Source: a virus. From it: 64,000 bases of DNA. Position 1 is the first letter of the stretch. Every line of letters starts with the position of its first letter. The stretch spans positions 91,703 to 155,702 of IMG/VR virus record IMGVR_UViG_3300021505_000001; one strand, given 5' to 3'. Below the pieces are notes generated by a model. It did not search any database and was not told the origin of the DNA. It saw only the letters and a program-made list of their open reading frames with translations. The translations under genes were made by a program, and so were the position numbers. This document shows positions 1 to 64,000 of this stretch, piece after piece.

Positions 1-748
1 AAAGATGTAAGTGAATTTGTCTATCATTAGAGATTGTTCCCCAACTATTCCAAAAGCCAAGCTCTCTTTCTGTTATACCCTGTATTCCTTCCTGAGCTAT
101 ATTATATTTGACTCTATGATATTGAACAGCAGTATCGGTTAATAGTATTAAATATACTGATTCTGAATCAGAATCAATTTTGTATCTTATAAGGTATTCT
201 GAACTGTACTCTTTATAAGTTGTATTAGTTAGTTTTATATTATAGAAACTTTGATGTTTATTTCCTAAATGTATTGTATAACTAGAAACATTTGAGACAT
301 AAAAAAGTATATTGTATTTTGATTCATTTATTTTCGTTAAAGAATATCTTATGTAATAGTCAGATTTATGACTTGTTGATAGTCTAATGCTATAACTAAC
401 TATATTTTCTGTGCCGAATCTATGTAATATGTAATAAGGGCTTTCAAATATGGATAAATAGATATCATAGTTTAGAATATTGTATTTGGAGACATGATTG
501 TTGATTAACCGTATTCCATAATTAGAAGCATGCAGTGTAGTAGCTTTAAATCGTTTAATATCATACTTAGAGCGATGATTATTATTTAATAATACCTTAT
601 AAACAGAAGTATGTAATGTAGTAGCTTCAAATCGTTTAATATCATATTTAGAGCGATGAGTAGCTAATTCTCTAATACTATAAACACTATTGTGGATAGT
701 AGTGATTGATGTGCGTGGTGTTTCTCTGAATATAGTTAGTATAGGCAT
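1..748 (-). CDS. Partial (runs off window) T/S/Y-rich repeat protein, probable virion fibre/baseplate-associated protein; not in ORF track
   Basis: ATG at 748 opens MPILTIFRETPRTSITTIHNSVYSIRELATHRSKYDIKRF..., with no stop to the window edge. Internal HxSxY repeats. TAAAACATT motif about 46 nt upstream. Confidence 0.7.
   Translation of the reverse strand, partial: MPILTIFRETPRTSITTIHNSVYSIRELATHRSKYDIKRFEATTLHTSVYKVLLNNNHRSKYDIKRFKATTLHASNYGIRLINNHVSKYNILNYDIYLSIFESPYYILHRFGTENIVSYSIRLSTSHKSDYYIRYSLTKINESKYNILFYVSNVSSYTIHLGNKHQSFYNIKLTNTTYKEYSSEYLIRYKIDSDSESVYLILLTDTAVQYHRVKYNIAQEGIQGITERELGFWNSWGTISNDRQIHLHL
536..659. repeat. 43-bp near-identical direct repeat with 81-nt period (536-578, 617-659)
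   Basis: tgtagtagct(t/c)aaatcgtttaatatcata(c/t)ttagagcgatga occurs twice and encodes HRSKYDIKRF(E/K)ATT. Confidence 0.9.
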
Positions 749-811
749 TTAGAGATTATAGTCCTATCTTTTTTAAATGGTTAAGTTTTTTTGAATGTTT
801 TACTTATAATA

Positions 812-847
812 AAAAAGCCTCATATGATTTAACATATGAGGCTTTTT
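812..847. terminator. Intrinsic terminator (bidirectional-looking)
   Basis: aaaaagcctcatatg-atttaa-catatgaggcttttt perfect hairpin flanked by A/T tracts. Confidence 0.85.
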
Positions 848-870
848 GGATTTCTTTATAGATTTTCTGC

Positions 871-1194
871 CTATCTTTCGATTTTATAATAGATTTCATC
901 TAGGATATATTCCTGAGTTTCTTCATCGGGAATTTCTCCACTTTTTGTTATATATTCTAAATCAAATCCTTTTTTGTCTGTTTCAAAAATACGTACTGTA
1001 AAATGAAACCATCCAATATAAAAACCAAGTTCGTTCATCAGATGATAACTTCCACTAAGAAGAATATCACTACCAACAATTTTGATACTCCACTCAGCAT
1101 CAAATCCACTCCCAGATGGCAATATGTCATACCAACTAGAACTTTCTATAATTTCTTTAAAGGCTCTGAAAACATTTAAAAATGTAATACTCAT
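871..1194 (-). CDS. Hypothetical protein
   Basis: 107-aa ORF directly downstream of 1196-1378 and followed by a terminator. Confidence 0.65.
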   Translation of the reverse strand: MSITFLNVFRAFKEIIESSSWYDILPSGSGFDAEWSIKIVGSDILLSGSYHLMNELGFYIGWFHFTVRIFETDKKGFDLEYITKSGEIPDEETQEYILDEIYYKIER

Positions 1195-1195
1195 T

Positions 1196-1378
1196 TTAAC
1201 ACCAAGAACTTTTCTTCAATTGTTTATTTGTAAAGTTACGAATGTATACTTTTTCTTCTTCTTTTTTATAAAGGACATTAAGAGGACCCCAATCATAACA
1301 TGCTCCTCTTTCCAATATTCTAATCTCAGTATCATCAGGGATATTTTTTAGCCTATCTATTAATTCTTTCTTTTTCAT
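1196..1378 (-). CDS. Hypothetical protein
   Basis: 60-aa ORF with GAGGAG SD. Confidence 0.6.
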   Translation of the reverse strand: MKKKELIDRLKNIPDDTEIRILERGACYDWGPLNVLYKKEEEKVYIRNFTNKQLKKSSWC

Positions 1379-1553
1379 AGTTAACTCCTCATTTTTTACT
1401 TGACTACTTTTGAAGGAATCTATATAATTATACTTATTAAAATTAATATTTAAAGAAAAATGTTGATATGTCTTTTTTGTGAATTGGGTGAGATTAAAGT
1501 GTAGGAAATTATTGAAGATTTTAAATATGTAAAGATTGCTATGAATAATACTC

Positions 1554-1766
1554 CTAAATAAAGGTTCTTCCTCTGTATTTATTAAATACTTCCCATATTT
1601 GTGAGTATTTTTCAGTAGATGGTGGTATACCTCCTGTCAATTTACCGTCTACTACTAAAGGTGGGGTTCCAAAGAGTTCCCCACCTTTTTCTTTTAGAAA
1701 TTCATGATAGAATTTTCTTTTTAAACTTTTAAATTTTTCAAGTTGTCTTAAAGTTGATGCCTGCAT
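1554..1766 (-). CDS. Hypothetical protein
   Basis: 70-aa ORF translationally coupled (TAATG) to the upstream gene. Confidence 0.6.
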   Translation of the reverse strand: MQASTLRQLEKFKSLKRKFYHEFLKEKGGELFGTPPLVVDGKLTGGIPPSTEKYSQIWEVFNKYRGRTFI

Positions 1767-2521
1767 TAAATTAATCCTAAACCATCCCCATCATAATCTA
1801 TAGCTATTGAGCTGATGATTCTATCTTTTCTTCTTTGTAAGCTTCTCGTTATACTTTCTGTGGCTGGAACATTAAATGATACAGAAAGTCCAGAAAGAGA
1901 AACACTTCTGATTCCTCCCTCTGATGAAAATGTATCTGATTGATAGATATGTAACATCATATTTATTTCAAAGAGTTCTTTAAATATTGTGATCATATTA
2001 ATAGGTATTTCATCAAGGGTAAAATACCTATTATACAATGCTACATATTTAATGTTTGGTTTCAGTTTTATATTTGTTCCACTAAGAAAATATTTGGATA
2101 CATGGGTATCAAAATATTCCTTTACAATATATAGACTTTCTTTTACAGCTAATGCCCCCTTTAATGACCCGCTTTGATATGCATAGGATAATGGAACTGA
2201 AGGATTTGAATATCCATAATGAGAATAGAAAAGAGTCCTCAATTCATCGACAATCAAATCCTTTTCACGTAGTATAATAAATTCCATAAAGTTTTCGTCA
2301 ATGGTATCATAAACATTAACCAGGACATACTCATCATTTGGGTTAGCAGGGGGTGGTGAAGTAAATTCTTTCTCTTCAAGTATAGGTGTATTTTCAGACA
2401 TCTCATTCATCGTTAGTTGTGCGATGAAATTAAGCATATCTGTATACTTTGCTACATCTGTAATTTCAAAAGGTGGATGTTGAAGGAAATAATTTATTAC
2501 ATCTTGAGCTGATAATGCCAT
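1766..2521 (-). CDS. Putative neck / head-tail adaptor protein
   Basis: C-terminal GGIRSVSLSGLSVSF beta-hairpin followed by a helix, as in head-completion adaptors. Lies near the portal. Confidence 0.45.
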   Translation of the reverse strand: MALSAQDVINYFLQHPPFEITDVAKYTDMLNFIAQLTMNEMSENTPILEEKEFTSPPPANPNDEYVLVNVYDTIDENFMEFIILREKDLIVDELRTLFYSHYGYSNPSVPLSYAYQSGSLKGALAVKESLYIVKEYFDTHVSKYFLSGTNIKLKPNIKYVALYNRYFTLDEIPINMITIFKELFEINMMLHIYQSDTFSSEGGIRSVSLSGLSVSFNVPATESITRSLQRRKDRIISSIAIDYDGDGLGLI

Positions 2522-2548
2522 TTTAACTACCCGTTTTTTAAAGTGTTT

Positions 2549-3025
2549 TTAAATTCCAACATTTTCATTTTTTATTGGTTCATATGCCAAGTAACGAATA
2601 AAATTCACAAAATCAATAAAATCTCCATAGTACATTCTTAGGCTACCAAGATAGTTACCAACATCTGAACCATAATATTTGTCTACTATTGGACTCATTA
2701 CCTTTACAATATTTTGTCTTGATGGAAGTTTTTTATTAAGCCAAACTTCAATAATCTCTAAATCAATATCCATTGATTCTACTATTTCTTTAGCTACTAA
2801 TGAATCTATAGGAATATACTTTTTTAAATTGCCTTCAAAAACTATACGAACTTTTAACATAATAAGTTTTTTAGTTTCTAAAGCCTCTCTATTTGCATGA
2901 GAAGTTCCTTTGTATAATCTTATAGATACAAGTTTTCTGTTAAGTTTATCTTCCTCAATCTTGATGCCAACATTCCCTTCAGGGATTTTAACATCTACCT
3001 TTTCTTTTACTACATTTATAGACAT
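2549..3025 (-). CDS. Hypothetical protein
   Basis: 158-aa ORF in a tightly packed operon. Confidence 0.7.
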   Translation of the reverse strand: MSINVVKEKVDVKIPEGNVGIKIEEDKLNRKLVSIRLYKGTSHANREALETKKLIMLKVRIVFEGNLKKYIPIDSLVAKEIVESMDIDLEIIEVWLNKKLPSRQNIVKVMSPIVDKYYGSDVGNYLGSLRMYYGDFIDFVNFIRYLAYEPIKNENVGI

Positions 3026-3035
3026 ATAAATACCT

Positions 3036-3353
3036 TTACTTACTGTTCAGTAGTTTAGCATTTTTTATTATGGACATTATTTTATTAAATAACTGTTGTA
3101 TTTTTTCAGAAACTTTGTTTGCTTCTTTTACTGTTGCTATACCTACCATATAGGAATAATTCTCTATATTTTCAACAACTACTTTTCCGTATATTAATTT
3201 ATTTTTGGAAGTCTTTGCAGACAGTTTTTCCAATGTAGGGGTTAAATATCTTGATACGGGAACTTTTACAAAAACCAAAATATAGTCTTTGTCCATTAAT
3301 TTTATCTCTATTTTTGCATTACTGTTAAGCATTTTTTCTAAAACTTTTTCCAT
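3036..3353 (-). CDS. Hypothetical protein
   Basis: 105-aa ORF with AGGAG SD. Confidence 0.7.
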   Translation of the reverse strand: MEKVLEKMLNSNAKIEIKLMDKDYILVFVKVPVSRYLTPTLEKLSAKTSKNKLIYGKVVVENIENYSYMVGIATVKEANKVSEKIQQLFNKIMSIIKNAKLLNSK

Positions 3354-3366
3354 TTTTTTAATCTCC

Positions 3367-5079
3367 TTAAACGATAGCTTTAACTGGGTTTACAATTATA
3401 GCCCTATCCTCTCTCATAGAAATTATGTTTTGTTTTTTCACTGTTAATTTTATTGTATTTTCTCTTGGTTCCATATAAACAGCTTCTAATGGACGTGCTT
3501 TCCTATATAACTGTCCATCTAAAACTTCTTTTTTTGGAAGGGGTAAAAATACATCGATTTTATTACTATTTATTTTATCAGAAATATTATTTTTTGCTGT
3601 TACTATGAATTTAGCTAATTCATCTCCTTTCAAATTTATATAGTTACGTAATATTTTTATTATAATTATTGGGGTAAACACAGAAGGTTGTATATACTGT
3701 ATTGTTTGATATGGTACATAATGGAGTTTTTCTACTTTAGCTATTAATAGCTGAAGTAGAAAATACTGTAGTGTGGGTTTAGAATTTTCTAACTGAATAT
3801 TATAAATTTCATTTATACCATGTCCTATCTTTAATAGTTTACTATCAAATGTTGTCAATGAAGCCATTATATCTGCTGGTAATAAATGAATTGCTAAACC
3901 ACTAAGTAAAATCAATCCATCATTATAGTCAATTGATGAAGCTACTGATATTACCATATCTTTATAACGCAAAGCATTTTCTTTATGTAATGCAGCTAAA
4001 ACACTTGCTTTATCAGAGGCGTCTAAATTTACATCGAACAATATTGTTTCAAGACTTTTGTTGTTTCTTTCTATTGAACTTATTTGTTTCCCTATTACTG
4101 TATTTAAAGAATCAATAATTTCCGTGTAACGTTTTCCATCCATCCTTTTTAATATTAAGGCATGATATAGAGTAACGTTACGTTGGAAATTTGATAAATC
4201 ATCAGAAAGAGAAACATCTACAAGAAGTTTACCTAATAATGCTATCCAAAATTCTTTGTTTGCAAAGTAATTCTTTGGTAGAAGAGACAAATTATGTGTT
4301 ACAAAGGATGCATCTTTTAAAGACTTAGAAGATATAAACTGAGATATAATACCAACTATTTTATTTGGATGAGGGTTTACATAATTAAGAAATTTTGAGA
4401 ATTCATTTCCAAAATTAACTGGGTCTTTTATGTTAGACACTTTAAGTTTGTATGTTACAATATTTCCAAGTTCTTTATTTTCATGTGGTTCTTCAGGAAT
4501 AATATTATTTTCTATTAGTTCTTTAGTTTTTTCATAACCAATAATTTTAAAGGGTAATTTGGGAATTAAAGGAAAAGTCAAAGGCTCTACAGCTTGTTCT
4601 TTTACTTTTGTATTTCTTTTCTTACGTTTTAGCCCTTTTTGTTTTTTTGTTTTAGTTATAAGTTGAAAATCAGTTTTAGTTTTGCTGTTTTTAAAATTAT
4701 CACGTATTGTTTTTTGATAAACTTTATCCTGTGTTAGAACATAAGCATATGTCGCTTGGTTTAATCTACTGCGTTTCTCTTTGTGAGATGTTATGGCATC
4801 AAATGTTTGGCTTCTTTTATGTATATTTTGCCATATATTACTATCTTTGGGAAAGAGTTTTCTAAGGTTTGTAATATCTTTTGTATTTACGGTCTGCTCT
4901 ACTTTATCATAGTTGGGAATTCTTAACAAGTACGATTTGGCAGGAATCTCCTGAGCTTTCTTGATCATTTGCTGTAATTTTTCAGGACGAATGTAATAAG
5001 TCCTAAAAATTACACCTTTTCTTGGGTCAACAGCCCCTTTTAATACTGGTACTAAATATGTGCTTGATTTGAAAGGCAT
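3367..5079 (-). CDS. Hypothetical protein with basic N-terminus and RTYY motif (candidate internal head protein)
   Basis: 570-aa ORF; N-terminal LVPVLKGAVDPRKGVIFRTYYIRP. Confidence 0.7.
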   Translation of the reverse strand: MPFKSSTYLVPVLKGAVDPRKGVIFRTYYIRPEKLQQMIKKAQEIPAKSYLLRIPNYDKVEQTVNTKDITNLRKLFPKDSNIWQNIHKRSQTFDAITSHKEKRSRLNQATYAYVLTQDKVYQKTIRDNFKNSKTKTDFQLITKTKKQKGLKRKKRNTKVKEQAVEPLTFPLIPKLPFKIIGYEKTKELIENNIIPEEPHENKELGNIVTYKLKVSNIKDPVNFGNEFSKFLNYVNPHPNKIVGIISQFISSKSLKDASFVTHNLSLLPKNYFANKEFWIALLGKLLVDVSLSDDLSNFQRNVTLYHALILKRMDGKRYTEIIDSLNTVIGKQISSIERNNKSLETILFDVNLDASDKASVLAALHKENALRYKDMVISVASSIDYNDGLILLSGLAIHLLPADIMASLTTFDSKLLKIGHGINEIYNIQLENSKPTLQYFLLQLLIAKVEKLHYVPYQTIQYIQPSVFTPIIIIKILRNYINLKGDELAKFIVTAKNNISDKINSNKIDVFLPLPKKEVLDGQLYRKARPLEAVYMEPRENTIKLTVKKQNIISMREDRAIIVNPVKAIV

Positions 5080-5112
5080 CTGTTTTCTTCTTTCACTTGG
5101 TTTTGTTTAAGT

Positions 5113-5364
5113 TTAAATTCCACAGAAAAATTGTTTGGCTGCGTTGGGGTCAATTCCCTGTTTAGCAAAATCATCATAATTATTGATTTCTTTAAGATTA
5201 AGAGTGCCTTTTTCCAATTTCTTTGGAGTTAAAGTTTCTTTCTTTCCTTTTTTACGTCCTTTCTGTGGGTCAATATAATAAGTTCTTTCAAATGAGGTTT
5301 CTTTCTTTTTATCAAAAACTGTCTTTTTAATTGGAACAAGTTTTCCTAAATTTTTACGAGACAT
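5113..5364 (-). CDS. Small basic protein with RTYY motif (start revised to ATG 5364)
   Basis: MSRKNLGKLVPIKKTVFDKKKETSFERTYYIDP; Lys-rich. Confidence 0.6.
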   Translation of the reverse strand: MSRKNLGKLVPIKKTVFDKKKETSFERTYYIDPQKGRKKGKKETLTPKKLEKGTLNLKEINNYDDFAKQGIDPNAAKQFFCGI

Positions 5365-5439
5365 TTTATAATACCCATTTTTTGTTTTTAATAGATTTCT
5401 TAGATATATATACAAATATTACTTTCCATAATTATATAA

Positions 5440-5462
5440 AATGTTTTATCCTATAAAACATT
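5440..5462. promoter_or_regulatory. Back-to-back putative late promoters (TAAAACATT on both strands)
   Basis: aatgtttta (5440-5448) and taaaacatt (5454-5462) sit between divergent genes. Confidence 0.6.
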
Positions 5463-5488
5463 AAAAAAACTTAAATAAGGAGGTTCCA

Positions 5489-5920
5489 ATGAAGGTTCAG
5501 CTTATTACAAATACTAAACAGTTATCTACTATGAAAAACTATCCTGAGAATGTAGGACATGTTTTTGCATCCAAAGGTGAGGACAAGATATTTCTTATAA
5601 CTCTTATTCCTGTAGCTGAGGGAACTTATGAAGTTAGAAGAATGCCAAAAGAAAAGGATTTTAAGTATTTTCTTAAAAAGGCACAAGTAGGAGAGATTTA
5701 TGATTCTTTTGAACAATATCTTAAAGAAGTCCGTAATTTTGAAGTACTTACTTCTGAAGAAACAAAATTGTTGGAGAAATATAAGGTTGATATAGAATTG
5801 AAGAAGGTAACATCTACAATATTTCATGCTTTGGATTGGACGGAAACAGTCAATTACAATATGGAACCAAAAAACGTAAATCCAACAATAGAAAAAGTAA
5901 TGGAGGCTATTCATGGATAA
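5489..5920 (+). CDS. Hypothetical protein
   Basis: 143-aa ORF with AGGAGG SD; first gene of the portal operon. Confidence 0.8.
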   Translation: MKVQLITNTKQLSTMKNYPENVGHVFASKGEDKIFLITLIPVAEGTYEVRRMPKEKDFKYFLKKAQVGEIYDSFEQYLKEVRNFEVLTSEETKLLEKYKVDIELKKVTSTIFHALDWTETVNYNMEPKNVNPTIEKVMEAIHG

Positions 5921-7043
5921 GATACTTGTTTTTTTGGAAGATGAAACAACTCACCTTGAAGATGACAGAGTAGAAGAAAAATATGTTAGAAGAGGACCTT
6001 CTGCACATATTAAAAGAAGAATTCGTCCTGTAAAAATTTTACAGACTTCTAAAAAAGGGAATACTTTTTATAGAACTTATTATGTCGGTGATAAAAAACA
6101 CGAAAAGTACAGTCGTGAATTTATGCGTTCTGTACTAAGTGGAGAAAGGTATCCAAAATATATTGCTTATAATGCAAAAGCAGATGCTAAAATGAATCAA
6201 TCAGAAGTTCCTAGAGAATTTAGAGATGTTCTTGATAAATGGTCAAATACACATGTCTTTGCATCTGGTATGGAACAAGCCTATACAGATTATCGTGGGC
6301 ATCTTATTGATACAGAAGGAAGAAGATATATCCGCAATCCTGAAAATAATTCTGATAGGATTGTTTACAGTGATGGTTCTTTTATTGAATCTAAAATGAA
6401 AATGAGTCGTAATGATGATGGAGTAGATATACAATATAATAATCGTTATCGTTCATCTCAAGGAGTTGAAAGTAGAAGTAGTATATTAGCTACTGCTAAA
6501 GCAGAAGGAAACAGAAGAATTTTAGAGATTAAAAGTATAAATAACTATCATAATGAGGAACTAGGTTTATTCCTTACTAATATGGCAAAGAAATTTAATA
6601 CTATTAAATTTTCAAGTCAAACAAGACTTACTAATCCTGATACATTGTTTACATTATTACAAATGGGTATGAAAGCAGGTGATCGTCCGAGTAAATTCAA
6701 TAAATTTAAAGGTTTTTTTACAGAGGGTTTAGAGAGTGCTGATGGAGTTAGTAATGGTATGAAAGCAAAGTTAAAACAAACAATAAATCAATCAAGAAAT
6801 ATGGACGATTGGTTTTTCAGAATGGTAAAAAGTGGGATGACTGGGGAAGTACCTACTTGGGTAAAAAGTCAAGTTTTTGCTTATCTTGGTACAATAGGAG
6901 TTTCAAATTTTAAAATGGACCTTAATAAAGATAGAGCCAGTACTAAATCTTTAACTCAATTACACAGTTATATGTTACAAATAAGTCCAGATAATGATTA
7001 TCATAAAGGGTATATTCAATATAAAAAAGAAAGACATGCCTAA
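5913..7043 (+). CDS. Hypothetical protein with acidic leader and RTYY motif (candidate internal head protein)
   Basis: 376 aa; acidic N-terminus ending VEE, then IRPVKILQTSKKGNTFYRTYYVG. Confidence 0.7.
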   Translation: MDKILVFLEDETTHLEDDRVEEKYVRRGPSAHIKRRIRPVKILQTSKKGNTFYRTYYVGDKKHEKYSREFMRSVLSGERYPKYIAYNAKADAKMNQSEVPREFRDVLDKWSNTHVFASGMEQAYTDYRGHLIDTEGRRYIRNPENNSDRIVYSDGSFIESKMKMSRNDDGVDIQYNNRYRSSQGVESRSSILATAKAEGNRRILEIKSINNYHNEELGLFLTNMAKKFNTIKFSSQTRLTNPDTLFTLLQMGMKAGDRPSKFNKFKGFFTEGLESADGVSNGMKAKLKQTINQSRNMDDWFFRMVKSGMTGEVPTWVKSQVFAYLGTIGVSNFKMDLNKDRASTKSLTQLHSYMLQISPDNDYHKGYIQYKKERHA

Positions 7044-7069
7044 ATTTAATAAGATACGGAGAGTAAATT

Positions 7070-8815
7070 ATGTTTTCAATGTTTAAAAGGTCTTCAAGTG
7101 AGGAATCTCAATCTCCAATTGAAATGAAATTGGATTTTGATAAATTACAAGATGACTTATTTAAAAATGGGTATACTAAAGAACAAGTAGAATCTGTTAT
7201 AGAAAGATTGGATGATAATCTTTCCGAAACTGTAAGTGAAAAACGAGTTTTAAGTTATGATGATTTTTTTGGTGCAGTTACACAAGCTATAGGAGGAATA
7301 TATGATATTCCAGGTAATAGATTAAAATTATGTGATGAAATAGATAACTTTGTAGACCAAAATCCTGAAGTAAGCAATTCAGTTAAACTTTATGCTTCCT
7401 ATATTGTTTTTGGAGCTGCTGAAATAAAAATGGATGAATATGAAGTTGTTTTATCCGGTGATGATACAAATGTTGTTTCAGCGGCTTATGAATATATTGC
7501 TAAGTGGGAGGAACGTACTAAAATAAGACGTACATTTTTCCAAATAGCAAAAGATGTTGTTAAATATGGGGATGCTTTTTACGAAAAGATTCTTTCTAAT
7601 GACAGAGAAACTTTTGGTTTATTTTATATTCCTGCCAATACAATGTTAATAAAGTTAGATGAGTATGGACAACCTGTAAAATATTATCAAATCCTTGATA
7701 ATACTATTAAATTTGCAGATATGTCTGATATAACTCAGACACAGATACAGCAATTCATTACAGATAAAAAGGTTATAGAATTTGAACCCAATGAGATATT
7801 TCATTTTAATGATGGAACTTCAATTGGTTTTTCAGATGCCCCTATTAGAAATTTAGTTGTTTTATGGAAATTTTTTAAACTATTAGAACAAGCGTTAACA
7901 ATTCATAGAGTAACACGGGCAAGGCGTTTTATTGTATTTTTCCTTGATGTAACAGGAAAAACAAAGAAACAAATACGTGAAAGTATTAGGAATTTTACGA
8001 GAAAAATAAAACGGATATTTAATATCGATGTCAAAAGTGGAAGTCTTTATAGTAATCGTTCAACAGTAACTTCCTCTTCTGATTTAGTAATTCCTATTAC
8101 TAGTGAATCTAAAACAAAAGTTCAGACAATCCCTTCAGATCCTTCAGCTTCTAAAACAGAGGACTTATCCTTTTATCTTGAAAGACTTGTTACCAACCTT
8201 TTAACATCACACATTCTTTCTCCAAACAAAAGTGGAAAAGAAGAATATGTTGAAAAAGCTTTTCTAAGAATTGTAAAAATCTATCAGAAATTAATGTCTT
8301 ATACAATTGAGGACATTTATCATGAAATTTTATATAGAAAGGGTTTTAAAGATGTAAGAGTATCAATTACCTTTCCAAATCCTGATATGAAAGAGGAAAT
8401 AAAGCTGATTGATACTATTGTGCGTAGGATGATGATAGTTAATCAAATGATAGCAACTCTTGGAGTGGTTCCCCCAAATAAATGGGTCGTAAAATATGTA
8501 TTTAAAGATTTGAATTTTGCAGAGATAAATGAACTCACTCAAATGCTTGATTTTGAAAAAAAGAAACAAGAAAATGAAGCTGAAGGTGAGGAATCTCCTA
8601 CTTTATTTGAAGAGGAAGAAGTACCTGAAAATACAACAGAATCTTTTAAATTTGATGAAAATGAGAATATATCAGATTTTCTAATATCAGATATGTCCAG
8701 TAGAATTAATGAAAAAAAGCAACACCAAAATTTATCAAATATAGAAAGAATAGAGAAAGCCATAAATATGTCTCTACGGTATCTTGAAATGCAAAATAAA
8801 AATAATACTCCTTAA
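7070..8815 (+). CDS. Portal protein, T4 gp20-like
   Basis: KLLEQALTIHRVTRARRFIVFFLDVTG matches the gp20 pattern LxxLEDAxxIYRxTRA...xDxG. Also KYGDAFYE and a fitting size. Confidence 0.85.
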   Translation: MFSMFKRSSSEESQSPIEMKLDFDKLQDDLFKNGYTKEQVESVIERLDDNLSETVSEKRVLSYDDFFGAVTQAIGGIYDIPGNRLKLCDEIDNFVDQNPEVSNSVKLYASYIVFGAAEIKMDEYEVVLSGDDTNVVSAAYEYIAKWEERTKIRRTFFQIAKDVVKYGDAFYEKILSNDRETFGLFYIPANTMLIKLDEYGQPVKYYQILDNTIKFADMSDITQTQIQQFITDKKVIEFEPNEIFHFNDGTSIGFSDAPIRNLVVLWKFFKLLEQALTIHRVTRARRFIVFFLDVTGKTKKQIRESIRNFTRKIKRIFNIDVKSGSLYSNRSTVTSSSDLVIPITSESKTKVQTIPSDPSASKTEDLSFYLERLVTNLLTSHILSPNKSGKEEYVEKAFLRIVKIYQKLMSYTIEDIYHEILYRKGFKDVRVSITFPNPDMKEEIKLIDTIVRRMMIVNQMIATLGVVPPNKWVVKYVFKDLNFAEINELTQMLDFEKKKQENEAEGEESPTLFEEEEVPENTTESFKFDENENISDFLISDMSSRINEKKQHQNLSNIERIEKAINMSLRYLEMQNKNNTP

Positions 8816-8852
8816 ATTAGTTCCCACCTGTAATAACTTCCTTATTGTTATG

Positions 8853-8890
8853 AATCAGCTTTTATATTTAAATATAAAAGCTGATTTTTT
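8853..8890 (+). terminator. Intrinsic terminator after portal
   Basis: aatcagcttttatatt...aatataaaagctgatt hairpin followed by a T tract. Confidence 0.8.
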
Positions 8891-8982
8891 GTTTATTGTT
8901 GTATATAAATGTAAAGTTTAAGTTCATTAACATTAAAACATTCCAAAAAGAATATTATTTCTAAAAAATAGGAGTGCTTGTT

Positions 8983-11900
8983 ATGGCTGAAAGCCGTGTT
9001 TTAACAAATATACCGTATACAACACATAATTATAGTAATTATGATATTGTTACTGAAGAAACAAGAGATATTGTTGATGTTCCTTATTTTCCAGCTCAGA
9101 ATTTAGTTGATGTTTCAAGGAAACTAAATCTCTATAATCCTATAGCTGATGTTTATGTTCCATTTATTGATGATTATGGACATGAGAGACTATTCGCTTT
9201 ACTGTTTAGAAAAGATGCTCGATATCTCTTTGTAGAATTTGCTGATAATGCCCGTTATTTAAGTTATGCTTTTTCGGGTAATTCTTTTCCGCAGGGTCGT
9301 GAAGATACTTCATATACTTATGATGGACATAATTTCTATCTGTTTGGTGGTTTTAGTGATGGTAGATGTATGAACGACATGTGGGAATATGATCTCAATT
9401 CAAATAGTTGGCGTATGGTCAATTTTTCAAATGTTGAAATTACAGCAAATGAAGCTCCTACAAGACGTAGAAAAGCAAGTATACTTAAAACACCTTCTAA
9501 ATTATATTTGTTTGGTGGTGAGACAGATGTTTTATCTATAAATACAGCTAATACAGATTCCTTTATAGTACCTTTAAATGATATTTGGGTATATGACTTT
9601 GATTATGAAACTTGGACAAATTTTGATAAAAATAGAGAAATCCCTCATCGTCCTGGAAATATCATTTACGCTGACAGTGCAGTTATTAAGATTATTGTCA
9701 AAGGAGGTATTAATGAAATAGGTATTAATGAACCAACAGCTATATGGACTATTGATATTGCTACAGATGATGTTACAAGTCAGGTATTTTCTCCACCATT
9801 TACACCATCATCAAATAATGTATGTCTGCTTGTTGACGGAAATTATTGTATATTAACTGATGGAGGAGATTTGTATAGATGGGATAATACAAATGGTTCC
9901 TTTCATCTTGAAAAAAGTAATGCTACTGCTGTAAATCCTATTACTAAACATTATTGGAAAATAAATATTATAGAAAAAGATTATGGTAATAATTCCACAA
10001 TGGGACATACTGATATTCAGATTGCTGAAGAATATCAATGGGATGATACACTTGTTTCTACTAGGGATATAAATCTTATTCCAAAAGGAGTTTCTATATC
10101 CTCTATAAATGTTGGTAATCTTCAAACATTCTTTTATGGAGGAATGATCGATAACCAACATTTTAATGAATCAACTTATATATATAATCACACAACAAGA
10201 AGTGTAGAAAAATTAGATTTTGTACCAGAAGAAAGACCAACTGAAAGAGTATTTTCATCATTTGCTTATGATAAGTTTCGTGGACGTGTATGGTTATTTG
10301 GTGGATTTGATGGTTCAAAATACTATAATGATTTATGGTATTTTGATCTGGGTTTAAAGAAATATTTTAAGGTACATGATCAACTTGAAAATACAGATGT
10401 GGATAATCCTAAATATCCTCAACCCCGATGGAAAGCAGGTATGGCTGTAGTAGCAGAAGATTATCTATATGTGATAGGTGGATATTCAGATGTTAGAGCT
10501 TTTAATGATTTTTGGATGTATCATATTCCAACTGGGGAATGGAAAAAAGAATATCCTGTAGATGATATTCCTTGGGGTTCTCAATATTTTATTTTTGAAT
10601 GGAGAGATAGGCTTTGGTTTTATAATGGACAAAAACTATATCGTTACTTTTATAAAATAAAACAATTTGTTGACCAACCATTTCTAATTCCAGATATATA
10701 CACAGATAATTCAACGAATCATAAAACGATTGTTGACGTAATTCAAAGTAAAGAATATCTTGACCCACCTATAGATGTTACTGTTACAAATGATGCTTTG
10801 TTTGTTCAGAATATTAGCAGTGGAAAAGGATATACTTTTCGTGTGGACTTAGAATCTCGTGTTCTTATGGATTTAAATTTTGATTTTGACTTTGATGAAA
10901 AAGTTTTATGGATGGATAGATACTATGGTGTAGGTGTTGGAAGTTTATCTGACTACTATATTAACGTTTCACTACTATATCCTCTTACAAAAAATCAAAT
11001 TCCAAATTCTTATTTCCATAGAGAAACAGATGAAATGCCTTTAAATGCTCTATGGTTTCAGGATTATTCAGTAGTATCCGGTGAAAATAAAGAATCCTAT
11101 ATGGATAATGCTGGTATTTTTAGAATACAAAAAGAAACAATTAAATTAGATAAAGCTGAACTTCTTGTTGATAGAGAAATATCTGTAGCTGGAACAAATG
11201 AATGGGTTCCAAATGTAAATTTTGATGACCCTGATGATGTTTGGAATGCAACTATAGACGTTATAACAAAACCAACATCTTATGTATATACACCATGGTT
11301 TTTATATCAAAAATATCTTCCACCTGGTTTTCCCTATAAGGGGGCACAAAAGGTTGTTTATAATAGTAGTGCCAAAAGGATATATATTATCTATAAAAAT
11401 GGTAATACAGTTAAATACAATCCATTTGATAATACTTTCTTTACATATTTTAGTAAAATATGGGAAGGCACTGCTATAGGATATAATGAAAAAATTAATA
11501 AAATATATGCTTTTGGTGGCTTAAAAAATGATAGAAAAGTATATATGCAATCAGGTGTAGAATGGAATCCAGTTGTAATAGGACAAAAGAATGGACAAGG
11601 TTTTTCTGCTGTAGGAACAAAAGAAGAACAAAGTCATTGTGGTTTAATGGAATTTGACCTTAATATGAATGAAATGAACCTTGGTAGTATTGAAGGTTAT
11701 TTAAGAGAAAAAAAGGTTGCATCTGTTGACTATTCAGTGACTAAAGAATATCTAACAGAAATTGTTAGACATTATATTGAAGGTTACTCTCAGAATATTA
11801 TTCCTAATTCATTAGATGATATTAAACAGAAAATTTATCAGGCAACACAACCAATAGTAGATGATTTATCTCAGTTTGATTTTGCTTTTGAAAATGGAAC

Positions 11901-14385
11901 CCGTCCTCTTTCAAAAGCTTATACACTTAGTACACAAATAGGTAGTAAACTTTATATATTTGGTGGGGGACAATGTTATACGGTAGAATGCACACCAGAA
12001 ATAGCTAATACTCCTTATTGGGTATGTAAACCTGGCGCATTACAAAATGAAGCTGCTGATGATCATGATGACTCAACACCACCACCTTATAATCCAGATG
12101 TGGAAGCACGTAGAGCTTATGAATTCGATATGGATACAAGAACTTGGAAAGAGTTAAGTTTATTACCTGAATGGTTATATGCTGGTACTGCTATTCCTAG
12201 TCCAGATAATAGATATATTTATCTTGTTGGAGGTTATACAGTAGAAGATTGTGGTTCTCCTTCTGATAAGATTTACGTTTATGATACTTATACTGATAGA
12301 TATTCAGAAATAAAAGGTATTCCTTCTACATATGCTGGAAGAGCCCTTCCTGTTCTGAAATGGATTGATGATGAACATTTAATGATTCAATTTGGATGTC
12401 GAACACATACTGTATGTGAATCAGGAGGCGGGTGTACATTCTGTCACCATGTCCATATTCCTATAAGAGATACTTGGATAATGGATACCAGAAACTTTTT
12501 ATTTTATAAAGCTTTTGAGGACATTTCAACTTTTACTGGGATGCTTGTAAAGGATTCTTTCTATGTTGGGGATGAAAGAGATGAAAGTAAAGTGTGGATA
12601 ATGAGTACATCCCCAATTGAAGATAATAATGGAAATCCAACTTTAATTGTATATGAGTGGAATCTTGTTAATGGAGATGTTGATGTCTTACCAGTAATCC
12701 CTTCAAATGAAATTATAAACGACTATAATATGTTTAGTTTCATGGATGATGAGAGTAAAGCTGATTCTCTTTTTGAAGATGGTGGAGGTACATCTACTAA
12801 AGATTTACTGATGTTCTCAGCATTAAAGAGTAATTTCCGTTTCCGTTATGCATGGAGTGAAGAATATGGAACTTACAATCATAAACATTTATTTATAGTG
12901 GGAGAAAGAGCAGAAAAATCAGGTATAGAATTTATAGAGGAGATAGCACGTGGACATAAAGAAGCTCATTTACGTTTTTGGTATGTTGATATGGAGGTTC
13001 CTGCTAATGGACGTGTAATGGTAAATGTTACTTATGAATATCCACTTCCAATATCACCTGTTTGTATAGCTTATGATGGAGATAAATACCTATATGTTAT
13101 TTACAATAAATACAATATATGGCGTTTAAATTTTAAAAAAGTTTTAGAAGATGTAAATGGAAATTGGTGGTATCAATTACCCCCATGTATGGATTGCAAT
13201 TTCTTGGGGGATGACAGAACAGATGATGCATGGCAGTCTTTCTTTACACCACCAAAATATCTCACTCTTGTATCTCAAGATGGAAAGTATGCTAGGATGG
13301 ATGCTGAAACCTTTACATGGTTTTTAGATAAGAAAGACCCTCCTGAGCCTCCACTTCCAAAAATGAAATTAAAGGCAGCATCCGGTGTTGATCAGAATGA
13401 AATTTATATGTATCAACTTGGTTCTATTGCTGGTAAAGTAATGAATGTTTATGAAAGGCAATGGGATAATTTCTATTTTGATATGACAATTACAAATGAT
13501 GTTGTCAAAAACTTTCAGGCTGTTATAGATAAAAATTTGTGGCCAACTATAATAAGACGTAGGAGATTATATACAATAAATTCTTTTGGGCATGTATTTT
13601 ATGCTTGGTTGCGAATAGAAGGTAAATTTGATGTTGAGTACCAATTAAATGATTTTTATCAAGGAGATGAAGTTCGGATTTATGGTGATTATGCATTTTT
13701 ACAACAGTGGGATAATGCCAAAGTATCTGTTTTTACTATAAATAATGGTTGGGTAGAAATTGACCAATCTAATCTTACTCCAATTACAAATGAAACAGGA
13801 TGGGATTGGGATAGTAATTTCATGAGGCGTTACCGGCGTGAATTTGTTGGTGCAACTGGAGATATACAAGTTCAATACTCTAAAGTTCCACCAAATTATC
13901 TTTCTGTTGATTTAGATAGTGCTATTGGTGATGTACCAATATCAAAAATAAGAGTATTCTTTCAAAATGACCCAAAACCATATAATTATATGTCTCATAT
14001 TAACAGAGTAGAACTAATAACTAATCAAGTTATTATGGCTGCTTATGATGACCCAAATTCAGCTTCCCCTTTAACAATCGTTCATATAGAACCTTTGTCA
14101 CCAGAGCAGGATTATAGTAATGAATTTGCAATTTATGTTAGAAATGATGGTTCTGATACAGCACGGGAAGTACAAACTTATGTAATGAATAATGAATGGG
14201 TTCAGTTTACTAAAGACCCAAATGATCAAACATCTTGGACAATACGTGATGAAAATCATCCGTTTTGGTTAGAAGATGAATTATTACCAGGAACAGTAAC
14301 ACGTTTCTATGTAAGAGCTGTTAATATTGATATGAGACCTCATCTTAAAGACTTGGTTGTTAAAGCTATTTATCCATTTAGCTAG
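8983..14385 (+). CDS. Large Kelch-repeat (beta-propeller) protein, probable virion component (start revised to ATG 8983)
   Basis: Repeated Kelch motifs: FYLFGG..NDMWEYD, LYLFGG..NDIWVYD, VWLFGG..NDLWYFD, LYVIGG..NDFWMY, IYAFGG, LYIFGG, IYLVGG. AGGAG SD and TAAAACATT at 8934. Confidence 0.8.
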   Translation: MAESRVLTNIPYTTHNYSNYDIVTEETRDIVDVPYFPAQNLVDVSRKLNLYNPIADVYVPFIDDYGHERLFALLFRKDARYLFVEFADNARYLSYAFSGNSFPQGREDTSYTYDGHNFYLFGGFSDGRCMNDMWEYDLNSNSWRMVNFSNVEITANEAPTRRRKASILKTPSKLYLFGGETDVLSINTANTDSFIVPLNDIWVYDFDYETWTNFDKNREIPHRPGNIIYADSAVIKIIVKGGINEIGINEPTAIWTIDIATDDVTSQVFSPPFTPSSNNVCLLVDGNYCILTDGGDLYRWDNTNGSFHLEKSNATAVNPITKHYWKINIIEKDYGNNSTMGHTDIQIAEEYQWDDTLVSTRDINLIPKGVSISSINVGNLQTFFYGGMIDNQHFNESTYIYNHTTRSVEKLDFVPEERPTERVFSSFAYDKFRGRVWLFGGFDGSKYYNDLWYFDLGLKKYFKVHDQLENTDVDNPKYPQPRWKAGMAVVAEDYLYVIGGYSDVRAFNDFWMYHIPTGEWKKEYPVDDIPWGSQYFIFEWRDRLWFYNGQKLYRYFYKIKQFVDQPFLIPDIYTDNSTNHKTIVDVIQSKEYLDPPIDVTVTNDALFVQNISSGKGYTFRVDLESRVLMDLNFDFDFDEKVLWMDRYYGVGVGSLSDYYINVSLLYPLTKNQIPNSYFHRETDEMPLNALWFQDYSVVSGENKESYMDNAGIFRIQKETIKLDKAELLVDREISVAGTNEWVPNVNFDDPDDVWNATIDVITKPTSYVYTPWFLYQKYLPPGFPYKGAQKVVYNSSAKRIYIIYKNGNTVKYNPFDNTFFTYFSKIWEGTAIGYNEKINKIYAFGGLKNDRKVYMQSGVEWNPVVIGQKNGQGFSAVGTKEEQSHCGLMEFDLNMNEMNLGSIEGYLREKKVASVDYSVTKEYLTEIVRHYIEGYSQNIIPNSLDDIKQKIYQATQPIVDDLSQFDFAFENGTRPLSKAYTLSTQIGSKLYIFGGGQCYTVECTPEIANTPYWVCKPGALQNEAADDHDDSTPPPYNPDVEARRAYEFDMDTRTWKELSLLPEWLYAGTAIPSPDNRYIYLVGGYTVEDCGSPSDKIYVYDTYTDRYSEIKGIPSTYAGRALPVLKWIDDEHLMIQFGCRTHTVCESGGGCTFCHHVHIPIRDTWIMDTRNFLFYKAFEDISTFTGMLVKDSFYVGDERDESKVWIMSTSPIEDNNGNPTLIVYEWNLVNGDVDVLPVIPSNEIINDYNMFSFMDDESKADSLFEDGGGTSTKDLLMFSALKSNFRFRYAWSEEYGTYNHKHLFIVGERAEKSGIEFIEEIARGHKEAHLRFWYVDMEVPANGRVMVNVTYEYPLPISPVCIAYDGDKYLYVIYNKYNIWRLNFKKVLEDVNGNWWYQLPPCMDCNFLGDDRTDDAWQSFFTPPKYLTLVSQDGKYARMDAETFTWFLDKKDPPEPPLPKMKLKAASGVDQNEIYMYQLGSIAGKVMNVYERQWDNFYFDMTITNDVVKNFQAVIDKNLWPTIIRRRRLYTINSFGHVFYAWLRIEGKFDVEYQLNDFYQGDEVRIYGDYAFLQQWDNAKVSVFTINNGWVEIDQSNLTPITNETGWDWDSNFMRRYRREFVGATGDIQVQYSKVPPNYLSVDLDSAIGDVPISKIRVFFQNDPKPYNYMSHINRVELITNQVIMAAYDDPNSASPLTIVHIEPLSPEQDYSNEFAIYVRNDGSDTAREVQTYVMNNEWVQFTKDPNDQTSWTIRDENHPFWLEDELLPGTVTRFYVRAVNIDMRPHLKDLVVKAIYPFS

Positions 14386-14398
14386 GGATGATTAACTG

Positions 14399-15622
14399 AT
14401 GCTATTTACAGACTCATCTGAAAAAAGATGTTTTACATTTTCGGATTCTCCAAGGTCTAATCGCTACATTACCTTGAAGTACTTCACGTATTGTGACAAA
14501 GAAATTTATGTAAAATATCAACTTGTTCTTAATTCTGAAAGAAGATGTTTATGTAATGGCTCATTACAAGTAACTTACAGAAAGTGTTTTATACCTGATG
14601 TTATTTTAACTAAAGATACAAATAGATATTGTATAAGTGGTTGGGGTGAAGCAAATAGTGCTGAAAGGAAATGTTTTTATATTCCTAACTATAATTGGAT
14701 TTTAACAACCCCAACCGTTTATCTTACACTTATTTATTATTCTGAAAAGAGTTCTATATGTTGTACTGATCCAATAAGTATTAGAACAGTTATCCTTCAT
14801 TATACTATCTATAGTGATAGGTATAGTGTAGTACAAAGAATAAACAAAACTCTTATTGATTCTCCTCAAGTCTCTCTTGCTATACGTTTCTTTAGTGATA
14901 AACAACTTTTTTGTGAGGCACAACTTAAATACACCCAAAGATTTACTTTATTAACATATACTACTTCTTCTGAAAAAGAAGTGTTAGCAATGCGTTTTAA
15001 TCAAACTACTTTATATACACCTACTGTTCAAACTACTATTTTTGATTATTTAACCGAAAGAAAATGTGTAACAAAAAGTGAATATACTTTAACAGAACGC
15101 ATTTGCTTAATAATGACAGCATATTTTACAGAGAGAAACATTGGATTTAGAATGGGTGTACATTCTGAAAGATATTGTTGTAGTATTATTCCAAAGAGTA
15201 CTCATTTACATTCATTTATAATTACTCCATCAAGACTTGAATACAGTGAAAAGTGGGGGTTCTGTATTGGAACTAAGTATTTAACAGAAAGACAAGTTTT
15301 TTATGAAATGAGAAAGCTTTTTGTAACAAAAACACCCACTTCTTCAACAGATTCTCATTTTATAACTTCAGATAAAGATGATTCACAAACAACTATCTAT
15401 CTAACAAATGAGAGAAGTATTTCCTTACATGGAAATGTTGAAAGAACAGAACTACAATCTAAAATTGATAGAAATATCTATGTTATTGGAATTAAAGATA
15501 AAGAAGTTACAATAGCTGGTACTGATGATAAGGGAGCTAAAATTGTATTTAAAGATAATGAACAGAAAGAAAAAAAATTAATATATACAGCTCCTGCTAC
15601 AATTGATATAAATTTTATTTAA
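14399..15622 (+). CDS. Cys/Thr/Tyr-rich short-repeat protein, probable fibre
   Basis: Many (S/T)(E/D)(R/K)xx-hydrophobic repeats: SEKRC, SERRC, AERKC, TERKC, TERIC, SERYC. Confidence 0.65.
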   Translation: MLFTDSSEKRCFTFSDSPRSNRYITLKYFTYCDKEIYVKYQLVLNSERRCLCNGSLQVTYRKCFIPDVILTKDTNRYCISGWGEANSAERKCFYIPNYNWILTTPTVYLTLIYYSEKSSICCTDPISIRTVILHYTIYSDRYSVVQRINKTLIDSPQVSLAIRFFSDKQLFCEAQLKYTQRFTLLTYTTSSEKEVLAMRFNQTTLYTPTVQTTIFDYLTERKCVTKSEYTLTERICLIMTAYFTERNIGFRMGVHSERYCCSIIPKSTHLHSFIITPSRLEYSEKWGFCIGTKYLTERQVFYEMRKLFVTKTPTSSTDSHFITSDKDDSQTTIYLTNERSISLHGNVERTELQSKIDRNIYVIGIKDKEVTIAGTDDKGAKIVFKDNEQKEKKLIYTAPATIDINFI

Positions 15623-15634
15623 AAGGAGATTGAA

Positions 15635-15853
15635 ATGGCTGTTAATGTTTCAATAAATGGAAAATCTTGGGGAGACTTGATGTTAGATGTATCTGATACA
15701 CGTAATCAAGTTGAAGTTTATCAAAAAACAAATGAAGGAAAATTTTCCACATTTGAGGAATCTTTAGGTGGGGATATAGGTATTAGTAAAGAAGGAAAAC
15801 AACCATTTATAGGTTCTTCTTCTGCTTTTTCTTTGGAAAGTTATTTAAACTAA
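15635..15853 (+). CDS. Hypothetical small structural protein
   Basis: 72-aa ORF with AGGAG SD. Confidence 0.7.
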   Translation: MAVNVSINGKSWGDLMLDVSDTRNQVEVYQKTNEGKFSTFEESLGGDIGISKEGKQPFIGSSSAFSLESYLN

Positions 15854-15931
15854 AACATTAAAATTCTAACCTGTAAAACATTATATAATAAAAAGCTAAC
15901 GCTTTAAAATTTCTAAAAAGGAGAAAAGTCT

Positions 15932-16498
15932 ATGGCTATTACATTTGATTGGAAAGGACATGATGGTACAGGTTGGAATTTTACCGTAGGAACTACAAAT
16001 GTTATAGGTTTCTATGGACCTGGTGGATATGGTTCACCAATCCAGGTTGGTCAATATAATGATAGTATGCACATTAGAACATCAACTTCTGATGATACTG
16101 ATGCTTGTGCCCCACCACATATGACAAATCTTAAATATACTTCTGATACAGAGGTTTCTATAGCTGGTGGCGCTCCTGTTGCTCTTACATCAGTTGTTAA
16201 TGAAAATTGCATACGTATTGGAGTTAATTCTGATACAAATATAGCTATAATTGGTTCACGTTTATATGCTTATGATGGAACTAATGTAGATAATCCACCT
16301 GCAAATTTACTTTTTAAAGCTTTTAAATTAGGAGATACAACTTGGTCTCAACCACATGGAAGAACAAATGCTTTAGATTGTGGTACATCAACAACACCTG
16401 CTACAGATCATTATTTTTATATTGGAATGAGTCTTAGCCCTACTGCCACCGGTGCTTCGACATTGTTTGTTACACGCTTTGAGGTAGATGTTCAATAA
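15932..16498 (+). CDS. Putative virion structural protein (Thr/Gly-rich, beta-rich)
   Basis: 188 aa with strong SD, two upstream TAAAACATT motifs (15851, 15874) and a downstream hairpin. Confidence 0.7.
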   Translation: MAITFDWKGHDGTGWNFTVGTTNVIGFYGPGGYGSPIQVGQYNDSMHIRTSTSDDTDACAPPHMTNLKYTSDTEVSIAGGAPVALTSVVNENCIRIGVNSDTNIAIIGSRLYAYDGTNVDNPPANLLFKAFKLGDTTWSQPHGRTNALDCGTSTTPATDHYFYIGMSLSPTATGASTLFVTRFEVDVQ

Positions 16499-16546
16499 TG
16501 TGTGTAACTTTTTGTTTTTACTAATAAAATTTATAACTCTTTAAAA

Positions 16547-16575
16547 TTGACAAAAATCCCCTTTATTGTTATAAT
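16547..16575 (+). promoter_or_regulatory. Consensus sigma70 promoter of homing endonuclease 1
   Basis: TTGACA-17 nt-TATAAT with extended -10 TG. Confidence 0.8.
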
Positions 16576-16601
16576 TGATTAAACAATAAAGGGGATTTTT
16601 T
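16552..16601 (+). terminator. 19-bp perfect hairpin: terminator of the upstream gene that also contains the RBS of 16602
   Basis: aaaaatcccctttattgtt pairs with aacaataaaggggattttt; ATG follows immediately. Confidence 0.8.
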
Positions 16602-18434
16602 ATGTTAACTGTAGATGAAACCACTAAAAAATTAAAAGAGTTACTTAAAACAACTCATCCAATGCAGATAGCTTCTAAGCTCAGACTTGGAAAAGCTTAT
16701 AGAAATATTTATGAAAGTCTAATTAAACACACATCATTTTTAGATTCCTATAATCCAACTATTACAGAAAGAATATATTGTTTACTGAATGAAATATATA
16801 GTAGACCAAAATGTGAAACTTGTGGAAAAACGGTTAAATTTCATTCTCTTACTGAAGGATATCCCAAATATTGTTCAAACCGTTGTGTAGGAAAGTCAAA
16901 AAATCGTATTAAAAAACAACAAAAAACCTGTCTAAAAAAATATGGGGACATATCTCCTCTCAGTAAAAAATCTTCATGTTACAATAGAGTGAAAGAGGGT
17001 GTTATTAAAAAATATGGTGTTGATAATGTTCAAAAAGTAAAAGAAATACAAGAGAAGAGAAAACAAACATGTCAAGAAAGATATGGTGTTTCGCATCCAA
17101 TGCAGTGCCATAATATATCTACAAAATATGCTTCAACACTTAAAGTATCTTTATTGAAAAAATATGGTGTTGATAATGTAGCTAAACTTCCTCATATACA
17201 AACCAAAATCTCTAAAACACATAAATCTGAAAAAACAAAAGTAAAAATAAGACAAACCTTAAAAAAGAAATATGGTTTGGATGTCTGTAATGTTAGTCAA
17301 ATCCCTGCCGTTAAGAAAAAGATTAGAATTACAATGGCAGAAAAATATGGTGGTTGGAAGAATCAAGAACACATTAAAAATTTTGAAAAATACAATGATA
17401 GTAGTTTTTGGAATAAAGAATTTGTTTTATCAAACAGGACACTCGATGTTGCTGGAGCGTGCCAATTCTTTGGAGTGAGCGATCAAACTATTAAACATCA
17501 TGCTACAGAGATTTTAAGATTAAATATTAACCTACCCCGAAATAGCTCAAAAATTAAACAAGAAATAGCTTTATTCGTTAAACAATTACTTGGTAAACAA
17601 GAAGTCTTTTGTAATACTAGAAAAGTGATACCACCATTTGAAATAGATGTTTATGTTCCATCTAAACATCTTGCTATTGAGTTAGATGGTGTTTATTGGC
17701 ATTCAATTGGTAAGTATCCATGGAATAACTTGGCTAATGAGTATTATGAAAAAAACAGATTAGTTAGAAAATTTGAAAAAATAAAGGAAAAAGGATTAAA
17801 TCTTTTAAATTTCAGAGATATTGAATGGATTCACAAACAACAAATCTGTAAAAGTATGATTAAAAGCAAATTAAGTCTTATAGATAGAAAAATATCTGCC
17901 AGAAAGTGTGAATTAGTTGAATTATCTACTGATAAAACAAATTCATTTTTGAATCAAAATCATTTACAAGGAAGTGTTCCTGGTGGTAAAATTAGATTAA
18001 GTTTGATGTCTAATAACGAAATTGTTTGTGTAGCAACATTTGGGAAGTGGAGATTTGGAAAAAATAGTTGGGAATTACTTAGATTTTCCAATAAAATTGA
18101 TACTGTTGTTGTAGGAGGAATTTCTAAAATAATCAAACATTTTCTTAAAAGTTATAAAACAAATAAACTTATATCATATGCTAATAAACGTTGGTCTAAT
18201 GGAAATGTTTATAGAAAGATAGGATTTGAATTTATAAGGGATACAGGATTGGGTTATTGTTATGTTCATCCTTCTACAAAACAATTGATTTCAAGACAAA
18301 CTTTTCAGAAACATAAACTATACAGTTTATTAGGGGATAAATTTGATAAGAATAAAACAGAAAAGCAAAATATGATTAATGCAGGATATAGAGTTCTATA
18401 TGAACCTGGAAATTTGCTTTTTCAAATTAAATAG
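16602..18434 (+). CDS. Hef-like free-standing homing endonuclease (KKYG repeats plus PD-(D/E)xK-type nuclease domain)
   Basis: Zn-finger CETC...YCSNRC; repeated TCLKKYG/KKYGVDNV; PPFEIDVYVPSKHLAIELDGVYWH; ELLRF, YANKRWSNG. Paralogue of 28229-29995. Confidence 0.75.
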   Translation: MLTVDETTKKLKELLKTTHPMQIASKLRLGKAYRNIYESLIKHTSFLDSYNPTITERIYCLLNEIYSRPKCETCGKTVKFHSLTEGYPKYCSNRCVGKSKNRIKKQQKTCLKKYGDISPLSKKSSCYNRVKEGVIKKYGVDNVQKVKEIQEKRKQTCQERYGVSHPMQCHNISTKYASTLKVSLLKKYGVDNVAKLPHIQTKISKTHKSEKTKVKIRQTLKKKYGLDVCNVSQIPAVKKKIRITMAEKYGGWKNQEHIKNFEKYNDSSFWNKEFVLSNRTLDVAGACQFFGVSDQTIKHHATEILRLNINLPRNSSKIKQEIALFVKQLLGKQEVFCNTRKVIPPFEIDVYVPSKHLAIELDGVYWHSIGKYPWNNLANEYYEKNRLVRKFEKIKEKGLNLLNFRDIEWIHKQQICKSMIKSKLSLIDRKISARKCELVELSTDKTNSFLNQNHLQGSVPGGKIRLSLMSNNEIVCVATFGKWRFGKNSWELLRFSNKIDTVVVGGISKIIKHFLKSYKTNKLISYANKRWSNGNVYRKIGFEFIRDTGLGYCYVHPSTKQLISRQTFQKHKLYSLLGDKFDKNKTEKQNMINAGYRVLYEPGNLLFQIK

Positions 18435-18466
18435 GTAACTTATAAACTTAAACAAAGGTAACAAAT

Positions 18467-18598
18467 ATGAAATGCAAAAATGGATATAAACATGATAAAT
18501 CAAAATTTAACACAAGAAAATGGCTTAAACGATATTTTGAAAAAAGAACTACCAGAAAATTTAAAGGGAGTTTAAAAAAATTATTAAATGAAGAGTAA
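18467..18598 (+). CDS. Small basic hypothetical protein (43 aa, not in ORF track)
   Basis: MKCKNGYKHDKSKFNTRKWLKRYFEKRTTRKF...; AAAGG upstream. Confidence 0.4.
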   Translation: MKCKNGYKHDKSKFNTRKWLKRYFEKRTTRKFKGSLKKLLNEE

Positions 18599-18666
18599 CA
18601 TATAATTATTTCTTTAACCTAAAACATTATTGTAATAGCTTTGCGCACCTACCTTCTTTCTTTCCT

Positions 18667-18712
18667 AAAAAAAGCCCTACTGATTCGCCTTGTCAGTAGG
18701 GCCTTTCCTTTT
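18667..18712. terminator. Intrinsic terminator between convergent units
   Basis: gccctactga / tcagtagggc stem with an A tract on the left and pyrimidine tract on the right. Confidence 0.8.
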
Positions 18713-18737
18713 GTGATGCCTTTAAGAATCAAGTGAA

Positions 18738-19454
18738 CTAGAAACGATTGCCACAATTCATACAAAATTTAGCTTTAAAGGGATTTTTCTTGCCACATTT
18801 AGTACAATATTTTTTACGAGTTTCTTTCACTGTTAATGATGATTCTCTACCTATCATTGTCAATCGGATTTTTGCTGGTATAATTGTAGTTGGAAAATCA
18901 TTAGTAGTATAAAACTCTTGGTTTACATCTTCCCCAGCAATTGTTGTTCCATTTGATTGAAGATTATTTGTTAAACAACAATTTATTGGACAATAATCCA
19001 AAGGATTTCCATTTGAACTATCATTCCGTTTCCAATAATAAACTAAAGGATTTCCATTTGAACTATCATCCAATCCCAAATAATGAAAAAATGTTTCATC
19101 TATCTCTTTGTAAAAAGAAACCTCTATAATTCCATTTTCCACATTTGATGGGTCATTTGCTCTACTATCATTTACAGATACAAAACGTAACTTGCTTCCA
19201 CGTTTCATATTACCGTCAATTAGCAAACGTTTTATATCGAAGGTATCATTGGGTTGCAAAACAAAAGAAATGTCCTCTGGATGGATATAGCTTCCATCTA
19301 CCTTGACTTTTGCTTTACACCTTAATTTACTATCAAGATTTTTAAGTCGTATTTGATAATCTGAATTAAAGGGAAGATAGACTTTCCCGTCTATCTCACG
19401 AAGAACATTACCTTTGTAGAGTATGGACACTACAAAATTTTGATAATATACCAT
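18738..19454 (-). CDS. Hypothetical protein with C-terminal zinc ribbon
   Basis: YCTKCG...FCMNCG; AAGGAGG SD. Confidence 0.75.
   Translation of the reverse strand: MVYYQNFVVSILYKGNVLREIDGKVYLPFNSDYQIRLKNLDSKLRCKAKVKVDGSYIHPEDISFVLQPNDTFDIKRLLIDGNMKRGSKLRFVSVNDSRANDPSNVENGIIEVSFYKEIDETFFHYLGLDDSSNGNPLVYYWKRNDSSNGNPLDYCPINCCLTNNLQSNGTTIAGEDVNQEFYTTNDFPTTIIPAKIRLTMIGRESSLTVKETRKKYCTKCGKKNPFKAKFCMNCGNRF
19000..19069. repeat. 25-bp exact direct repeat with 45-nt period
   Basis: aaaggatttccatttgaactatcat at 19000-19024 and 19045-19069 (DSSNGNPL twice). Confidence 0.9.
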
Positions 19455-19571
19455 TTTTAAACCTCCTTATTTTAATAGCCCGTCCTGTAAAGGCTAAGTT
19501 TTTGTTTAAACAGAACTATTAGGCATCACTATAAAATGCTTTAACTTTTAATAAATATGTATGAAAATCGG

Positions 19572-19602
19572 TTGACAAAGGAAAATCTTTAATATATATA
19601 AT
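19572..19602 (+). promoter_or_regulatory. Putative sigma70 promoter
   Basis: TTGACA followed by TATATA/TATAAT at 17-19 nt, upstream of 19683. Confidence 0.55.
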
Positions 19603-19682
19603 TAAATTAATATATAAAAACTTATAATGGTTGAAAAGGACAACCTTTACAACTTTTTGTAAGTTGTATAAAACAGATTATT

Positions 19683-20135
19683 ATGTTGGATAATAGAAAC
19701 TTTTTCTTTTTTGAGGCTAAATATTGTAATGAATATGTACATGATGAGTTTATAAAAAACAGTTTTGCTGGTATATGTTATAATTTTGAAGAAGCCCCTG
19801 AATTATATTATTTGATGAGTGCCATTAAAAAGAATGATATTATAATTCTAAAAGCTTTTGCTCCTTCAAGTAATGTAATGACTGTATTTGCAATAGGTGT
19901 TTGCAAGAATCCTGAAATACATCCAGCAGTTGATTCAGAAGGTTCTGATATTTCTTATAAATTAGGATTTGGGATAACTGTTGATTGGAGAGTAGTTGAA
20001 ACTATTACAATTCCAAAAAATCTTTTTAAAGATAAACTTTATAATTGGCGAATAAGCCCAATTTATCAAGAGTTTAATCCTCGTATCAACAAGATTATTC
20101 TGAACCTTCTTTTTAAAAAATATTTCTATAAATAA
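19683..20135 (+). CDS. Hypothetical protein, possible EVE/PUA-like nucleic-acid-binding domain
   Basis: IKKNDIIILK...VFAIGV...TVDW pattern resembles PUA-like domains at N-termini of modification-dependent restriction proteins. Confidence 0.4.
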   Translation: MLDNRNFFFFEAKYCNEYVHDEFIKNSFAGICYNFEEAPELYYLMSAIKKNDIIILKAFAPSSNVMTVFAIGVCKNPEIHPAVDSEGSDISYKLGFGITVDWRVVETITIPKNLFKDKLYNWRISPIYQEFNPRINKIILNLLFKKYFYK

Positions 20136-20155
20136 TTTTGTTGAGAAAGACTTTC

Positions 20156-20716
20156 TTAATTTACAATTGTTATACATAAAAAGTAAAACAGTCTATCCAT
20201 TAAATTTTCATATCTTCCTACTGGAACTTTTATTCTATAAGAGTTTCCGCTTATTTCTATTTGGTAATTTTGATTATCTAAAACTATTTTTTTCGGTTTA
20301 ATACATACTGTTTCCTTAATACTTCTAACTAATATCATCTTTTTATCACTAAATATTTCAATATTATTGTTATAGAAGATAAATTTATATATTTGTTCCA
20401 AATTGATAGTAGTTTTTTTAGTTAGTCGATTAACCCTTCCAGCAACAAATTTCTTCCCTGATATATGTTTTAAAATTATTACAGCTTTAAATAATCCAAA
20501 ATTGATTTGAGGATTACTTATTACTGCATAAACACATCCAAACTCTTCATTTATTTTAGTTAAAAAATATTCAGTGTATTTCTTTTGTTTTTGTATTTTG
20601 TACTTTGTTTTCCATTCCTTTATAGAATAAAGAGAATTTGAAATAAAGTTCTTTATTTCAAACCATAAATTTTTTAACCAAGTAATATCTACTTGAACTT
20701 TTATAATACTCATCAT
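20156..20716 (-). CDS. Hypothetical protein
   Basis: ORF downstream of 20721-21491; ATG 20716 preferred as start. Confidence 0.6.
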   Translation of the reverse strand: MMSIIKVQVDITWLKNLWFEIKNFISNSLYSIKEWKTKYKIQKQKKYTEYFLTKINEEFGCVYAVISNPQINFGLFKAVIILKHISGKKFVAGRVNRLTKKTTINLEQIYKFIFYNNNIEIFSDKKMILVRSIKETVCIKPKKIVLDNQNYQIEISGNSYRIKVPVGRYENLMDRLFYFLCITIVN

Positions 20717-20720
20717 GCAC

Positions 20721-21491
20721 CTATGATATAATATCTTCAAGTATAAAAACTAAACGATTTCTAAAACCAAGTATTTCTTTAGCTTCTGATACATCCATAG
20801 CCCCACTTGCTATCATATCCTTTAAGGAATATAAAACTATTGCTGTTGGCACAGCAATATTTGGTAGTATTTTAAAGAAATTATCATCTATCTCTTCCAC
20901 TAACGTGGGGTCATTATCTATTTCAGCTTTTACTATTCTAACAACTGTATTGAACTCTTTATGCCTTTCTAAAAGAGAATTTGTCATTCCTACAATTGAA
21001 AATCCTTCATCTGTCTTTTCTGATACATTATTATTTTTGCTTTTAAAAGTAGTATCATATAATCTCAAAAGTAAGGAATGTTCTAATGATACTTCCCAAG
21101 CAGATGGAATATTTATTTTTATATTGCCTAACTGATTATCTGTTTTAGTCTGAAAAGTCTTTCCACTCTGAGAAATTGTAATTTTAGTACTGGTATTAAA
21201 AAACTGTTTTCGTATTTCTGATCTTTCCTCATCAAAATCCAAAGGAAATTCCTTTATTAATTCTTTTGTTGGAATATCTTCAGATTTTTGGGGTAGAGTC
21301 TTTTGTGAATTTAACAATAAATTTTTAATATCTTCCTCATCCTTACTAAGGATACTATCTTCTAAATATATTCCATAATCCTCCACAAATTGAGCTTTTA
21401 ATTTTATAAGCTCTGCCAGTTCCACGGGAGTTAAACAATATATTCTACTTTGCAGATTTTTTATACGGGATATTTGTTCTGTACTCAACAA
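20721..21491 (-). CDS. Hypothetical protein
   Basis: 256 aa; TTG start with AGGAGG SD. Confidence 0.7.
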   Translation of the reverse strand: MLSTEQISRIKNLQSRIYCLTPVELAELIKLKAQFVEDYGIYLEDSILSKDEEDIKNLLLNSQKTLPQKSEDIPTKELIKEFPLDFDEERSEIRKQFFNTSTKITISQSGKTFQTKTDNQLGNIKINIPSAWEVSLEHSLLLRLYDTTFKSKNNNVSEKTDEGFSIVGMTNSLLERHKEFNTVVRIVKAEIDNDPTLVEEIDDNFFKILPNIAVPTAIVLYSLKDMIASGAMDVSEAKEILGFRNRLVFILEDIIS

Positions 21492-21508
21492 TTTAAACCT
21501 CCTTTTGA

Positions 21509-21910
21509 TTATCGGTTAGACAATCTATTAATTGCGTCTGCTATCATCTGCTTTCTTGCTTGCATAGGCACTAGTGCTGAAATATAATCTACATCTAATA
21601 TACAAATATCTTTCTTTGCCTCTGTATGACTATTAGCCTTAAGATAAACTTTAATTGAATCTAAAGTTTCCTCCTTGTATATTTCTACAACATCTTTTGT
21701 TGGAGTATCTATTGGTAGTATTTCTTTTGTTAAATCTCTACCATGGCAAGCTTCTTGATAGACAAATAATGCTATTTGTTTGCCATAGTCTTGTTCTATT
21801 TTTTCGAGACTTTTGTTTTGAAAATCAAATATAGAAATATCTTTGTGACAAGGCTTTTGAAAAATATATTGAGGATACAAAAAATTTTTTCTGTCTACAA
21901 CAATTTCCAT
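21509..21910 (-). CDS. Hypothetical protein (start revised to ATG 21910)
   Basis: GGGGGT SD before MEIVVDRK. Confidence 0.65.
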   Translation of the reverse strand: MEIVVDRKNFLYPQYIFQKPCHKDISIFDFQNKSLEKIEQDYGKQIALFVYQEACHGRDLTKEILPIDTPTKDVVEIYKEETLDSIKVYLKANSHTEAKKDICILDVDYISALVPMQARKQMIADAINRLSNR

Positions 21911-22093
21911 ATAATAAACCCCCTTTAAAAAATACTCATAAAATCTAATCCCCAAAGATAGGGTTCTAACAGTACTATTACAAATCTCTTACTAATTACA
22001 TTAAATTATACAAAATAAAGAAAAATAATGCAAGTTTTTAGGATAGTTTATTCTATGCTTAAATGTTGCTATTATTTTCTGGTTAGAACCTTA

Positions 22094-25000
22094 TTATCCA
22101 CCAATACTTACATTTGGAGCACTTATATTTATTTGAGCAGCTTCTCTACGTTTATCTTCTGTAGTTTCTGATATAGCTTTTTTTGTTTCATCACCCATAA
22201 ATGGAGAAAGCATCCATTCACTTGTTTTACGTCCTGCCATAGCCGCAATATCAAGCAATCCCGTTCCTCCTGTAGCAAATCCTCCCAATGCCCAATCTAT
22301 AACATCAAAACCCATTTTATTTACGTTTCCTACAGCATTTGATATAGATGAAAAAGCACCAATACCTCTTTCTTTTGTATCTTTCCAAGCATTTTCTACA
22401 AATGCATCATATCCTCCTTCTGTTAATTTCTTAGGAGTTACCCCACTTATTTCTTTTAGATTTTCAGATAAATTACCACCAGGTGTTACTTTTCCTGTTT
22501 TTGTTTCCTCACTTGTATTCTCTGTTGTATTTCCTTTCTTCTCACCAAAAGCTGATTCAATTGTACTTATTAAACTTTGAAATGCTGATTCAAGATTATT
22601 AGAAGTTGAAGCTAAACTAGCAAAACTACTTCCAACTTCTTCAGCACCAGTAAATTGTCTTTCAAAACCAAGTTTTTCAGCCGTTTTAGCTTGTGTTTCT
22701 AATCCAGCTACTTGTTTACTCATAAAAGTTAAAGTAGGTTTCCTAAATAACTGTCCAATATCTTCCATTGAAGCCCCTGAAAGCATAAGGGACTCTGCCA
22801 TTTGTGGACCGGCTTGTGCTAAAGTTTCATAACTTATTAAACCTTTTTCAAGAAGTGATTTATATGCCATTCCTTGAGACTTACGAAAACCCATATATTC
22901 TTCAGGAGATACAGCTCCATAAGCCATAGCAACACTTTCTAAAGACTTATTCATTTTAGCTCCTTGAATTACCATTCCTTGTGTCTGAGGCACAAATTCT
23001 TGTAGTTTTTGAACAAGAAGTTGTCTGTTTTCTGGTTGTAATAAATTTTCGGAAACACGGGTTGGTTGCCAATTTTCATATAACATTTCATTGATTGTAC
23101 GGGTAGCTATTTGAGGAACAACTTCTCTACGATATGTTTCTCCTACTTGTTGTTTTGATTCTTTAAATTGTTGACTTTGTTTTTGTAATTCAGCTAACAT
23201 TTGGCGTAAAATAGCTTCAACCATTTTTTGCCCTGTTTCTGATTCTGGTTTAACACCAGCAGCTTTAAGAGAAGTTTCAATTCCTGCACGGAGTTCTTTT
23301 TCATAATCCCCACGAAAACGTAAATTACCCCCTTTACTAATTTCTGTAATATTTTTAAAATCAACAACACCTCGTGACATAAGAGGACTTATATTTTCAC
23401 CCCATGTTGTCATAAAAGCTTCTCTTTTTTCAGGAGAAATATTTAATCCTCTTTTTGTAGTTTCATATAGAGTTTTTGATACCTCAAAAGGCATTTTTGT
23501 CATTTTAACATATTCTTCTCTCCAACTACTAAAATCAGGCATTTTTTCAGGTAGTTTATATTCCTTTTCAATAGCTTTCATTTCTTTTCCTGCTTTGGTT
23601 CCAGCTTCACTAATAGGTGTTTCCATATATGATTTTTCAAGTCTACTAAGATACTCTTGATTTGTTGCAGAAGATGCTAAACGTTTTTGTTCTTTTTCTC
23701 TTTTATATCCAGCATATAATTTGTATAATTCTGCACCACCTACCATAGCAGTCCCTATTCCTATTGTCCAAGGATTAGGAATCATCATCATTCCTGCACC
23801 AAGTGCTTCAATACCACCTGCAACTGTCATTGAAGTACTTTGAGTTCGGTAACCTTCTACCATTGAGGATACACCCCTTAAACCACCAATACCAATACCA
23901 CCATAACGCAGATAACGCCCAAATGCATTACTTCTTTGGAATGCCCGTGCATAGGGGGAACCTTCTTCTGCCCAAACTGGAGGCGTAGCACTTATATTAA
24001 GTAAACCTTTTAATCCACCTTGTAATCTTCCCATATTTAATTGTGGATTTGTAAATCGTCCAATTATTGTAGGAATAGTTGTTGATAATGCTGTACCTAT
24101 AGTTGTAGCTAATCTACCAATTCCACTACTTCCACCTACTCTAGCAAGTTTATCTCCTATTCCTGCAAAACCACCAACTTTACTCCATAGCCCAGGACCA
24201 AATTGTAATGCAGAACCAATACCAATATCTAATAACCCTTGCATATATCTACCTTTTGATATATCTTCTCCACCAACAGAATACATAGAAGTTCCAAGAA
24301 GCCATCTAGCAGCAGCTCCAGTACCTTTTCTTGTAGCTATAGAAGGAGCTAACCAAGCAGCGGCTCCTGTTCCTGTTTGTAGTAGTTTTCCAAAACCTTG
24401 AAGAAGTCCACCATATCCGCCACCAGAAAAAGCTTCTCGTATAGCAGATGGTATTCCTTTAATTCCACTACCAATCATAGCTCCAGGAAGTTCAACTGCT
24501 GTTCGTACTGTTTGCTGTAACATAACACCTGCTATTGGTTTAAAGGATGTCATTGCAGCTTTTTGCATAACATCAGCCATTCGTTTCATAACAGGGGCAA
24601 AAGTACTATCATTTATAGAACTACCAACTTCATCAATACTATCTTCAAGTGCAGAAAGAAAATCATTTATAAGACGTGCTGTAGCACGTTTCATTTGTTC
24701 TCCACCTTCACTTCCACCCATTACTTCAGCAGCTTTTGTAGCTTTTTGATAACTTCCAATACTACCAAACAATTTCTTATTAAAATCTGAAATTATACTA
24801 CCTATACCTCCACTTAAATTCATTCCTCCAACAATACTTTGTATAACTTGATTAATAGCTGTAGCTGATAATGCCATGCCACCTTGAGTTGTTCCATAAA
24901 GACGAGTAGTAACACTAGCCAGCTCCTGATTATAATCTGATTTAAAACGAGATATATCTAAGCCTGCTTTTGCTATATCTCTTAAGGCATCTGCTATATT

Positions 25001-27403
25001 TGTAGCTTTAGACAGATCAGCTTTAGCATATTCAGATTTAGATGCCACACGTTGAATAGTAGTTCTTTCAATATATCCCTGTTGTGATTCTGGTAACAAA
25101 CGTCCCAGCTCAGTATTTTTTAATTCTATTATTTGAGAACTTTGTATTTTTTGTTCTCCACCAAGTAATTTAAGAACATCTTGTGTTAATGGTTGGTTTT
25201 GGCGGGAAACCATAGGAAGTATTAAAGCAGATGTTAAACTATCTGAAAGGTTTCTTAACTGAACATCAAACTGAGCACCTTTACTCATTAATATTTCATT
25301 ACCACCAAACATGTTCATCATAGCTTGTGCCATAATGTTTAGTTTTTCTTCACCAGTACCACCTTTAAATTCTGCAACTGTTTTACCAGCATAAGAGGCC
25401 AAAAGTTCAGGAGATATATTAAATCTCATCTGAAGTGATCTGAATTGTCCACCTAACATTTCACGTATAGCAAATAAAGCACCACCAGTACCTTGTTCAG
25501 GAGCTAACATACTCAATAACTGAACAGTATTAAACATCTGTTTTTGAAATTGTGGTTGTGTAGCTAATGGACGTGTTGATGGATATGTTGCCATAGCTGT
25601 TAACACTTCCATTGCTTCTGGAAATTGAATTGGTTGTGTTTGAGCTATTCTTAAAGCAGAACTTACTGCTTGTTGTGAATATGAGCGTGAACCAAGTAAA
25701 GCTTGCATACTATTCATACGCCCTTGTATATCAGACATAATTTGAGGAGCTTGTTGAGCAAATCCAGCAATTTCCTGATACATAGGTTGTAAACCAGTAA
25801 TATTTCCTGCTGTCTGATATACAGGTTGTACTGCTTGATATGTAGCTTCCATTGGTATTCTTGTCATGGCTTCAAATACTGCACCAGACATACCAAACAT
25901 CAAAGCCCATTGGAGTTGTTGAATATTCATACCAACAAACTGTTCACCTACACCTTTGACAGTTGGAGCATACTGATATTTTATCTTTTCTCCAAATGTC
26001 ATTTTTTCACTACCACCAAGAAGTGACTGTTGTCGTCTTAGTGTTTTAGCACTTCTAGATAATTGTGCAATTTCACGATAAAGATCATTATTAACTGATT
26101 TTAAACGTTGTGGTTTAATTGAATCAGATGCCTGTTTAAATTTCTCTGAAAAATCAGATGCAGCCTCCTGAAATTGTTGAGAATATCTATTCCATTCATC
26201 TGTACCTGGTTCAGCTTTTTCTAATTTACTTTGTAATTTATCAGCTCTGGCAAAAGATTCTTCAAGCCCTCTAAAATTTATACCTGTTTCTCTTTCTGCT
26301 TTTCGTACATCACCACCATAAGCTTCTTTTATTTTGTTTATAATAGATGCTTCAACAGATGTCGCTTTTCGACCAACATCCATCACAGCAGCCGTTTTCA
26401 TTTCTCTGGCTGATAAATTTCTATCAATTTCACTTATATTAGATTTAACAGCTCCTATAAGTCCTGCAAAAGCATCTTGACTTGTAAATTGAAAAGAACC
26501 CCCCATCCCATGTATAGATGTTGCGGGTCCAAACATACGGGTTGCTGAATGAATTCCACCAGTTTGAACTTGTTCTTGAAAAGCTTGCATATAATTTTCA
26601 AGACTTCGAAAAGCTGGTTGTGATAACTGTTGTGCTTCTCTTGCTTGTCTTTGTGACAAACCTCTTTCAAGAGCATCAACAACATCCTGTGTAAAAACAT
26701 CAGGCCGTTGTTGTTGAAGTTCTTTAACACCTGAACGGGCATTCAAGGTAGCCATATAATCTTGTAAAATTTTATTCTGTCCTTCTTTATCAAAAAAACC
26801 TCTATCTGTTCCTCTGAGATATGTAAGACTGGATTCTAACGAACCAAGAGCAGTATTCAATTGAGATGGAGAAAAATTCTCTCTCATTAAATTACCTGCC
26901 TGAATTTCAGTTTGATAAGCTGGATACTTTTTAGGTTCTAAAGGACTTTCTGATAACAGGGATGCACGCAAACCTTTAAGAACTTCTTCCTCTTTATAAC
27001 CAGGAATTGTGCTAGGGGGTGGAATATACTGAGGAGGATTATTATAATCATAGGCATAGGGATTTGTGGGTCCTTCTGGTGGCACATTTCCACTTGTAGA
27101 AGATATAGATTCATCAAAATCTTTAGCAGACCTACTAGCCCCTCTCAATTGTTGATTAAAATCATCAAAAGCAGAACGTACATCTTCCATTAATGATTTA
27201 ATATCATTATCTTTTGCTGAGGGACGTATTTTTTGAGAAGCTTCTGATGTTCCACCAGTAGCAGAACCAACTAATTTATTAATACCAGTATCTAATTTAT
27301 TAAAGATATCTGATAACCCATTAATAGATTCAGCAGATGTTTGTAATATTTCTAATATAGTATTGGCTGTTCCTATATCAGAAGAAGAACCAGTAGGTGG
27401 CAT
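22094..27403 (-). CDS. Tail tape measure protein
   Basis: 1769 aa, helical, A/G/Q/S-rich. Tape-measure-like ALRIAQTQPIQFPEAMEV...GALFAIREMLGG segment and Gly-rich hydrophobic C-terminal half. Confidence 0.8.
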   Translation of the reverse strand: MPPTGSSSDIGTANTILEILQTSAESINGLSDIFNKLDTGINKLVGSATGGTSEASQKIRPSAKDNDIKSLMEDVRSAFDDFNQQLRGASRSAKDFDESISSTSGNVPPEGPTNPYAYDYNNPPQYIPPPSTIPGYKEEEVLKGLRASLLSESPLEPKKYPAYQTEIQAGNLMRENFSPSQLNTALGSLESSLTYLRGTDRGFFDKEGQNKILQDYMATLNARSGVKELQQQRPDVFTQDVVDALERGLSQRQAREAQQLSQPAFRSLENYMQAFQEQVQTGGIHSATRMFGPATSIHGMGGSFQFTSQDAFAGLIGAVKSNISEIDRNLSAREMKTAAVMDVGRKATSVEASIINKIKEAYGGDVRKAERETGINFRGLEESFARADKLQSKLEKAEPGTDEWNRYSQQFQEAASDFSEKFKQASDSIKPQRLKSVNNDLYREIAQLSRSAKTLRRQQSLLGGSEKMTFGEKIKYQYAPTVKGVGEQFVGMNIQQLQWALMFGMSGAVFEAMTRIPMEATYQAVQPVYQTAGNITGLQPMYQEIAGFAQQAPQIMSDIQGRMNSMQALLGSRSYSQQAVSSALRIAQTQPIQFPEAMEVLTAMATYPSTRPLATQPQFQKQMFNTVQLLSMLAPEQGTGGALFAIREMLGGQFRSLQMRFNISPELLASYAGKTVAEFKGGTGEEKLNIMAQAMMNMFGGNEILMSKGAQFDVQLRNLSDSLTSALILPMVSRQNQPLTQDVLKLLGGEQKIQSSQIIELKNTELGRLLPESQQGYIERTTIQRVASKSEYAKADLSKATNIADALRDIAKAGLDISRFKSDYNQELASVTTRLYGTTQGGMALSATAINQVIQSIVGGMNLSGGIGSIISDFNKKLFGSIGSYQKATKAAEVMGGSEGGEQMKRATARLINDFLSALEDSIDEVGSSINDSTFAPVMKRMADVMQKAAMTSFKPIAGVMLQQTVRTAVELPGAMIGSGIKGIPSAIREAFSGGGYGGLLQGFGKLLQTGTGAAAWLAPSIATRKGTGAAARWLLGTSMYSVGGEDISKGRYMQGLLDIGIGSALQFGPGLWSKVGGFAGIGDKLARVGGSSGIGRLATTIGTALSTTIPTIIGRFTNPQLNMGRLQGGLKGLLNISATPPVWAEEGSPYARAFQRSNAFGRYLRYGGIGIGGLRGVSSMVEGYRTQSTSMTVAGGIEALGAGMMMIPNPWTIGIGTAMVGGAELYKLYAGYKREKEQKRLASSATNQEYLSRLEKSYMETPISEAGTKAGKEMKAIEKEYKLPEKMPDFSSWREEYVKMTKMPFEVSKTLYETTKRGLNISPEKREAFMTTWGENISPLMSRGVVDFKNITEISKGGNLRFRGDYEKELRAGIETSLKAAGVKPESETGQKMVEAILRQMLAELQKQSQQFKESKQQVGETYRREVVPQIATRTINEMLYENWQPTRVSENLLQPENRQLLVQKLQEFVPQTQGMVIQGAKMNKSLESVAMAYGAVSPEEYMGFRKSQGMAYKSLLEKGLISYETLAQAGPQMAESLMLSGASMEDIGQLFRKPTLTFMSKQVAGLETQAKTAEKLGFERQFTGAEEVGSSFASLASTSNNLESAFQSLISTIESAFGEKKGNTTENTSEETKTGKVTPGGNLSENLKEISGVTPKKLTEGGYDAFVENAWKDTKERGIGAFSSISNAVGNVNKMGFDVIDWALGGFATGGTGLLDIAAMAGRKTSEWMLSPFMGDETKKAISETTEDKRREAAQINISAPNVSIGG

Positions 27404-27414
27404 AATTTAACTCC

Positions 27415-28179
27415 TTATAAATTATACATTTCATCAGCGAATCCCATTTTAATGGCATCCTTAGCAGTAAACCAAGATTCACTTTTTAACATCTCTTTTG
27501 TTTCATCTACAGATAATTTCGTTTTACTTGAAATAAAACTGACTAATTGTTTATAGATATTTTCAAGATGTTTCATATAATCAAGAATATCCTGATGTTT
27601 TCCTACAATTCCTGTTCTAAACTGATGAACAAGAATATGAGTGTTTGGTGTTATATATCTCTTTTTCCCAGCTATAAGAATACTTACTGCCATAGAAGCA
27701 ACTGTACCAGTTCCAACAGTGTATATTGGAATAGGAAAATTTTCCATAAAATCAATTAAATCAAAACCATCTGACATAGACCCACCAGGACTATTTATAT
27801 GTAAATAAATTGCCATTTCCTTTGGATTATGAACACCAATATTAAAATAATTTTTTGTAACACAACCTCTCATATCAATTAAAAATCTTTTAATTTCATT
27901 GACACTTTCTTTATGTACTTCCCCACGAAAATATAAGTGATTACCATCTACATATATAATTGGAAAATCTACAAACAAAAATCCCCATACAAAATCTACA
28001 TCTTTTCTAATATTTTCATTGGAATATCTACTCGCTTGAAATTTATCCTTTGTAGATTTATCATCCTCTTCAGGATTTTTAGGTAACAAACCTACAGATT
28101 CTCTAACCTTCTCTAAATCATCAGATTTATAACTTAATAAATCTTCTATATTTGGTACTTCATTTACAGGAATAAACAT
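27415..28179 (-). CDS. clpP: ClpP-family (S14) serine protease
   Basis: LHINSPGGS, VASMA (catalytic Ser), ILVHQ (His), ESWFTAKDAIKMGFADE. Confidence 0.9.
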   Translation of the reverse strand: MFIPVNEVPNIEDLLSYKSDDLEKVRESVGLLPKNPEEDDKSTKDKFQASRYSNENIRKDVDFVWGFLFVDFPIIYVDGNHLYFRGEVHKESVNEIKRFLIDMRGCVTKNYFNIGVHNPKEMAIYLHINSPGGSMSDGFDLIDFMENFPIPIYTVGTGTVASMAVSILIAGKKRYITPNTHILVHQFRTGIVGKHQDILDYMKHLENIYKQLVSFISSKTKLSVDETKEMLKSESWFTAKDAIKMGFADEMYNL

Positions 28180-28228
28180 TTTTTTAAACCTCCTATTTTA
28201 TTGTTGTTTTTCAATGTTTTACTATTAC

Positions 28229-29995
28229 TCAAAGAAATAAATATTTTAGATTACCAGCGTCATAGATTCTTCTATATCCATGTATGTATAAATTTTCTGA
28301 AGTACTTAGATTGGAATTAAAATTTGGTAGGAGTTTTTTTAATTTATATCGTTGGAAACTAATTCTATGCTTTAAAGAATAAATATCATCCTGATGAAAA
28401 ACCCAAAAATTTGGTTTGGTTATCGATAAAAGCTTGAAATTATTTATTTCATAAACACTACCATTACTCCATCTACGATTAGCAAAACTTATAATTTTAC
28501 AGTTTCCATTGTGTTTTAAAAGCTTTGAAAACCCACCAACAACAGATATATATTTTAAATTACAATAGCGTAACAATTCAATTGTATCTTGATTTCCAAA
28601 ACGAGATTTGCCAAAAGACATACAGGCAACTAACATATTTTTAAATAATAATCCTATATGTAAATTTCCACCAACAATACCTCCTTGTAAATGATTATCA
28701 TAATAAAAATTATTTGCTTCTTTTTGAGATAGTTTAATTATATTACAATTTCTTGCATAAATCTTCTTTTTAAAAAGACCAAACTTAGAAGATATAACAG
28801 ACTCCCAAATTTTTTGTTTGTTAGGATTATTCCATTCATTTTCAAAAATCTGAAGTAGTAAGATACCTTTTTGAGAAGCTTTATTAGCCTTTTCCCATAG
28901 TCTACTTTTTAGTTTACCTTCCATATAAGCATTATTTGGGTGGTAACCAAATGAATGCCATATCATACTATGGAATTCTATTCCTATTTTCTTTTCAGGA
29001 ACATAAACATCTATTTCAAATGGTGGGATAACATTTCTTACATTTAATTCTATTTTATCTATTCCAATTGATTCTAAAAAGTCTTTAATTTCCACCTCAA
29101 ATCGGGAGTGTCCTCTATATGGTTTATAAGGAATACCAATACGATTTAAATGACATCTGATATTAGTTAAATTATTTATCCCAAAAAAAGACATCATTTC
29201 CCGATAGCGAATAGTTCCATCAGAATTAATAAAATTCTCTTTAATAAAAGAACTATTATTCCATAAATCAAGATTTTTTATATGCCTTTGTGATGGATTA
29301 GATACACCATAACGTTGCATACAAGTATTTTCTCTTTTTTCAACTATAGCTTTAAGCTGGCTAACATTATCGACACCATACCTCTTTTTTACTGTCTCTT
29401 TAATCTTTCTTTTAACTTTATCTGATTGAGATGGATGGCAACCATAATTCTCTACAAATTTTCTTTTTATCTTTCTTTTTATTATTTCAGATTGGAAAGT
29501 AAATTCTGTACCATATCTTTCTTTATTTGTTTTCTTTCGTTTTTCAGTAGCTTTTTTACTATGAGCTTTTAATGAATTGTTTTTTTGAAAATTAGAATTA
29601 TGAAAATTTGAGGCATAACCATACCTTTTTATAAAAGTAGCTTTTGTAGCCTCTTTTAAATGAATTTTACGAGCTTCTAAACTTCCATATTTTTTAATCC
29701 AAGTTTCTTCAGTTTTTTTCTTTTTCCTTTCATCACTATTAGCACACTTAATACTACAGTAAGGAGCATAACCTTTATTAAAAGATATAAAACGAGATTT
29801 TTTTAATTTACAATGTTTGCATATAGAAGTACCGTATAGGATAACATATAATCTTTCACTAAGAGAACTATCCTCTGAAAGGAAATTTGTAGCTCTTATA
29901 ATTTTCTCTAACAAATCTTTCTTAGTACGAAAAATTAAACCAAAACTTTTTGGTGATTTATCTTTAATAAGTTTACTTATTTCCTGTTTTAACAT
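28229..29995 (-). CDS. Hef-like free-standing homing endonuclease 2
   Basis: CKHC...YCSIKC; KKYG/ERYG repeats; PPFEIDVYVPEKKIGIEFHSMIWH; ELLRYC; FANRRWSNG. Paralogue of 16602. Confidence 0.75.
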   Translation of the reverse strand: MLKQEISKLIKDKSPKSFGLIFRTKKDLLEKIIRATNFLSEDSSLSERLYVILYGTSICKHCKLKKSRFISFNKGYAPYCSIKCANSDERKKKKTEETWIKKYGSLEARKIHLKEATKATFIKRYGYASNFHNSNFQKNNSLKAHSKKATEKRKKTNKERYGTEFTFQSEIIKRKIKRKFVENYGCHPSQSDKVKRKIKETVKKRYGVDNVSQLKAIVEKRENTCMQRYGVSNPSQRHIKNLDLWNNSSFIKENFINSDGTIRYREMMSFFGINNLTNIRCHLNRIGIPYKPYRGHSRFEVEIKDFLESIGIDKIELNVRNVIPPFEIDVYVPEKKIGIEFHSMIWHSFGYHPNNAYMEGKLKSRLWEKANKASQKGILLLQIFENEWNNPNKQKIWESVISSKFGLFKKKIYARNCNIIKLSQKEANNFYYDNHLQGGIVGGNLHIGLLFKNMLVACMSFGKSRFGNQDTIELLRYCNLKYISVVGGFSKLLKHNGNCKIISFANRRWSNGSVYEINNFKLLSITKPNFWVFHQDDIYSLKHRISFQRYKLKKLLPNFNSNLSTSENLYIHGYRRIYDAGNLKYLFL

Positions 29996-30024
29996 CGAAA
30001 ATACTCCTGGATAAGGTTTGTTGT

Positions 30025-30053
30025 AATGTAACCTTTAGAACAAAAAAAAGCAA
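30025..30053 (-). promoter_or_regulatory. Putative sigma70 promoter of homing endonuclease 2, overlapping the capsid terminator
   Basis: TTGCTT-17 nt-TACATT on the minus strand. Confidence 0.5.
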
Positions 30054-30082
30054 GGAGTATTTATTAGATACCCCTTGCTTTT
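30042..30082 (-). terminator. Intrinsic terminator after the major capsid gene
   Basis: Minus strand reads AAAAGCAAGGGGTAT-loop-ATACTCCTTGCTTTTTTTT. Confidence 0.85.
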
Positions 30083-30104
30083 AAAGTTTATAGGAGAATT
30101 AATC

Positions 30105-31178
30105 CTATGAAATAGTTACAACTCCATAAAGGTCTGTCATTGGATAAGCTTTTGCGTAGAATGAACCTACACTTCTAATCCAAGTCCAGTTTTCTATATT
30201 ATAGAAGCTGTCCATAATTACAAGTGGAATATATGGGGCATAAATAGCTCCACATTCAAGTTCACTACTTCCCTTATAACCAACAAGAATGCTGTTAATA
30301 TTAAGATTCGGAACCACGTAAATATCAAATTCATCGTTAAGAGTTCCTTGCAGGAAGAGCCTCTTAATACTTTGTGGATTTCCAGGACTTCCAACACCAA
30401 TATAGTCCCCACTTCTCTTCATATAAGCAGCAACACGTGGATTACAAACTGTAAAGTTTGGATAACGTCTTGTTTTGTTATAAATTTCAGATGCTACATC
30501 AACAATACTATAGAAAAGTTCTTTTTCTTTTCTATCTTTAGTTTGTGGAGAATCAGCAGGAATAGGAGCTGACCAACTTGCAGTTGCCCCTGTAGCATTA
30601 TTGAATAAGTCATACAAAATTTCAAAATTGATTTCTTCAACAATTTTAGAAGCTAATGCTTTGGTAATTTCCTGTTCAAGGTTCATCCCAAGTTTTGAAG
30701 TAGCATCAGCAGCTTCAAATGTCCAACGACCTGCTAATTTTCTCTGACGTGCCCTTGCCCCTTCTTCACGGACAACAAAATCAATAGCTTTTGTAACATC
30801 TTGACCTTCACCAGGGTCATTTGAATAGTTAACAGTTACGTTATCAATTGCTGAATCCCCAGCGGAAATACCCTCAGCAGCAAAATCTGTTGAATAAACA
30901 TAGTCAATATACTGAACCAAAGCAACCCTATCAGGTATTGGTTGTACACCAACCAGTTTATTAACCAGACTATCACGTGCTAATTTCTTAATAGCAGGAA
31001 GAAACACAGTAGCAATTCTATCAATATTTGCTGTTGTAGTTTGTTCTGCTATTCTGGTAAGTTCCTTAGTTTCATTATCCAAAAGAGAATGATACATATC
31101 TATCATTTCCTCTGGAATACCAGCAATATCATTTTTTGCTTCTGTAATGTATTGAAGGATTTTTTCTTCTTTATCCAT
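30105..31178 (-). CDS. Major capsid protein, compact T4 gp23-like (start revised to ATG 31178)
   Basis: LVGVQP, ARQRKLAGRWTFEAA, LEQEITKALASKIVEEINFEIL, VGYKGSSELECGAIYAPYIPL. Likely propeptide cleavage after IAE. AAGGAGG SD. Confidence 0.9.
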   Translation of the reverse strand: MDKEEKILQYITEAKNDIAGIPEEMIDMYHSLLDNETKELTRIAEQTTTANIDRIATVFLPAIKKLARDSLVNKLVGVQPIPDRVALVQYIDYVYSTDFAAEGISAGDSAIDNVTVNYSNDPGEGQDVTKAIDFVVREEGARARQRKLAGRWTFEAADATSKLGMNLEQEITKALASKIVEEINFEILYDLFNNATGATASWSAPIPADSPQTKDRKEKELFYSIVDVASEIYNKTRRYPNFTVCNPRVAAYMKRSGDYIGVGSPGNPQSIKRLFLQGTLNDEFDIYVVPNLNINSILVGYKGSSELECGAIYAPYIPLVIMDSFYNIENWTWIRSVGSFYAKAYPMTDLYGVVTIS

Positions 31179-31197
31179 TATTAATTTCCCTCCTTTA

Positions 31198-33822
31198 TTA
31201 TACACTCTTCATAAGTTTTGAGAAAAGTGGATTTATTGAATCTTTATGATTATTTTTTTCGCCCTTTACCCGTGCTTTACCCCCTGTTGGAATAAAATCA
31301 AAACCATTCTCATGTTTACGTGAACGAGATTCATGGAATTTTTGCCCAAGTTTAAGTAACTTATCAGCTACTTTTTCCAATTCATCCATATCAGAAACAT
31401 CTTCAAATTCTGCTTTAATTGTTTCAATATCAAGACCCACAGAATCAGCAAGTTCCCTTATTTTAGATTCCTTCACTCTTTCAAGTTCCATTGCCTGAAC
31501 TTCCATAAAGGTTTCTTGATAATCTTTCATAAGTTTTTCTGTAGCTTTTATAAGTTCTTCCTCAGAATTAATAGTGATCCCCTCAAAATTGTTTTCCATC
31601 ATTGTTTTTAATTGTTCAAACAACATATCCTCATTTCCTCCTGTTTTTTCGGAAAATTTTTGGTTTTTATTTTCTTCTGGATTTAAAGGTTCCTCTGGTT
31701 TTTTATTTTCTCCTTTTTCTTCCTCTTCTTCCTTTGGCATATCAGATAAGGAAACCATTACAATAGCAAAAACATCTTTAATTTTCTCATCAATAACCTC
31801 ACGTGTAAGTACTTCCTGTGTTGGAAGTTCTCTTCCAAGATAAGCAGATAAAAGAGCTTGAGTCATAGACAAAATGGTAAGAAAATCATCATTTTTTGCA
31901 AACTCAACTAATTTATCAATAAAATTAGTTTGAAATGACGCTACATCCTCTATATTGAAAGCTTCACCAAATGTTGACGGAGTACCATCTTCATTAAATG
32001 CAACCTTATCAACAAGAACAGCTAAATTAACTTCAGGAAGATTATCAGTATCCGCTTTAACATTATTAGTAGATTGTTCTTTTACTTCTCCATTTGCACT
32101 ATGAATAAGAGTATTTATGATTGCATTAACAATATTTTTGTAAGCTATATTTTTATCAACAACAATTTTACTTTCAGAAGATTCATCTTCAATTTCAATG
32201 AATCCCTTTGTAACTGCACTTTCAATAACTGGTGTAGCAAAGTCATCCATATCATCGATTTCAAATCTATCTAAGATATTTACACGTTCAGCTACATTTC
32301 TAAGAGACTTTGGAATTTCACCAAGTCCTTCTTTTTCAATTTCCTGATACTTTGAAAGAAGGAATTTCATAAGAGCTTTCTTCTCTTTCTTTGTAAGTGC
32401 CATTCCAGCTCTTCCTTGCATAAAAACCAAAGCTGTTTTGAGACCATTCTTATTAAGAACAGCATCAATGTCATATCCTTCCTCTTTAGACTTAAATAAT
32501 TGATAAACAGGATATTTAAGATTGTCCTCATCAGTGGGGTCTCCATCTACAAGCCCAAACAATTGTTTGGCAAGTTTTTCATCTCCAACTAAAGACACAA
32601 TTTGTTTAAGTTTATCTTTATTAACATTACCCCATTCAGTATCAGATACCCTTTCTGATATTGGTACTACTCTTATTTTTGGGGGATTATCTGAAGAAAA
32701 AGATTTACCAGCAAAGTAAACTACTTTTCCCTTAGAAGCTTTTTCAAGGAACTTTGTATAAGATTCCTTTACTTCTTCCAATTTTTCTTTAGTTTCATTA
32801 TACTGAGCTGTTAATTCTTCAAACTCTTTTTTCTTTTTTTCAAGAGTTTCTTCTAATTCACTTTGTTTTTCCTTAAGGGAATTTTCGAGTTTGCTGAGAC
32901 CAGTAACAATTGATTCTTTCTTTTGAAGTTTTTGATTCAGATCTTCAAGACTTGCTGTAATTGAATCCAATTCTTCCTTAGAAGATTGAATATCATGCTC
33001 AATTTTTTCTTTCTCAAAAGCAAGCTGTTTGACCTGAAGCTCAACTTCTTTTGGCTCCAGTTTGTAACTCATATTAGTTTTCCTCCTGTTTTCGAATAAT
33101 CGTTGTTTATTTTCAGATGAATGAAATAAGTCCATTATTTCTTCGGTATTCATACCTGTTTCTTTTGATACATCTAAAGCAAAACTTTCTAAAACTCTAC
33201 TAAATTGATTATCACTTGTATTGTTTTCCATATCATAAAGCGGATGATATGTTTCATCTAAATCAATAAAATCTGGTTTGATACCATTTGTAGTTTTTTC
33301 AACTATTTTTCCATGGTTAACATGAGTAGTAACAAAAGATGGATAGACTACAAAATCAATACCCTCAAGTTTTAAATCATAACGTCTGTTTATATTTAAT
33401 ATTTTTCCACTTTGAGTTTTATAGGTATCAGGTGTACTCTTTGCATCTCCTCTTATTGATACTCCAACAAAATAACCATTATCTATTAACCATGATATTA
33501 ATCTTCCATATATCGTAGGTAAAAGTGTAAAATCAGCTTTTACAACTTTTTCTCTGTCATCGTAGTAAATATCATCTACTACCCCAGCTAATAAACCTAT
33601 CCACTCTTCATCTTCATTTTTTGGATGTTTCGCAAATGAATACTTATATGTTGGGTCTAACTCTACAAGTCTTTTGTAGAAGTCAATCCCTTTTAATACC
33701 TCATCTTTTGGAAAAATATTTGTATTGCGCCCAGGCCTGTCAGTATATACAACAGGGACACCTTCTATTTTTTTAGGCTTAAACGAATCTACAAATATAT
33801 TATTTTCCAATTTTGTATCCAT
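31198..33822 (-). CDS. Prohead protease (T4 gp21-like) fused to coiled-coil scaffold
   Basis: RNTNIFP, KHP, VGVSIRG, IDFVVYPS in the N-terminal ~170 aa, then a long K/E coiled coil. Directly upstream of the capsid gene. Confidence 0.85.
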   Translation of the reverse strand: MDTKLENNIFVDSFKPKKIEGVPVVYTDRPGRNTNIFPKDEVLKGIDFYKRLVELDPTYKYSFAKHPKNEDEEWIGLLAGVVDDIYYDDREKVVKADFTLLPTIYGRLISWLIDNGYFVGVSIRGDAKSTPDTYKTQSGKILNINRRYDLKLEGIDFVVYPSFVTTHVNHGKIVEKTTNGIKPDFIDLDETYHPLYDMENNTSDNQFSRVLESFALDVSKETGMNTEEIMDLFHSSENKQRLFENRRKTNMSYKLEPKEVELQVKQLAFEKEKIEHDIQSSKEELDSITASLEDLNQKLQKKESIVTGLSKLENSLKEKQSELEETLEKKKKEFEELTAQYNETKEKLEEVKESYTKFLEKASKGKVVYFAGKSFSSDNPPKIRVVPISERVSDTEWGNVNKDKLKQIVSLVGDEKLAKQLFGLVDGDPTDEDNLKYPVYQLFKSKEEGYDIDAVLNKNGLKTALVFMQGRAGMALTKKEKKALMKFLLSKYQEIEKEGLGEIPKSLRNVAERVNILDRFEIDDMDDFATPVIESAVTKGFIEIEDESSESKIVVDKNIAYKNIVNAIINTLIHSANGEVKEQSTNNVKADTDNLPEVNLAVLVDKVAFNEDGTPSTFGEAFNIEDVASFQTNFIDKLVEFAKNDDFLTILSMTQALLSAYLGRELPTQEVLTREVIDEKIKDVFAIVMVSLSDMPKEEEEEKGENKKPEEPLNPEENKNQKFSEKTGGNEDMLFEQLKTMMENNFEGITINSEEELIKATEKLMKDYQETFMEVQAMELERVKESKIRELADSVGLDIETIKAEFEDVSDMDELEKVADKLLKLGQKFHESRSRKHENGFDFIPTGGKARVKGEKNNHKDSINPLFSKLMKSV

Positions 33823-34009
33823 TTTTTTAATTAATTTTTTAGTTTATTTTAGTTACCGTTTCTTAATGTTTTATATTGCGAAATTTTTAACTGATTTAAG
33901 TAATTGAATTAACTAAAAAAGAAGTATAAGGTAGGTAAATTGTAGATTAGGATATTTTAAGATGGGTTTTTATGGTAGGATTTTTATAAAGAAAACAATA
34001 ACTTAAACT

Positions 34010-34041
34010 AAAAAAAGCCCCTGTTAAATAAGGGGCTTTTT
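34010..34041 (-). terminator. Intrinsic terminator
   Basis: aaaaagcccct-gttaaata-aggggcttttt. Confidence 0.85.
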
Positions 34042-34149
34042 GAAGATACTAACAGTACCTTTTTATTTATTTTCAGTGTCTTGGACGTCTTGATGAAGAT
34101 TTCCTTACTTGAGATTTTTTCATGCATTTTCCCCCAATAATAAATATTT

Positions 34150-34656
34150 TTATTTATTAATAGTAATAGTGTAACTAATGTTAAATGAAACATTTCCTGG
34201 AACAATTCTTACACCTTTACCACTACTTGGAGCTGTTGTAGCAAATACAGAATTAGATAATGAATCAGAAGTTGTTATAATAACTTCTTTTTCAGCACCG
34301 GAATCATTCGCAACATAAATTAATTCTATCTTTGATAAATAAGCATCAGCAGCAAGATTAACTGTTGATACTGTATTTGCATTAATAGTATAACTTGTTT
34401 GAGTTTCAAACCAGTCCAATTTAGATACAACTGTTTCCGATACAATATTATTATCAATATCATAAACTTTAGCTTTTATGCCTGTAATAACTCCACCTTG
34501 ATCAGCACCTGTTACAGTTCCATTCATCATATCAAAGAATAAAAGGGCATAAAATTCTTGAGTAACATCTGCATTTTTAAAAGTATTAACTTCAATGTCA
34601 AACTCACCTTGAGTTACACGAATAAATGAAGAAATATCCAAATTTTTAAGTTGCAT
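34150..34656 (-). CDS. Putative virion structural protein
   Basis: 168 aa, beta-rich, AAGGAGG SD, TAAAACATT at 34689-34697. Confidence 0.65.
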   Translation of the reverse strand: MQLKNLDISSFIRVTQGEFDIEVNTFKNADVTQEFYALLFFDMMNGTVTGADQGGVITGIKAKVYDIDNNIVSETVVSKLDWFETQTSYTINANTVSTVNLAADAYLSKIELIYVANDSGAEKEVIITTSDSLSNSVFATTAPSSGKGVRIVPGNVSFNISYTITINK

Positions 34657-34694
34657 TTAAGTTTCCTCCTTAAATCTTGTTTTCCATTAATGTT

Positions 34695-35093
34695 TTAAAC
34701 AAAAAGTAATTTCAATTTAAAGTTTCTAAAAATGTTTTCTCCTGTAAGCTTATAATATTCCAAAAAATCATCACAATATATTTTTATTTTAAATGGTATA
34801 ATTTGGGTGGTTCCTATAGCACTAATTGTTTCATTTTTTTCGATAAATTTAAACCAAGAATCCCCATTCCATGATAAGCGAACTCGAATTGTAGTCATCT
34901 GTCCTGAAACTTCTATTTTACACCACTCAATTTCTATATCATTTACAATAATATAAAGATCCTGTATATAAGTGATTGTTTTTTGGGAATCTTTTAACCT
35001 AAAAGTTTTCGCTATTGGATTTATAAAATCCCCTGTAGATACTAAATCATAATCAGGTTCATTGTTCATTCCTATATAGACACCAGAAAGCAT
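34695..35093 (-). CDS. Putative structural protein (paralogue of 35130-35522)
   Basis: 132 aa, beta-rich; GVYIGMNNEPDY ... DLYIIVND. Confidence 0.65.
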   Translation of the reverse strand: MLSGVYIGMNNEPDYDLVSTGDFINPIAKTFRLKDSQKTITYIQDLYIIVNDIEIEWCKIEVSGQMTTIRVRLSWNGDSWFKFIEKNETISAIGTTQIIPFKIKIYCDDFLEYYKLTGENIFRNFKLKLLFV

Positions 35094-35129
35094 TTGTTTC
35101 CTCTTTATTAAAGGTTGTTTGTTAAACTT

Positions 35130-35522
35130 CTAACTATCATAAACATTTATAGCCACAGAAGCATGATGTTTTTTTATTATGTATATGTTATTCAAAACAT
35201 TCCATTTATATTTAAACATTAAATGCTGTGTATTATTTGTAGCATCTATATTCGTATAAATTATCTGTTTCCCCCAATGAGTTGGATTTCCAATTAAATC
35301 AGTTGGAGATATATATAAAGAAACCCCTGTTACAGTTTCATTTTCAACAAGTAGTGTTAATGAAGGGTATAAATCTTCGGTAACAACTAAATATAAAGTT
35401 CCTTCCAAAGATGTAGTTCCATCCCCAACAGTTCCATCTACAGTTACCGAATCATGCACAAAATTATTCCAATCCACTTTATTATAAGGTTCAAAATTAT
35501 TTGTAGCTATAAATACAGCCAT
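35130..35522 (-). CDS. Putative structural protein (paralogue of 34695-35093)
   Basis: 130 aa; AVFIATNNFEPY ... TLYLVVTE. Confidence 0.65.
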   Translation of the reverse strand: MAVFIATNNFEPYNKVDWNNFVHDSVTVDGTVGDGTTSLEGTLYLVVTEDLYPSLTLLVENETVTGVSLYISPTDLIGNPTHWGKQIIYTNIDATNNTQHLMFKYKWNVLNNIYIIKKHHASVAINVYDS

Positions 35523-35538
35523 TAAAATTCACCTCTAT

Positions 35539-37206
35539 TTAAAAAGATTCTACATAGCTCAATGAATAATTACCTCTTCTCTTAAGTCCATCATATTCTA
35601 TAGAAAAAGAAGCTATGTTTGGATCAAGTGTCATTTGAGTAAACCAAGAAGTAACTGTATCAACACTTTCAGTCTCATAAGTATAACTCTCACTAACATG
35701 ACGTAGTTTACCAGGCATAATTTGACTTATTTTAATTGCATCATTCCAATTAGTTGTTGGTATTTTTATTGTTTTATAAACCTTGGAAGTTGAAATTAAT
35801 AAAGAATTATTTTCTTCGTTTTCTTCATTAGGGGAATCTCCACTTTCAATTTTTACTTTATCTCCATCTATATAAACTTTAGCTTCTATAGGAGAACCAT
35901 CTCTTACAACTATTCTACGCTTTATAGGTTGAACACTTTTAATTGTATTTCCAATTGGGGTAGATTCTGTTTCTATATTGAAACTTTCCATACTTCCATC
36001 AGAATTTATCTTATTAGAATAATGAGTAATATTTGTTACAAGTCCTGAGTGAGCATATAAAGTATATGTTGTGGATTCCAATTCTCCACCAAATACACAT
36101 TTCATACTAGTAGTTACTTCCTGTAATTTTTTCCAATCTTCTTTATAATATTGTAGTTCAACATATTTATCATAATACTTTTTAGCTTCATTAACTGGTA
36201 AACAAACATATTCTATATCATTAAAAGATACATTATGTTGAACTGCACGCATCAATGTATCTATAGCAGCATCAAGAAGAGGAGCTATATAACGAATCTC
36301 TCTAACTTTCCTCCAAATATCATTTATATAATCTTCAATAAGAGTGCCTTTTATTTTTTCACGTATCCTTGTCATTCCAAATGTCTTTGATGATACTGCT
36401 GCTAAAGCAAAAAATGACTCGAAACTAAGATTCTTTAATATATAAACACAAAATAACGTCTTTATTATTTCGTTTATCTCACTAACATTTAAATCCATAA
36501 GATTATAAAGGCGATAACGTGGACGTACTATTGCTGGATCAAGCCAACCTGCATTAAATAATGGTAATTTAATAGTTGGTATATATTTCCATTTTTCAAC
36601 TGTTATTGGCAATGCCATTGGGTCCATCCATAGCCATGAATGAGCTTTTACTTCTATTGATGTTCTAGCACTAAAAGAAGATGTAGTTTTATCTGACCCT
36701 TCTCCATATGTAACCCTAAAAAATGGAACAGGTACATTCATTTTATTTTCATTTTCTGTTCTAAATAAGGTATTAAATTTGAACTTTTCTAATGCTGAAT
36801 TTAAATAGACAAGATAGGGATTATCTTCTTTAAGAAATGTATATTTTATAAATTCTTTGGGTAGTCCTTGTGAATATCTTGAACGTGGAACATCATCTTC
36901 GTAGTAAGTATGTATATCTGACACAGTTATTTTAATTGGAATAGTTGTTTCCCCTTGTCCAACATTTAATCCAATATCAAAAGGAATTGAAGCAACATCA
37001 ATAAATAATTCAAGTGCAGTTATAATATCTTCTGTGTTAACTCCATCAAGAATAGAAGGGGGTAAAGCACTTCCTCCTTCAGGAACTTTAATTAGAGGAG
37101 TTTTTACAATCTCTACTTTATATGATTTTCCATCATCTCCATTTAATCTTTTTGGAGACCAAACTCCTTCTTGACTTGAACTATTTGCAGATGGATTTAT
37201 AGACAT
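35539..37206 (-). CDS. Putative tail/baseplate protein
   Basis: 555-aa ORF heading a structural operon behind the late motif; no specific family recognised. Confidence 0.55.
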   Translation of the reverse strand: MSINPSANSSSQEGVWSPKRLNGDDGKSYKVEIVKTPLIKVPEGGSALPPSILDGVNTEDIITALELFIDVASIPFDIGLNVGQGETTIPIKITVSDIHTYYEDDVPRSRYSQGLPKEFIKYTFLKEDNPYLVYLNSALEKFKFNTLFRTENENKMNVPVPFFRVTYGEGSDKTTSSFSARTSIEVKAHSWLWMDPMALPITVEKWKYIPTIKLPLFNAGWLDPAIVRPRYRLYNLMDLNVSEINEIIKTLFCVYILKNLSFESFFALAAVSSKTFGMTRIREKIKGTLIEDYINDIWRKVREIRYIAPLLDAAIDTLMRAVQHNVSFNDIEYVCLPVNEAKKYYDKYVELQYYKEDWKKLQEVTTSMKCVFGGELESTTYTLYAHSGLVTNITHYSNKINSDGSMESFNIETESTPIGNTIKSVQPIKRRIVVRDGSPIEAKVYIDGDKVKIESGDSPNEENEENNSLLISTSKVYKTIKIPTTNWNDAIKISQIMPGKLRHVSESYTYETESVDTVTSWFTQMTLDPNIASFSIEYDGLKRRGNYSLSYVESF

Positions 37207-37228
37207 TTTTATGTTCCTTTATTGAAAC

Positions 37229-37270
37229 GTTTTTCAAATGTTTTCTTTATAGGTAAAACATTTGAAAAAC
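37229..37270. promoter_or_regulatory. Perfect 16-bp inverted repeat; back-to-back putative late promoters
   Basis: gtttttcaaatgtttt-10 nt-aaaacatttgaaaaac between divergent genes. Confidence 0.7.
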
Positions 37271-37309
37271 TTATGCTAACAAAACTATATAGTAGTTAAA
37301 GGAAATACT

Positions 37310-37966
37310 ATGGCGAGTGATGGAATTATAATAATTGGCTCTCAAACTATTGGCTTTACTGAAAGAAGAGTATATGTTTATTGGGATATACCTCCCGATC
37401 TCGTTACTAATAGATATACTTTTGTCGAAAATCCATATAGGCTTTTTATAAATACAAGATATGCTGGTTGTAATTATATCCAACATGTATATATAACCCG
37501 TTGGATGCATGTTGAATATGAACCTACTCCTATAACCGAAAGAAACATTTATCTTAACTATTCACTCTGTCAGGCATCTGAAAGGCACTTATATTTTTAC
37601 CCTGATTCAAGAGAGAGAATGGTATTTACTGAAGGATTGTTTACTCAAACTCCTCTCTTATTAAAATATCCAAAATATTTCAACTGGAACTACATACCAC
37701 AGATAATTTCACCTGAGTTTAATATATGGTCTTTTTATCCTCTCGATGAGGATAATATTACGTTGGTAATAACAACAGATCAAGGGACACATCTGAAATA
37801 TAATTCAGGGATACACCCAGAATCATTTAGAATTGAAAAAGTAACTAATGAACAATACAAAATCACAGTATTTGTAGACCATGAATTTGCATTTGGAGAA
37901 ACAGTCACTTGTTATCTTACAGTCTTTGATATAAAAGGAAATTATTTAAAAGATGGTATGTGGTAA
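37310..37966 (+). CDS. Putative structural protein with TER-type repeats
   Basis: FTERRVYV, ITERNIYL, ASERHLYF repeats and a beta-rich C-terminus. Confidence 0.65.
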   Translation: MASDGIIIIGSQTIGFTERRVYVYWDIPPDLVTNRYTFVENPYRLFINTRYAGCNYIQHVYITRWMHVEYEPTPITERNIYLNYSLCQASERHLYFYPDSRERMVFTEGLFTQTPLLLKYPKYFNWNYIPQIISPEFNIWSFYPLDEDNITLVITTDQGTHLKYNSGIHPESFRIEKVTNEQYKITVFVDHEFAFGETVTCYLTVFDIKGNYLKDGMW

Positions 37967-38284
37967 TTATTGGTTTTTGGTGGCTACTAATATTAATTTA
38001 TTACCTTCAATTGTGTAGTCACCAGAAATTGTCCATCTTTCTTCATTATCCATATCAACAGCAATAATTTTATAATTACCAACAAAATCATTTAGATATG
38101 ACTTAAATGATTGTGTTCTGTTATCACGAATATTATAATTTGCTGTTACTTTAAGTAAAAAATAATTTCGTGTTATTATATCAAACACTAAATCTTTTGG
38201 GTATTTAAGTTTATTTCCTATTTTGACTTCTATTAACCTTATACCCTTTTCCATTATTATTTCAAGTAGTTGTTTACTTTTCAT
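37967..38284 (-). CDS. Hypothetical protein
   Basis: 105-aa ORF with GGAGG SD. Confidence 0.65.
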   Translation of the reverse strand: MKSKQLLEIIMEKGIRLIEVKIGNKLKYPKDLVFDIITRNYFLLKVTANYNIRDNRTQSFKSYLNDFVGNYKIIAVDMDNEERWTISGDYTIEGNKLILVATKNQ

Positions 38285-38495
38285 TCAGACCTCCCATAAA
38301 TTTTTCTATCTCTGATTTAATATCTATTTCTTCAGAAATACCTATATCAGGCATCTTATAAAAACAATCCCTTGCTTTTGAAGCTTTCTCTAAAAATTCT
38401 GTCATCTTCTCAACAGCCCCAGAATAAGATATTTTAGTATCTTCTTTTTTAATTTTTCCCGATTCAAAATCAAAATCAAGATTAAGTATAGCCAT
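38274..38495 (-). CDS. Hypothetical protein
   Basis: 73-aa ORF with AAGGA SD. Confidence 0.6.
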   Translation of the reverse strand: MAILNLDFDFESGKIKKEDTKISYSGAVEKMTEFLEKASKARDCFYKMPDIGISEEIDIKSEIEKFMGGLNEK

Positions 38496-38507
38496 AAGTA
38501 TTCCTTT

Positions 38508-39269
38508 CTATTCATTAAAAGAAAACATCCCCATTCCTGTACTAAATGAAAATTTAACTGATTTAGCTCCTGCTGGAACGTTCATTATAACCTCATGTTT
38601 CCCAGTCCATATATCTACAACAGCAAACTTTGAATAAGGTAATTCAATATTGTTTTTCTCTGCAAATTCTTCCTTTTCTTCTTCTGATACTAAAACGTGT
38701 ATACCTTTAATCTGTGAATGTTTCAAATCACCCGTATCATTTGTATCTATATAAAGCAAATAGTTATCATAAGTAGCTTTTGATTTGGTATCTGAAAACA
38801 TAATACTATCTCGACTCATTATTTCAAGAATAATATTCAAAGTATCAAAAATCTTATCATCAAAAATAACAGATATTTGAATCTTATCAAGATCAGTATT
38901 ATGGTCTTTAACATTTACCTGTGCTACATAATGAAAACCTGCTATGTTTCTTATAATAAAAAATATAGATGAATAGGTATGTTTTGGATATTCAGAATTA
39001 TCAAGTATTCCAAAAGCATTTTCAATAATTAAGTCAGTTTCTTTTATACCTGGTACAAATTTACTGAGTTGGGAAACAACCCTTGATAAAAATCGCAATC
39101 TTGTTTTGTATTTTACTATAAATTTCTCTCTATCAATTACAACATAACTAACTGAATTTGTATTGCTAACCAAGATAACAATATCCTCATCTTTAATTTC
39201 ATTTTTATAACAATGAAGATTTTGGTAAATGATAAGTTTATCTGATGTTATAGGTATCATTGTAGACAT
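38508..39269 (-). CDS. Hypothetical protein
   Basis: 253-aa ORF with AGGGA SD. Confidence 0.7.
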   Translation of the reverse strand: MSTMIPITSDKLIIYQNLHCYKNEIKDEDIVILVSNTNSVSYVVIDREKFIVKYKTRLRFLSRVVSQLSKFVPGIKETDLIIENAFGILDNSEYPKHTYSSIFFIIRNIAGFHYVAQVNVKDHNTDLDKIQISVIFDDKIFDTLNIILEIMSRDSIMFSDTKSKATYDNYLLYIDTNDTGDLKHSQIKGIHVLVSEEEKEEFAEKNNIELPYSKFAVVDIWTGKHEVIMNVPAGAKSVKFSFSTGMGMFSFNE

Positions 39270-39296
39270 TATACATTTCCCTTTTTAGCTTTTATG

Positions 39297-39340
39297 GTTT
39301 TTCAAATGTTTTAATAACGTATAGAAAACATTTGAAAAAC
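39297..39340. promoter_or_regulatory. Second copy of the 16-bp inverted repeat; back-to-back putative late promoters
   Basis: gtttttcaaatgtttt-12 nt-aaaacatttgaaaaac; arms identical to 37229-37270. Confidence 0.7.
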
Positions 39341-39361
39341 AAAGAATTTAAGGAATTTAAT

Positions 39362-41785
39362 ATGAGTGTTTTAGATTTAAAAGATATATTTGCACAAAAT
39401 TTTGATTGGGATATTGAAGCTCATTACTATGATGATGGAATTACTGCTTTCCTTGAAGGGGAAGAGCTTTATATAATAGATTTAAAAACGTTGAATTCCA
39501 ATTTTGATGGGGAAGGTGTTTCCACAGGATTATATAAAACTAATACCTTTGAATGGAATCTTTATCAAACCAATCCAAGATTTTATAATATTAATGGAAA
39601 CTACTACTGGTTTCGTGGGGATATAAGTACTTATAAAGCTAAAGCAAGCTGTACTGAAATAGATACAAGTCAGGTATCAGGAAATACAAGTACAAATGAA
39701 ATTCCAACAATAGATGTACGGGATACAGATAATTATGTTGTTTATGGCTATATTGCAAATGATGTTTATTTAACTACTTACTGCCACAGCCATAGAAACA
39801 ATGATATTTTTGAAACTAAGAAAACAGCTTCCTCCTCTATAAAAGGAATCATTGATGAATACAATATAGATATGTATATATTTCAGGACCCAAAGTATAG
39901 ATATATTCCTACATTTGGGGATGTTCTTGTTGGAGATGAAACAACAGGAGTTGATATATTAGGTACTAATTTTAGTGCAGATGCAATTCTAAATGTAAAT
40001 GGAACTAAATCTATTATGTGCTGTCCTATAAATCTTAAAAAATATGGGAAAGATATATATGAAATGATTAAAACAGCACATAAAGCTATTGATGATATTG
40101 GGGATGCCACTTTAAAACGAAGTCTGTCAAGTCCACTGGCCATAGTTGCAGATGCAGGGACTGGAGCTTCATATCATATACCAATTTTTCAGTTTATACC
40201 TTCTTTCTTTCCATCTCCACTTGGTCCAATACCATATACATCAACTAATGTGGTTTGGACAACAGAATTTCATTGGTATATGGATTTTTCTATGATGAAT
40301 TGGATATCTCCTATGGCAACCTCTATTTTTCTTTGTGTTCCAAATATTTACATTAGTTTTTATGGCAATCCAATGGTTCCTTTATGGGTACTTCATCATA
40401 GCAATAATTTTGGAATTCTATTAAGTTATTATAAAGGTGAAGGTACTAAAATTATAAGTCTTACAAGTCATCCTCCAGGACAAGAAACAAATAATATATG
40501 TTATTATAGAAATACTCTTTTGCATGATGATTATTTATATACAGATGGTGCTTTGTTTTGTCGTCCAAAGTTTAAATATAGTACATATACAGATATTGGT
40601 GATCATATACAAAAACCTCCTTCAGACAATCCAACAGAAATTGCTGATTTTCTTATAGGTTCTTTTGGATTAAAATGGAAATTTGCGGATACAAATCAAA
40701 AATTTGAATGGGATGAAGAAAGAAATGAATTTATAGTGACAGAAGATGCTTTAAATGGTCTTACAGAAGATGAAATAGCTACAGATACTATAAACCATTG
40801 TTATCCAACAATACACCGTAATGAGGAAGAAGATGAAAAATATAAAACTGTTCCATGGAAAGTCTATAAATATAATATACATGAAACTTGTTTTGCTGAA
40901 ATTATTGAAGATTTAAACTGCCATACTATTGAAAATCTTGCCTTTTCAGAAACTCCAATACCAGTAGGATTAGGAGCTGAAATTGGTTTTCTTGATAAAA
41001 TATATGATGCAATAATAAATGAAATTCAACTCTATATAAATAATAAAATAGCTTCTCATAATGAGGATACTACAGTAACACCTCCTTCTACAAGTATTCC
41101 AATTGACATATACTATGTTATTAACTTGGCAGAAGAAGATACTAATTCAAGTCTCGGTAAATATTATGGCACTTTAAAAGGTTTGGGAACTTCCAGACAT
41201 GAATGGCATCTTCGTTCTACTTTAAGTAACTTTTCAGTAACTTTAAATTCTACAAATTATAATCCAAAACGGACAAAAGTAGCATCATGGTTATCAAAGA
41301 TAGATAATCTTACGCAGAATCTTCTTATTATGCAAGCATCTTATTATATAAACTATAATTATGATGAAATTGATATAATGGAAAACTTAGCAATGGTAAA
41401 TAACCTGAGCTTTATTAAACAACCTTTATCAGGGCTTATACAATCATTAGGGGTATTTAAAGTTACAGGAAACAATAGTAAAGGAAAGCCACAAACAAAA
41501 TATTATCCATTAAGACTCCATGACTTAGAACTTGAACCAAATGGAGCTCCAATAATAATGGATACTATAAATTTCAAAGGAAAATTAGCTTTTCCAAAAA
41601 TAGTTAGAAAAGAAGATTTTTTATATACTCATACAGATACTAAAATAATACGCTTGTATATTGGAGAAGATAGAAATATTCCTTATGAGGATGAAATGGA
41701 AATAACCTCAATAGTAAAAAGTGGCCTTCATCATACACTCATACCAAACTTTGAGGAATTTGTAGATTTACTAGAATGGAAATAA
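39362..41785 (+). CDS. Large hypothetical, probable virion (tail/baseplate) protein (start revised to ATG 39362)
   Basis: About 807 aa with AAGGA SD; the track's TTG start lies inside the promoter palindrome. Confidence 0.6.
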   Translation: MSVLDLKDIFAQNFDWDIEAHYYDDGITAFLEGEELYIIDLKTLNSNFDGEGVSTGLYKTNTFEWNLYQTNPRFYNINGNYYWFRGDISTYKAKASCTEIDTSQVSGNTSTNEIPTIDVRDTDNYVVYGYIANDVYLTTYCHSHRNNDIFETKKTASSSIKGIIDEYNIDMYIFQDPKYRYIPTFGDVLVGDETTGVDILGTNFSADAILNVNGTKSIMCCPINLKKYGKDIYEMIKTAHKAIDDIGDATLKRSLSSPLAIVADAGTGASYHIPIFQFIPSFFPSPLGPIPYTSTNVVWTTEFHWYMDFSMMNWISPMATSIFLCVPNIYISFYGNPMVPLWVLHHSNNFGILLSYYKGEGTKIISLTSHPPGQETNNICYYRNTLLHDDYLYTDGALFCRPKFKYSTYTDIGDHIQKPPSDNPTEIADFLIGSFGLKWKFADTNQKFEWDEERNEFIVTEDALNGLTEDEIATDTINHCYPTIHRNEEEDEKYKTVPWKVYKYNIHETCFAEIIEDLNCHTIENLAFSETPIPVGLGAEIGFLDKIYDAIINEIQLYINNKIASHNEDTTVTPPSTSIPIDIYYVINLAEEDTNSSLGKYYGTLKGLGTSRHEWHLRSTLSNFSVTLNSTNYNPKRTKVASWLSKIDNLTQNLLIMQASYYINYNYDEIDIMENLAMVNNLSFIKQPLSGLIQSLGVFKVTGNNSKGKPQTKYYPLRLHDLELEPNGAPIIMDTINFKGKLAFPKIVRKEDFLYTHTDTKIIRLYIGEDRNIPYEDEMEITSIVKSGLHHTLIPNFEEFVDLLEWK

Positions 41786-42678
41786 TAGCTGTTGGAGATA
41801 TGCACTTTGGAAAAGAATTATGGTTCCTTCAACCAAATCCCTTTCTGAAGTCAAATAAAGAAAAGTTAGAATCTATATGGGCTAGTAGTACTGCTTCTTG
41901 TATAGATTTTATATTAGATGATATTAAAAAACCTTTACATTTTATATTTCTTGGGGATTTAATTGATAACCCTTATATTGATGATATATGGATAAATAAA
42001 ATAAAGAATATTTTTTTGAAAATAACTGAAAGACAAGGAATAGTATCTGTTATATTAGGAAATCATGATACAAATACAACACGACTTAATACCTCAAAGT
42101 TATCCAAAATAGAAATACCAAATGTATATTTCTATGATAAACCCTTCTCATATGAAAAAATACTTTTCTTACCTTATAGAAAACCCTCAAGATTGTTAAA
42201 TTCATTAAAAAACATTAAAGAAAAGGAATTTAAATATCTATTTACTCATAATAATATCTATTGTAATAGTTTTTTTATGAAAACTCCGATGTTTCACGTG
42301 AAACATTTGAGAGAGATATTACATAGTCCAAAAATGATAGTTTACAATGGACATTTGCATAGGAACTTATTTGATAGAACCTCTGGATATTTTCAGCCTG
42401 GTTCTACTGCACCAACTTCTTTTAAAGAATATCCAAATGCTTATGGTTTTATACATATAAGTAAAAATAATAAGCATAGATACTATAGAAACAACAGATT
42501 ATTTTTTATATCAATATCAAACAAAGCCAGTTTAGACGCTTTTAAGAAATTTGTTATAAATGCCCGAAAGTATAAAGCTAAATTATGTGTTAAATATTCA
42601 ACACTATTAAAAAATAACATTTCTTACTACCTCAAGTATTATAAAGATGTAGTGGTAGGAGTTCAGGAGTCAATATGA
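41776..42678 (+). CDS. Calcineurin-like metallophosphoesterase (SbcD/Mre11/T4 gp47-like nuclease)
   Basis: GDMHFG, LGDLID, LGNHD, FTH and NGHLH motifs. Confidence 0.85.
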   Translation: MEIIAVGDMHFGKELWFLQPNPFLKSNKEKLESIWASSTASCIDFILDDIKKPLHFIFLGDLIDNPYIDDIWINKIKNIFLKITERQGIVSVILGNHDTNTTRLNTSKLSKIEIPNVYFYDKPFSYEKILFLPYRKPSRLLNSLKNIKEKEFKYLFTHNNIYCNSFFMKTPMFHVKHLREILHSPKMIVYNGHLHRNLFDRTSGYFQPGSTAPTSFKEYPNAYGFIHISKNNKHRYYRNNRLFFISISNKASLDAFKKFVINARKYKAKLCVKYSTLLKNNISYYLKYYKDVVVGVQESI

Positions 42679-44750
42679 ACATAAATTCTGAAGAGTTTAA
42701 AGATTTAAGTGTTAAAGAAAAACGTAGGATTGCCATAGAAGAATTCACTAAATGCAAAAATGACTTTGCATATTTTCTTAACAATTATGGATATATAAGA
42801 CACCCAAATGCAGGGATAATAAAAGTTAAGCCTTTTGATTTTCAATTTGATGTTGCTTTACCAATTGCAACAGCCTTAAAACTTGGTAGATCCGATGAGA
42901 CATCAAAAGCACTAAAGGAAATCCAACCAAAATTTGATTATGAGAAATGGTTTAAAAAAATCTCTGAAAAGAATATTGAACTTACCAAAAAAATACCCTC
43001 TGAATTTCAAAATTACTATAAAAATACCTGTAAACATCCTGATATTCCCTTACGTATAGATACAATAATCCTAAAAAGCCGTCAAACAGGACTTAGTACA
43101 ATATTCGAACTTCTTGGTGGATGGCATATTAATTTCTATCCCAGTGTATATGATATAGTTATATCCCAACGTGATAAAGAAGCTATGAAGTTTTTAAATG
43201 ATGTTATAACTTGGTGGGAATTAATTCCTCCACTATTAAGAGGGAAAAAATTAACAGGAAATCAACATCAATTATGGGTAAGTATTACTGGCCAGAAATC
43301 ACACCGTTCAGGATTTGAAGCTTTTCCTCCTGTTCCTGATGCAGGACGTTCTTATTCTCCAAATCTTGTTATAATGGATGAATTTGCTATGTGGAGAAGA
43401 GCTGGTGATGTGTGGACAGCAGTTACAAGCTCTGTATCAGGTGGTGGAATTATTGTTGTAATTTCAACTCCAAAAGGTGTTGGAAATCTTTATCATAGAA
43501 TATGGGAATTAACGAACAAATCTTTGTCAATTTCTTTTAATAATGAAGAAACCAAAACAGAAATAGATAATCCTATTCAAGAAGATGCTATAATGTCCTC
43601 TTTTAAACCTATGGTTGTGCATTGGTCTCAAATGCCAGAAGAGGAGTTTATCAGACGTGGTTTTAAATCATCTCTTGATTGGTATAACCACATGAAGGGT
43701 AAAATAGCTATTGAAAAAGGGGCTAAAGCTGTAGCTCAGGAGCTTGAATTAGATTTTCTAACATCAGGAGAAACTATAGATGTAGAAGTTTTAAATAAAC
43801 TTAGAATAAATTGTCTTGAACTTCGTGATGATATTAAATTACTTATACTAAAGAAAGGAATTCCAGGACTTGTTATATATGAGAAACCCCAAAAAGATGT
43901 AGAATATTTGATAAGTGTTGATGTTGGGGAAGGTATCTTAAAAGATTATAGTGTTTTAAAAGTTTTTAAATTACCAACAGAATCTAATATAGGTATTCCA
44001 AAAATTGTAGCAAAATTATCTACAAATAATAGAACACCCAGACAATTTAAGGACTTAGTTAAATTAACAGGGAAACTATATAATAATGCATGGCTTCATA
44101 TTGAAAGAAACAATCATGGACAGGTATTATTATCTTATTTAGTAGAGGACAACGAATATATACTTTCACGGATTATTAACCGATATAATGTAGGTAAAAG
44201 TACTTTTGATAATGGAATAAAAGGTTGGGGAACTACAGGAGCTAGTAGAAATATCCTTATAGCTAATATGATTGATTTTATTTATTCTTACCCAGATGAT
44301 ATATCTCTACCAAAAGAAACAGCAGAAGAATTTAAGACTTTTATAAATAAGAATGGTCGTTGGGAAGCACAATCAGGATATCATGATGATTGTATTCTTT
44401 CACTATCTCTTGGTTTAATGGGATATAGAATACTTGATAAATACAAAGAATGGATTCGTAAGAATAGTCATGAAAGTATTCCAAATAATATAGAACCAGA
44501 TATGTATATTACATCTTCAAATATACTTCCAAATAGAGAAAATAGATTTGAAAGAATAACAAACCAAAAAAAGGAAGTAAAATTAATAAAGAAGGATGAA
44601 GATTTATTAAGAGAGGCCTTTGATGAAATCGATATAACAGAAGATATTAAAGAAAAAAGGCCAAAAACTTTGCAAACAAAAAAAGTAACAGAACATAAAT
44701 TTATCAGTCAAGTTAACGAATTAAGTGATGAAGTAGACTTTATATTCTAA
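42675..44750 (+). CDS. terL: Terminase large subunit, T4 gp17-like
   Basis: LKSRQTGLST (Walker A), VIMDEFA (Walker B), ISTPKG, SVDVGEG, IERNNHG, GYHDDCI. Confidence 0.92.
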   Translation: MNINSEEFKDLSVKEKRRIAIEEFTKCKNDFAYFLNNYGYIRHPNAGIIKVKPFDFQFDVALPIATALKLGRSDETSKALKEIQPKFDYEKWFKKISEKNIELTKKIPSEFQNYYKNTCKHPDIPLRIDTIILKSRQTGLSTIFELLGGWHINFYPSVYDIVISQRDKEAMKFLNDVITWWELIPPLLRGKKLTGNQHQLWVSITGQKSHRSGFEAFPPVPDAGRSYSPNLVIMDEFAMWRRAGDVWTAVTSSVSGGGIIVVISTPKGVGNLYHRIWELTNKSLSISFNNEETKTEIDNPIQEDAIMSSFKPMVVHWSQMPEEEFIRRGFKSSLDWYNHMKGKIAIEKGAKAVAQELELDFLTSGETIDVEVLNKLRINCLELRDDIKLLILKKGIPGLVIYEKPQKDVEYLISVDVGEGILKDYSVLKVFKLPTESNIGIPKIVAKLSTNNRTPRQFKDLVKLTGKLYNNAWLHIERNNHGQVLLSYLVEDNEYILSRIINRYNVGKSTFDNGIKGWGTTGASRNILIANMIDFIYSYPDDISLPKETAEEFKTFINKNGRWEAQSGYHDDCILSLSLGLMGYRILDKYKEWIRKNSHESIPNNIEPDMYITSSNILPNRENRFERITNQKKEVKLIKKDEDLLREAFDEIDITEDIKEKRPKTLQTKKVTEHKFISQVNELSDEVDFIF

Positions 44751-44752
44751 AG

Positions 44753-45163
44753 CTATAATAATTCTCTATCAAGAAAGTTTATCTTTTTAACTATATCTGA
44801 AATTTCATCAAGAAATACATCTTTTTTTAAATAATTGGTATCAGAAGGATTATTTGTTATAAAAAAACATAATTGTCTTAGAAAATGACAAATAGACATT
44901 AACTCATTTAATATAAGACTATCTGAAATAGTATCTTTAGAATATTCATTTGAAGAAGATACTGTTTCAGAAATTCCCAATTCAGATAATAGAGAAGATA
45001 AATAGTTACGATATGTCTTATAAAAGGGGCGTAAAGCATCTCTATCCTTTATAACAGCTTGAAGTTTCATAGGTTCTGTCATTCGGATAGTAAAACAAGC
45101 ATATATAGCCGCAAAATAAGGCTCACTATCAGAAATAATTTTAAAAATCTTTTGATTATCCAT
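44753..45163 (-). CDS. Hypothetical protein
   Basis: 136-aa ORF, last gene of a minus-strand operon. Confidence 0.65.
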   Translation of the reverse strand: MDNQKIFKIISDSEPYFAAIYACFTIRMTEPMKLQAVIKDRDALRPFYKTYRNYLSSLLSELGISETVSSSNEYSKDTISDSLILNELMSICHFLRQLCFFITNNPSDTNYLKKDVFLDEISDIVKKINFLDRELL

Positions 45164-45165
45164 AA

Positions 45166-45972
45166 CTATTTTATAATCTCATATTCAGATTCAATTTCCT
45201 TTCTGATTTTATCCCCTATTACAAAACTATCACTAGAAACCGGAGTCCCATCTAAATTCAAAGAAGAGATTTTAACAGAAAAATATTCTTTAGGAAACCA
45301 TTTTCTTAACTTCTTAATATCAAAATCTCTATTTCTTCCTATTGTTAAATTAAGTATAGTTTTAAAATTACTCTTTGTTCGAACTTTACCTAACTCCTCC
45401 AAGCTTGCCTTAAATTCATAAGGTATTAAAAAATCACGATATTTCTCATCAAATGAATGGATTGAAAATTGTAGTGCCATATTTTCTTTTATCCAACTAT
45501 AATCTGCATTTTTTATACCTATGGTTGATATATAATGCTGTGCTTTAACACCTATAAACAAACCATTATCAACAACATCAATGACTTTTTTAACAGCATC
45601 TATATTAAGAAAAGGTTCTCCCATTCTTGTATAATTTATTCTAAATTCCTTTGCTTGTTGTGGAAGAAATGATTCTTCATTATTCCATCCCTTATGATAT
45701 TTATTTGTTATAAACAATATTTGCTCTACTATCTCTTGGGATGTTAAGGTGCGAAATCTTTCCAAATTTTTAGTAGCGCAGAATTTACATCCAATTGGAC
45801 ATCCACTCATAACAGACACACCAATTATCCATTTTTTCTTTTTAATAGAACTTAGATTTTTTGTATCGGATAGAATAAAAGTACTTGTAACTTCAACTGG
45901 ATAACCATCCTCAGTTTCAAGTAAATAAAATGTCTCATTTGGGAATTCTATTTTATTAATTTTCCTTAACAT
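45166..45972 (-). CDS. Radical SAM protein, RlmN/Cfr-like
   Basis: SVMSGCPIGCKFCAT (CxxxCxxC), RTLTSQEIVEQI, RMGEPFLN, ISTIG, QFSIHS. Confidence 0.8.
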   Translation of the reverse strand: MLRKINKIEFPNETFYLLETEDGYPVEVTSTFILSDTKNLSSIKKKKWIIGVSVMSGCPIGCKFCATKNLERFRTLTSQEIVEQILFITNKYHKGWNNEESFLPQQAKEFRINYTRMGEPFLNIDAVKKVIDVVDNGLFIGVKAQHYISTIGIKNADYSWIKENMALQFSIHSFDEKYRDFLIPYEFKASLEELGKVRTKSNFKTILNLTIGRNRDFDIKKLRKWFPKEYFSVKISSLNLDGTPVSSDSFVIGDKIRKEIESEYEIIK

Positions 45973-45999
45973 ATTAAATATCCTTATAACGAATTAAAA

Positions 46000-46317
46000 T
46001 TACCACCACAACCAACCAGCATCTTTCTTGGGCACATCAAAATTATAAGTCCATAAATCCATTTTACGTAAAATTCGGTTACATTCTTGTTTCATACGGT
46101 TTCTATAAAAGCGGTTTCTATACCTACGAAACCAGGCTGGAGCATTTGACATACAATGATGCCCACATCCTTTATCAGAATAATATAACGCTTTTAGACG
46201 TTCTAATTCTTTCCCTGTAGCTTTTACCCATACACAAATATTACCATCATATTTAATATTTGATAGTGCCCAATCAGGAACCTTAGTATTTCTACGTCTA
46301 TAAGTTCTGCTCATCAA
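46000..46317 (-). CDS. Basic hypothetical protein
   Basis: MSRTYRR...NAPAWFRRYRNRFYR. Confidence 0.7.
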   Translation of the reverse strand: MMSRTYRRRNTKVPDWALSNIKYDGNICVWVKATGKELERLKALYYSDKGCGHHCMSNAPAWFRRYRNRFYRNRMKQECNRILRKMDLWTYNFDVPKKDAGWLWW

Positions 46318-46358
46318 TCATCCTAAGTTTAATTTTGGACAAATTTTGCTATGATATA

Positions 46359-46580
46359 TTATTTCTTATCATCTGGAAGAGGGGGAATCCTTTTCATGTT
46401 AGCAACTAACTGAACAATGTTTCCTTTAATTAATTCTTTATGATAGTGACTTCCAATTGAATAAAACTTTGATAAAGTAGATAATTTACAGTTTGGACAG
46501 GAATAATCAAAACGTGCATATTTAACAGCATCTTTTGCTACAGCAAAATTGCAGTTAGGACAAAAAACACAACCTTCCAT
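46359..46580 (-). CDS. Small zinc-ribbon protein
   Basis: CPNC...CPNC; AGGAG SD. Confidence 0.65.
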   Translation of the reverse strand: MEGCVFCPNCNFAVAKDAVKYARFDYSCPNCKLSTLSKFYSIGSHYHKELIKGNIVQLVANMKRIPPLPDDKK

Positions 46581-46592
46581 ATAAAGCTCCTT

Positions 46593-47288
46593 TTATTTTG
46601 GATATTCAAACAAATTTCCAACTATTTTTGAAATACTATCGTAAGAGGGTTTGACATAATACTTTTGTAATTTACCAAAAGTATTATATCGAAAGAAAGT
46701 TCCATTTTTTTCCATATCATTCAAATCAGTAGCCCAATTTTTGCCAATATCATATAACATTTGATGCATATCACATTGTTTCTTGCCTTTAAGCTGTTTA
46801 TTAGAAAAGAAATGTCTACAATACATTTGAAGGCTATTCTTTTTCCAATCCATTGCACGCCACAGCAAACAATTTACGACTTCATTATGAGGGATATTGA
46901 AAGCTCTGGCATCAAATACAACAGGATTTTCATAACTCCCATACAATTTATTAAAGAAAACAGACATATAAGATGCTGTAACACTTTCAATTTTGTTTAG
47001 TCTATAACCAAACCATGCTTCTGTGTTCAAAGTATCATAATCAGCAAGACAAAATGTAACTTCATCACTTTGAACATAAGCTATTTTAAAACCCTGCATT
47101 TGGCGGGAAACTTCTATCGCTGAGTTTACCATAGCTTCCATCAATTGACTATCAAAAGGCCTTTTACAATGTTTTGTAAACGTATGAAAAGCCTTTCCAT
47201 CAACCCGAACTATTAATGGGGTTCTCCTTAAAGCATACCTTTGTGTTACAAATTCATAACGTTTAAAACGTTCCCCTATAGTAAGCAT
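46593..47288 (-). CDS. thg1: tRNA(His) guanylyltransferase / Thg1-like 3'-5' polymerase
   Basis: IVRVDGKAFHTFT, AYVQSDEVTF, FDARAF, WRAMD, KNG. Confidence 0.9.
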   Translation of the reverse strand: MLTIGERFKRYEFVTQRYALRRTPLIVRVDGKAFHTFTKHCKRPFDSQLMEAMVNSAIEVSRQMQGFKIAYVQSDEVTFCLADYDTLNTEAWFGYRLNKIESVTASYMSVFFNKLYGSYENPVVFDARAFNIPHNEVVNCLLWRAMDWKKNSLQMYCRHFFSNKQLKGKKQCDMHQMLYDIGKNWATDLNDMEKNGTFFRYNTFGKLQKYYVKPSYDSISKIVGNLFEYPK

Positions 47289-47312
47289 TAATAATCTCCT
47301 TTTTAAGACAAA

Positions 47313-47633
47313 TTATTTTTTCAAGTTAAGCTTTGTATATTGTGGATGATGTTTACTTCTCATATGAAGAGTCCATTTAGTTACATCATTCCCAAAGGTA
47401 TGAATAACTTTACTTAAATGAGTTCGACTATCTATCTTATTAATATCATCCATAGAAGCTATTGTTACAAGATAATAAATACCATTCTGAGCTATATCTA
47501 TTTGACGTTTTAACTCACCTATAGCTGTTTTCTTTTTTTGAATCATTAGATGTATAGTAGAAAGAGTACACTCAATCATATAAAAAAGAGCGCTTTCACA
47601 GTTACGGATATGATGATGATCTAACATAATCAA
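47313..47633 (-). CDS. Hypothetical protein
   Basis: 106-aa ORF overlapping the upstream stop. Confidence 0.65.
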   Translation of the reverse strand: MIMLDHHHIRNCESALFYMIECTLSTIHLMIQKKKTAIGELKRQIDIAQNGIYYLVTIASMDDINKIDSRTHLSKVIHTFGNDVTKWTLHMRSKHHPQYTKLNLKK

Positions 47634-47962
47634 TCCCTCTTTCTTGGCTTCAAATGAATAGTCCTGCCATTATTCCATGTAGAAAAACCTGTATTTTCTT
47701 CGTTGACTTCTTCCAACATAACTGCATTAAATGTTGGATACTCCTCTTTTACAGATATTGGGTCAAATCCAAACATCATTATTCCTGATTCCTCATCATC
47801 ATAGTAGGATTCACCACCAACTCCATAGCATGAATTACATTCACATACAACAATCCCAAAGAAAATACCTTCAGATTCTACACCCCTTGAAAGAGATTCC
47901 TCAAATTCATCTGGAAGGGTATAATAGTTTCCACACTTTGGGCACTGATATAATCCTGACAT
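47630..47962 (-). CDS. Acidic zinc-finger protein
   Basis: CPKC...CNSC; AAGGAGG SD; first gene after the promoter. Confidence 0.7.
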   Translation of the reverse strand: MSGLYQCPKCGNYYTLPDEFEESLSRGVESEGIFFGIVVCECNSCYGVGGESYYDDEESGIMMFGFDPISVKEEYPTFNAVMLEEVNEENTGFSTWNNGRTIHLKPRKRD

Positions 47963-47990
47963 TTTTTAAATCCTCCTTAGTTTTTATATA

Positions 47991-48019
47991 AAAATACACG
48001 TTTCTATTAAGTATGTCAA
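47991..48019 (-). promoter_or_regulatory. Putative early sigma70 promoter
   Basis: TTGACA-17 nt-(TG)TATTTT; the flank TTTTTTCTTGACATACTT is shared with the promoter at 58806-58834. Confidence 0.7.
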
Positions 48020-48027
48020 GAAAAAAA

Positions 48028-48369
48028 TTAAAACTTTTTGAAAGACTCAACAATATCCTTTATACTGAAAGTAACTGTTGTTTCTCCTGTATTGTTTTCA
48101 ATAATAGAATCAAAAACAGGAAGATTTGCATCCGATTCTACAACATCAAAAGTAAAAAGTTTTGTTGTATGTAATCCTTTAATTTGAAAAAGTTCCTCAT
48201 CTGTAAATTCATGTACACCAAAACCCTGCTTATAGTGACATCGAGGACATCTTTCTATAGCTCTAAAAACAGGACTTGTTTCTGAATCAAAATACTCATT
48301 GAATTGTTTTATATACTCATCTGAAATCCTTAATTGGATTCCACAATTCTTACATTTATAGCTTTCCAA
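48028..48369 (-). CDS. Zinc-finger hypothetical protein
   Basis: CKNC...CPRC; AGGAGG SD with TTG start. Confidence 0.65.
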   Translation of the reverse strand: MESYKCKNCGIQLRISDEYIKQFNEYFDSETSPVFRAIERCPRCHYKQGFGVHEFTDEELFQIKGLHTTKLFTFDVVESDANLPVFDSIIENNTGETTVTFSIKDIVESFKKF

Positions 48370-48753
48370 AACAAACGTCCCCTCCTTATTAATCCTAAAA
48401 ATTTTTTTATTTTATCTCTATAAATATACATACAAAAAATGGAATAACAATAATTTTCTAAATATATAAAACATTCTGTATAGATATCTAAGAAAAGTTC
48501 CTATATTTTCTATGATTTATAATAACATACTTATCAAAAACCCACCAAAGTAAGGTATAGATAAATGGAAAAACATTATACATAACTACTTCTGTCTAAT
48601 CTTTATATAAAGGTTGAATCTTAATGGCATTATAAAATAATTTATGATGTAGATTAAGTAATAAAAATTTGTGAGTTGAGACAGAAGTTAGAAAAATTAT
48701 TTATTTTCAATTATTGTATTTAAAAACTTCGTCTCTCACATAAGAGGATTAAT

Positions 48754-49116
48754 ATGCCATTACACATTCCTATAAAAATATCAGATTCTACCTTTATAAT
48801 CGAAAGTAAATTAATTATATTTATAATAAATGGCACTCTGACAGCTATTATAGGGGGAATAGTTAGAAATTTAACGGATTATTCTGATACTATAAGAGAT
48901 TTAATCATTGAGGGGATAGTTGCAGGATTCCTTGGATTTATAGCTTCTTTATTTTGCTATGAACACCAATTTACTTTCTCTCATGTACTTATAACTTGCA
49001 GTATTTGTGGGTTTCTAACAAGAAATATTTTAAAAAATTTAAATGAAGTTGAACTATTAATAACAAAGTGGAAAGAATTCACTGATTTTATAAAAAATAA
49101 TCCTGATGATAAATAG
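48754..49116 (+). CDS. Putative holin (LydA-like, about 3 TM)
   Basis: Hydrophobic segments with AIIGGIVR, GIVAGFLGFIA, SICGFL and a charged C-terminus, the pattern of LydA-type phage holins. AGAGGA SD. Confidence 0.6.
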   Translation: MPLHIPIKISDSTFIIESKLIIFIINGTLTAIIGGIVRNLTDYSDTIRDLIIEGIVAGFLGFIASLFCYEHQFTFSHVLITCSICGFLTRNILKNLNEVELLITKWKEFTDFIKNNPDDK

Positions 49117-49127
49117 AGGTATTTAAA

Positions 49128-49721
49128 ATGAATAAAAAACTTCAAGGTTTTTTAATATTTTTGTCTGTTGCTATAATCTTATTTGGTATATTTACTCCTT
49201 CATTGTTATTAATAGTATTTGTAGGGTATCTTCTATTTTATGAAGGTATTTGCCTGATAAGTGGATTTTTTGAATGGATGGAATCTAAAAAAGAAAGGTA
49301 TTATGAAGTTACTGGAACTGTAAAAAACTTGATAGGAACACATCTAAGGGCATCTCTATTTATAATATTTCCTTTAGCTTCTATTACTTTAATTATTACA
49401 GACATCCAAAACTATCATACATGGAAAGCAATTTTATATCCATATACAGATTTTCTAACAATTTTAAATCATACAAGTAATAGTGCTGAATTAAACATAG
49501 GTAGATTCCTTTTTGAAACAACTACAAGAGCATTTCTTATATTCAATTCTCTTCAGATTATACATACTTCTATAGTTTTAGAAAGAATAATTGGTGTAAG
49601 ATTTACCAAAAAATATCCTCCTCTTACAAATATAATCTACAAAATAGTTAAATGGGCTAAAGAATGTGATGAAACTAAAATTATAGATACTGCTGAAATA
49701 ATTTCCTTCTTAGAGAAATAG
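49128..49721 (+). CDS. Multi-pass membrane protein
   Basis: 197 aa with 3-4 hydrophobic segments; GAGGT SD. Confidence 0.7.
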   Translation: MNKKLQGFLIFLSVAIILFGIFTPSLLLIVFVGYLLFYEGICLISGFFEWMESKKERYYEVTGTVKNLIGTHLRASLFIIFPLASITLIITDIQNYHTWKAILYPYTDFLTILNHTSNSAELNIGRFLFETTTRAFLIFNSLQIIHTSIVLERIIGVRFTKKYPPLTNIIYKIVKWAKECDETKIIDTAEIISFLEK

Positions 49722-49723
49722 TT

Positions 49724-50275
49724 ATGACAAATGAAAAATGTCCAACAATAAGAATCATAGATAATAATGTTACTATTTTAGAGATATTACAAGATGTTTG
49801 TTCTTCTACATGGAAAAATGCAAACATAAAAACATATCTTGGTAATAATAATCTAAAACTATTGGAACTCTGTAACTCTTCACTTTTGATATTAGATCAA
49901 ATACTAGATAATACAACAGGTATTGAAATTATCAAAGAAATGGCAAATAGTTATAAAGATAAAGAATTACCTGCTGTTATTCTTATGACAGGGATTCCTA
50001 AAAATGAAATACTCAGTATAATTAAAGAAAGTAATATCATGGATAGGGTAAAAAACTTAATAATTCTATTTAAACCATTTCATATAGTAACTTTACATGA
50101 AGTAGCCTGTAATATGTGTATTGAGTTATGTAACGAAAAACTATTTTCTGTTGATTGTGATTGTCATAATAACAACTTTCAAGAGAAGTCAAAATCTATA
50201 GTACAAAAGTTATTCAACGTTATCAAAAATAAACAAAGAAAACCTACTCATAAACAAATAATAAATGAAAATTAA
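49724..50275 (+). CDS. Single-domain response-regulator receiver (CheY-like) with Cys-rich tail
   Basis: IRIIDN, LLILDQILDNTTGIEII (phosphoacceptor Asp), VILMTG, LFKPF; then CNMCIELC...CDCH. Confidence 0.8.
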   Translation: MTNEKCPTIRIIDNNVTILEILQDVCSSTWKNANIKTYLGNNNLKLLELCNSSLLILDQILDNTTGIEIIKEMANSYKDKELPAVILMTGIPKNEILSIIKESNIMDRVKNLIILFKPFHIVTLHEVACNMCIELCNEKLFSVDCDCHNNNFQEKSKSIVQKLFNVIKNKQRKPTHKQIINEN

Positions 50276-50279
50276 AACT

Positions 50280-51677
50280 TTATGTCATTGAACATTGTTT
50301 TGCCATATTAACTACAAATTGTTTCTCAAATTGAGTTTTAATCCCAATATTATCTAAGAAATTATTAAACCAACGTTTTGTCTGGTTCATACCTCTTTCA
50401 GTAAGAGGAGTAAGTATATCTTCCTTAAATCCTGTTTTGTTCCTTAAACGAATTGTAGAAAATTCTGGCATTTCATAATCTGGAACATTCTGATTTTCCA
50501 TTCGTTTTGTATATGCCCTAGTATCAGCACCTATTTTTGAAGCAAAAATTAGTTGATTTGAAATATAAGCTTCGTTGGCTACAGGACCCGGATATCGTAT
50601 TTCCAATCTTCCACCTGATCCAAACCTAAAATCATGTCTTTCAGAATCATAACTTTTCCGCATACCAAGATAACTTGATGATTCCCACCTAGGATTAGTT
50701 TTCGTTAAAGCATTAAATATACTACCTACATGATTAAGATATGTTGATATAACTTCTTGTTTATGTGTATCAGAATTAGGAACAGTAGTGGATATATGCA
50801 TCCCAGCAAATTTATCCATTACAACATCACGTCTATCTAAAATACCTGTTTGCTTCCAAGCATTTGTCATAAGATGAGACATCATAATCATATTTGATAA
50901 TGGAGCTGAACCTATAACAATTTCTCTGGCTGTTCTATTTCCTATAGAAGAAAAAGACCCATCATTATAAGCTGTAAAAGATGTTGAAGTAGAATGACCA
51001 GAAGAAAAATCATATGTCATTAAAGGTGAAACTTCTATTCCTGTTGTTTCTTTAATTGGGTCTATTACAATTTTATTTAATAGTTTTTGTTCAGGTGTTC
51101 CACTGGGTATTTTCCATCTACCCTCATATTCTAATGAAAAATAATTTGGATGCAAAGCAAAATTTGGAACAAATATACCTTTCTTACTATTTAATGGAAC
51201 AATCTTTCCATATTTAAGTAATTCCTTAACATGTGTTTTATTTACAGGATTTTTAGAAATATTACTAATAACAAAGTTATCTAAATCAATTCCATTTTTA
51301 AAATTAGATTTATTAATCTCTTGTAATGTCTTTTTGAAATCTAAACTGCGTTGTGAATACTGCTGATTTTCTGAATGCAATCTTTTCTTTTTTTTAAGCT
51401 TATAATTCATTACATCTATAGTTGCTAACTTAACATTTCCATCATCTTCAATATCCCATATATATGGAATTGAAGAAGCCTCTATAGGTAATTTAAATTT
51501 ATTTCCTTTTCCTCCATTAAATAAACGTATCTGTCTATCTATTTTAAGTTTATCTAAATCTATACTTTCTCCTATTGTTTTATAGACTTCAGGAGATAAA
51601 TGTAAATCAGCAGTATTTGTTAATTTTTGTAAATATTTAGAAGTTTTTTGTGCTAAATCATTGTAATCAATTGTCAT
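50280..51677 (-). CDS. Putative amidoligase (COOH-NH2 ligase, glutamine-synthetase-fold family)
   Basis: FSLEYE, YDFS, REIV, AGMHIS and RLEIR motifs in the family order. Confidence 0.6.
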   Translation of the reverse strand: MTIDYNDLAQKTSKYLQKLTNTADLHLSPEVYKTIGESIDLDKLKIDRQIRLFNGGKGNKFKLPIEASSIPYIWDIEDDGNVKLATIDVMNYKLKKKKRLHSENQQYSQRSLDFKKTLQEINKSNFKNGIDLDNFVISNISKNPVNKTHVKELLKYGKIVPLNSKKGIFVPNFALHPNYFSLEYEGRWKIPSGTPEQKLLNKIVIDPIKETTGIEVSPLMTYDFSSGHSTSTSFTAYNDGSFSSIGNRTAREIVIGSAPLSNMIMMSHLMTNAWKQTGILDRRDVVMDKFAGMHISTTVPNSDTHKQEVISTYLNHVGSIFNALTKTNPRWESSSYLGMRKSYDSERHDFRFGSGGRLEIRYPGPVANEAYISNQLIFASKIGADTRAYTKRMENQNVPDYEMPEFSTIRLRNKTGFKEDILTPLTERGMNQTKRWFNNFLDNIGIKTQFEKQFVVNMAKQCSMT

Positions 51678-51731
51678 CTTTTTTCCTCCAGCATGGATAA
51701 CACAGCTTTATATATGTGACGCTGACCAATA

Positions 51732-52241
51732 TTATCTCTTTAATTTCATTCCAGGTTTTATTCTAAATACATTATATGCATTTGTATAAGTTACTATTTT
51801 TTCATAAGTTTCTGAAGGATTTGCTACATGACTATTTGCTAAAAAAGAAATCATCTTATGAGAATCAGGCATTTCAACATAGAAAAAACTAACATCTGAT
51901 ACCAAAGAAGCTTCATTTATAAGATAAAGGAAACTCAAATCATTTAAATTGTGTTTTGATGGTTTTGAATCATTAATTATAGACTTTTCAAGATAATAAC
52001 GACATAAACCATAATCAGGGTTGTCCATTATGGAATAGTAAAGCCATGTAGTAGGACTATTATAATCCTTTGACAATGGATAGTAATCCTTCCATATTTC
52101 AGCAATTATATTATAAGGATGTTTATAGGTTGACATAACTTCACGTTTAATCCCATGCACCCTACAATATAATATATAGGAGCTATACTGTCTGGGAAGG
52201 ATAGATTTTATAAATGTTTCAGTATCTTTTAATCGCATCAA
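51732..52241 (-). CDS. Hypothetical protein
   Basis: 169-aa ORF within the amidoligase operon. Confidence 0.65.
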   Translation of the reverse strand: MMRLKDTETFIKSILPRQYSSYILYCRVHGIKREVMSTYKHPYNIIAEIWKDYYPLSKDYNSPTTWLYYSIMDNPDYGLCRYYLEKSIINDSKPSKHNLNDLSFLYLINEASLVSDVSFFYVEMPDSHKMISFLANSHVANPSETYEKIVTYTNAYNVFRIKPGMKLKR

Positions 52242-52652
52242 TTAAAACCTCATAAAGATGTTCATATTGTCTTTTATATGCTTTTTTACTTCATCAAATG
52301 AATATAATTTTATATCGGATCGTTTATGTTTATCTTTAAGATAGTATTCAATTACTTCTTTTATGTCTTTCCAATTACGCTTATTAAAATCAAAAACATA
52401 TGGGAATATTGAAGTAATTAAATTTCTTGTTTGAGATTTGTCAAGAAAAGTATTTTTTACCAAAGTTTTAATATTGGCTTTATCTACATACTTATAATAT
52501 CTTTGAAGATACCCAGCTACAAACATATCAAATCCTGTATAAATATTTACAGGACTTGCTAAATAAAATATTTCAAAAATTTTTATAGGATTATTATCCC
52601 ATATAGAATCCTCTACAGCAATTAAACCTGATTCATCGATTAAAACTTTCAT
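52242..52652 (-). CDS. Hypothetical protein (start revised to ATG 52652)
   Basis: AGAGGA SD before MKVLIDESG; avoids overlap with the upstream gene. Confidence 0.65.
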   Translation of the reverse strand: MKVLIDESGLIAVEDSIWDNNPIKIFEIFYLASPVNIYTGFDMFVAGYLQRYYKYVDKANIKTLVKNTFLDKSQTRNLITSIFPYVFDFNKRNWKDIKEVIEYYLKDKHKRSDIKLYSFDEVKKHIKDNMNIFMRF

Positions 52653-52707
52653 TACTTTTCCTCTATTATGAAACCCCTTGCTTTTTAAACATGGGTTTAA
52701 GGTGTTA

Positions 52708-55641
52708 TTATCCTCTACAGTGGGTACTATACATTTCCCACCAGAATTTTTGTCCAACTGGATTGTTTATTCCCATAACTTCTTTTAATAGTTTTTTAAA
52801 TGAAGTACTATTATCCCATCCTTCAGTAGGAGGAATAAGTTTATCAGTTTTTGCAAAATTTCCTCGTTGTAACCCACCTTGGTATATATCAGATGCTAAT
52901 TTGGTTGTAAAAGCTAAATGAGCTAAACTAAAATCACCTCCAGGTCTAAAAATAGCTGTACGATTTTCAATAATTCCATGAGCAGTTAATTTATGTACAG
53001 CTACAGTACGATATTTTGCTAAACGATTTTCATTTGAAGAGGCATGGAAAGCGTTAATTTGTCCATAGTGTTCCCCATGTTTTCTTAACCATTCATATTC
53101 AGTTAACCCATTCCTAGCCATTCTAACGTTGGAAACATCTTGTGCCCAAAATTGACGACCTCCATATTCAGCTACATTTCTTGCTGCCTCCGGTGTTAAC
53201 CGTCCAATATTTGCAAAAGTATCTCCTGATGGCATTACACCATTATCATAAGGCCATCCACTTATAGCTCTATAACGATAACGATTATCAGGACTTGTGG
53301 CTTTTTTGTAAAAATCTTCTGTAAGACGTAAATAATCAGCCATAAAACGTATGGAATCTTTTCTAAGACCTGGAGGAATACTTCCTACATTAACATGTAT
53401 TCCAACTGGATCATTTCTACTATAACTATGGTGTTGTATTTCCTGTGCCCCAAAATCCTTTAACGCCTCAGCAAACATATAAGTGGCTTTAAATCCTCTG
53501 ATTCCTGACATAGTTGGAGATACATATTCGGTTCCACCACCAGGAATAGAAGGTTCTGATGTAGTGTTCCAATCTCCAACAAAACCCAAATTATTAAGTT
53601 TATATCCAAAACGGTTTTCAACATGATTTAAAATATCTCTTATTCCTGTAAATATATTTGTCTCCCATTCCATTCCCATTGTAAAATCAGGGGAAGCAAA
53701 TGATGGAACAAATATAGCATCACTTCCTTTTATAGGAATAATATATCCATTTCCTAAAGCATCACGGTAAGGTATATCTGTATTCAATAAATTCCATTCT
53801 TCTGTATCCCAATTTATATTTGGAGTAGATGCATTTCGAACATCTATATCCTGATTATTATTACGCATTAATTGGGAATGGAATGCCTGAGTACCTATAG
53901 CATCTGTTAACCATATTTGTTTACCATCTTCAGTTTTACCAACTAAAGCTCCACCAAGAGACAAAGCTTTTTTTCTTAAATTAGAAAGCTCATTTGGATT
54001 ATCAACAATAACTTTATCAAAAGCATCAGTAGGTAAAGAATTTTTACCTACTTGTTCATAGAACTTTTCTGAAGAATCATTAATATCAAATTGTTTCCTA
54101 AGATTATTTAATTTCTTTAAGGCTTTAATGGTTCTTTCAGTAGTTGCTACATTTGGAATACCTTCCTTTTCAATACCACCTATTGGAAATCTTTCTTCTA
54201 AACGTTTAAATTCTTCTGGAGAAATAATTTCAGGACGAAAATCCAATCTTCCTCGTGAAGTTGTTTTTATTTTTCTACTTGCTTTCTCATAATTATCAAA
54301 TTCATCATTTGTAAATAAAGAATTTTCACTATCAAATAAAGAAAGAAGATTTTCTTCTGTAAGTGATTGTTCTGGTTGTTGTTCTTCACGTCTTTCAGGT
54401 TGTCGTTCTTCACGTCTTTCAGGTTGTCTCTCTGGTTGTCTTTCAGGTTCCTCACGTATAGGAGTTTCTTCACGTCTTTCAGGTTGTCTTTCAGGTTCCT
54501 CACGTGTAGGTGATTGTTCTGGTTGTCGTTCTTCACGTCTTTCAGGTTCCTCACGTGTAGGAGTTTCTTCACGTCTTTGTTGTGCTTCCTCAGTAGTAAT
54601 TTCTCCTTCATCATCAAAGGTAAGTGTTTCACTTCTAAAACTATTAAGTAAATCCCCAATTGAAATACCACTTTGAGAACTTTCTTCGTTTAAATTGGTA
54701 GAATCTTCATGTGATGCTTCAGAATATCTTTGTTGAGATTCATAATTAGCAAGTCCAATATAAGGATTAGAATGATCAATTGTATTAAGAAATTGTTGTA
54801 TATTAAGATTGCCACTTTCATCTTTACTATTATCAAGTGCCTCAAAAGTTCTACGGCGTAACGATGGACCATCTAATGGAAAACCATTATTAGTACCTCC
54901 CCGTGCAAAAACTGTTTCTAATCTACTATCAAACGAACGGGCACTTAAACTAACATTATTATGAAAATAAGTATTAAAGTCAACTGGAGGAGTACCTTGT
55001 TCATCTCCATAGGCTATTTTATAAAATGGATTATAACAACCTGATAAACCAAATCTATTTGCTATATCCCTAAAATATTCACCACCATTATTTTCATTTT
55101 CTGTATAGGCTGAACCCATAGGAAGGTCAAATTCTCTGGAACCTACATATTGTAGAACATCCATAATCTTTATATCATCTGCATCGACTTCATCATTAAA
55201 AGCCATTAAAGCATTAGCAGATATAGAAGGTGAACTATAAACACCACCATATACTAAAGGCACACCAGTAGTATTTAAATTATTACTATGATATTTATTA
55301 ATAACTGTATTGTAATAATGAGCAGCAGCTAAATGTCGAGTTCTAGCAGCTAAATCTCTATCAGAATTGGGTTCCGCATCTAAATGTGTAACAATCATTG
55401 CTTCATTACTACGTACACGAGTCAATTCTGTAGGAACCGTAGATAAAGCTGATGCTGTTGTTGGAAATTCTCCACCATCCCTATCCCTGAATCTAGTAAC
55501 CAGAAAACGCTGTCCTCCTAAAGTATTATGAACAAATGTCTCTACTCGTCGTCCACGTATAAGATTAGTATTATCCAGATGTTCATTAATACTATTAGTA
55601 TCTAATAAATCAACTTCACTGAGACTCCTAAATAAACGCAT
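52708..55641 (-). CDS. Large protein with C-terminal putative amidoligase domain and E/R/P/Q repeat linker
   Basis: FTMGMEWET, GTEYVSP, VGIHVNVG, KYRTV, IIENR; TAAAACATT at 55679-55687. Confidence 0.7.
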   Translation of the reverse strand: MRLFRSLSEVDLLDTNSINEHLDNTNLIRGRRVETFVHNTLGGQRFLVTRFRDRDGGEFPTTASALSTVPTELTRVRSNEAMIVTHLDAEPNSDRDLAARTRHLAAAHYYNTVINKYHSNNLNTTGVPLVYGGVYSSPSISANALMAFNDEVDADDIKIMDVLQYVGSREFDLPMGSAYTENENNGGEYFRDIANRFGLSGCYNPFYKIAYGDEQGTPPVDFNTYFHNNVSLSARSFDSRLETVFARGGTNNGFPLDGPSLRRRTFEALDNSKDESGNLNIQQFLNTIDHSNPYIGLANYESQQRYSEASHEDSTNLNEESSQSGISIGDLLNSFRSETLTFDDEGEITTEEAQQRREETPTREEPERREERQPEQSPTREEPERQPERREETPIREEPERQPERQPERREERQPERREEQQPEQSLTEENLLSLFDSENSLFTNDEFDNYEKASRKIKTTSRGRLDFRPEIISPEEFKRLEERFPIGGIEKEGIPNVATTERTIKALKKLNNLRKQFDINDSSEKFYEQVGKNSLPTDAFDKVIVDNPNELSNLRKKALSLGGALVGKTEDGKQIWLTDAIGTQAFHSQLMRNNNQDIDVRNASTPNINWDTEEWNLLNTDIPYRDALGNGYIIPIKGSDAIFVPSFASPDFTMGMEWETNIFTGIRDILNHVENRFGYKLNNLGFVGDWNTTSEPSIPGGGTEYVSPTMSGIRGFKATYMFAEALKDFGAQEIQHHSYSRNDPVGIHVNVGSIPPGLRKDSIRFMADYLRLTEDFYKKATSPDNRYRYRAISGWPYDNGVMPSGDTFANIGRLTPEAARNVAEYGGRQFWAQDVSNVRMARNGLTEYEWLRKHGEHYGQINAFHASSNENRLAKYRTVAVHKLTAHGIIENRTAIFRPGGDFSLAHLAFTTKLASDIYQGGLQRGNFAKTDKLIPPTEGWDNSTSFKKLLKEVMGINNPVGQKFWWEMYSTHCRG
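54363..54580. repeat. Imperfect tandem coding repeat (REEPERQPER / ERREE)
   Basis: Recurrent cacgtctttcaggtt and cttcacgtct units. Confidence 0.9.
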
Positions 55642-55914
55642 ATTTGAACCTCTTTATTAGTATAAAATATTATTTTTTAATGTTTTATATAAGAAAGATA
55701 TTTTTGGAAAGAAAATAGTAGAAAGAATTGAAAATAGAAGGGTTTTTATAAAAGACAAGAATCTATTCAATATTATTTAAATGTCGTTTTGAAACTATAA
55801 AAGTATCAATTCCTTGGGTTTTCCCAAATTCACAAATACTTAAACATTTTTAGATTGCTATTAATAAGAGATATTGTAAATGTCTGAATAGTTGTATCAA
55901 AGAAGCCTGACATG

Positions 55915-56772
55915 CTATACTCCAAAAATACGCCTTTTAGCTAATTGAAAATAATTCTCATTCATCTCTATTCCAATAAACTTACGTCCCAATAAACGAG
56001 CCATTTTTCCAGTAGTGCCACTACCCATAAGAGGGTCAAGTACTGTATCACCTTTGTTAGACCATGAAATAATATGGTCTTTAGCTAATTGCTCTGGAAA
56101 GATAGCAGGGTGTTGAAAAGCTATTTCATCTTTTGTAGAATATCCCTTACCATTATTTATTTTCCAAACATTAAAACGTATACCAACATCTTGAATTTGT
56201 ACTTTACCTTTCTTTTTTAACTTACCATCTTTTGTACGATTGGATATTCTACCAAAAGATGTAGTACCTCCCCATCTATTTTTTCTATCTTTGATAAGGT
56301 TAATAGTCTTTGGAGCTCCTTTGCTAAATACAAACATATATTCAAACACTTGATAATATCTATTAGAAGAAGGAAAAGAAGAACCTGATTTTAAATAAAT
56401 CATTGTATCATGTATTCTAAAACCTATTTCTTTAAAATATAAAGCTTGACGAAAACTAGTCCCTGTTTCACTTCCATTGACTGTTCCATCACCAACAACC
56501 CATACTACAACTCCTCCTTTTTTTGTTACTTTATACAAACCATTAGCTATCTTGGTAAATACATCCCAATTCCAAATAGACTTATTTTCATAAGTCCTCA
56601 AATTATCATAAGGTGGAGATGTTATTGTTAAATCTACAGAATTTTCTTTAACAGTTCCATCATTTAAAAGAATAGAGCTATTTCCTAATAATAATTTAAA
56701 ATTTGCTTCAAGTAAAACAGTATCTACTGATTTACTCAATGAAGTCCCCTTTTCAAAAAAAACATCTGCCAT
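55915..56772 (-). CDS. DNA amino-methyltransferase (N4-C/N6-A, beta class)
   Basis: TSPPY motif IV precedes HPAIFP and LDPLMGSGTT motif I. Confidence 0.9.
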   Translation of the reverse strand: MADVFFEKGTSLSKSVDTVLLEANFKLLLGNSSILLNDGTVKENSVDLTITSPPYDNLRTYENKSIWNWDVFTKIANGLYKVTKKGGVVVWVVGDGTVNGSETGTSFRQALYFKEIGFRIHDTMIYLKSGSSFPSSNRYYQVFEYMFVFSKGAPKTINLIKDRKNRWGGTTSFGRISNRTKDGKLKKKGKVQIQDVGIRFNVWKINNGKGYSTKDEIAFQHPAIFPEQLAKDHIISWSNKGDTVLDPLMGSGTTGKMARLLGRKFIGIEMNENYFQLAKRRIFGV

Positions 56773-56781
56773 ATTAAAACC

Positions 56782-57360
56782 TCAAATCATTAAAAGTAAT
56801 CTTACATTTGTGTTTTTTGAATACTTTTCAAGAAATTCCTTCTTAAGAAGATTAACTTCATCCTCAAAGGTATCAAAATAGGTATCTATCATTTCTATAT
56901 CCGTAGTTAGAATCTTCTTCTGTGGACTATTATTAAAATAATCACGCAAAATAAAAGGTTTACTAATACAATTTATAACAACAAACCTACGGATTTTAAA
57001 CATATGATTCGTTTCTAAAAATTCTTTACTTACAATAGTTTCTTTTACATTTTTATTATCATCTGTCCATAAAATTTTTTCTTCAACAAATTCATCCTTA
57101 TCATTAACTTTTATTAAAGAAATATAAGGTGAATAAACATTTTCTAAGTTATTTGCTTTCTTGACAATCTCTAAATCAATAACATAATCTTTAACAATAG
57201 CATGATAAGACTTTGGAAAGTCCAAATTTTTATCCTGTGCAATATCAAAAGCATCTTCCCATCCATTACAAAAGATATATTTAAATAAGGACTTCCAAGA
57301 AACAAATTCCCTCTCTTGCATATTTATTACTTCAACTAATTGTATATATTTTATCTTCAT
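56782..57360 (-). CDS. Hypothetical protein
   Basis: 192-aa ORF with GAGGT SD. Confidence 0.65.
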   Translation of the reverse strand: MKIKYIQLVEVINMQEREFVSWKSLFKYIFCNGWEDAFDIAQDKNLDFPKSYHAIVKDYVIDLEIVKKANNLENVYSPYISLIKVNDKDEFVEEKILWTDDNKNVKETIVSKEFLETNHMFKIRRFVVINCISKPFILRDYFNNSPQKKILTTDIEMIDTYFDTFEDEVNLLKKEFLEKYSKNTNVRLLLMI

Positions 57361-57387
57361 AATTTATAACCTCTTACTTAATAAACT

Positions 57388-57789
57388 TCAGGTTTCATAC
57401 TCATCACTTTTATAAAATGAGTCAACAAAATCTTCAAACAATGGTTTCCACTCTTTTGAAACATTATCAAAATACAGAATTTCACCAAGATATATATAAT
57501 AAAATTCTGAAAACTCATCTGCAAGGTTAAGTATTCTCTCTTTAATAGTATCCAAATCTTTTTCTGGAATAACACGTGAAATTTTAACCATATCCCATCT
57601 CAAGAAATTTTTTGATATATGAAATTCTTCCATAAATAAAGTATTTAAGGTAACAGATTTTATAATTGTTGGAGATTGGAAAAAAGAATCTACTCCAATA
57701 ACAAGAAATAAAATATAATCCCCATTTTTATTATACATTCTATAAATTCTGCCCTCTTTTAAATCTAATTTGTTTTTAAATTTTTCCAT
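57388..57789 (-). CDS. Hypothetical protein
   Basis: 133-aa ORF in the operon. Confidence 0.65.
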   Translation of the reverse strand: MEKFKNKLDLKEGRIYRMYNKNGDYILFLVIGVDSFFQSPTIIKSVTLNTLFMEEFHISKNFLRWDMVKISRVIPEKDLDTIKERILNLADEFSEFYYIYLGEILYFDNVSKEWKPLFEDFVDSFYKSDEYET

Positions 57790-57794
57790 AGTAA

Positions 57795-58280
57795 TTATCC
57801 TATAAAATCTTCCACATCACTACGTCTCTGTTGTTTCAGATAAAAAAGGCATTTTTCTATAAAAGTAATAGCATCTTTTTCGTCCCAACCATTTTTTTCT
57901 AATCTACCTTTGGTATCCATAAGAGATAAATAAATCACATCAGAAGATATAAATTGTCTACCAAGAGAAGCAAGAAAATGTTGCATAACAGATGGAATTT
58001 CTACATCATCCACATTATTTTGTGGTATACGATTTTTTAATGGTTTATAATACCATGAATTCAAAGAAGCACAACATCCCTCACCAGCATATAATTCTTT
58101 TCGATAACTACGCCCAACTTCTCCAGGAAGCAACATTAACTTACATATATGTCTCTTACCATTCCATTCAAGAAACGGACATACATCAGCAGTAGGATAT
58201 AATCTAACTGAAGCTACACAACGAGACTTAAGGCAACAATATCCACAGCCAATACAAGGTTTAATATTTGAATCTTCCAT
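57795..58280 (-). CDS. Cys-cluster (CxxCxxCC) metal-binding protein
   Basis: CIGCGYCCLKSRC...CPFL...C...GCC. Confidence 0.65.
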   Translation of the reverse strand: MEDSNIKPCIGCGYCCLKSRCVASVRLYPTADVCPFLEWNGKRHICKLMLLPGEVGRSYRKELYAGEGCCASLNSWYYKPLKNRIPQNNVDDVEIPSVMQHFLASLGRQFISSDVIYLSLMDTKGRLEKNGWDEKDAITFIEKCLFYLKQQRRSDVEDFIG

Positions 58281-58306
58281 TATGACTTTAATTACCTCTC
58301 TAACTA

Positions 58307-58474
58307 TTATATATCTTCATCTATATATTCCTCAAATACCAAACAACATCCACATACAGGACATTCTTCTATTTCATACCAAATTTCTTCTCCACATTCA
58401 GGACAAATACCTATTGATTCTGGTGGATTAAGATTATATTCTGGAAGCCTTCTACCAAAAGAATAGTTTTCCAT
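58307..58474 (-). CDS. Small zinc-ribbon protein (55 aa, not in ORF track)
   Basis: MENYSFGRRLPEYNLNPPESIGICPECGEEIWYEIEECPVCG...; AAGGGA SD. Confidence 0.6.
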   Translation of the reverse strand: MENYSFGRRLPEYNLNPPESIGICPECGEEIWYEIEECPVCGCCLVFEEYIDEDI

Positions 58475-58518
58475 TTCAATATCCCTTTATGTTTTTAGCT
58501 ATCAAATATAGGATTTTA

Positions 58519-58779
58519 TTATTTCCAACGAAGATTATCAACATATTCTTTAGCTTCTTTCAATGATGCCCCTTTTTCAGAACGAACAACTTTGATAGCT
58601 TCTACAAAACCTTTATCTTTTAGAATTTTTTCTACCTCACATTCAAATGGGTCTTTAGAAAATCTAATAGCATCATATACTATTTTTGGATGCTTTGTAG
58701 CTATTTCAACAACTAATGCCTTCCAATCCAAATCCTGTGTTAACAATGGTATAAGTTTCTTATAAAAATTACTTGACAT
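58519..58779 (-). CDS. Protein with ribosomal L7/L12 C-terminal-like domain (start revised to ATG 58779)
   Basis: VEAIKVVRSEKGASLKEAKEYVD resembles L7/L12 CTD (IKxVRxxTGLGLKEAKxxVE). AGGGAG SD. Confidence 0.7.
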   Translation of the reverse strand: MSSNFYKKLIPLLTQDLDWKALVVEIATKHPKIVYDAIRFSKDPFECEVEKILKDKGFVEAIKVVRSEKGASLKEAKEYVDNLRWK

Positions 58780-58805
58780 CTTTAATAACTCCCTTTTTTT
58801 CAATA

Positions 58806-58834
58806 AATATATACTATATATTAAAGTATGTCAA
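58806..58834 (-). promoter_or_regulatory. Putative early sigma70 promoter
   Basis: TTGACA-17 nt-TATATT. Confidence 0.7.
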
Positions 58835-58843
58835 GAAAAAAAA

Positions 58844-59509
58844 TTATTTTTCGTAAATTTTAGCATAAGGCAATACTTCCTTAAACATAGCACTTACGAT
58901 TCGCCATGAACCTCCAGCAAGTCCACAACCAATTTTTGGTGAACGTATCTCAACTTCATAGTCACCATAAAATTGGCTTGTAAAATCCCTTACAAGAGAC
59001 AAACAACTATAAATAGCTTCATAAGAAACCTTGCGAGAATCTACACCATAGTAGTATTGTGTATAACAATTTACTATATACAGATTATCCTTTACTTTTA
59101 CAGGGACAATATTCCCTAGTTTGGTTGCATTCCCAATTTCTGTACTGTTATCTGCATCAACAATTTGTGGGAATTTACTTGATAGATATTTAGCTATCCC
59201 TAATTTCATTTTATTAAAACAATTACATCCATGCAAAATGAAAGTAACTGTGTTCTTATCAGTAGAAATATCAGATAGAATATCAGCTTTAATTACAGAC
59301 ATCTCATTCCATCGTGAGTTCCAAATAGAGATTGTACGTCTTTTAACCTCTTCAGGTGGTATTCCTTTTCCATAAACACCTGTAGTAAAACCAATTCCAC
59401 AACCATCACATGTAATTTTAGGCACACGCCATCCATCTACTTCTATTATTTTATCTGAATAAAGAATCTTCTTACTTCCACAAAAAGGGCACTCTTTAAA
59501 AATTGTCAT
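58844..59509 (-). CDS. Lar-like zinc finger fused to macrodomain (T4 Tk.4-like ADP-ribose-processing domain)
   Basis: CPFCG...CDGCG...WNSR, then HGCNCFNKMKLGIA, NCYTQ, PKIGCGLAGGSW. Confidence 0.8.
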   Translation of the reverse strand: MTIFKECPFCGSKKILYSDKIIEVDGWRVPKITCDGCGIGFTTGVYGKGIPPEEVKRRTISIWNSRWNEMSVIKADILSDISTDKNTVTFILHGCNCFNKMKLGIAKYLSSKFPQIVDADNSTEIGNATKLGNIVPVKVKDNLYIVNCYTQYYYGVDSRKVSYEAIYSCLSLVRDFTSQFYGDYEVEIRSPKIGCGLAGGSWRIVSAMFKEVLPYAKIYEK

Positions 59510-59684
59510 CTTTTACCTCCTCTCCTTCAAAATAAGGGCATTCTTTTCTTGATATTTCCCATGTACAAAATTTTGAAAGGTGACATCCTTCTTCTTCACA
59601 TAAAGGTTGCATTTTATTACAATATCGACAAATGCAATCTTTGTTTTTACACTTAGCACAAGACAAATAAATTGATTTTTTCAT
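59496..59684 (-). CDS. Small Cys-rich protein
   Basis: 62 aa with about 10 Cys; its 3' end carries the SD of the next gene. Confidence 0.55.
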   Translation of the reverse strand: MKKSIYLSCAKCKNKDCICRYCNKMQPLCEEEGCHLSKFCTWEISRKECPYFEGEEVKDDNF

Positions 59685-59712
59685 TTTATATTACCATAGA
59701 ATCCATCTTCCT

Positions 59713-59958
59713 TTATTTTGGTTCAGTTAGTTTAATGAAAATACCACCCATAACAAAAAGGAATAAAACTATGGGAAAAATGGCTTCTGGATTTTCAATC
59801 AAAAATTTTATTCCTTCCATAAGAAAACCAAGACCAAGTAAACCAAACATTATATATATAATTATATTTTCATCAAAGGATTGTTTTTCTTTTGAACTTG
59901 CAACCAAAGAACCACCAAGTACAAATATCAAGAATATAACTACTACCAAAAAAGTCAT
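59713..59958 (-). CDS. Small membrane protein (3 TM)
   Basis: 81 aa, hydrophobic, AGGAGG SD. Confidence 0.65.
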   Translation of the reverse strand: MTFLVVVIFLIFVLGGSLVASSKEKQSFDENIIIYIMFGLLGLGFLMEGIKFLIENPEAIFPIVLFLFVMGGIFIKLTEPK

Positions 59959-59961
59959 AAT

Positions 59962-60378
59962 TTACCTCCTATCATAAAATTTGTTTAATATTGTACTTAT
60001 AACTCTGCTATTCGGTATGTACATTCGGTAGAAAGCATCTATTTCTTCCTTCATTCCACCTATAATGTAACATATACCTATAGCAACTCCACTACTACGA
60101 CTTATACCTCCATCACATTGACAGATAAAAAGTTTTACAGAATCTTTCCACTTATTAACAAAATCAATAATTTCTAAAGCTTGTTCTTCGGTTATAGGAA
60201 ACATTCCTTCTACAGCACTATTAATATCATCAAATTTTAACCTAAGAACATCCCTTCTATTTTTATTATAGGGTAGATTAGGAAACTCTCCATTAGTACT
60301 AGTTATTGATATAACAACAAAAGCTTCCTTTGGTTCAATAAGTTTTACCAGTTCTCTATTAGTTACTATTATTTTCAT
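59962..60378 (-). CDS. Cys-based (PTP/dual-specificity-like) phosphatase
   Basis: CX5R loop QCDGGISRS; VISI, LKFDD and PN motifs. Confidence 0.8.
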   Translation of the reverse strand: MKIIVTNRELVKLIEPKEAFVVISITSTNGEFPNLPYNKNRRDVLRLKFDDINSAVEGMFPITEEQALEIIDFVNKWKDSVKLFICQCDGGISRSSGVAIGICYIIGGMKEEIDAFYRMYIPNSRVISTILNKFYDRR

Positions 60379-60580
60379 CTTTCTTACTATACCTTATATA
60401 TGTTTCAACAAAATAATTTGTTTCCTCGGCAACAGTATTTATAAATTCTGCTACCATACAAGACCTACACAAACCATAACAGCTAATTTAAAAATTTTTT
60501 AATTATTTCTATCAAATCTTTTTCCCATACATATAAACTTCTTTCTTTAATTATACCACGTAAAAACACTCTTATAAAAT

Positions 60581-60609
60581 AAAAAGGCAGGATGTTTTTC
60601 CTGCCTTTT
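60581..60609 (-). terminator. Intrinsic terminator after NAMPT
   Basis: aaaaggcagga-tgtttt-tcctgcctttt. Confidence 0.85.
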
Positions 60610-60630
60610 AACTTTTGTTGTATTTAAAAA

Positions 60631-62994
60631 TTAATCCCAACTACGTTTTCTTATGGTTTCAAAATCATCTTTAATAAATATGTCCCCATTTTTAAAAACT
60701 GTATTCAAAAGTGGTTTCCAATCAAATGGCACTACATTTCTTTTATCTGTAGTTACATATTTACCTTCTGTTGTTTTATATAATGTAAGTAAACCTTTTT
60801 TACTAGCCTTCCATGGAGCATCTTTTGGACATTTAAAAACATCATACCATCCATTATTTCCATATATGGCACTACATTTCATAGCAAATTTATAAGTATC
60901 TCGATTTACTTGTTGTAAAAGACCTCCACCCATACCAAATGATATATTATCTACACTAAAATTTTCTGCTACAACAGCCTCCAGTATTTCATCAACAACA
61001 TCAGGATTGGATATTCCATCACCCTGAATAACTTTAACATAATTAATAACATTATAACCTTTACTATTTGATTGATACCCAAAACTATTTGCTAACATTT
61101 TAAGGGCACGAACAACCACTTCTTTTGGTTCTCCACTGTCTGGACGAATAACTACAGTTGCCCCGCTATTAATTACTTTCTGCTTTAACTCCTTACCCCA
61201 TATATTACTAATAGCATTATCCAAATCATAACTATCACTTACACAGGCAACAACTGTACCAGGTTTAGCAAACTCATCAAGTAAGCTTTCATATGCTTCT
61301 CTTTCTCGTTCTTTGCCCCAAGCTGTAATTGTACTATGTTCAGAATTACCACATACAACCACACAATCATTTCGTCTGACAACTAACATTCCACTGGGAA
61401 CAGTAATACAATAAATATTTCCTTTATAATCATATGTTTCAGCTATAAACTTATATCTTTTATATCTGCACTTACTGTTATATGTAAAACTAACTGTAAA
61501 CAGATTTTTACGATTATCTCTTTTATCCTTATAAAGATGTGTGCTTACAAAATAACCACATAGAGTACCTATAGCGGAAACAATATCTACTACCTTACGA
61601 TTTACTGTAGAAAAACTTATAGTTTGTTTCCCTGCTATCTTACCATCCCAATACTGTAATTCCTTAATAAAATGACGCCCCCATTCAAATGTTAATTTAC
61701 TAATATCTACCCATTCAAAATTTTTATCTATAGGTATATTTACTGGCCATTTAACATAAAAATGAGTTTGTCCTTTTTGAGTACCATTTGTTATTAAAGT
61801 TTGTGTATAATCCAAACCTGCTTCTTTCAATAATTTGCACAATCTATCTATTTTACGTTGCTTTTTAAATTTAAAACGTATTCCTTTACAACCACTTCTA
61901 CTACCATCACGCTTATCATCATCTGCAAAGAAAGACCCATCAGCCTGAAAAGCAACTCTTATAGCATCAATAGGTGTAAACTCATTACTGCCATTTTTAA
62001 TAAAACCACAATGTTTAAAAAACAAATTCCTATCATAATTTGTATCATCTGCATAAGTTACACATATCTTATTTTCATTATTAAAACGTATCATTCTATG
62101 ATTAGGTGTAACACAGATATCCAATCTTTTAGGAACACTGCTATTAAATCTATACATTTTACCATCATAGAATTCTGATACTTTATTTGTGTAATTAACA
62201 AATTCAATACTACCATCTTTATTATATTGAGCTACCTTTAAATTATCATCAAGTTCATCAAATCTTTTCCAGCCCTTTTCAGTTAAAATTTCAGTCTTTT
62301 CATCATAACATGCAGGCAGACTATATGCAGGCATTTCCTTTTTGTTTTTTTGGTCATAGTATTTCCATACACCTACAATGGCAGCTGTAGTATCAGTACC
62401 CATAAAGTTTACCAAATGAGATAAACCACCAATCATAGCACTCTGATAACTACTTACACCTCTAAAACCAAAATCATGTAATTTAAATGGGAGACCTTCA
62501 AGAGTATCACATGTTTTTTCCATCCATTTTTTTATAACTTGTTTTATTTCCCAACTTCTTGTTGCTACAGTAGTTGGATACCACATTTGTAATATTTGAG
62601 TTTCCATCCAACCAGGAAGCCAATAAAAATCAGGTTCCGTATTTTTAATAGTCATAATTACATTCTGAGTGGGAATTATTGTCCCTTCTGGAACAGCTTC
62701 TATTTCCATTGGATAATAACCCAAATCAACTATCTTCTTCCAACCATCATAGTTAAAAATACCTTTACCAACATGAATATCCCAAAAGTATTTTGCTTCC
62801 TCTACTTCTTCTATTGTTGGAAGTCTCAACAAAGCTTCTTCTATAATAGGCTTATATATAGGAAGAATATGCTTATTTTTACTTCTACTTTCTATATAGT
62901 AGAATGTCCCTTTTGTATCTGGTGGGAATTGTTTATAATGAGTACTTTTATAGCTATCTGTAGCTATTGCCGGATTGTAAGCTAATTGGAGCAT
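60631..62994 (-). CDS. nadV: Nicotinamide phosphoribosyltransferase, intein-containing
   Basis: TDSYK, LHDFGFRG, HLVNFMGTDT, PA|intein|SEHS, VSDSYD, IRPDSG, IQGDGI, FGMGGGLLQ, KSKKG-like ASKKG. Confidence 0.93.
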   Translation of the reverse strand: MLQLAYNPAIATDSYKSTHYKQFPPDTKGTFYYIESRSKNKHILPIYKPIIEEALLRLPTIEEVEEAKYFWDIHVGKGIFNYDGWKKIVDLGYYPMEIEAVPEGTIIPTQNVIMTIKNTEPDFYWLPGWMETQILQMWYPTTVATRSWEIKQVIKKWMEKTCDTLEGLPFKLHDFGFRGVSSYQSAMIGGLSHLVNFMGTDTTAAIVGVWKYYDQKNKKEMPAYSLPACYDEKTEILTEKGWKRFDELDDNLKVAQYNKDGSIEFVNYTNKVSEFYDGKMYRFNSSVPKRLDICVTPNHRMIRFNNENKICVTYADDTNYDRNLFFKHCGFIKNGSNEFTPIDAIRVAFQADGSFFADDDKRDGSRSGCKGIRFKFKKQRKIDRLCKLLKEAGLDYTQTLITNGTQKGQTHFYVKWPVNIPIDKNFEWVDISKLTFEWGRHFIKELQYWDGKIAGKQTISFSTVNRKVVDIVSAIGTLCGYFVSTHLYKDKRDNRKNLFTVSFTYNSKCRYKRYKFIAETYDYKGNIYCITVPSGMLVVRRNDCVVVCGNSEHSTITAWGKEREREAYESLLDEFAKPGTVVACVSDSYDLDNAISNIWGKELKQKVINSGATVVIRPDSGEPKEVVVRALKMLANSFGYQSNSKGYNVINYVKVIQGDGISNPDVVDEILEAVVAENFSVDNISFGMGGGLLQQVNRDTYKFAMKCSAIYGNNGWYDVFKCPKDAPWKASKKGLLTLYKTTEGKYVTTDKRNVVPFDWKPLLNTVFKNGDIFIKDDFETIRKRSWD
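61345..62310 (-). mobile_element. Intein (322 aa) with LAGLIDADG-type homing endonuclease
   Basis: Begins CYDEKTEILTEKGW; block B VTPNHRM; AFQADGS and LQYWDG motifs; ends IYCITVPSG...VCGN followed by Ser+1. Confidence 0.9.
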
Positions 62995-63010
62995 CTCAAA
63001 ACCTCCTTAA

Positions 63011-63901
63011 TTAATTTGGATTCCTTGTTTTGTTAATAATATCTAAAACAAGATGTCTATGTTCTTCAACAATATCATTCTTAATATCAATATTATTGAC
63101 ATTAAACCATTTTAATTCATAAATATCATCACCCGGTTCAGGTCTCCCACAAAACTTTGTGGTAGCAAAAAGTGTTGTTGTTATTTTATGAATACATTTT
63201 TTATAACGCCAACAATCAACAAAGTAACTTCCTATATATTTAAGATCGGTAATTTCAAGGGATGTTTCCTCTCGAACTTCCCTTCGTGCTGTGGTCTCCC
63301 AATTATCACCCGGTTTAACAAATCCACCGATCAAACGATAACCATTCTCTTCTTTTTTACGTCCAAGAAGTATTTCAGTATAATTATCATTAAAAATACC
63401 CACATCAACAGTTGGAATAGCTTTCGGAAACTGATTTTTAGAATGCCATATAGCTCCTATTCTAAATTCTTCAGTACCCTTAACTTTACTGGCTATTTTT
63501 TCTCTAATTTTTGTTCCAGAAATAAATATTTTCTGTTCAAAAATTTCAACTGGATACTTACCAAAATAATGATTTGCAAAACTATCTCTACTTCCATAAA
63601 GAATAGCTTCTTGTTCTGGAGCAGTCAAATCTTTGATCATTTCATCTAAATGAGTACTCCATACTTTATCATCATGTGTATCTTTTATATAAAGAACAGT
63701 TATATCAGGATATTCAGCCAACAACATCTGTTTTCTTGCCTCAAAATCAAGTGGATTAGGGTCCTCACACTTGATTGGAGACAATCCAAGAAAAATAATC
63801 ACTTTATCATGTTGAGAAATCACATGATCTATAAGTTGTTTATGTCCTTCATGGAGTTTTGGAACTTGAAATCTACCAACAATTATTCCTACTGGTTTCA
63901 T
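63011..63901 (-). CDS. nadM: Bifunctional NMN adenylyltransferase / Nudix hydrolase (NadM-Nudix, NatV-like)
   Basis: GRFQ..LHEGH, NPL..EAR, SGT.IR; Nudix box GGFVKPGDNWETTARREVREETSL. Confidence 0.92.
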   Translation of the reverse strand: MKPVGIIVGRFQVPKLHEGHKQLIDHVISQHDKVIIFLGLSPIKCEDPNPLDFEARKQMLLAEYPDITVLYIKDTHDDKVWSTHLDEMIKDLTAPEQEAILYGSRDSFANHYFGKYPVEIFEQKIFISGTKIREKIASKVKGTEEFRIGAIWHSKNQFPKAIPTVDVGIFNDNYTEILLGRKKEENGYRLIGGFVKPGDNWETTARREVREETSLEITDLKYIGSYFVDCWRYKKCIHKITTTLFATTKFCGRPEPGDDIYELKWFNVNNIDIKNDIVEEHRHLVLDIINKTRNPN

Positions 63902-63956
63902 AATGACCTCCTTTAAGTATCAATAAACCTATTAAGTCAAATAAATGCTTACAAAA

Positions 63957-64000
63957 TAACTATTAACTATTAACTATTAACTATTAACTATTAACTATTA
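63957..64000. repeat. Perfect heptamer tandem repeat (TAACTAT)n, truncated by the window end
   Basis: At least 6 consecutive copies up to position 64000. Confidence 0.9.

Follow-up and report, generated by a model that had tools for sequence, protein, structure and literature searches.

Phage burst size and fitness depend on when lysis occurs. To our knowledge, few regulators of lysis timing have been described (the dual start of lambda S107, T4 RI and RIII, P1 LydB, and N4 gp62), and none of them uses a bacterial signaling domain. In bacteria, a two-component link to holin-like and antiholin-like proteins is provided by LytSR of Staphylococcus, which controls the holin-like CidAB and LrgAB. 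LytSR acts transcriptionally through a DNA-binding response regulator, whereas the effect considered here would be exerted after translation and by phage-encoded proteins. Single-domain response regulators (CheY, Spo0F, DivK, and CpdR) work through contacts with other proteins and not through DNA binding.

In phage P1, the antiholin gene lydB lies directly behind lydA and delays lysis, and both genes are unlinked to the endolysin gene (PMC9025707). The lydA-lydB gene order was confirmed in the P1 sequence. Campylobacter Fletchervirus F352 encodes, outside any lysis cassette, a LydA-like holin whose activity was demonstrated experimentally, and an overlapping downstream gene encodes a predicted antiholin (PMC7692668). 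In T4 lysis inhibition, the holin T is timed upon a signal by the separate proteins RI and RIII, the latter of which is cytoplasmic (PMC12642591). The "Receiver domain" of the N4 pinholin gp63 is irrelevant to this comparison, as the term names a mutational cluster rather than a CheY-like fold (PMC12642591).

Here, we describe a three-gene locus from an uncultured giant phage that is only remotely T4-like, its terminase being ∼25% identical to that of any cultured phage. The window, i.e., the whole stretch of DNA that was analyzed, comprises 64,000 nucleotides of a 155.7-kb record estimated to be 60% complete. The central finding is a conserved pair of adjacent genes, ORF2 and ORF3, that is repeatedly placed beside lysis genes; this association is new. 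Since the pair recurs beside lysis genes in unrelated phages, it may time host bursting. In the reading that we favor, to which we assign a probability of roughly 0.45, ORF2 and ORF3 would constitute an antiholin-like lysis-timing regulator of ORF1, within a late lysis-control operon. The features of the locus are as follows:

48028 to 48369, minus strand: neighboring gene
48467 to 48475, plus strand: TAAAACATT, a promoter-like motif that also precedes head-gene operons
48476 to 48753, plus strand: leader of unusual length that separates the motif from ORF1
48754 to 49116, plus strand: ORF1, predicted LydA-family class I holin, 120 aa (PF16083, phrog_785, and hydropathy)
49128 to 49721, plus strand: ORF2, predicted inner-membrane protein, 197 aa, ∼4 helices (hydropathy and homologues)
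49724 to 50275, plus strand: ORF3, predicted stand-alone CheY-like receiver (residues ∼8 to 131), 183 aa (AlphaFold2 fold; PF00072 sub-threshold)
50280 to 51677, minus strand: neighboring gene

An initial annotation of this DNA had described a tightly linked plus-strand island opposite in strand to its neighbors, and the gene coordinates agree: ORF1, ORF2, and ORF3 are separated by gaps of 11 and 2 nt and are flanked on both sides by minus-strand genes. No terminator-like site was found inside the trio. ORF2 and ORF3 directly adjoin the holin gene on its own strand, an antiholin-like gene position that is compatible with co-transcription.

The motif said to lie upstream of the trio, TAAAACATT, is present. 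Across the window it occurs in 14 copies versus 4.6 expected, a count reached in 1 of 100 shuffles, and further copies precede two head-gene operons, the portal operon (copy at 5454) and the protease/scaffold-plus-capsid operon (copy at 33865), with the gene for the gp23 capsid protein spanning 30105 to 31205. We infer that TAAAACATT acts as a late promoter. In L014, a distant relative of the window phage, the counterpart motif AAAAACATT lies 47 nt upstream of the corresponding trio, and the placement of the operon behind the head-gene motif in both phages favors a role in lysis control. That role is weakened by the distance from TAAAACATT to the start of ORF1, which at 279 nt is much longer than at most other sites (roughly 25 to 50 nt from the start codon). 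On the plus strand, the intervening leader contains no ORF of at least 40 aa. A riboswitch or other known RNA in the leader was considered and rejected, as no Rfam match was obtained and the RNA fold z-score of only −1.67 is unconvincing.

The identification of the first gene as a LydA-like holin stands. PF16083 (LydA holin, holin superfamily III) matches ORF1 at 32.0 bits, above its cutoff of 28.4, over profile positions 5 to 77 of 78, and phrog_785 ("holin") matches at 1.2e-8. Three membrane helices are predicted from hydropathy alone (hydrophobic segments 21 to 37, 50 to 66, and 73 to 89), and the C-terminal tail is charged, with 4 K/R and 6 D/E among the last 25 residues. The N-terminus (M-P-L-H...) contains no dual-start motif. 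Pairwise similarity to P1 LydA and LydC, the founding members of the family, is weak: BLASTP against P1 LydA gives 26% identity over 91 residues (E value of 0.04), and a local-alignment shuffle test gives z-scores of 5.7 for LydC (0 of 500 shuffles) and 3.2 for LydA (6 of 500). ORF1 is accordingly best described as a predicted LydA-family class I holin, with hole formation being putative.

Downstream of ORF1, the locus differs from the described systems. P1 LydB is one soluble protein of 147 aa, whereas the holin gene is followed here by genes for two proteins, a membrane protein and a protein with a receiver fold. Homology of either protein to LydB was rejected (hhalign probabilities of 0.8% for the ORF2 family and 0.1% for the ORF3 family). 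F352 shares with the window phage a T4-like, low-GC genome, a class I LydA-like holin outside any lysis cassette, and a coupled downstream membrane-protein gene (PMC7692668); however, its downstream protein has 61 aa and one membrane helix and lacks a receiver. T4 RI and RIII provide a functional parallel, in that separate phage proteins, one of them cytoplasmic, set holin timing. They have no sequence or fold relation to the proteins considered here, and T4 responds to superinfection, which is sensed in the periplasm, rather than through a phospho-receiver.

No recognized endolysin adjoins ORF1, and the locus therefore does not form a canonical lysis cassette. The initial annotation had seen neither a kinase nor an endolysin in the window, and this result extends to the 155.7-kb record. 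Histidine kinase domains (HATPase_c and HisKA) are found in neither the window nor the record; Peptidase_M15_3, Phage_lysozyme, and SLT are absent from the record, and no endolysin is among the window Pfam hits. A possible lysin (DUF5675) is encoded ∼56 kb from the trio. As the phage record contains no kinase, any phospho-signal must come from the host.

For ORF3, previously called a stand-alone receiver, it is the structure comparison, among the profile and structure searches that the initial annotation had proposed, that carries the assignment. PF00072 scores 25.3 bits on ORF3 (25.9 bits in a six-frame search), below its cutoff of 30.2; on the homologues P0003 and P0007 it scores 18.1 and 32.9 bits, the latter above the cutoff. 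The AlphaFold2 model has a (beta/alpha)5 fold, with five strands alternating with five helices and a pLDDT of >88 over residues 11 to 130. A Foldseek search of this model against the PDB returned 466 matches at an E value of ≤0.001; all matches listed are receiver domains or response regulators that include such a domain, and the best include DrrB, RssB, PorX, CheY, and Spo0F (probability of 1.0). Judged by its modeled fold, ORF3 is a CheY-like receiver with a predicted phospho-acceptor site.

The signature residues described earlier are all present in ORF3: D13-N14 (DN) in the acidic pocket, the phospho-acceptor D58 in LLILD, T89 in LMTG, K117-P118, and a Cys-rich tail (C129, C132, C136, C145, and C147, followed by H148). 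Family alignments show D58, K117, and P118 to be invariant and position 89 to be Thr or Ser. The invariance of the phospho-acceptor Asp and of Lys-Pro, together with the retained Thr/Ser, is another argument for lysis control. The acidic pair is DN in the window phage and in L014, its nearest relative; DD is found in P0007, L020, and P0017, and two lineages keep this canonical pair. In CheY, the second acidic position binds Mg2+. Because ORF3 carries Asn there, phosphorylation may be poor, and phospho-acceptance may be weakened, in the window phage. Distant family members keep the full DD...D...T...K set, and on this basis phospho-acceptance can be argued to be the ancestral function.

ORF3 shares its fold and its phospho-acceptor Asp, Thr, and Lys with CheY, Spo0F, DivK, and CpdR. 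It differs from these single-domain regulators in being phage-encoded, with no kinase in the record, and in having DN for DD. Further differences are an insertion before strand 5, a C-terminal extension of ∼50 residues, and a constant orphan membrane-protein partner. The extension consists of a linker that contains Cys residues, followed by an amphipathic helix of basic character (residues 151 to 168, with a hydrophobic moment of 0.54 and a net charge of +3).

These deviations could point to a pseudo-receiver in the window phage, i.e., an unphosphorylated, constitutive cytoplasmic subunit or adaptor of ORF2. Regulation, if any, would then depend on something other than phosphorylation, e.g., on metal or redox at the Cys-rich linker or on protein level. 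Such a protein would be in keeping with the Asn in the acidic pockets of the window phage and L014, with the CxxCxxxC motif (three Cys) common to both, and with the PF00072 score below the cutoff. However, Asp58, Thr/Ser89, and Lys117 are all kept, the distant members are fully canonical, and a single Cys is invariant across the family; we regard a pseudo-receiver as improbable. The Cys pattern also bears on the initial suggestion of redox sensing via the Cys tail, which is rejected as a family trait.

ORF2 is, as annotated, a multi-pass membrane protein by prediction, with ∼4 hydrophobic helices. Its structure model is helical and of low confidence (pLDDT of 59.6). No relatives of the ORF2 family were found in Pfam, PHROGs, or the ESM Atlas, the last giving no match above noise. 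Homologues are encoded in metagenomic phages (L014, L016, L020, and L018) at 24 to 38% identity, with 20 invariant columns, and members of the family range from 167 to 197 aa in length. Conservation extends to WxxxKKE..E.T, which follows helix 2, to Q.IH....E...G within helix 4, and to YPP...I in the tail. From these alignments, ORF2 founds a new, undescribed family of predicted membrane proteins, the signature of which comprises invariant His, Glu, and Trp residues. Complex prediction for ORF2 and ORF3 gave a median score of 0.24 against a mark of 0.32, which counts neither way on binding.

In four or five divergent lineages of metagenomic phages, the homologues of ORF2 and ORF3 are encoded side by side, and in L014, L016, L020, and L018 the two genes mostly overlap by 1 to 20 nt. 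The ORF3 homologues are 22 to 35% identical. The upstream side of the pair is visible in the window phage, L014, and L018 (in L016 and L020 it falls outside the visible DNA), and in 3 of 3 of these lineages a small, multi-helix, holin-like membrane protein is encoded directly 5′ of the pair. In L014, this protein has 114 aa, three membrane helices, and a charged tail. L014 shares many proteins with the window phage at 27 to 58% identity; as its trio sits amid different neighbors, the unit appears to have moved as a block. In L018, the pair is the sole content in common with the window phage. The gene order there is a Peptidase_M15_3 endolysin (50.5 bits; phrog_894 "endolysin" at 7e-26), a 125-aa multi-helix membrane protein, the ORF2 homologue, and the receiver, all overlapping, and a thymidylate synthase (ThyX) gene lies 3′ of the pair in the same overlapping string.

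The proteins in the holin position are less uniform. BLASTP detects no homology among those of the window phage, L014, and L018, and shuffle z-scores are −1.1 for ORF1 versus L018, 2.7 for ORF1 versus L014, and 3.6 for L014 versus L018; by sequence, they are not demonstrably homologous. Those of L014 and L018 match no holin family. The initial annotation had proposed conservation of the holin-receiver linkage as a check. Adjacency of ORF2 and ORF3, and of a membrane protein before them, is borne out, whereas a homologous holin at that position is not. The family is very small, as a set of 1.8 billion representative proteins contains only four or five lineages, and the independent observations of lysis adjacency effectively number only two or three.

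As the ORF2-ORF3 partnership is conserved and the gene in the holin position is variable, ORF2 itself might be a lysis effector (a second holin, pinholin-like or membrane disrupting) switched by the receiver, with ORF1 being independent. P1 offers a precedent in its several cooperating holins (PMC9025707). However, ORF2 is unlike any holin family, its size (167 to 197 aa across the family, with ∼4 helices) exceeds that of typical holins, and a small holin-like protein adjoins ORF2 wherever the relevant flank is visible. We therefore consider it very unlikely that ORF2 is the effector.

A stand-alone receiver among candidate lysis genes is also found in a cultured phage. ORF30 of Alteromonas phage V22 is a canonical receiver (79 bits) with a DD pair; a papain-like amidase is encoded upstream of it, its gene and that of an Rz-like spanin overlap, and a two-helix membrane protein is encoded close by. 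V22 ORF30 belongs to another sequence family, and a tblastn search with ORF3 against 50,697 phage records finds nothing. In place of a four-helix protein, it is accompanied by coiled-coil proteins tethered to the membrane. The "CheY-like" ORF30 has been published only as a signaling auxiliary gene (PMC7289586).

That classification lends weight to a different explanation, namely, that ORF2 and ORF3 are a host-takeover or signaling unit with no role in lysis (a phosphate sink, a two-component decoy at the membrane, or a superinfection exclusion system) and adjoin lysis genes only because small late and accessory genes collect there. It would also fit the host origin of any phospho-signal, the ThyX gene in the L018 string, which shows that this string is not purely lytic, and the concealed upstream context in L016 and L020. 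Against it, a genome carries only a few lysis genes, but the pair is next to a Pfam-supported holin gene in one lineage and one gene away from an endolysin gene in the unrelated L018. In addition, the trio has moved as one unit between L014 and the window phage. We consider a unit of this kind possible but, on balance, unlikely.

In the favored reading, in which the pair controls lysis timing, ORF1 would be the holin and ORF2 and ORF3 an accessory unit that tunes when or whether it fires, thereby taking the place that LydB has behind LydA in P1. ORF2 would lie next to the holin in the inner membrane, its N-terminus being cytoplasmic, such that its two conserved segments (the C-terminal tail and the basic loop that follows helix 2) would also face the cytoplasm. 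The soluble receiver ORF3 would dock on this loop and tail, and its state would alter the interaction between ORF2 and the holin, so that lysis timing shifts with host physiology. The state of ORF3 could be set by phosphorylation of Asp58; a host kinase or acetyl-phosphate is proposed as the phosphate source because the phage record has no kinase. The protein contacts, the phosphorylation, and the effect on lysis are all conjectural. This reading is favored by the match of ORF1 to the LydA holins, the LydA precedents in P1 and F352, the repeated adjacency of ORF2 and ORF3, the endolysin gene near the pair in L018, and the independent case of a cultured phage, V22. It is weakened by the small size of the family, the dissimilar proteins in the holin position, the DN pair of the window phage, the absence of a nearby endolysin and of a kinase, and the lack of relationship of ORF2 and ORF3 to LydB.

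A bolder version, which we hold to be doubtful, is that ORF2 and ORF3 are the first phospho-switch antiholin: ORF2 would restrain the holin, and the receiver, charged by host kinases or acetyl-phosphate, would release or reinforce that hold. No published account of such a receiver-linked lysis system was found in the literature. If the bolder version is correct, the phage would read the energy or signaling state of its host to pick the moment of lysis, and together with the receiver in the putative V22 lysis cassette this would amount to a general, undescribed input into lysis timing. A receiver wired to a holin would give a direct post-translational readout of host physiology at lysis and would explain the recurrence of stand-alone "CheY-like" phage genes, which are filed as auxiliary signaling genes. 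As the three-gene module spans only ∼1.5 kb and is suited to standard Escherichia coli lysis assays, the question is directly approachable.

Broader searches help to delimit the family. A word-indexed search of 5.8 billion proteins, run with each protein singly, recovered only the query itself; a 203-kb contig encodes the identical protein. Scans of IMG/VR returned no matches with ORF1, ORF2, ORF3, P0024, P0007, or either of the two profiles, and a metagenome-contig scan with the ORF2 profile gave no match. In the 50,697 GenBank phage records, blastn and tblastn detected no counterparts of the region, of ORF3, of P0017, or of the membrane protein of L018, and ORF1 gave a chance match only. A scan of 185,579 species genomes produced no match and hence no prophage or host clue. 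The ORF2 profile search added one protein, P0025. Near-identical copies (L002 to L006) carry 0 to 4 nucleotide differences per gene.

The initial annotation proposed 48754-50275 as a signal-responsive lysis module, and its observation of three tightly linked plus-strand genes is confirmed: ORF1 and ORF2 are separated by 11 nt and ORF2 and ORF3 by 2 nt, with minus-strand genes on both sides. The genes are as follows:

48754-49116 (+): ORF1, predicted LydA-type holin, 120 aa
49128-49721 (+): ORF2, multi-pass membrane protein, 197 aa
49724-50275 (+): ORF3, CheY-like receiver, 183 aa

Homology bears out the naming of ORF1 as a LydA-like holin, with 32.0 bits against the Pfam LydA holin family (cut-off 28.4) and a PHROG holin match at 1.2e-8; its hydropathy profile shows three hydrophobic segments, and its C-terminal tail is charged. 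ORF2 gave no match in Pfam, PHROGs or the ESM Atlas; it has about four long hydrophobic helices. ORF3 can be retained as a stand-alone receiver although its score against the Pfam receiver family (25.3 bits) lies under the 30.2 cut-off: an AlphaFold2 model with an eight-sequence input confidently places residues 8-131 in a (beta/alpha)5 fold, and the Foldseek matches listed for this model were all receiver domains, including DrrB, RssB, PorX, CheY and Spo0F. The residues singled out earlier are present, namely D13-N14, D58, T89, K117-P118, and five Cys and one His within 129-148.

The main new result is the conserved linkage of ORF2 and ORF3, obtained by an exhaustive HMMER search for ORF3 homologues in 1.8 billion representative proteins, followed by comparison of the encoding contigs. 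This search retrieved one clear homologue (P0003; 35% identity, E 4e-16) and, amid weak matches to ordinary response regulators, three further short stand-alone receivers. In four metagenomic phage contigs (L014, 68 kb; L016; L020; L018), an ORF2 homologue lies directly 5' of the receiver gene, overlapping it by 1-20 nt. Pairwise identities between the window and L014 are 36% for ORF2 (E 7e-30) and 35% for ORF3 (E 2e-23), compared to 24-29% and 22-25%, respectively, for the other lineages. The ORF2 homologues have 20 invariant positions in common, concentrated in the basic loop that follows helix 2 (W50, K55, E56, E60, and T62), helix 4 (Q143, I145, H146, E152, and G156) and the tail (P164, I170, and V174). 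The positive-inside rule would place these conserved segments on the cytoplasmic side and the length-variable stretch 96-125 on the periplasmic side. The family is rare, comprising four or five lineages, none cultured. L014 and the window phage are members of one broad group (many common proteins, 27-58% identity), but the neighbors of its trio differ; L018 has nothing in common with the window phage except the pair. These two observations argue that the pair moves as a unit and is under selection.

The initial annotation called for a check of conserved linkage; across the phage contigs this is positive both for ORF2-ORF3 adjacency and for the position of the pair next to lysis genes. In all three lineages with visible upstream DNA, the gene directly before the pair encodes a small membrane protein of several helices whose C terminus is charged: the predicted LydA-type holin ORF1 in the window, a three-helix protein of 114 aa in L014, and a protein of 125 aa and three to four helices in L018. 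The L018 gene overlaps that of a Peptidase_M15_3 endolysin (50.5 bits; phrog_894 "endolysin," 7e-26), which follows a tail-fiber gene, a typical lysis-cassette position. The L016 and L020 contigs stop just upstream of the pair; downstream, both encode a protein of 52 to 53 aa that has two hydrophobic segments and whose C terminus is basic. BLASTP among the three holin-position proteins found no similarity, and with shuffle z-scores of 2.7 (ORF1 versus L014), -1.1 (ORF1 versus L018) and 3.6 (L014 versus L018), their relatedness is not demonstrable from sequence. Holins are notoriously diverse, and the L014 and L018 proteins matched no holin family. The apparent link to lysis rests on two unrelated phages, one with an HMM-supported holin and the other with an HMM-supported endolysin. 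We assign a probability of roughly 45% to a lysis-timing (antiholin-like) role, the mechanism of which we wholly infer; the module is compact and easily assayed for lysis in Escherichia coli. Outside the window, ∼56 kb upstream of the holin gene, the record encodes a DUF5675 protein (G000:C1:83793-84269, minus strand; 102.6 bits), a candidate for the missing endolysin because, among phage lysins, a 2026 preprint (10.64898/2026.04.11.717860) groups DUF5675 by structure with C82-type peptidases. A caspase-like Peptidase_C14 gene (L014 13031-13891, minus strand) lies ∼2.5 kb from the L014 trio.

All ORF3 family members have D58 and K117-P118, and each carries Thr or Ser at position 89. The acidic pair after strand 1 is the canonical DD in L016, L020, and L018 and DN in the window and L014. 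Since the second Asp of this pair binds Mg2+ in CheY, the ancestral protein looks phosphorylatable and the window ORF3 may be a weakened version. A version in which ORF3 is an adaptor that works without phosphorylation is given a low probability. Any phosphoryl donor must be the host's or come from the missing 40% of the genome, as HATPase_c and HisKA domains are absent not only from the window, where no kinase had been seen, but from the whole 155.7-kb record (∼60% complete). The Cys-rich tail noted initially is present in the window ORF3 but is not a family feature: CxxCxxxC is common only to the window and L014, and one Cys is invariant. The ORF3 C terminus consists of a disordered linker and an amphipathic helix, basic in the window (hydrophobic moment 0.54, net charge +3), which could be a membrane- or partner-docking element.

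In layout, the window resembles two systems in which a LydA-type holin gene is followed by further gene(s). In P1, lydA precedes lydB, both unlinked to the endolysin; experiments have shown that LydB, which lacks membrane helices, is an antiholin (mechanism unknown; PMC9025707), and ORF2 and ORF3 are unrelated to it. Fletchervirus F352 encodes a LydA-like holin of demonstrated activity away from any cassette, and an overlapping gene encodes a putative antiholin (PMC7692668). Our literature search found no paper that reports a phage lysis system with a receiver domain; in N4 gp63, "Receiver domain" only names a mutational cluster and was rejected as a precedent. Short stand-alone receivers do exist in cultured phages, as a Foldseek search against viral models showed, for example, for Alteromonas phage V22 (MN877442):

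2960-5039: papain-like amidase, coiled-coil protein, receiver, Rz-like spanin, two-helix membrane protein

The V22 receiver, ORF30, is canonical (79 bits), follows the amidase and coiled-coil genes, and overlaps the gene matching Rz-like spanins (7e-6), with the two-helix membrane protein close by. Its authors labeled this CheY-like gene a signaling auxiliary gene (PMC7289586). For the window genes, a lysis-independent role in signaling or exclusion is a less probable reading than lysis timing. V22 is suited to a direct test of a receiver acting in a lysis region.

Upstream of the trio, TAAAACATT occurs at 48467, one of 14 copies in the window (4.6 expected). Sites include the following:

Window: 794-802, 5440-5462, 8934, 15851/15874, 28213, 33865, 34689, 37254, 39305, 55679
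L014, a distant relative that retains the motif: 3179-3194, 9076-9094

Many genes have the motif ∼25 to 50 nt on their 5' side, frequently as two back-to-back palindromic copies separating divergent genes. Because it is overrepresented and also lies ahead of two structural operons, portal and protease/scaffold-plus-capsid, it is plausibly a late (or middle) promoter element of this phage group. The copy upstream of the trio, however, stands 279 nt from the ORF1 start codon; the intervening leader had no Rfam match and a weak folding signal only.

The window forms the last 64 kb of the 155.7-kb viral metagenome record (GC ∼30%). Its major capsid protein, portal and terminase are of T4 type, and the terminase shares only ∼25% identity with those of cultured phages; the source is therefore a deep-branching, uncultured, T4-like large phage. 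Several independent sequencing runs yielded assemblies of the same phage (0 to 4 nucleotide differences per gene), which shows that the trio locus is not an assembly artifact. The first 91.7 kb and the window together encode two or three ankyrin-repeat proteins and one Kelch-repeat protein, which are unusual in phages and may hint at a host living with eukaryotes. Close upstream of the trio lies a Thg1-like tRNA-His guanylyltransferase gene (46593-47288, minus strand; PF04446, 99 bits; phrog_4717, 8e-73), despite which the window has no tRNA genes. Paralogous homing/HNH endonucleases of ∼600 aa each (16602-18434, plus strand; 28229-29995, minus strand; phrog_3339, E ∼1e-113) lie among structural genes. 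At 60631-62994 (minus strand), a nicotinamide phosphoribosyltransferase gene has split PHROG matches (residues 7-249 and 551-785), and the region between them resembles intein-bearing families, consistent with an inserted intein. Directly downstream of the trio and convergent with it, 50280-51677 and 52708-55641 (minus strand) encode 465- and 977-aa proteins without a Pfam or PHROG family; by eye, they seem to have a common C-terminal segment (FVPNFA..YFSLEYE and FVPSFA..GMEWE), and the 977-aa protein bears a long acidic PERREE repeat.
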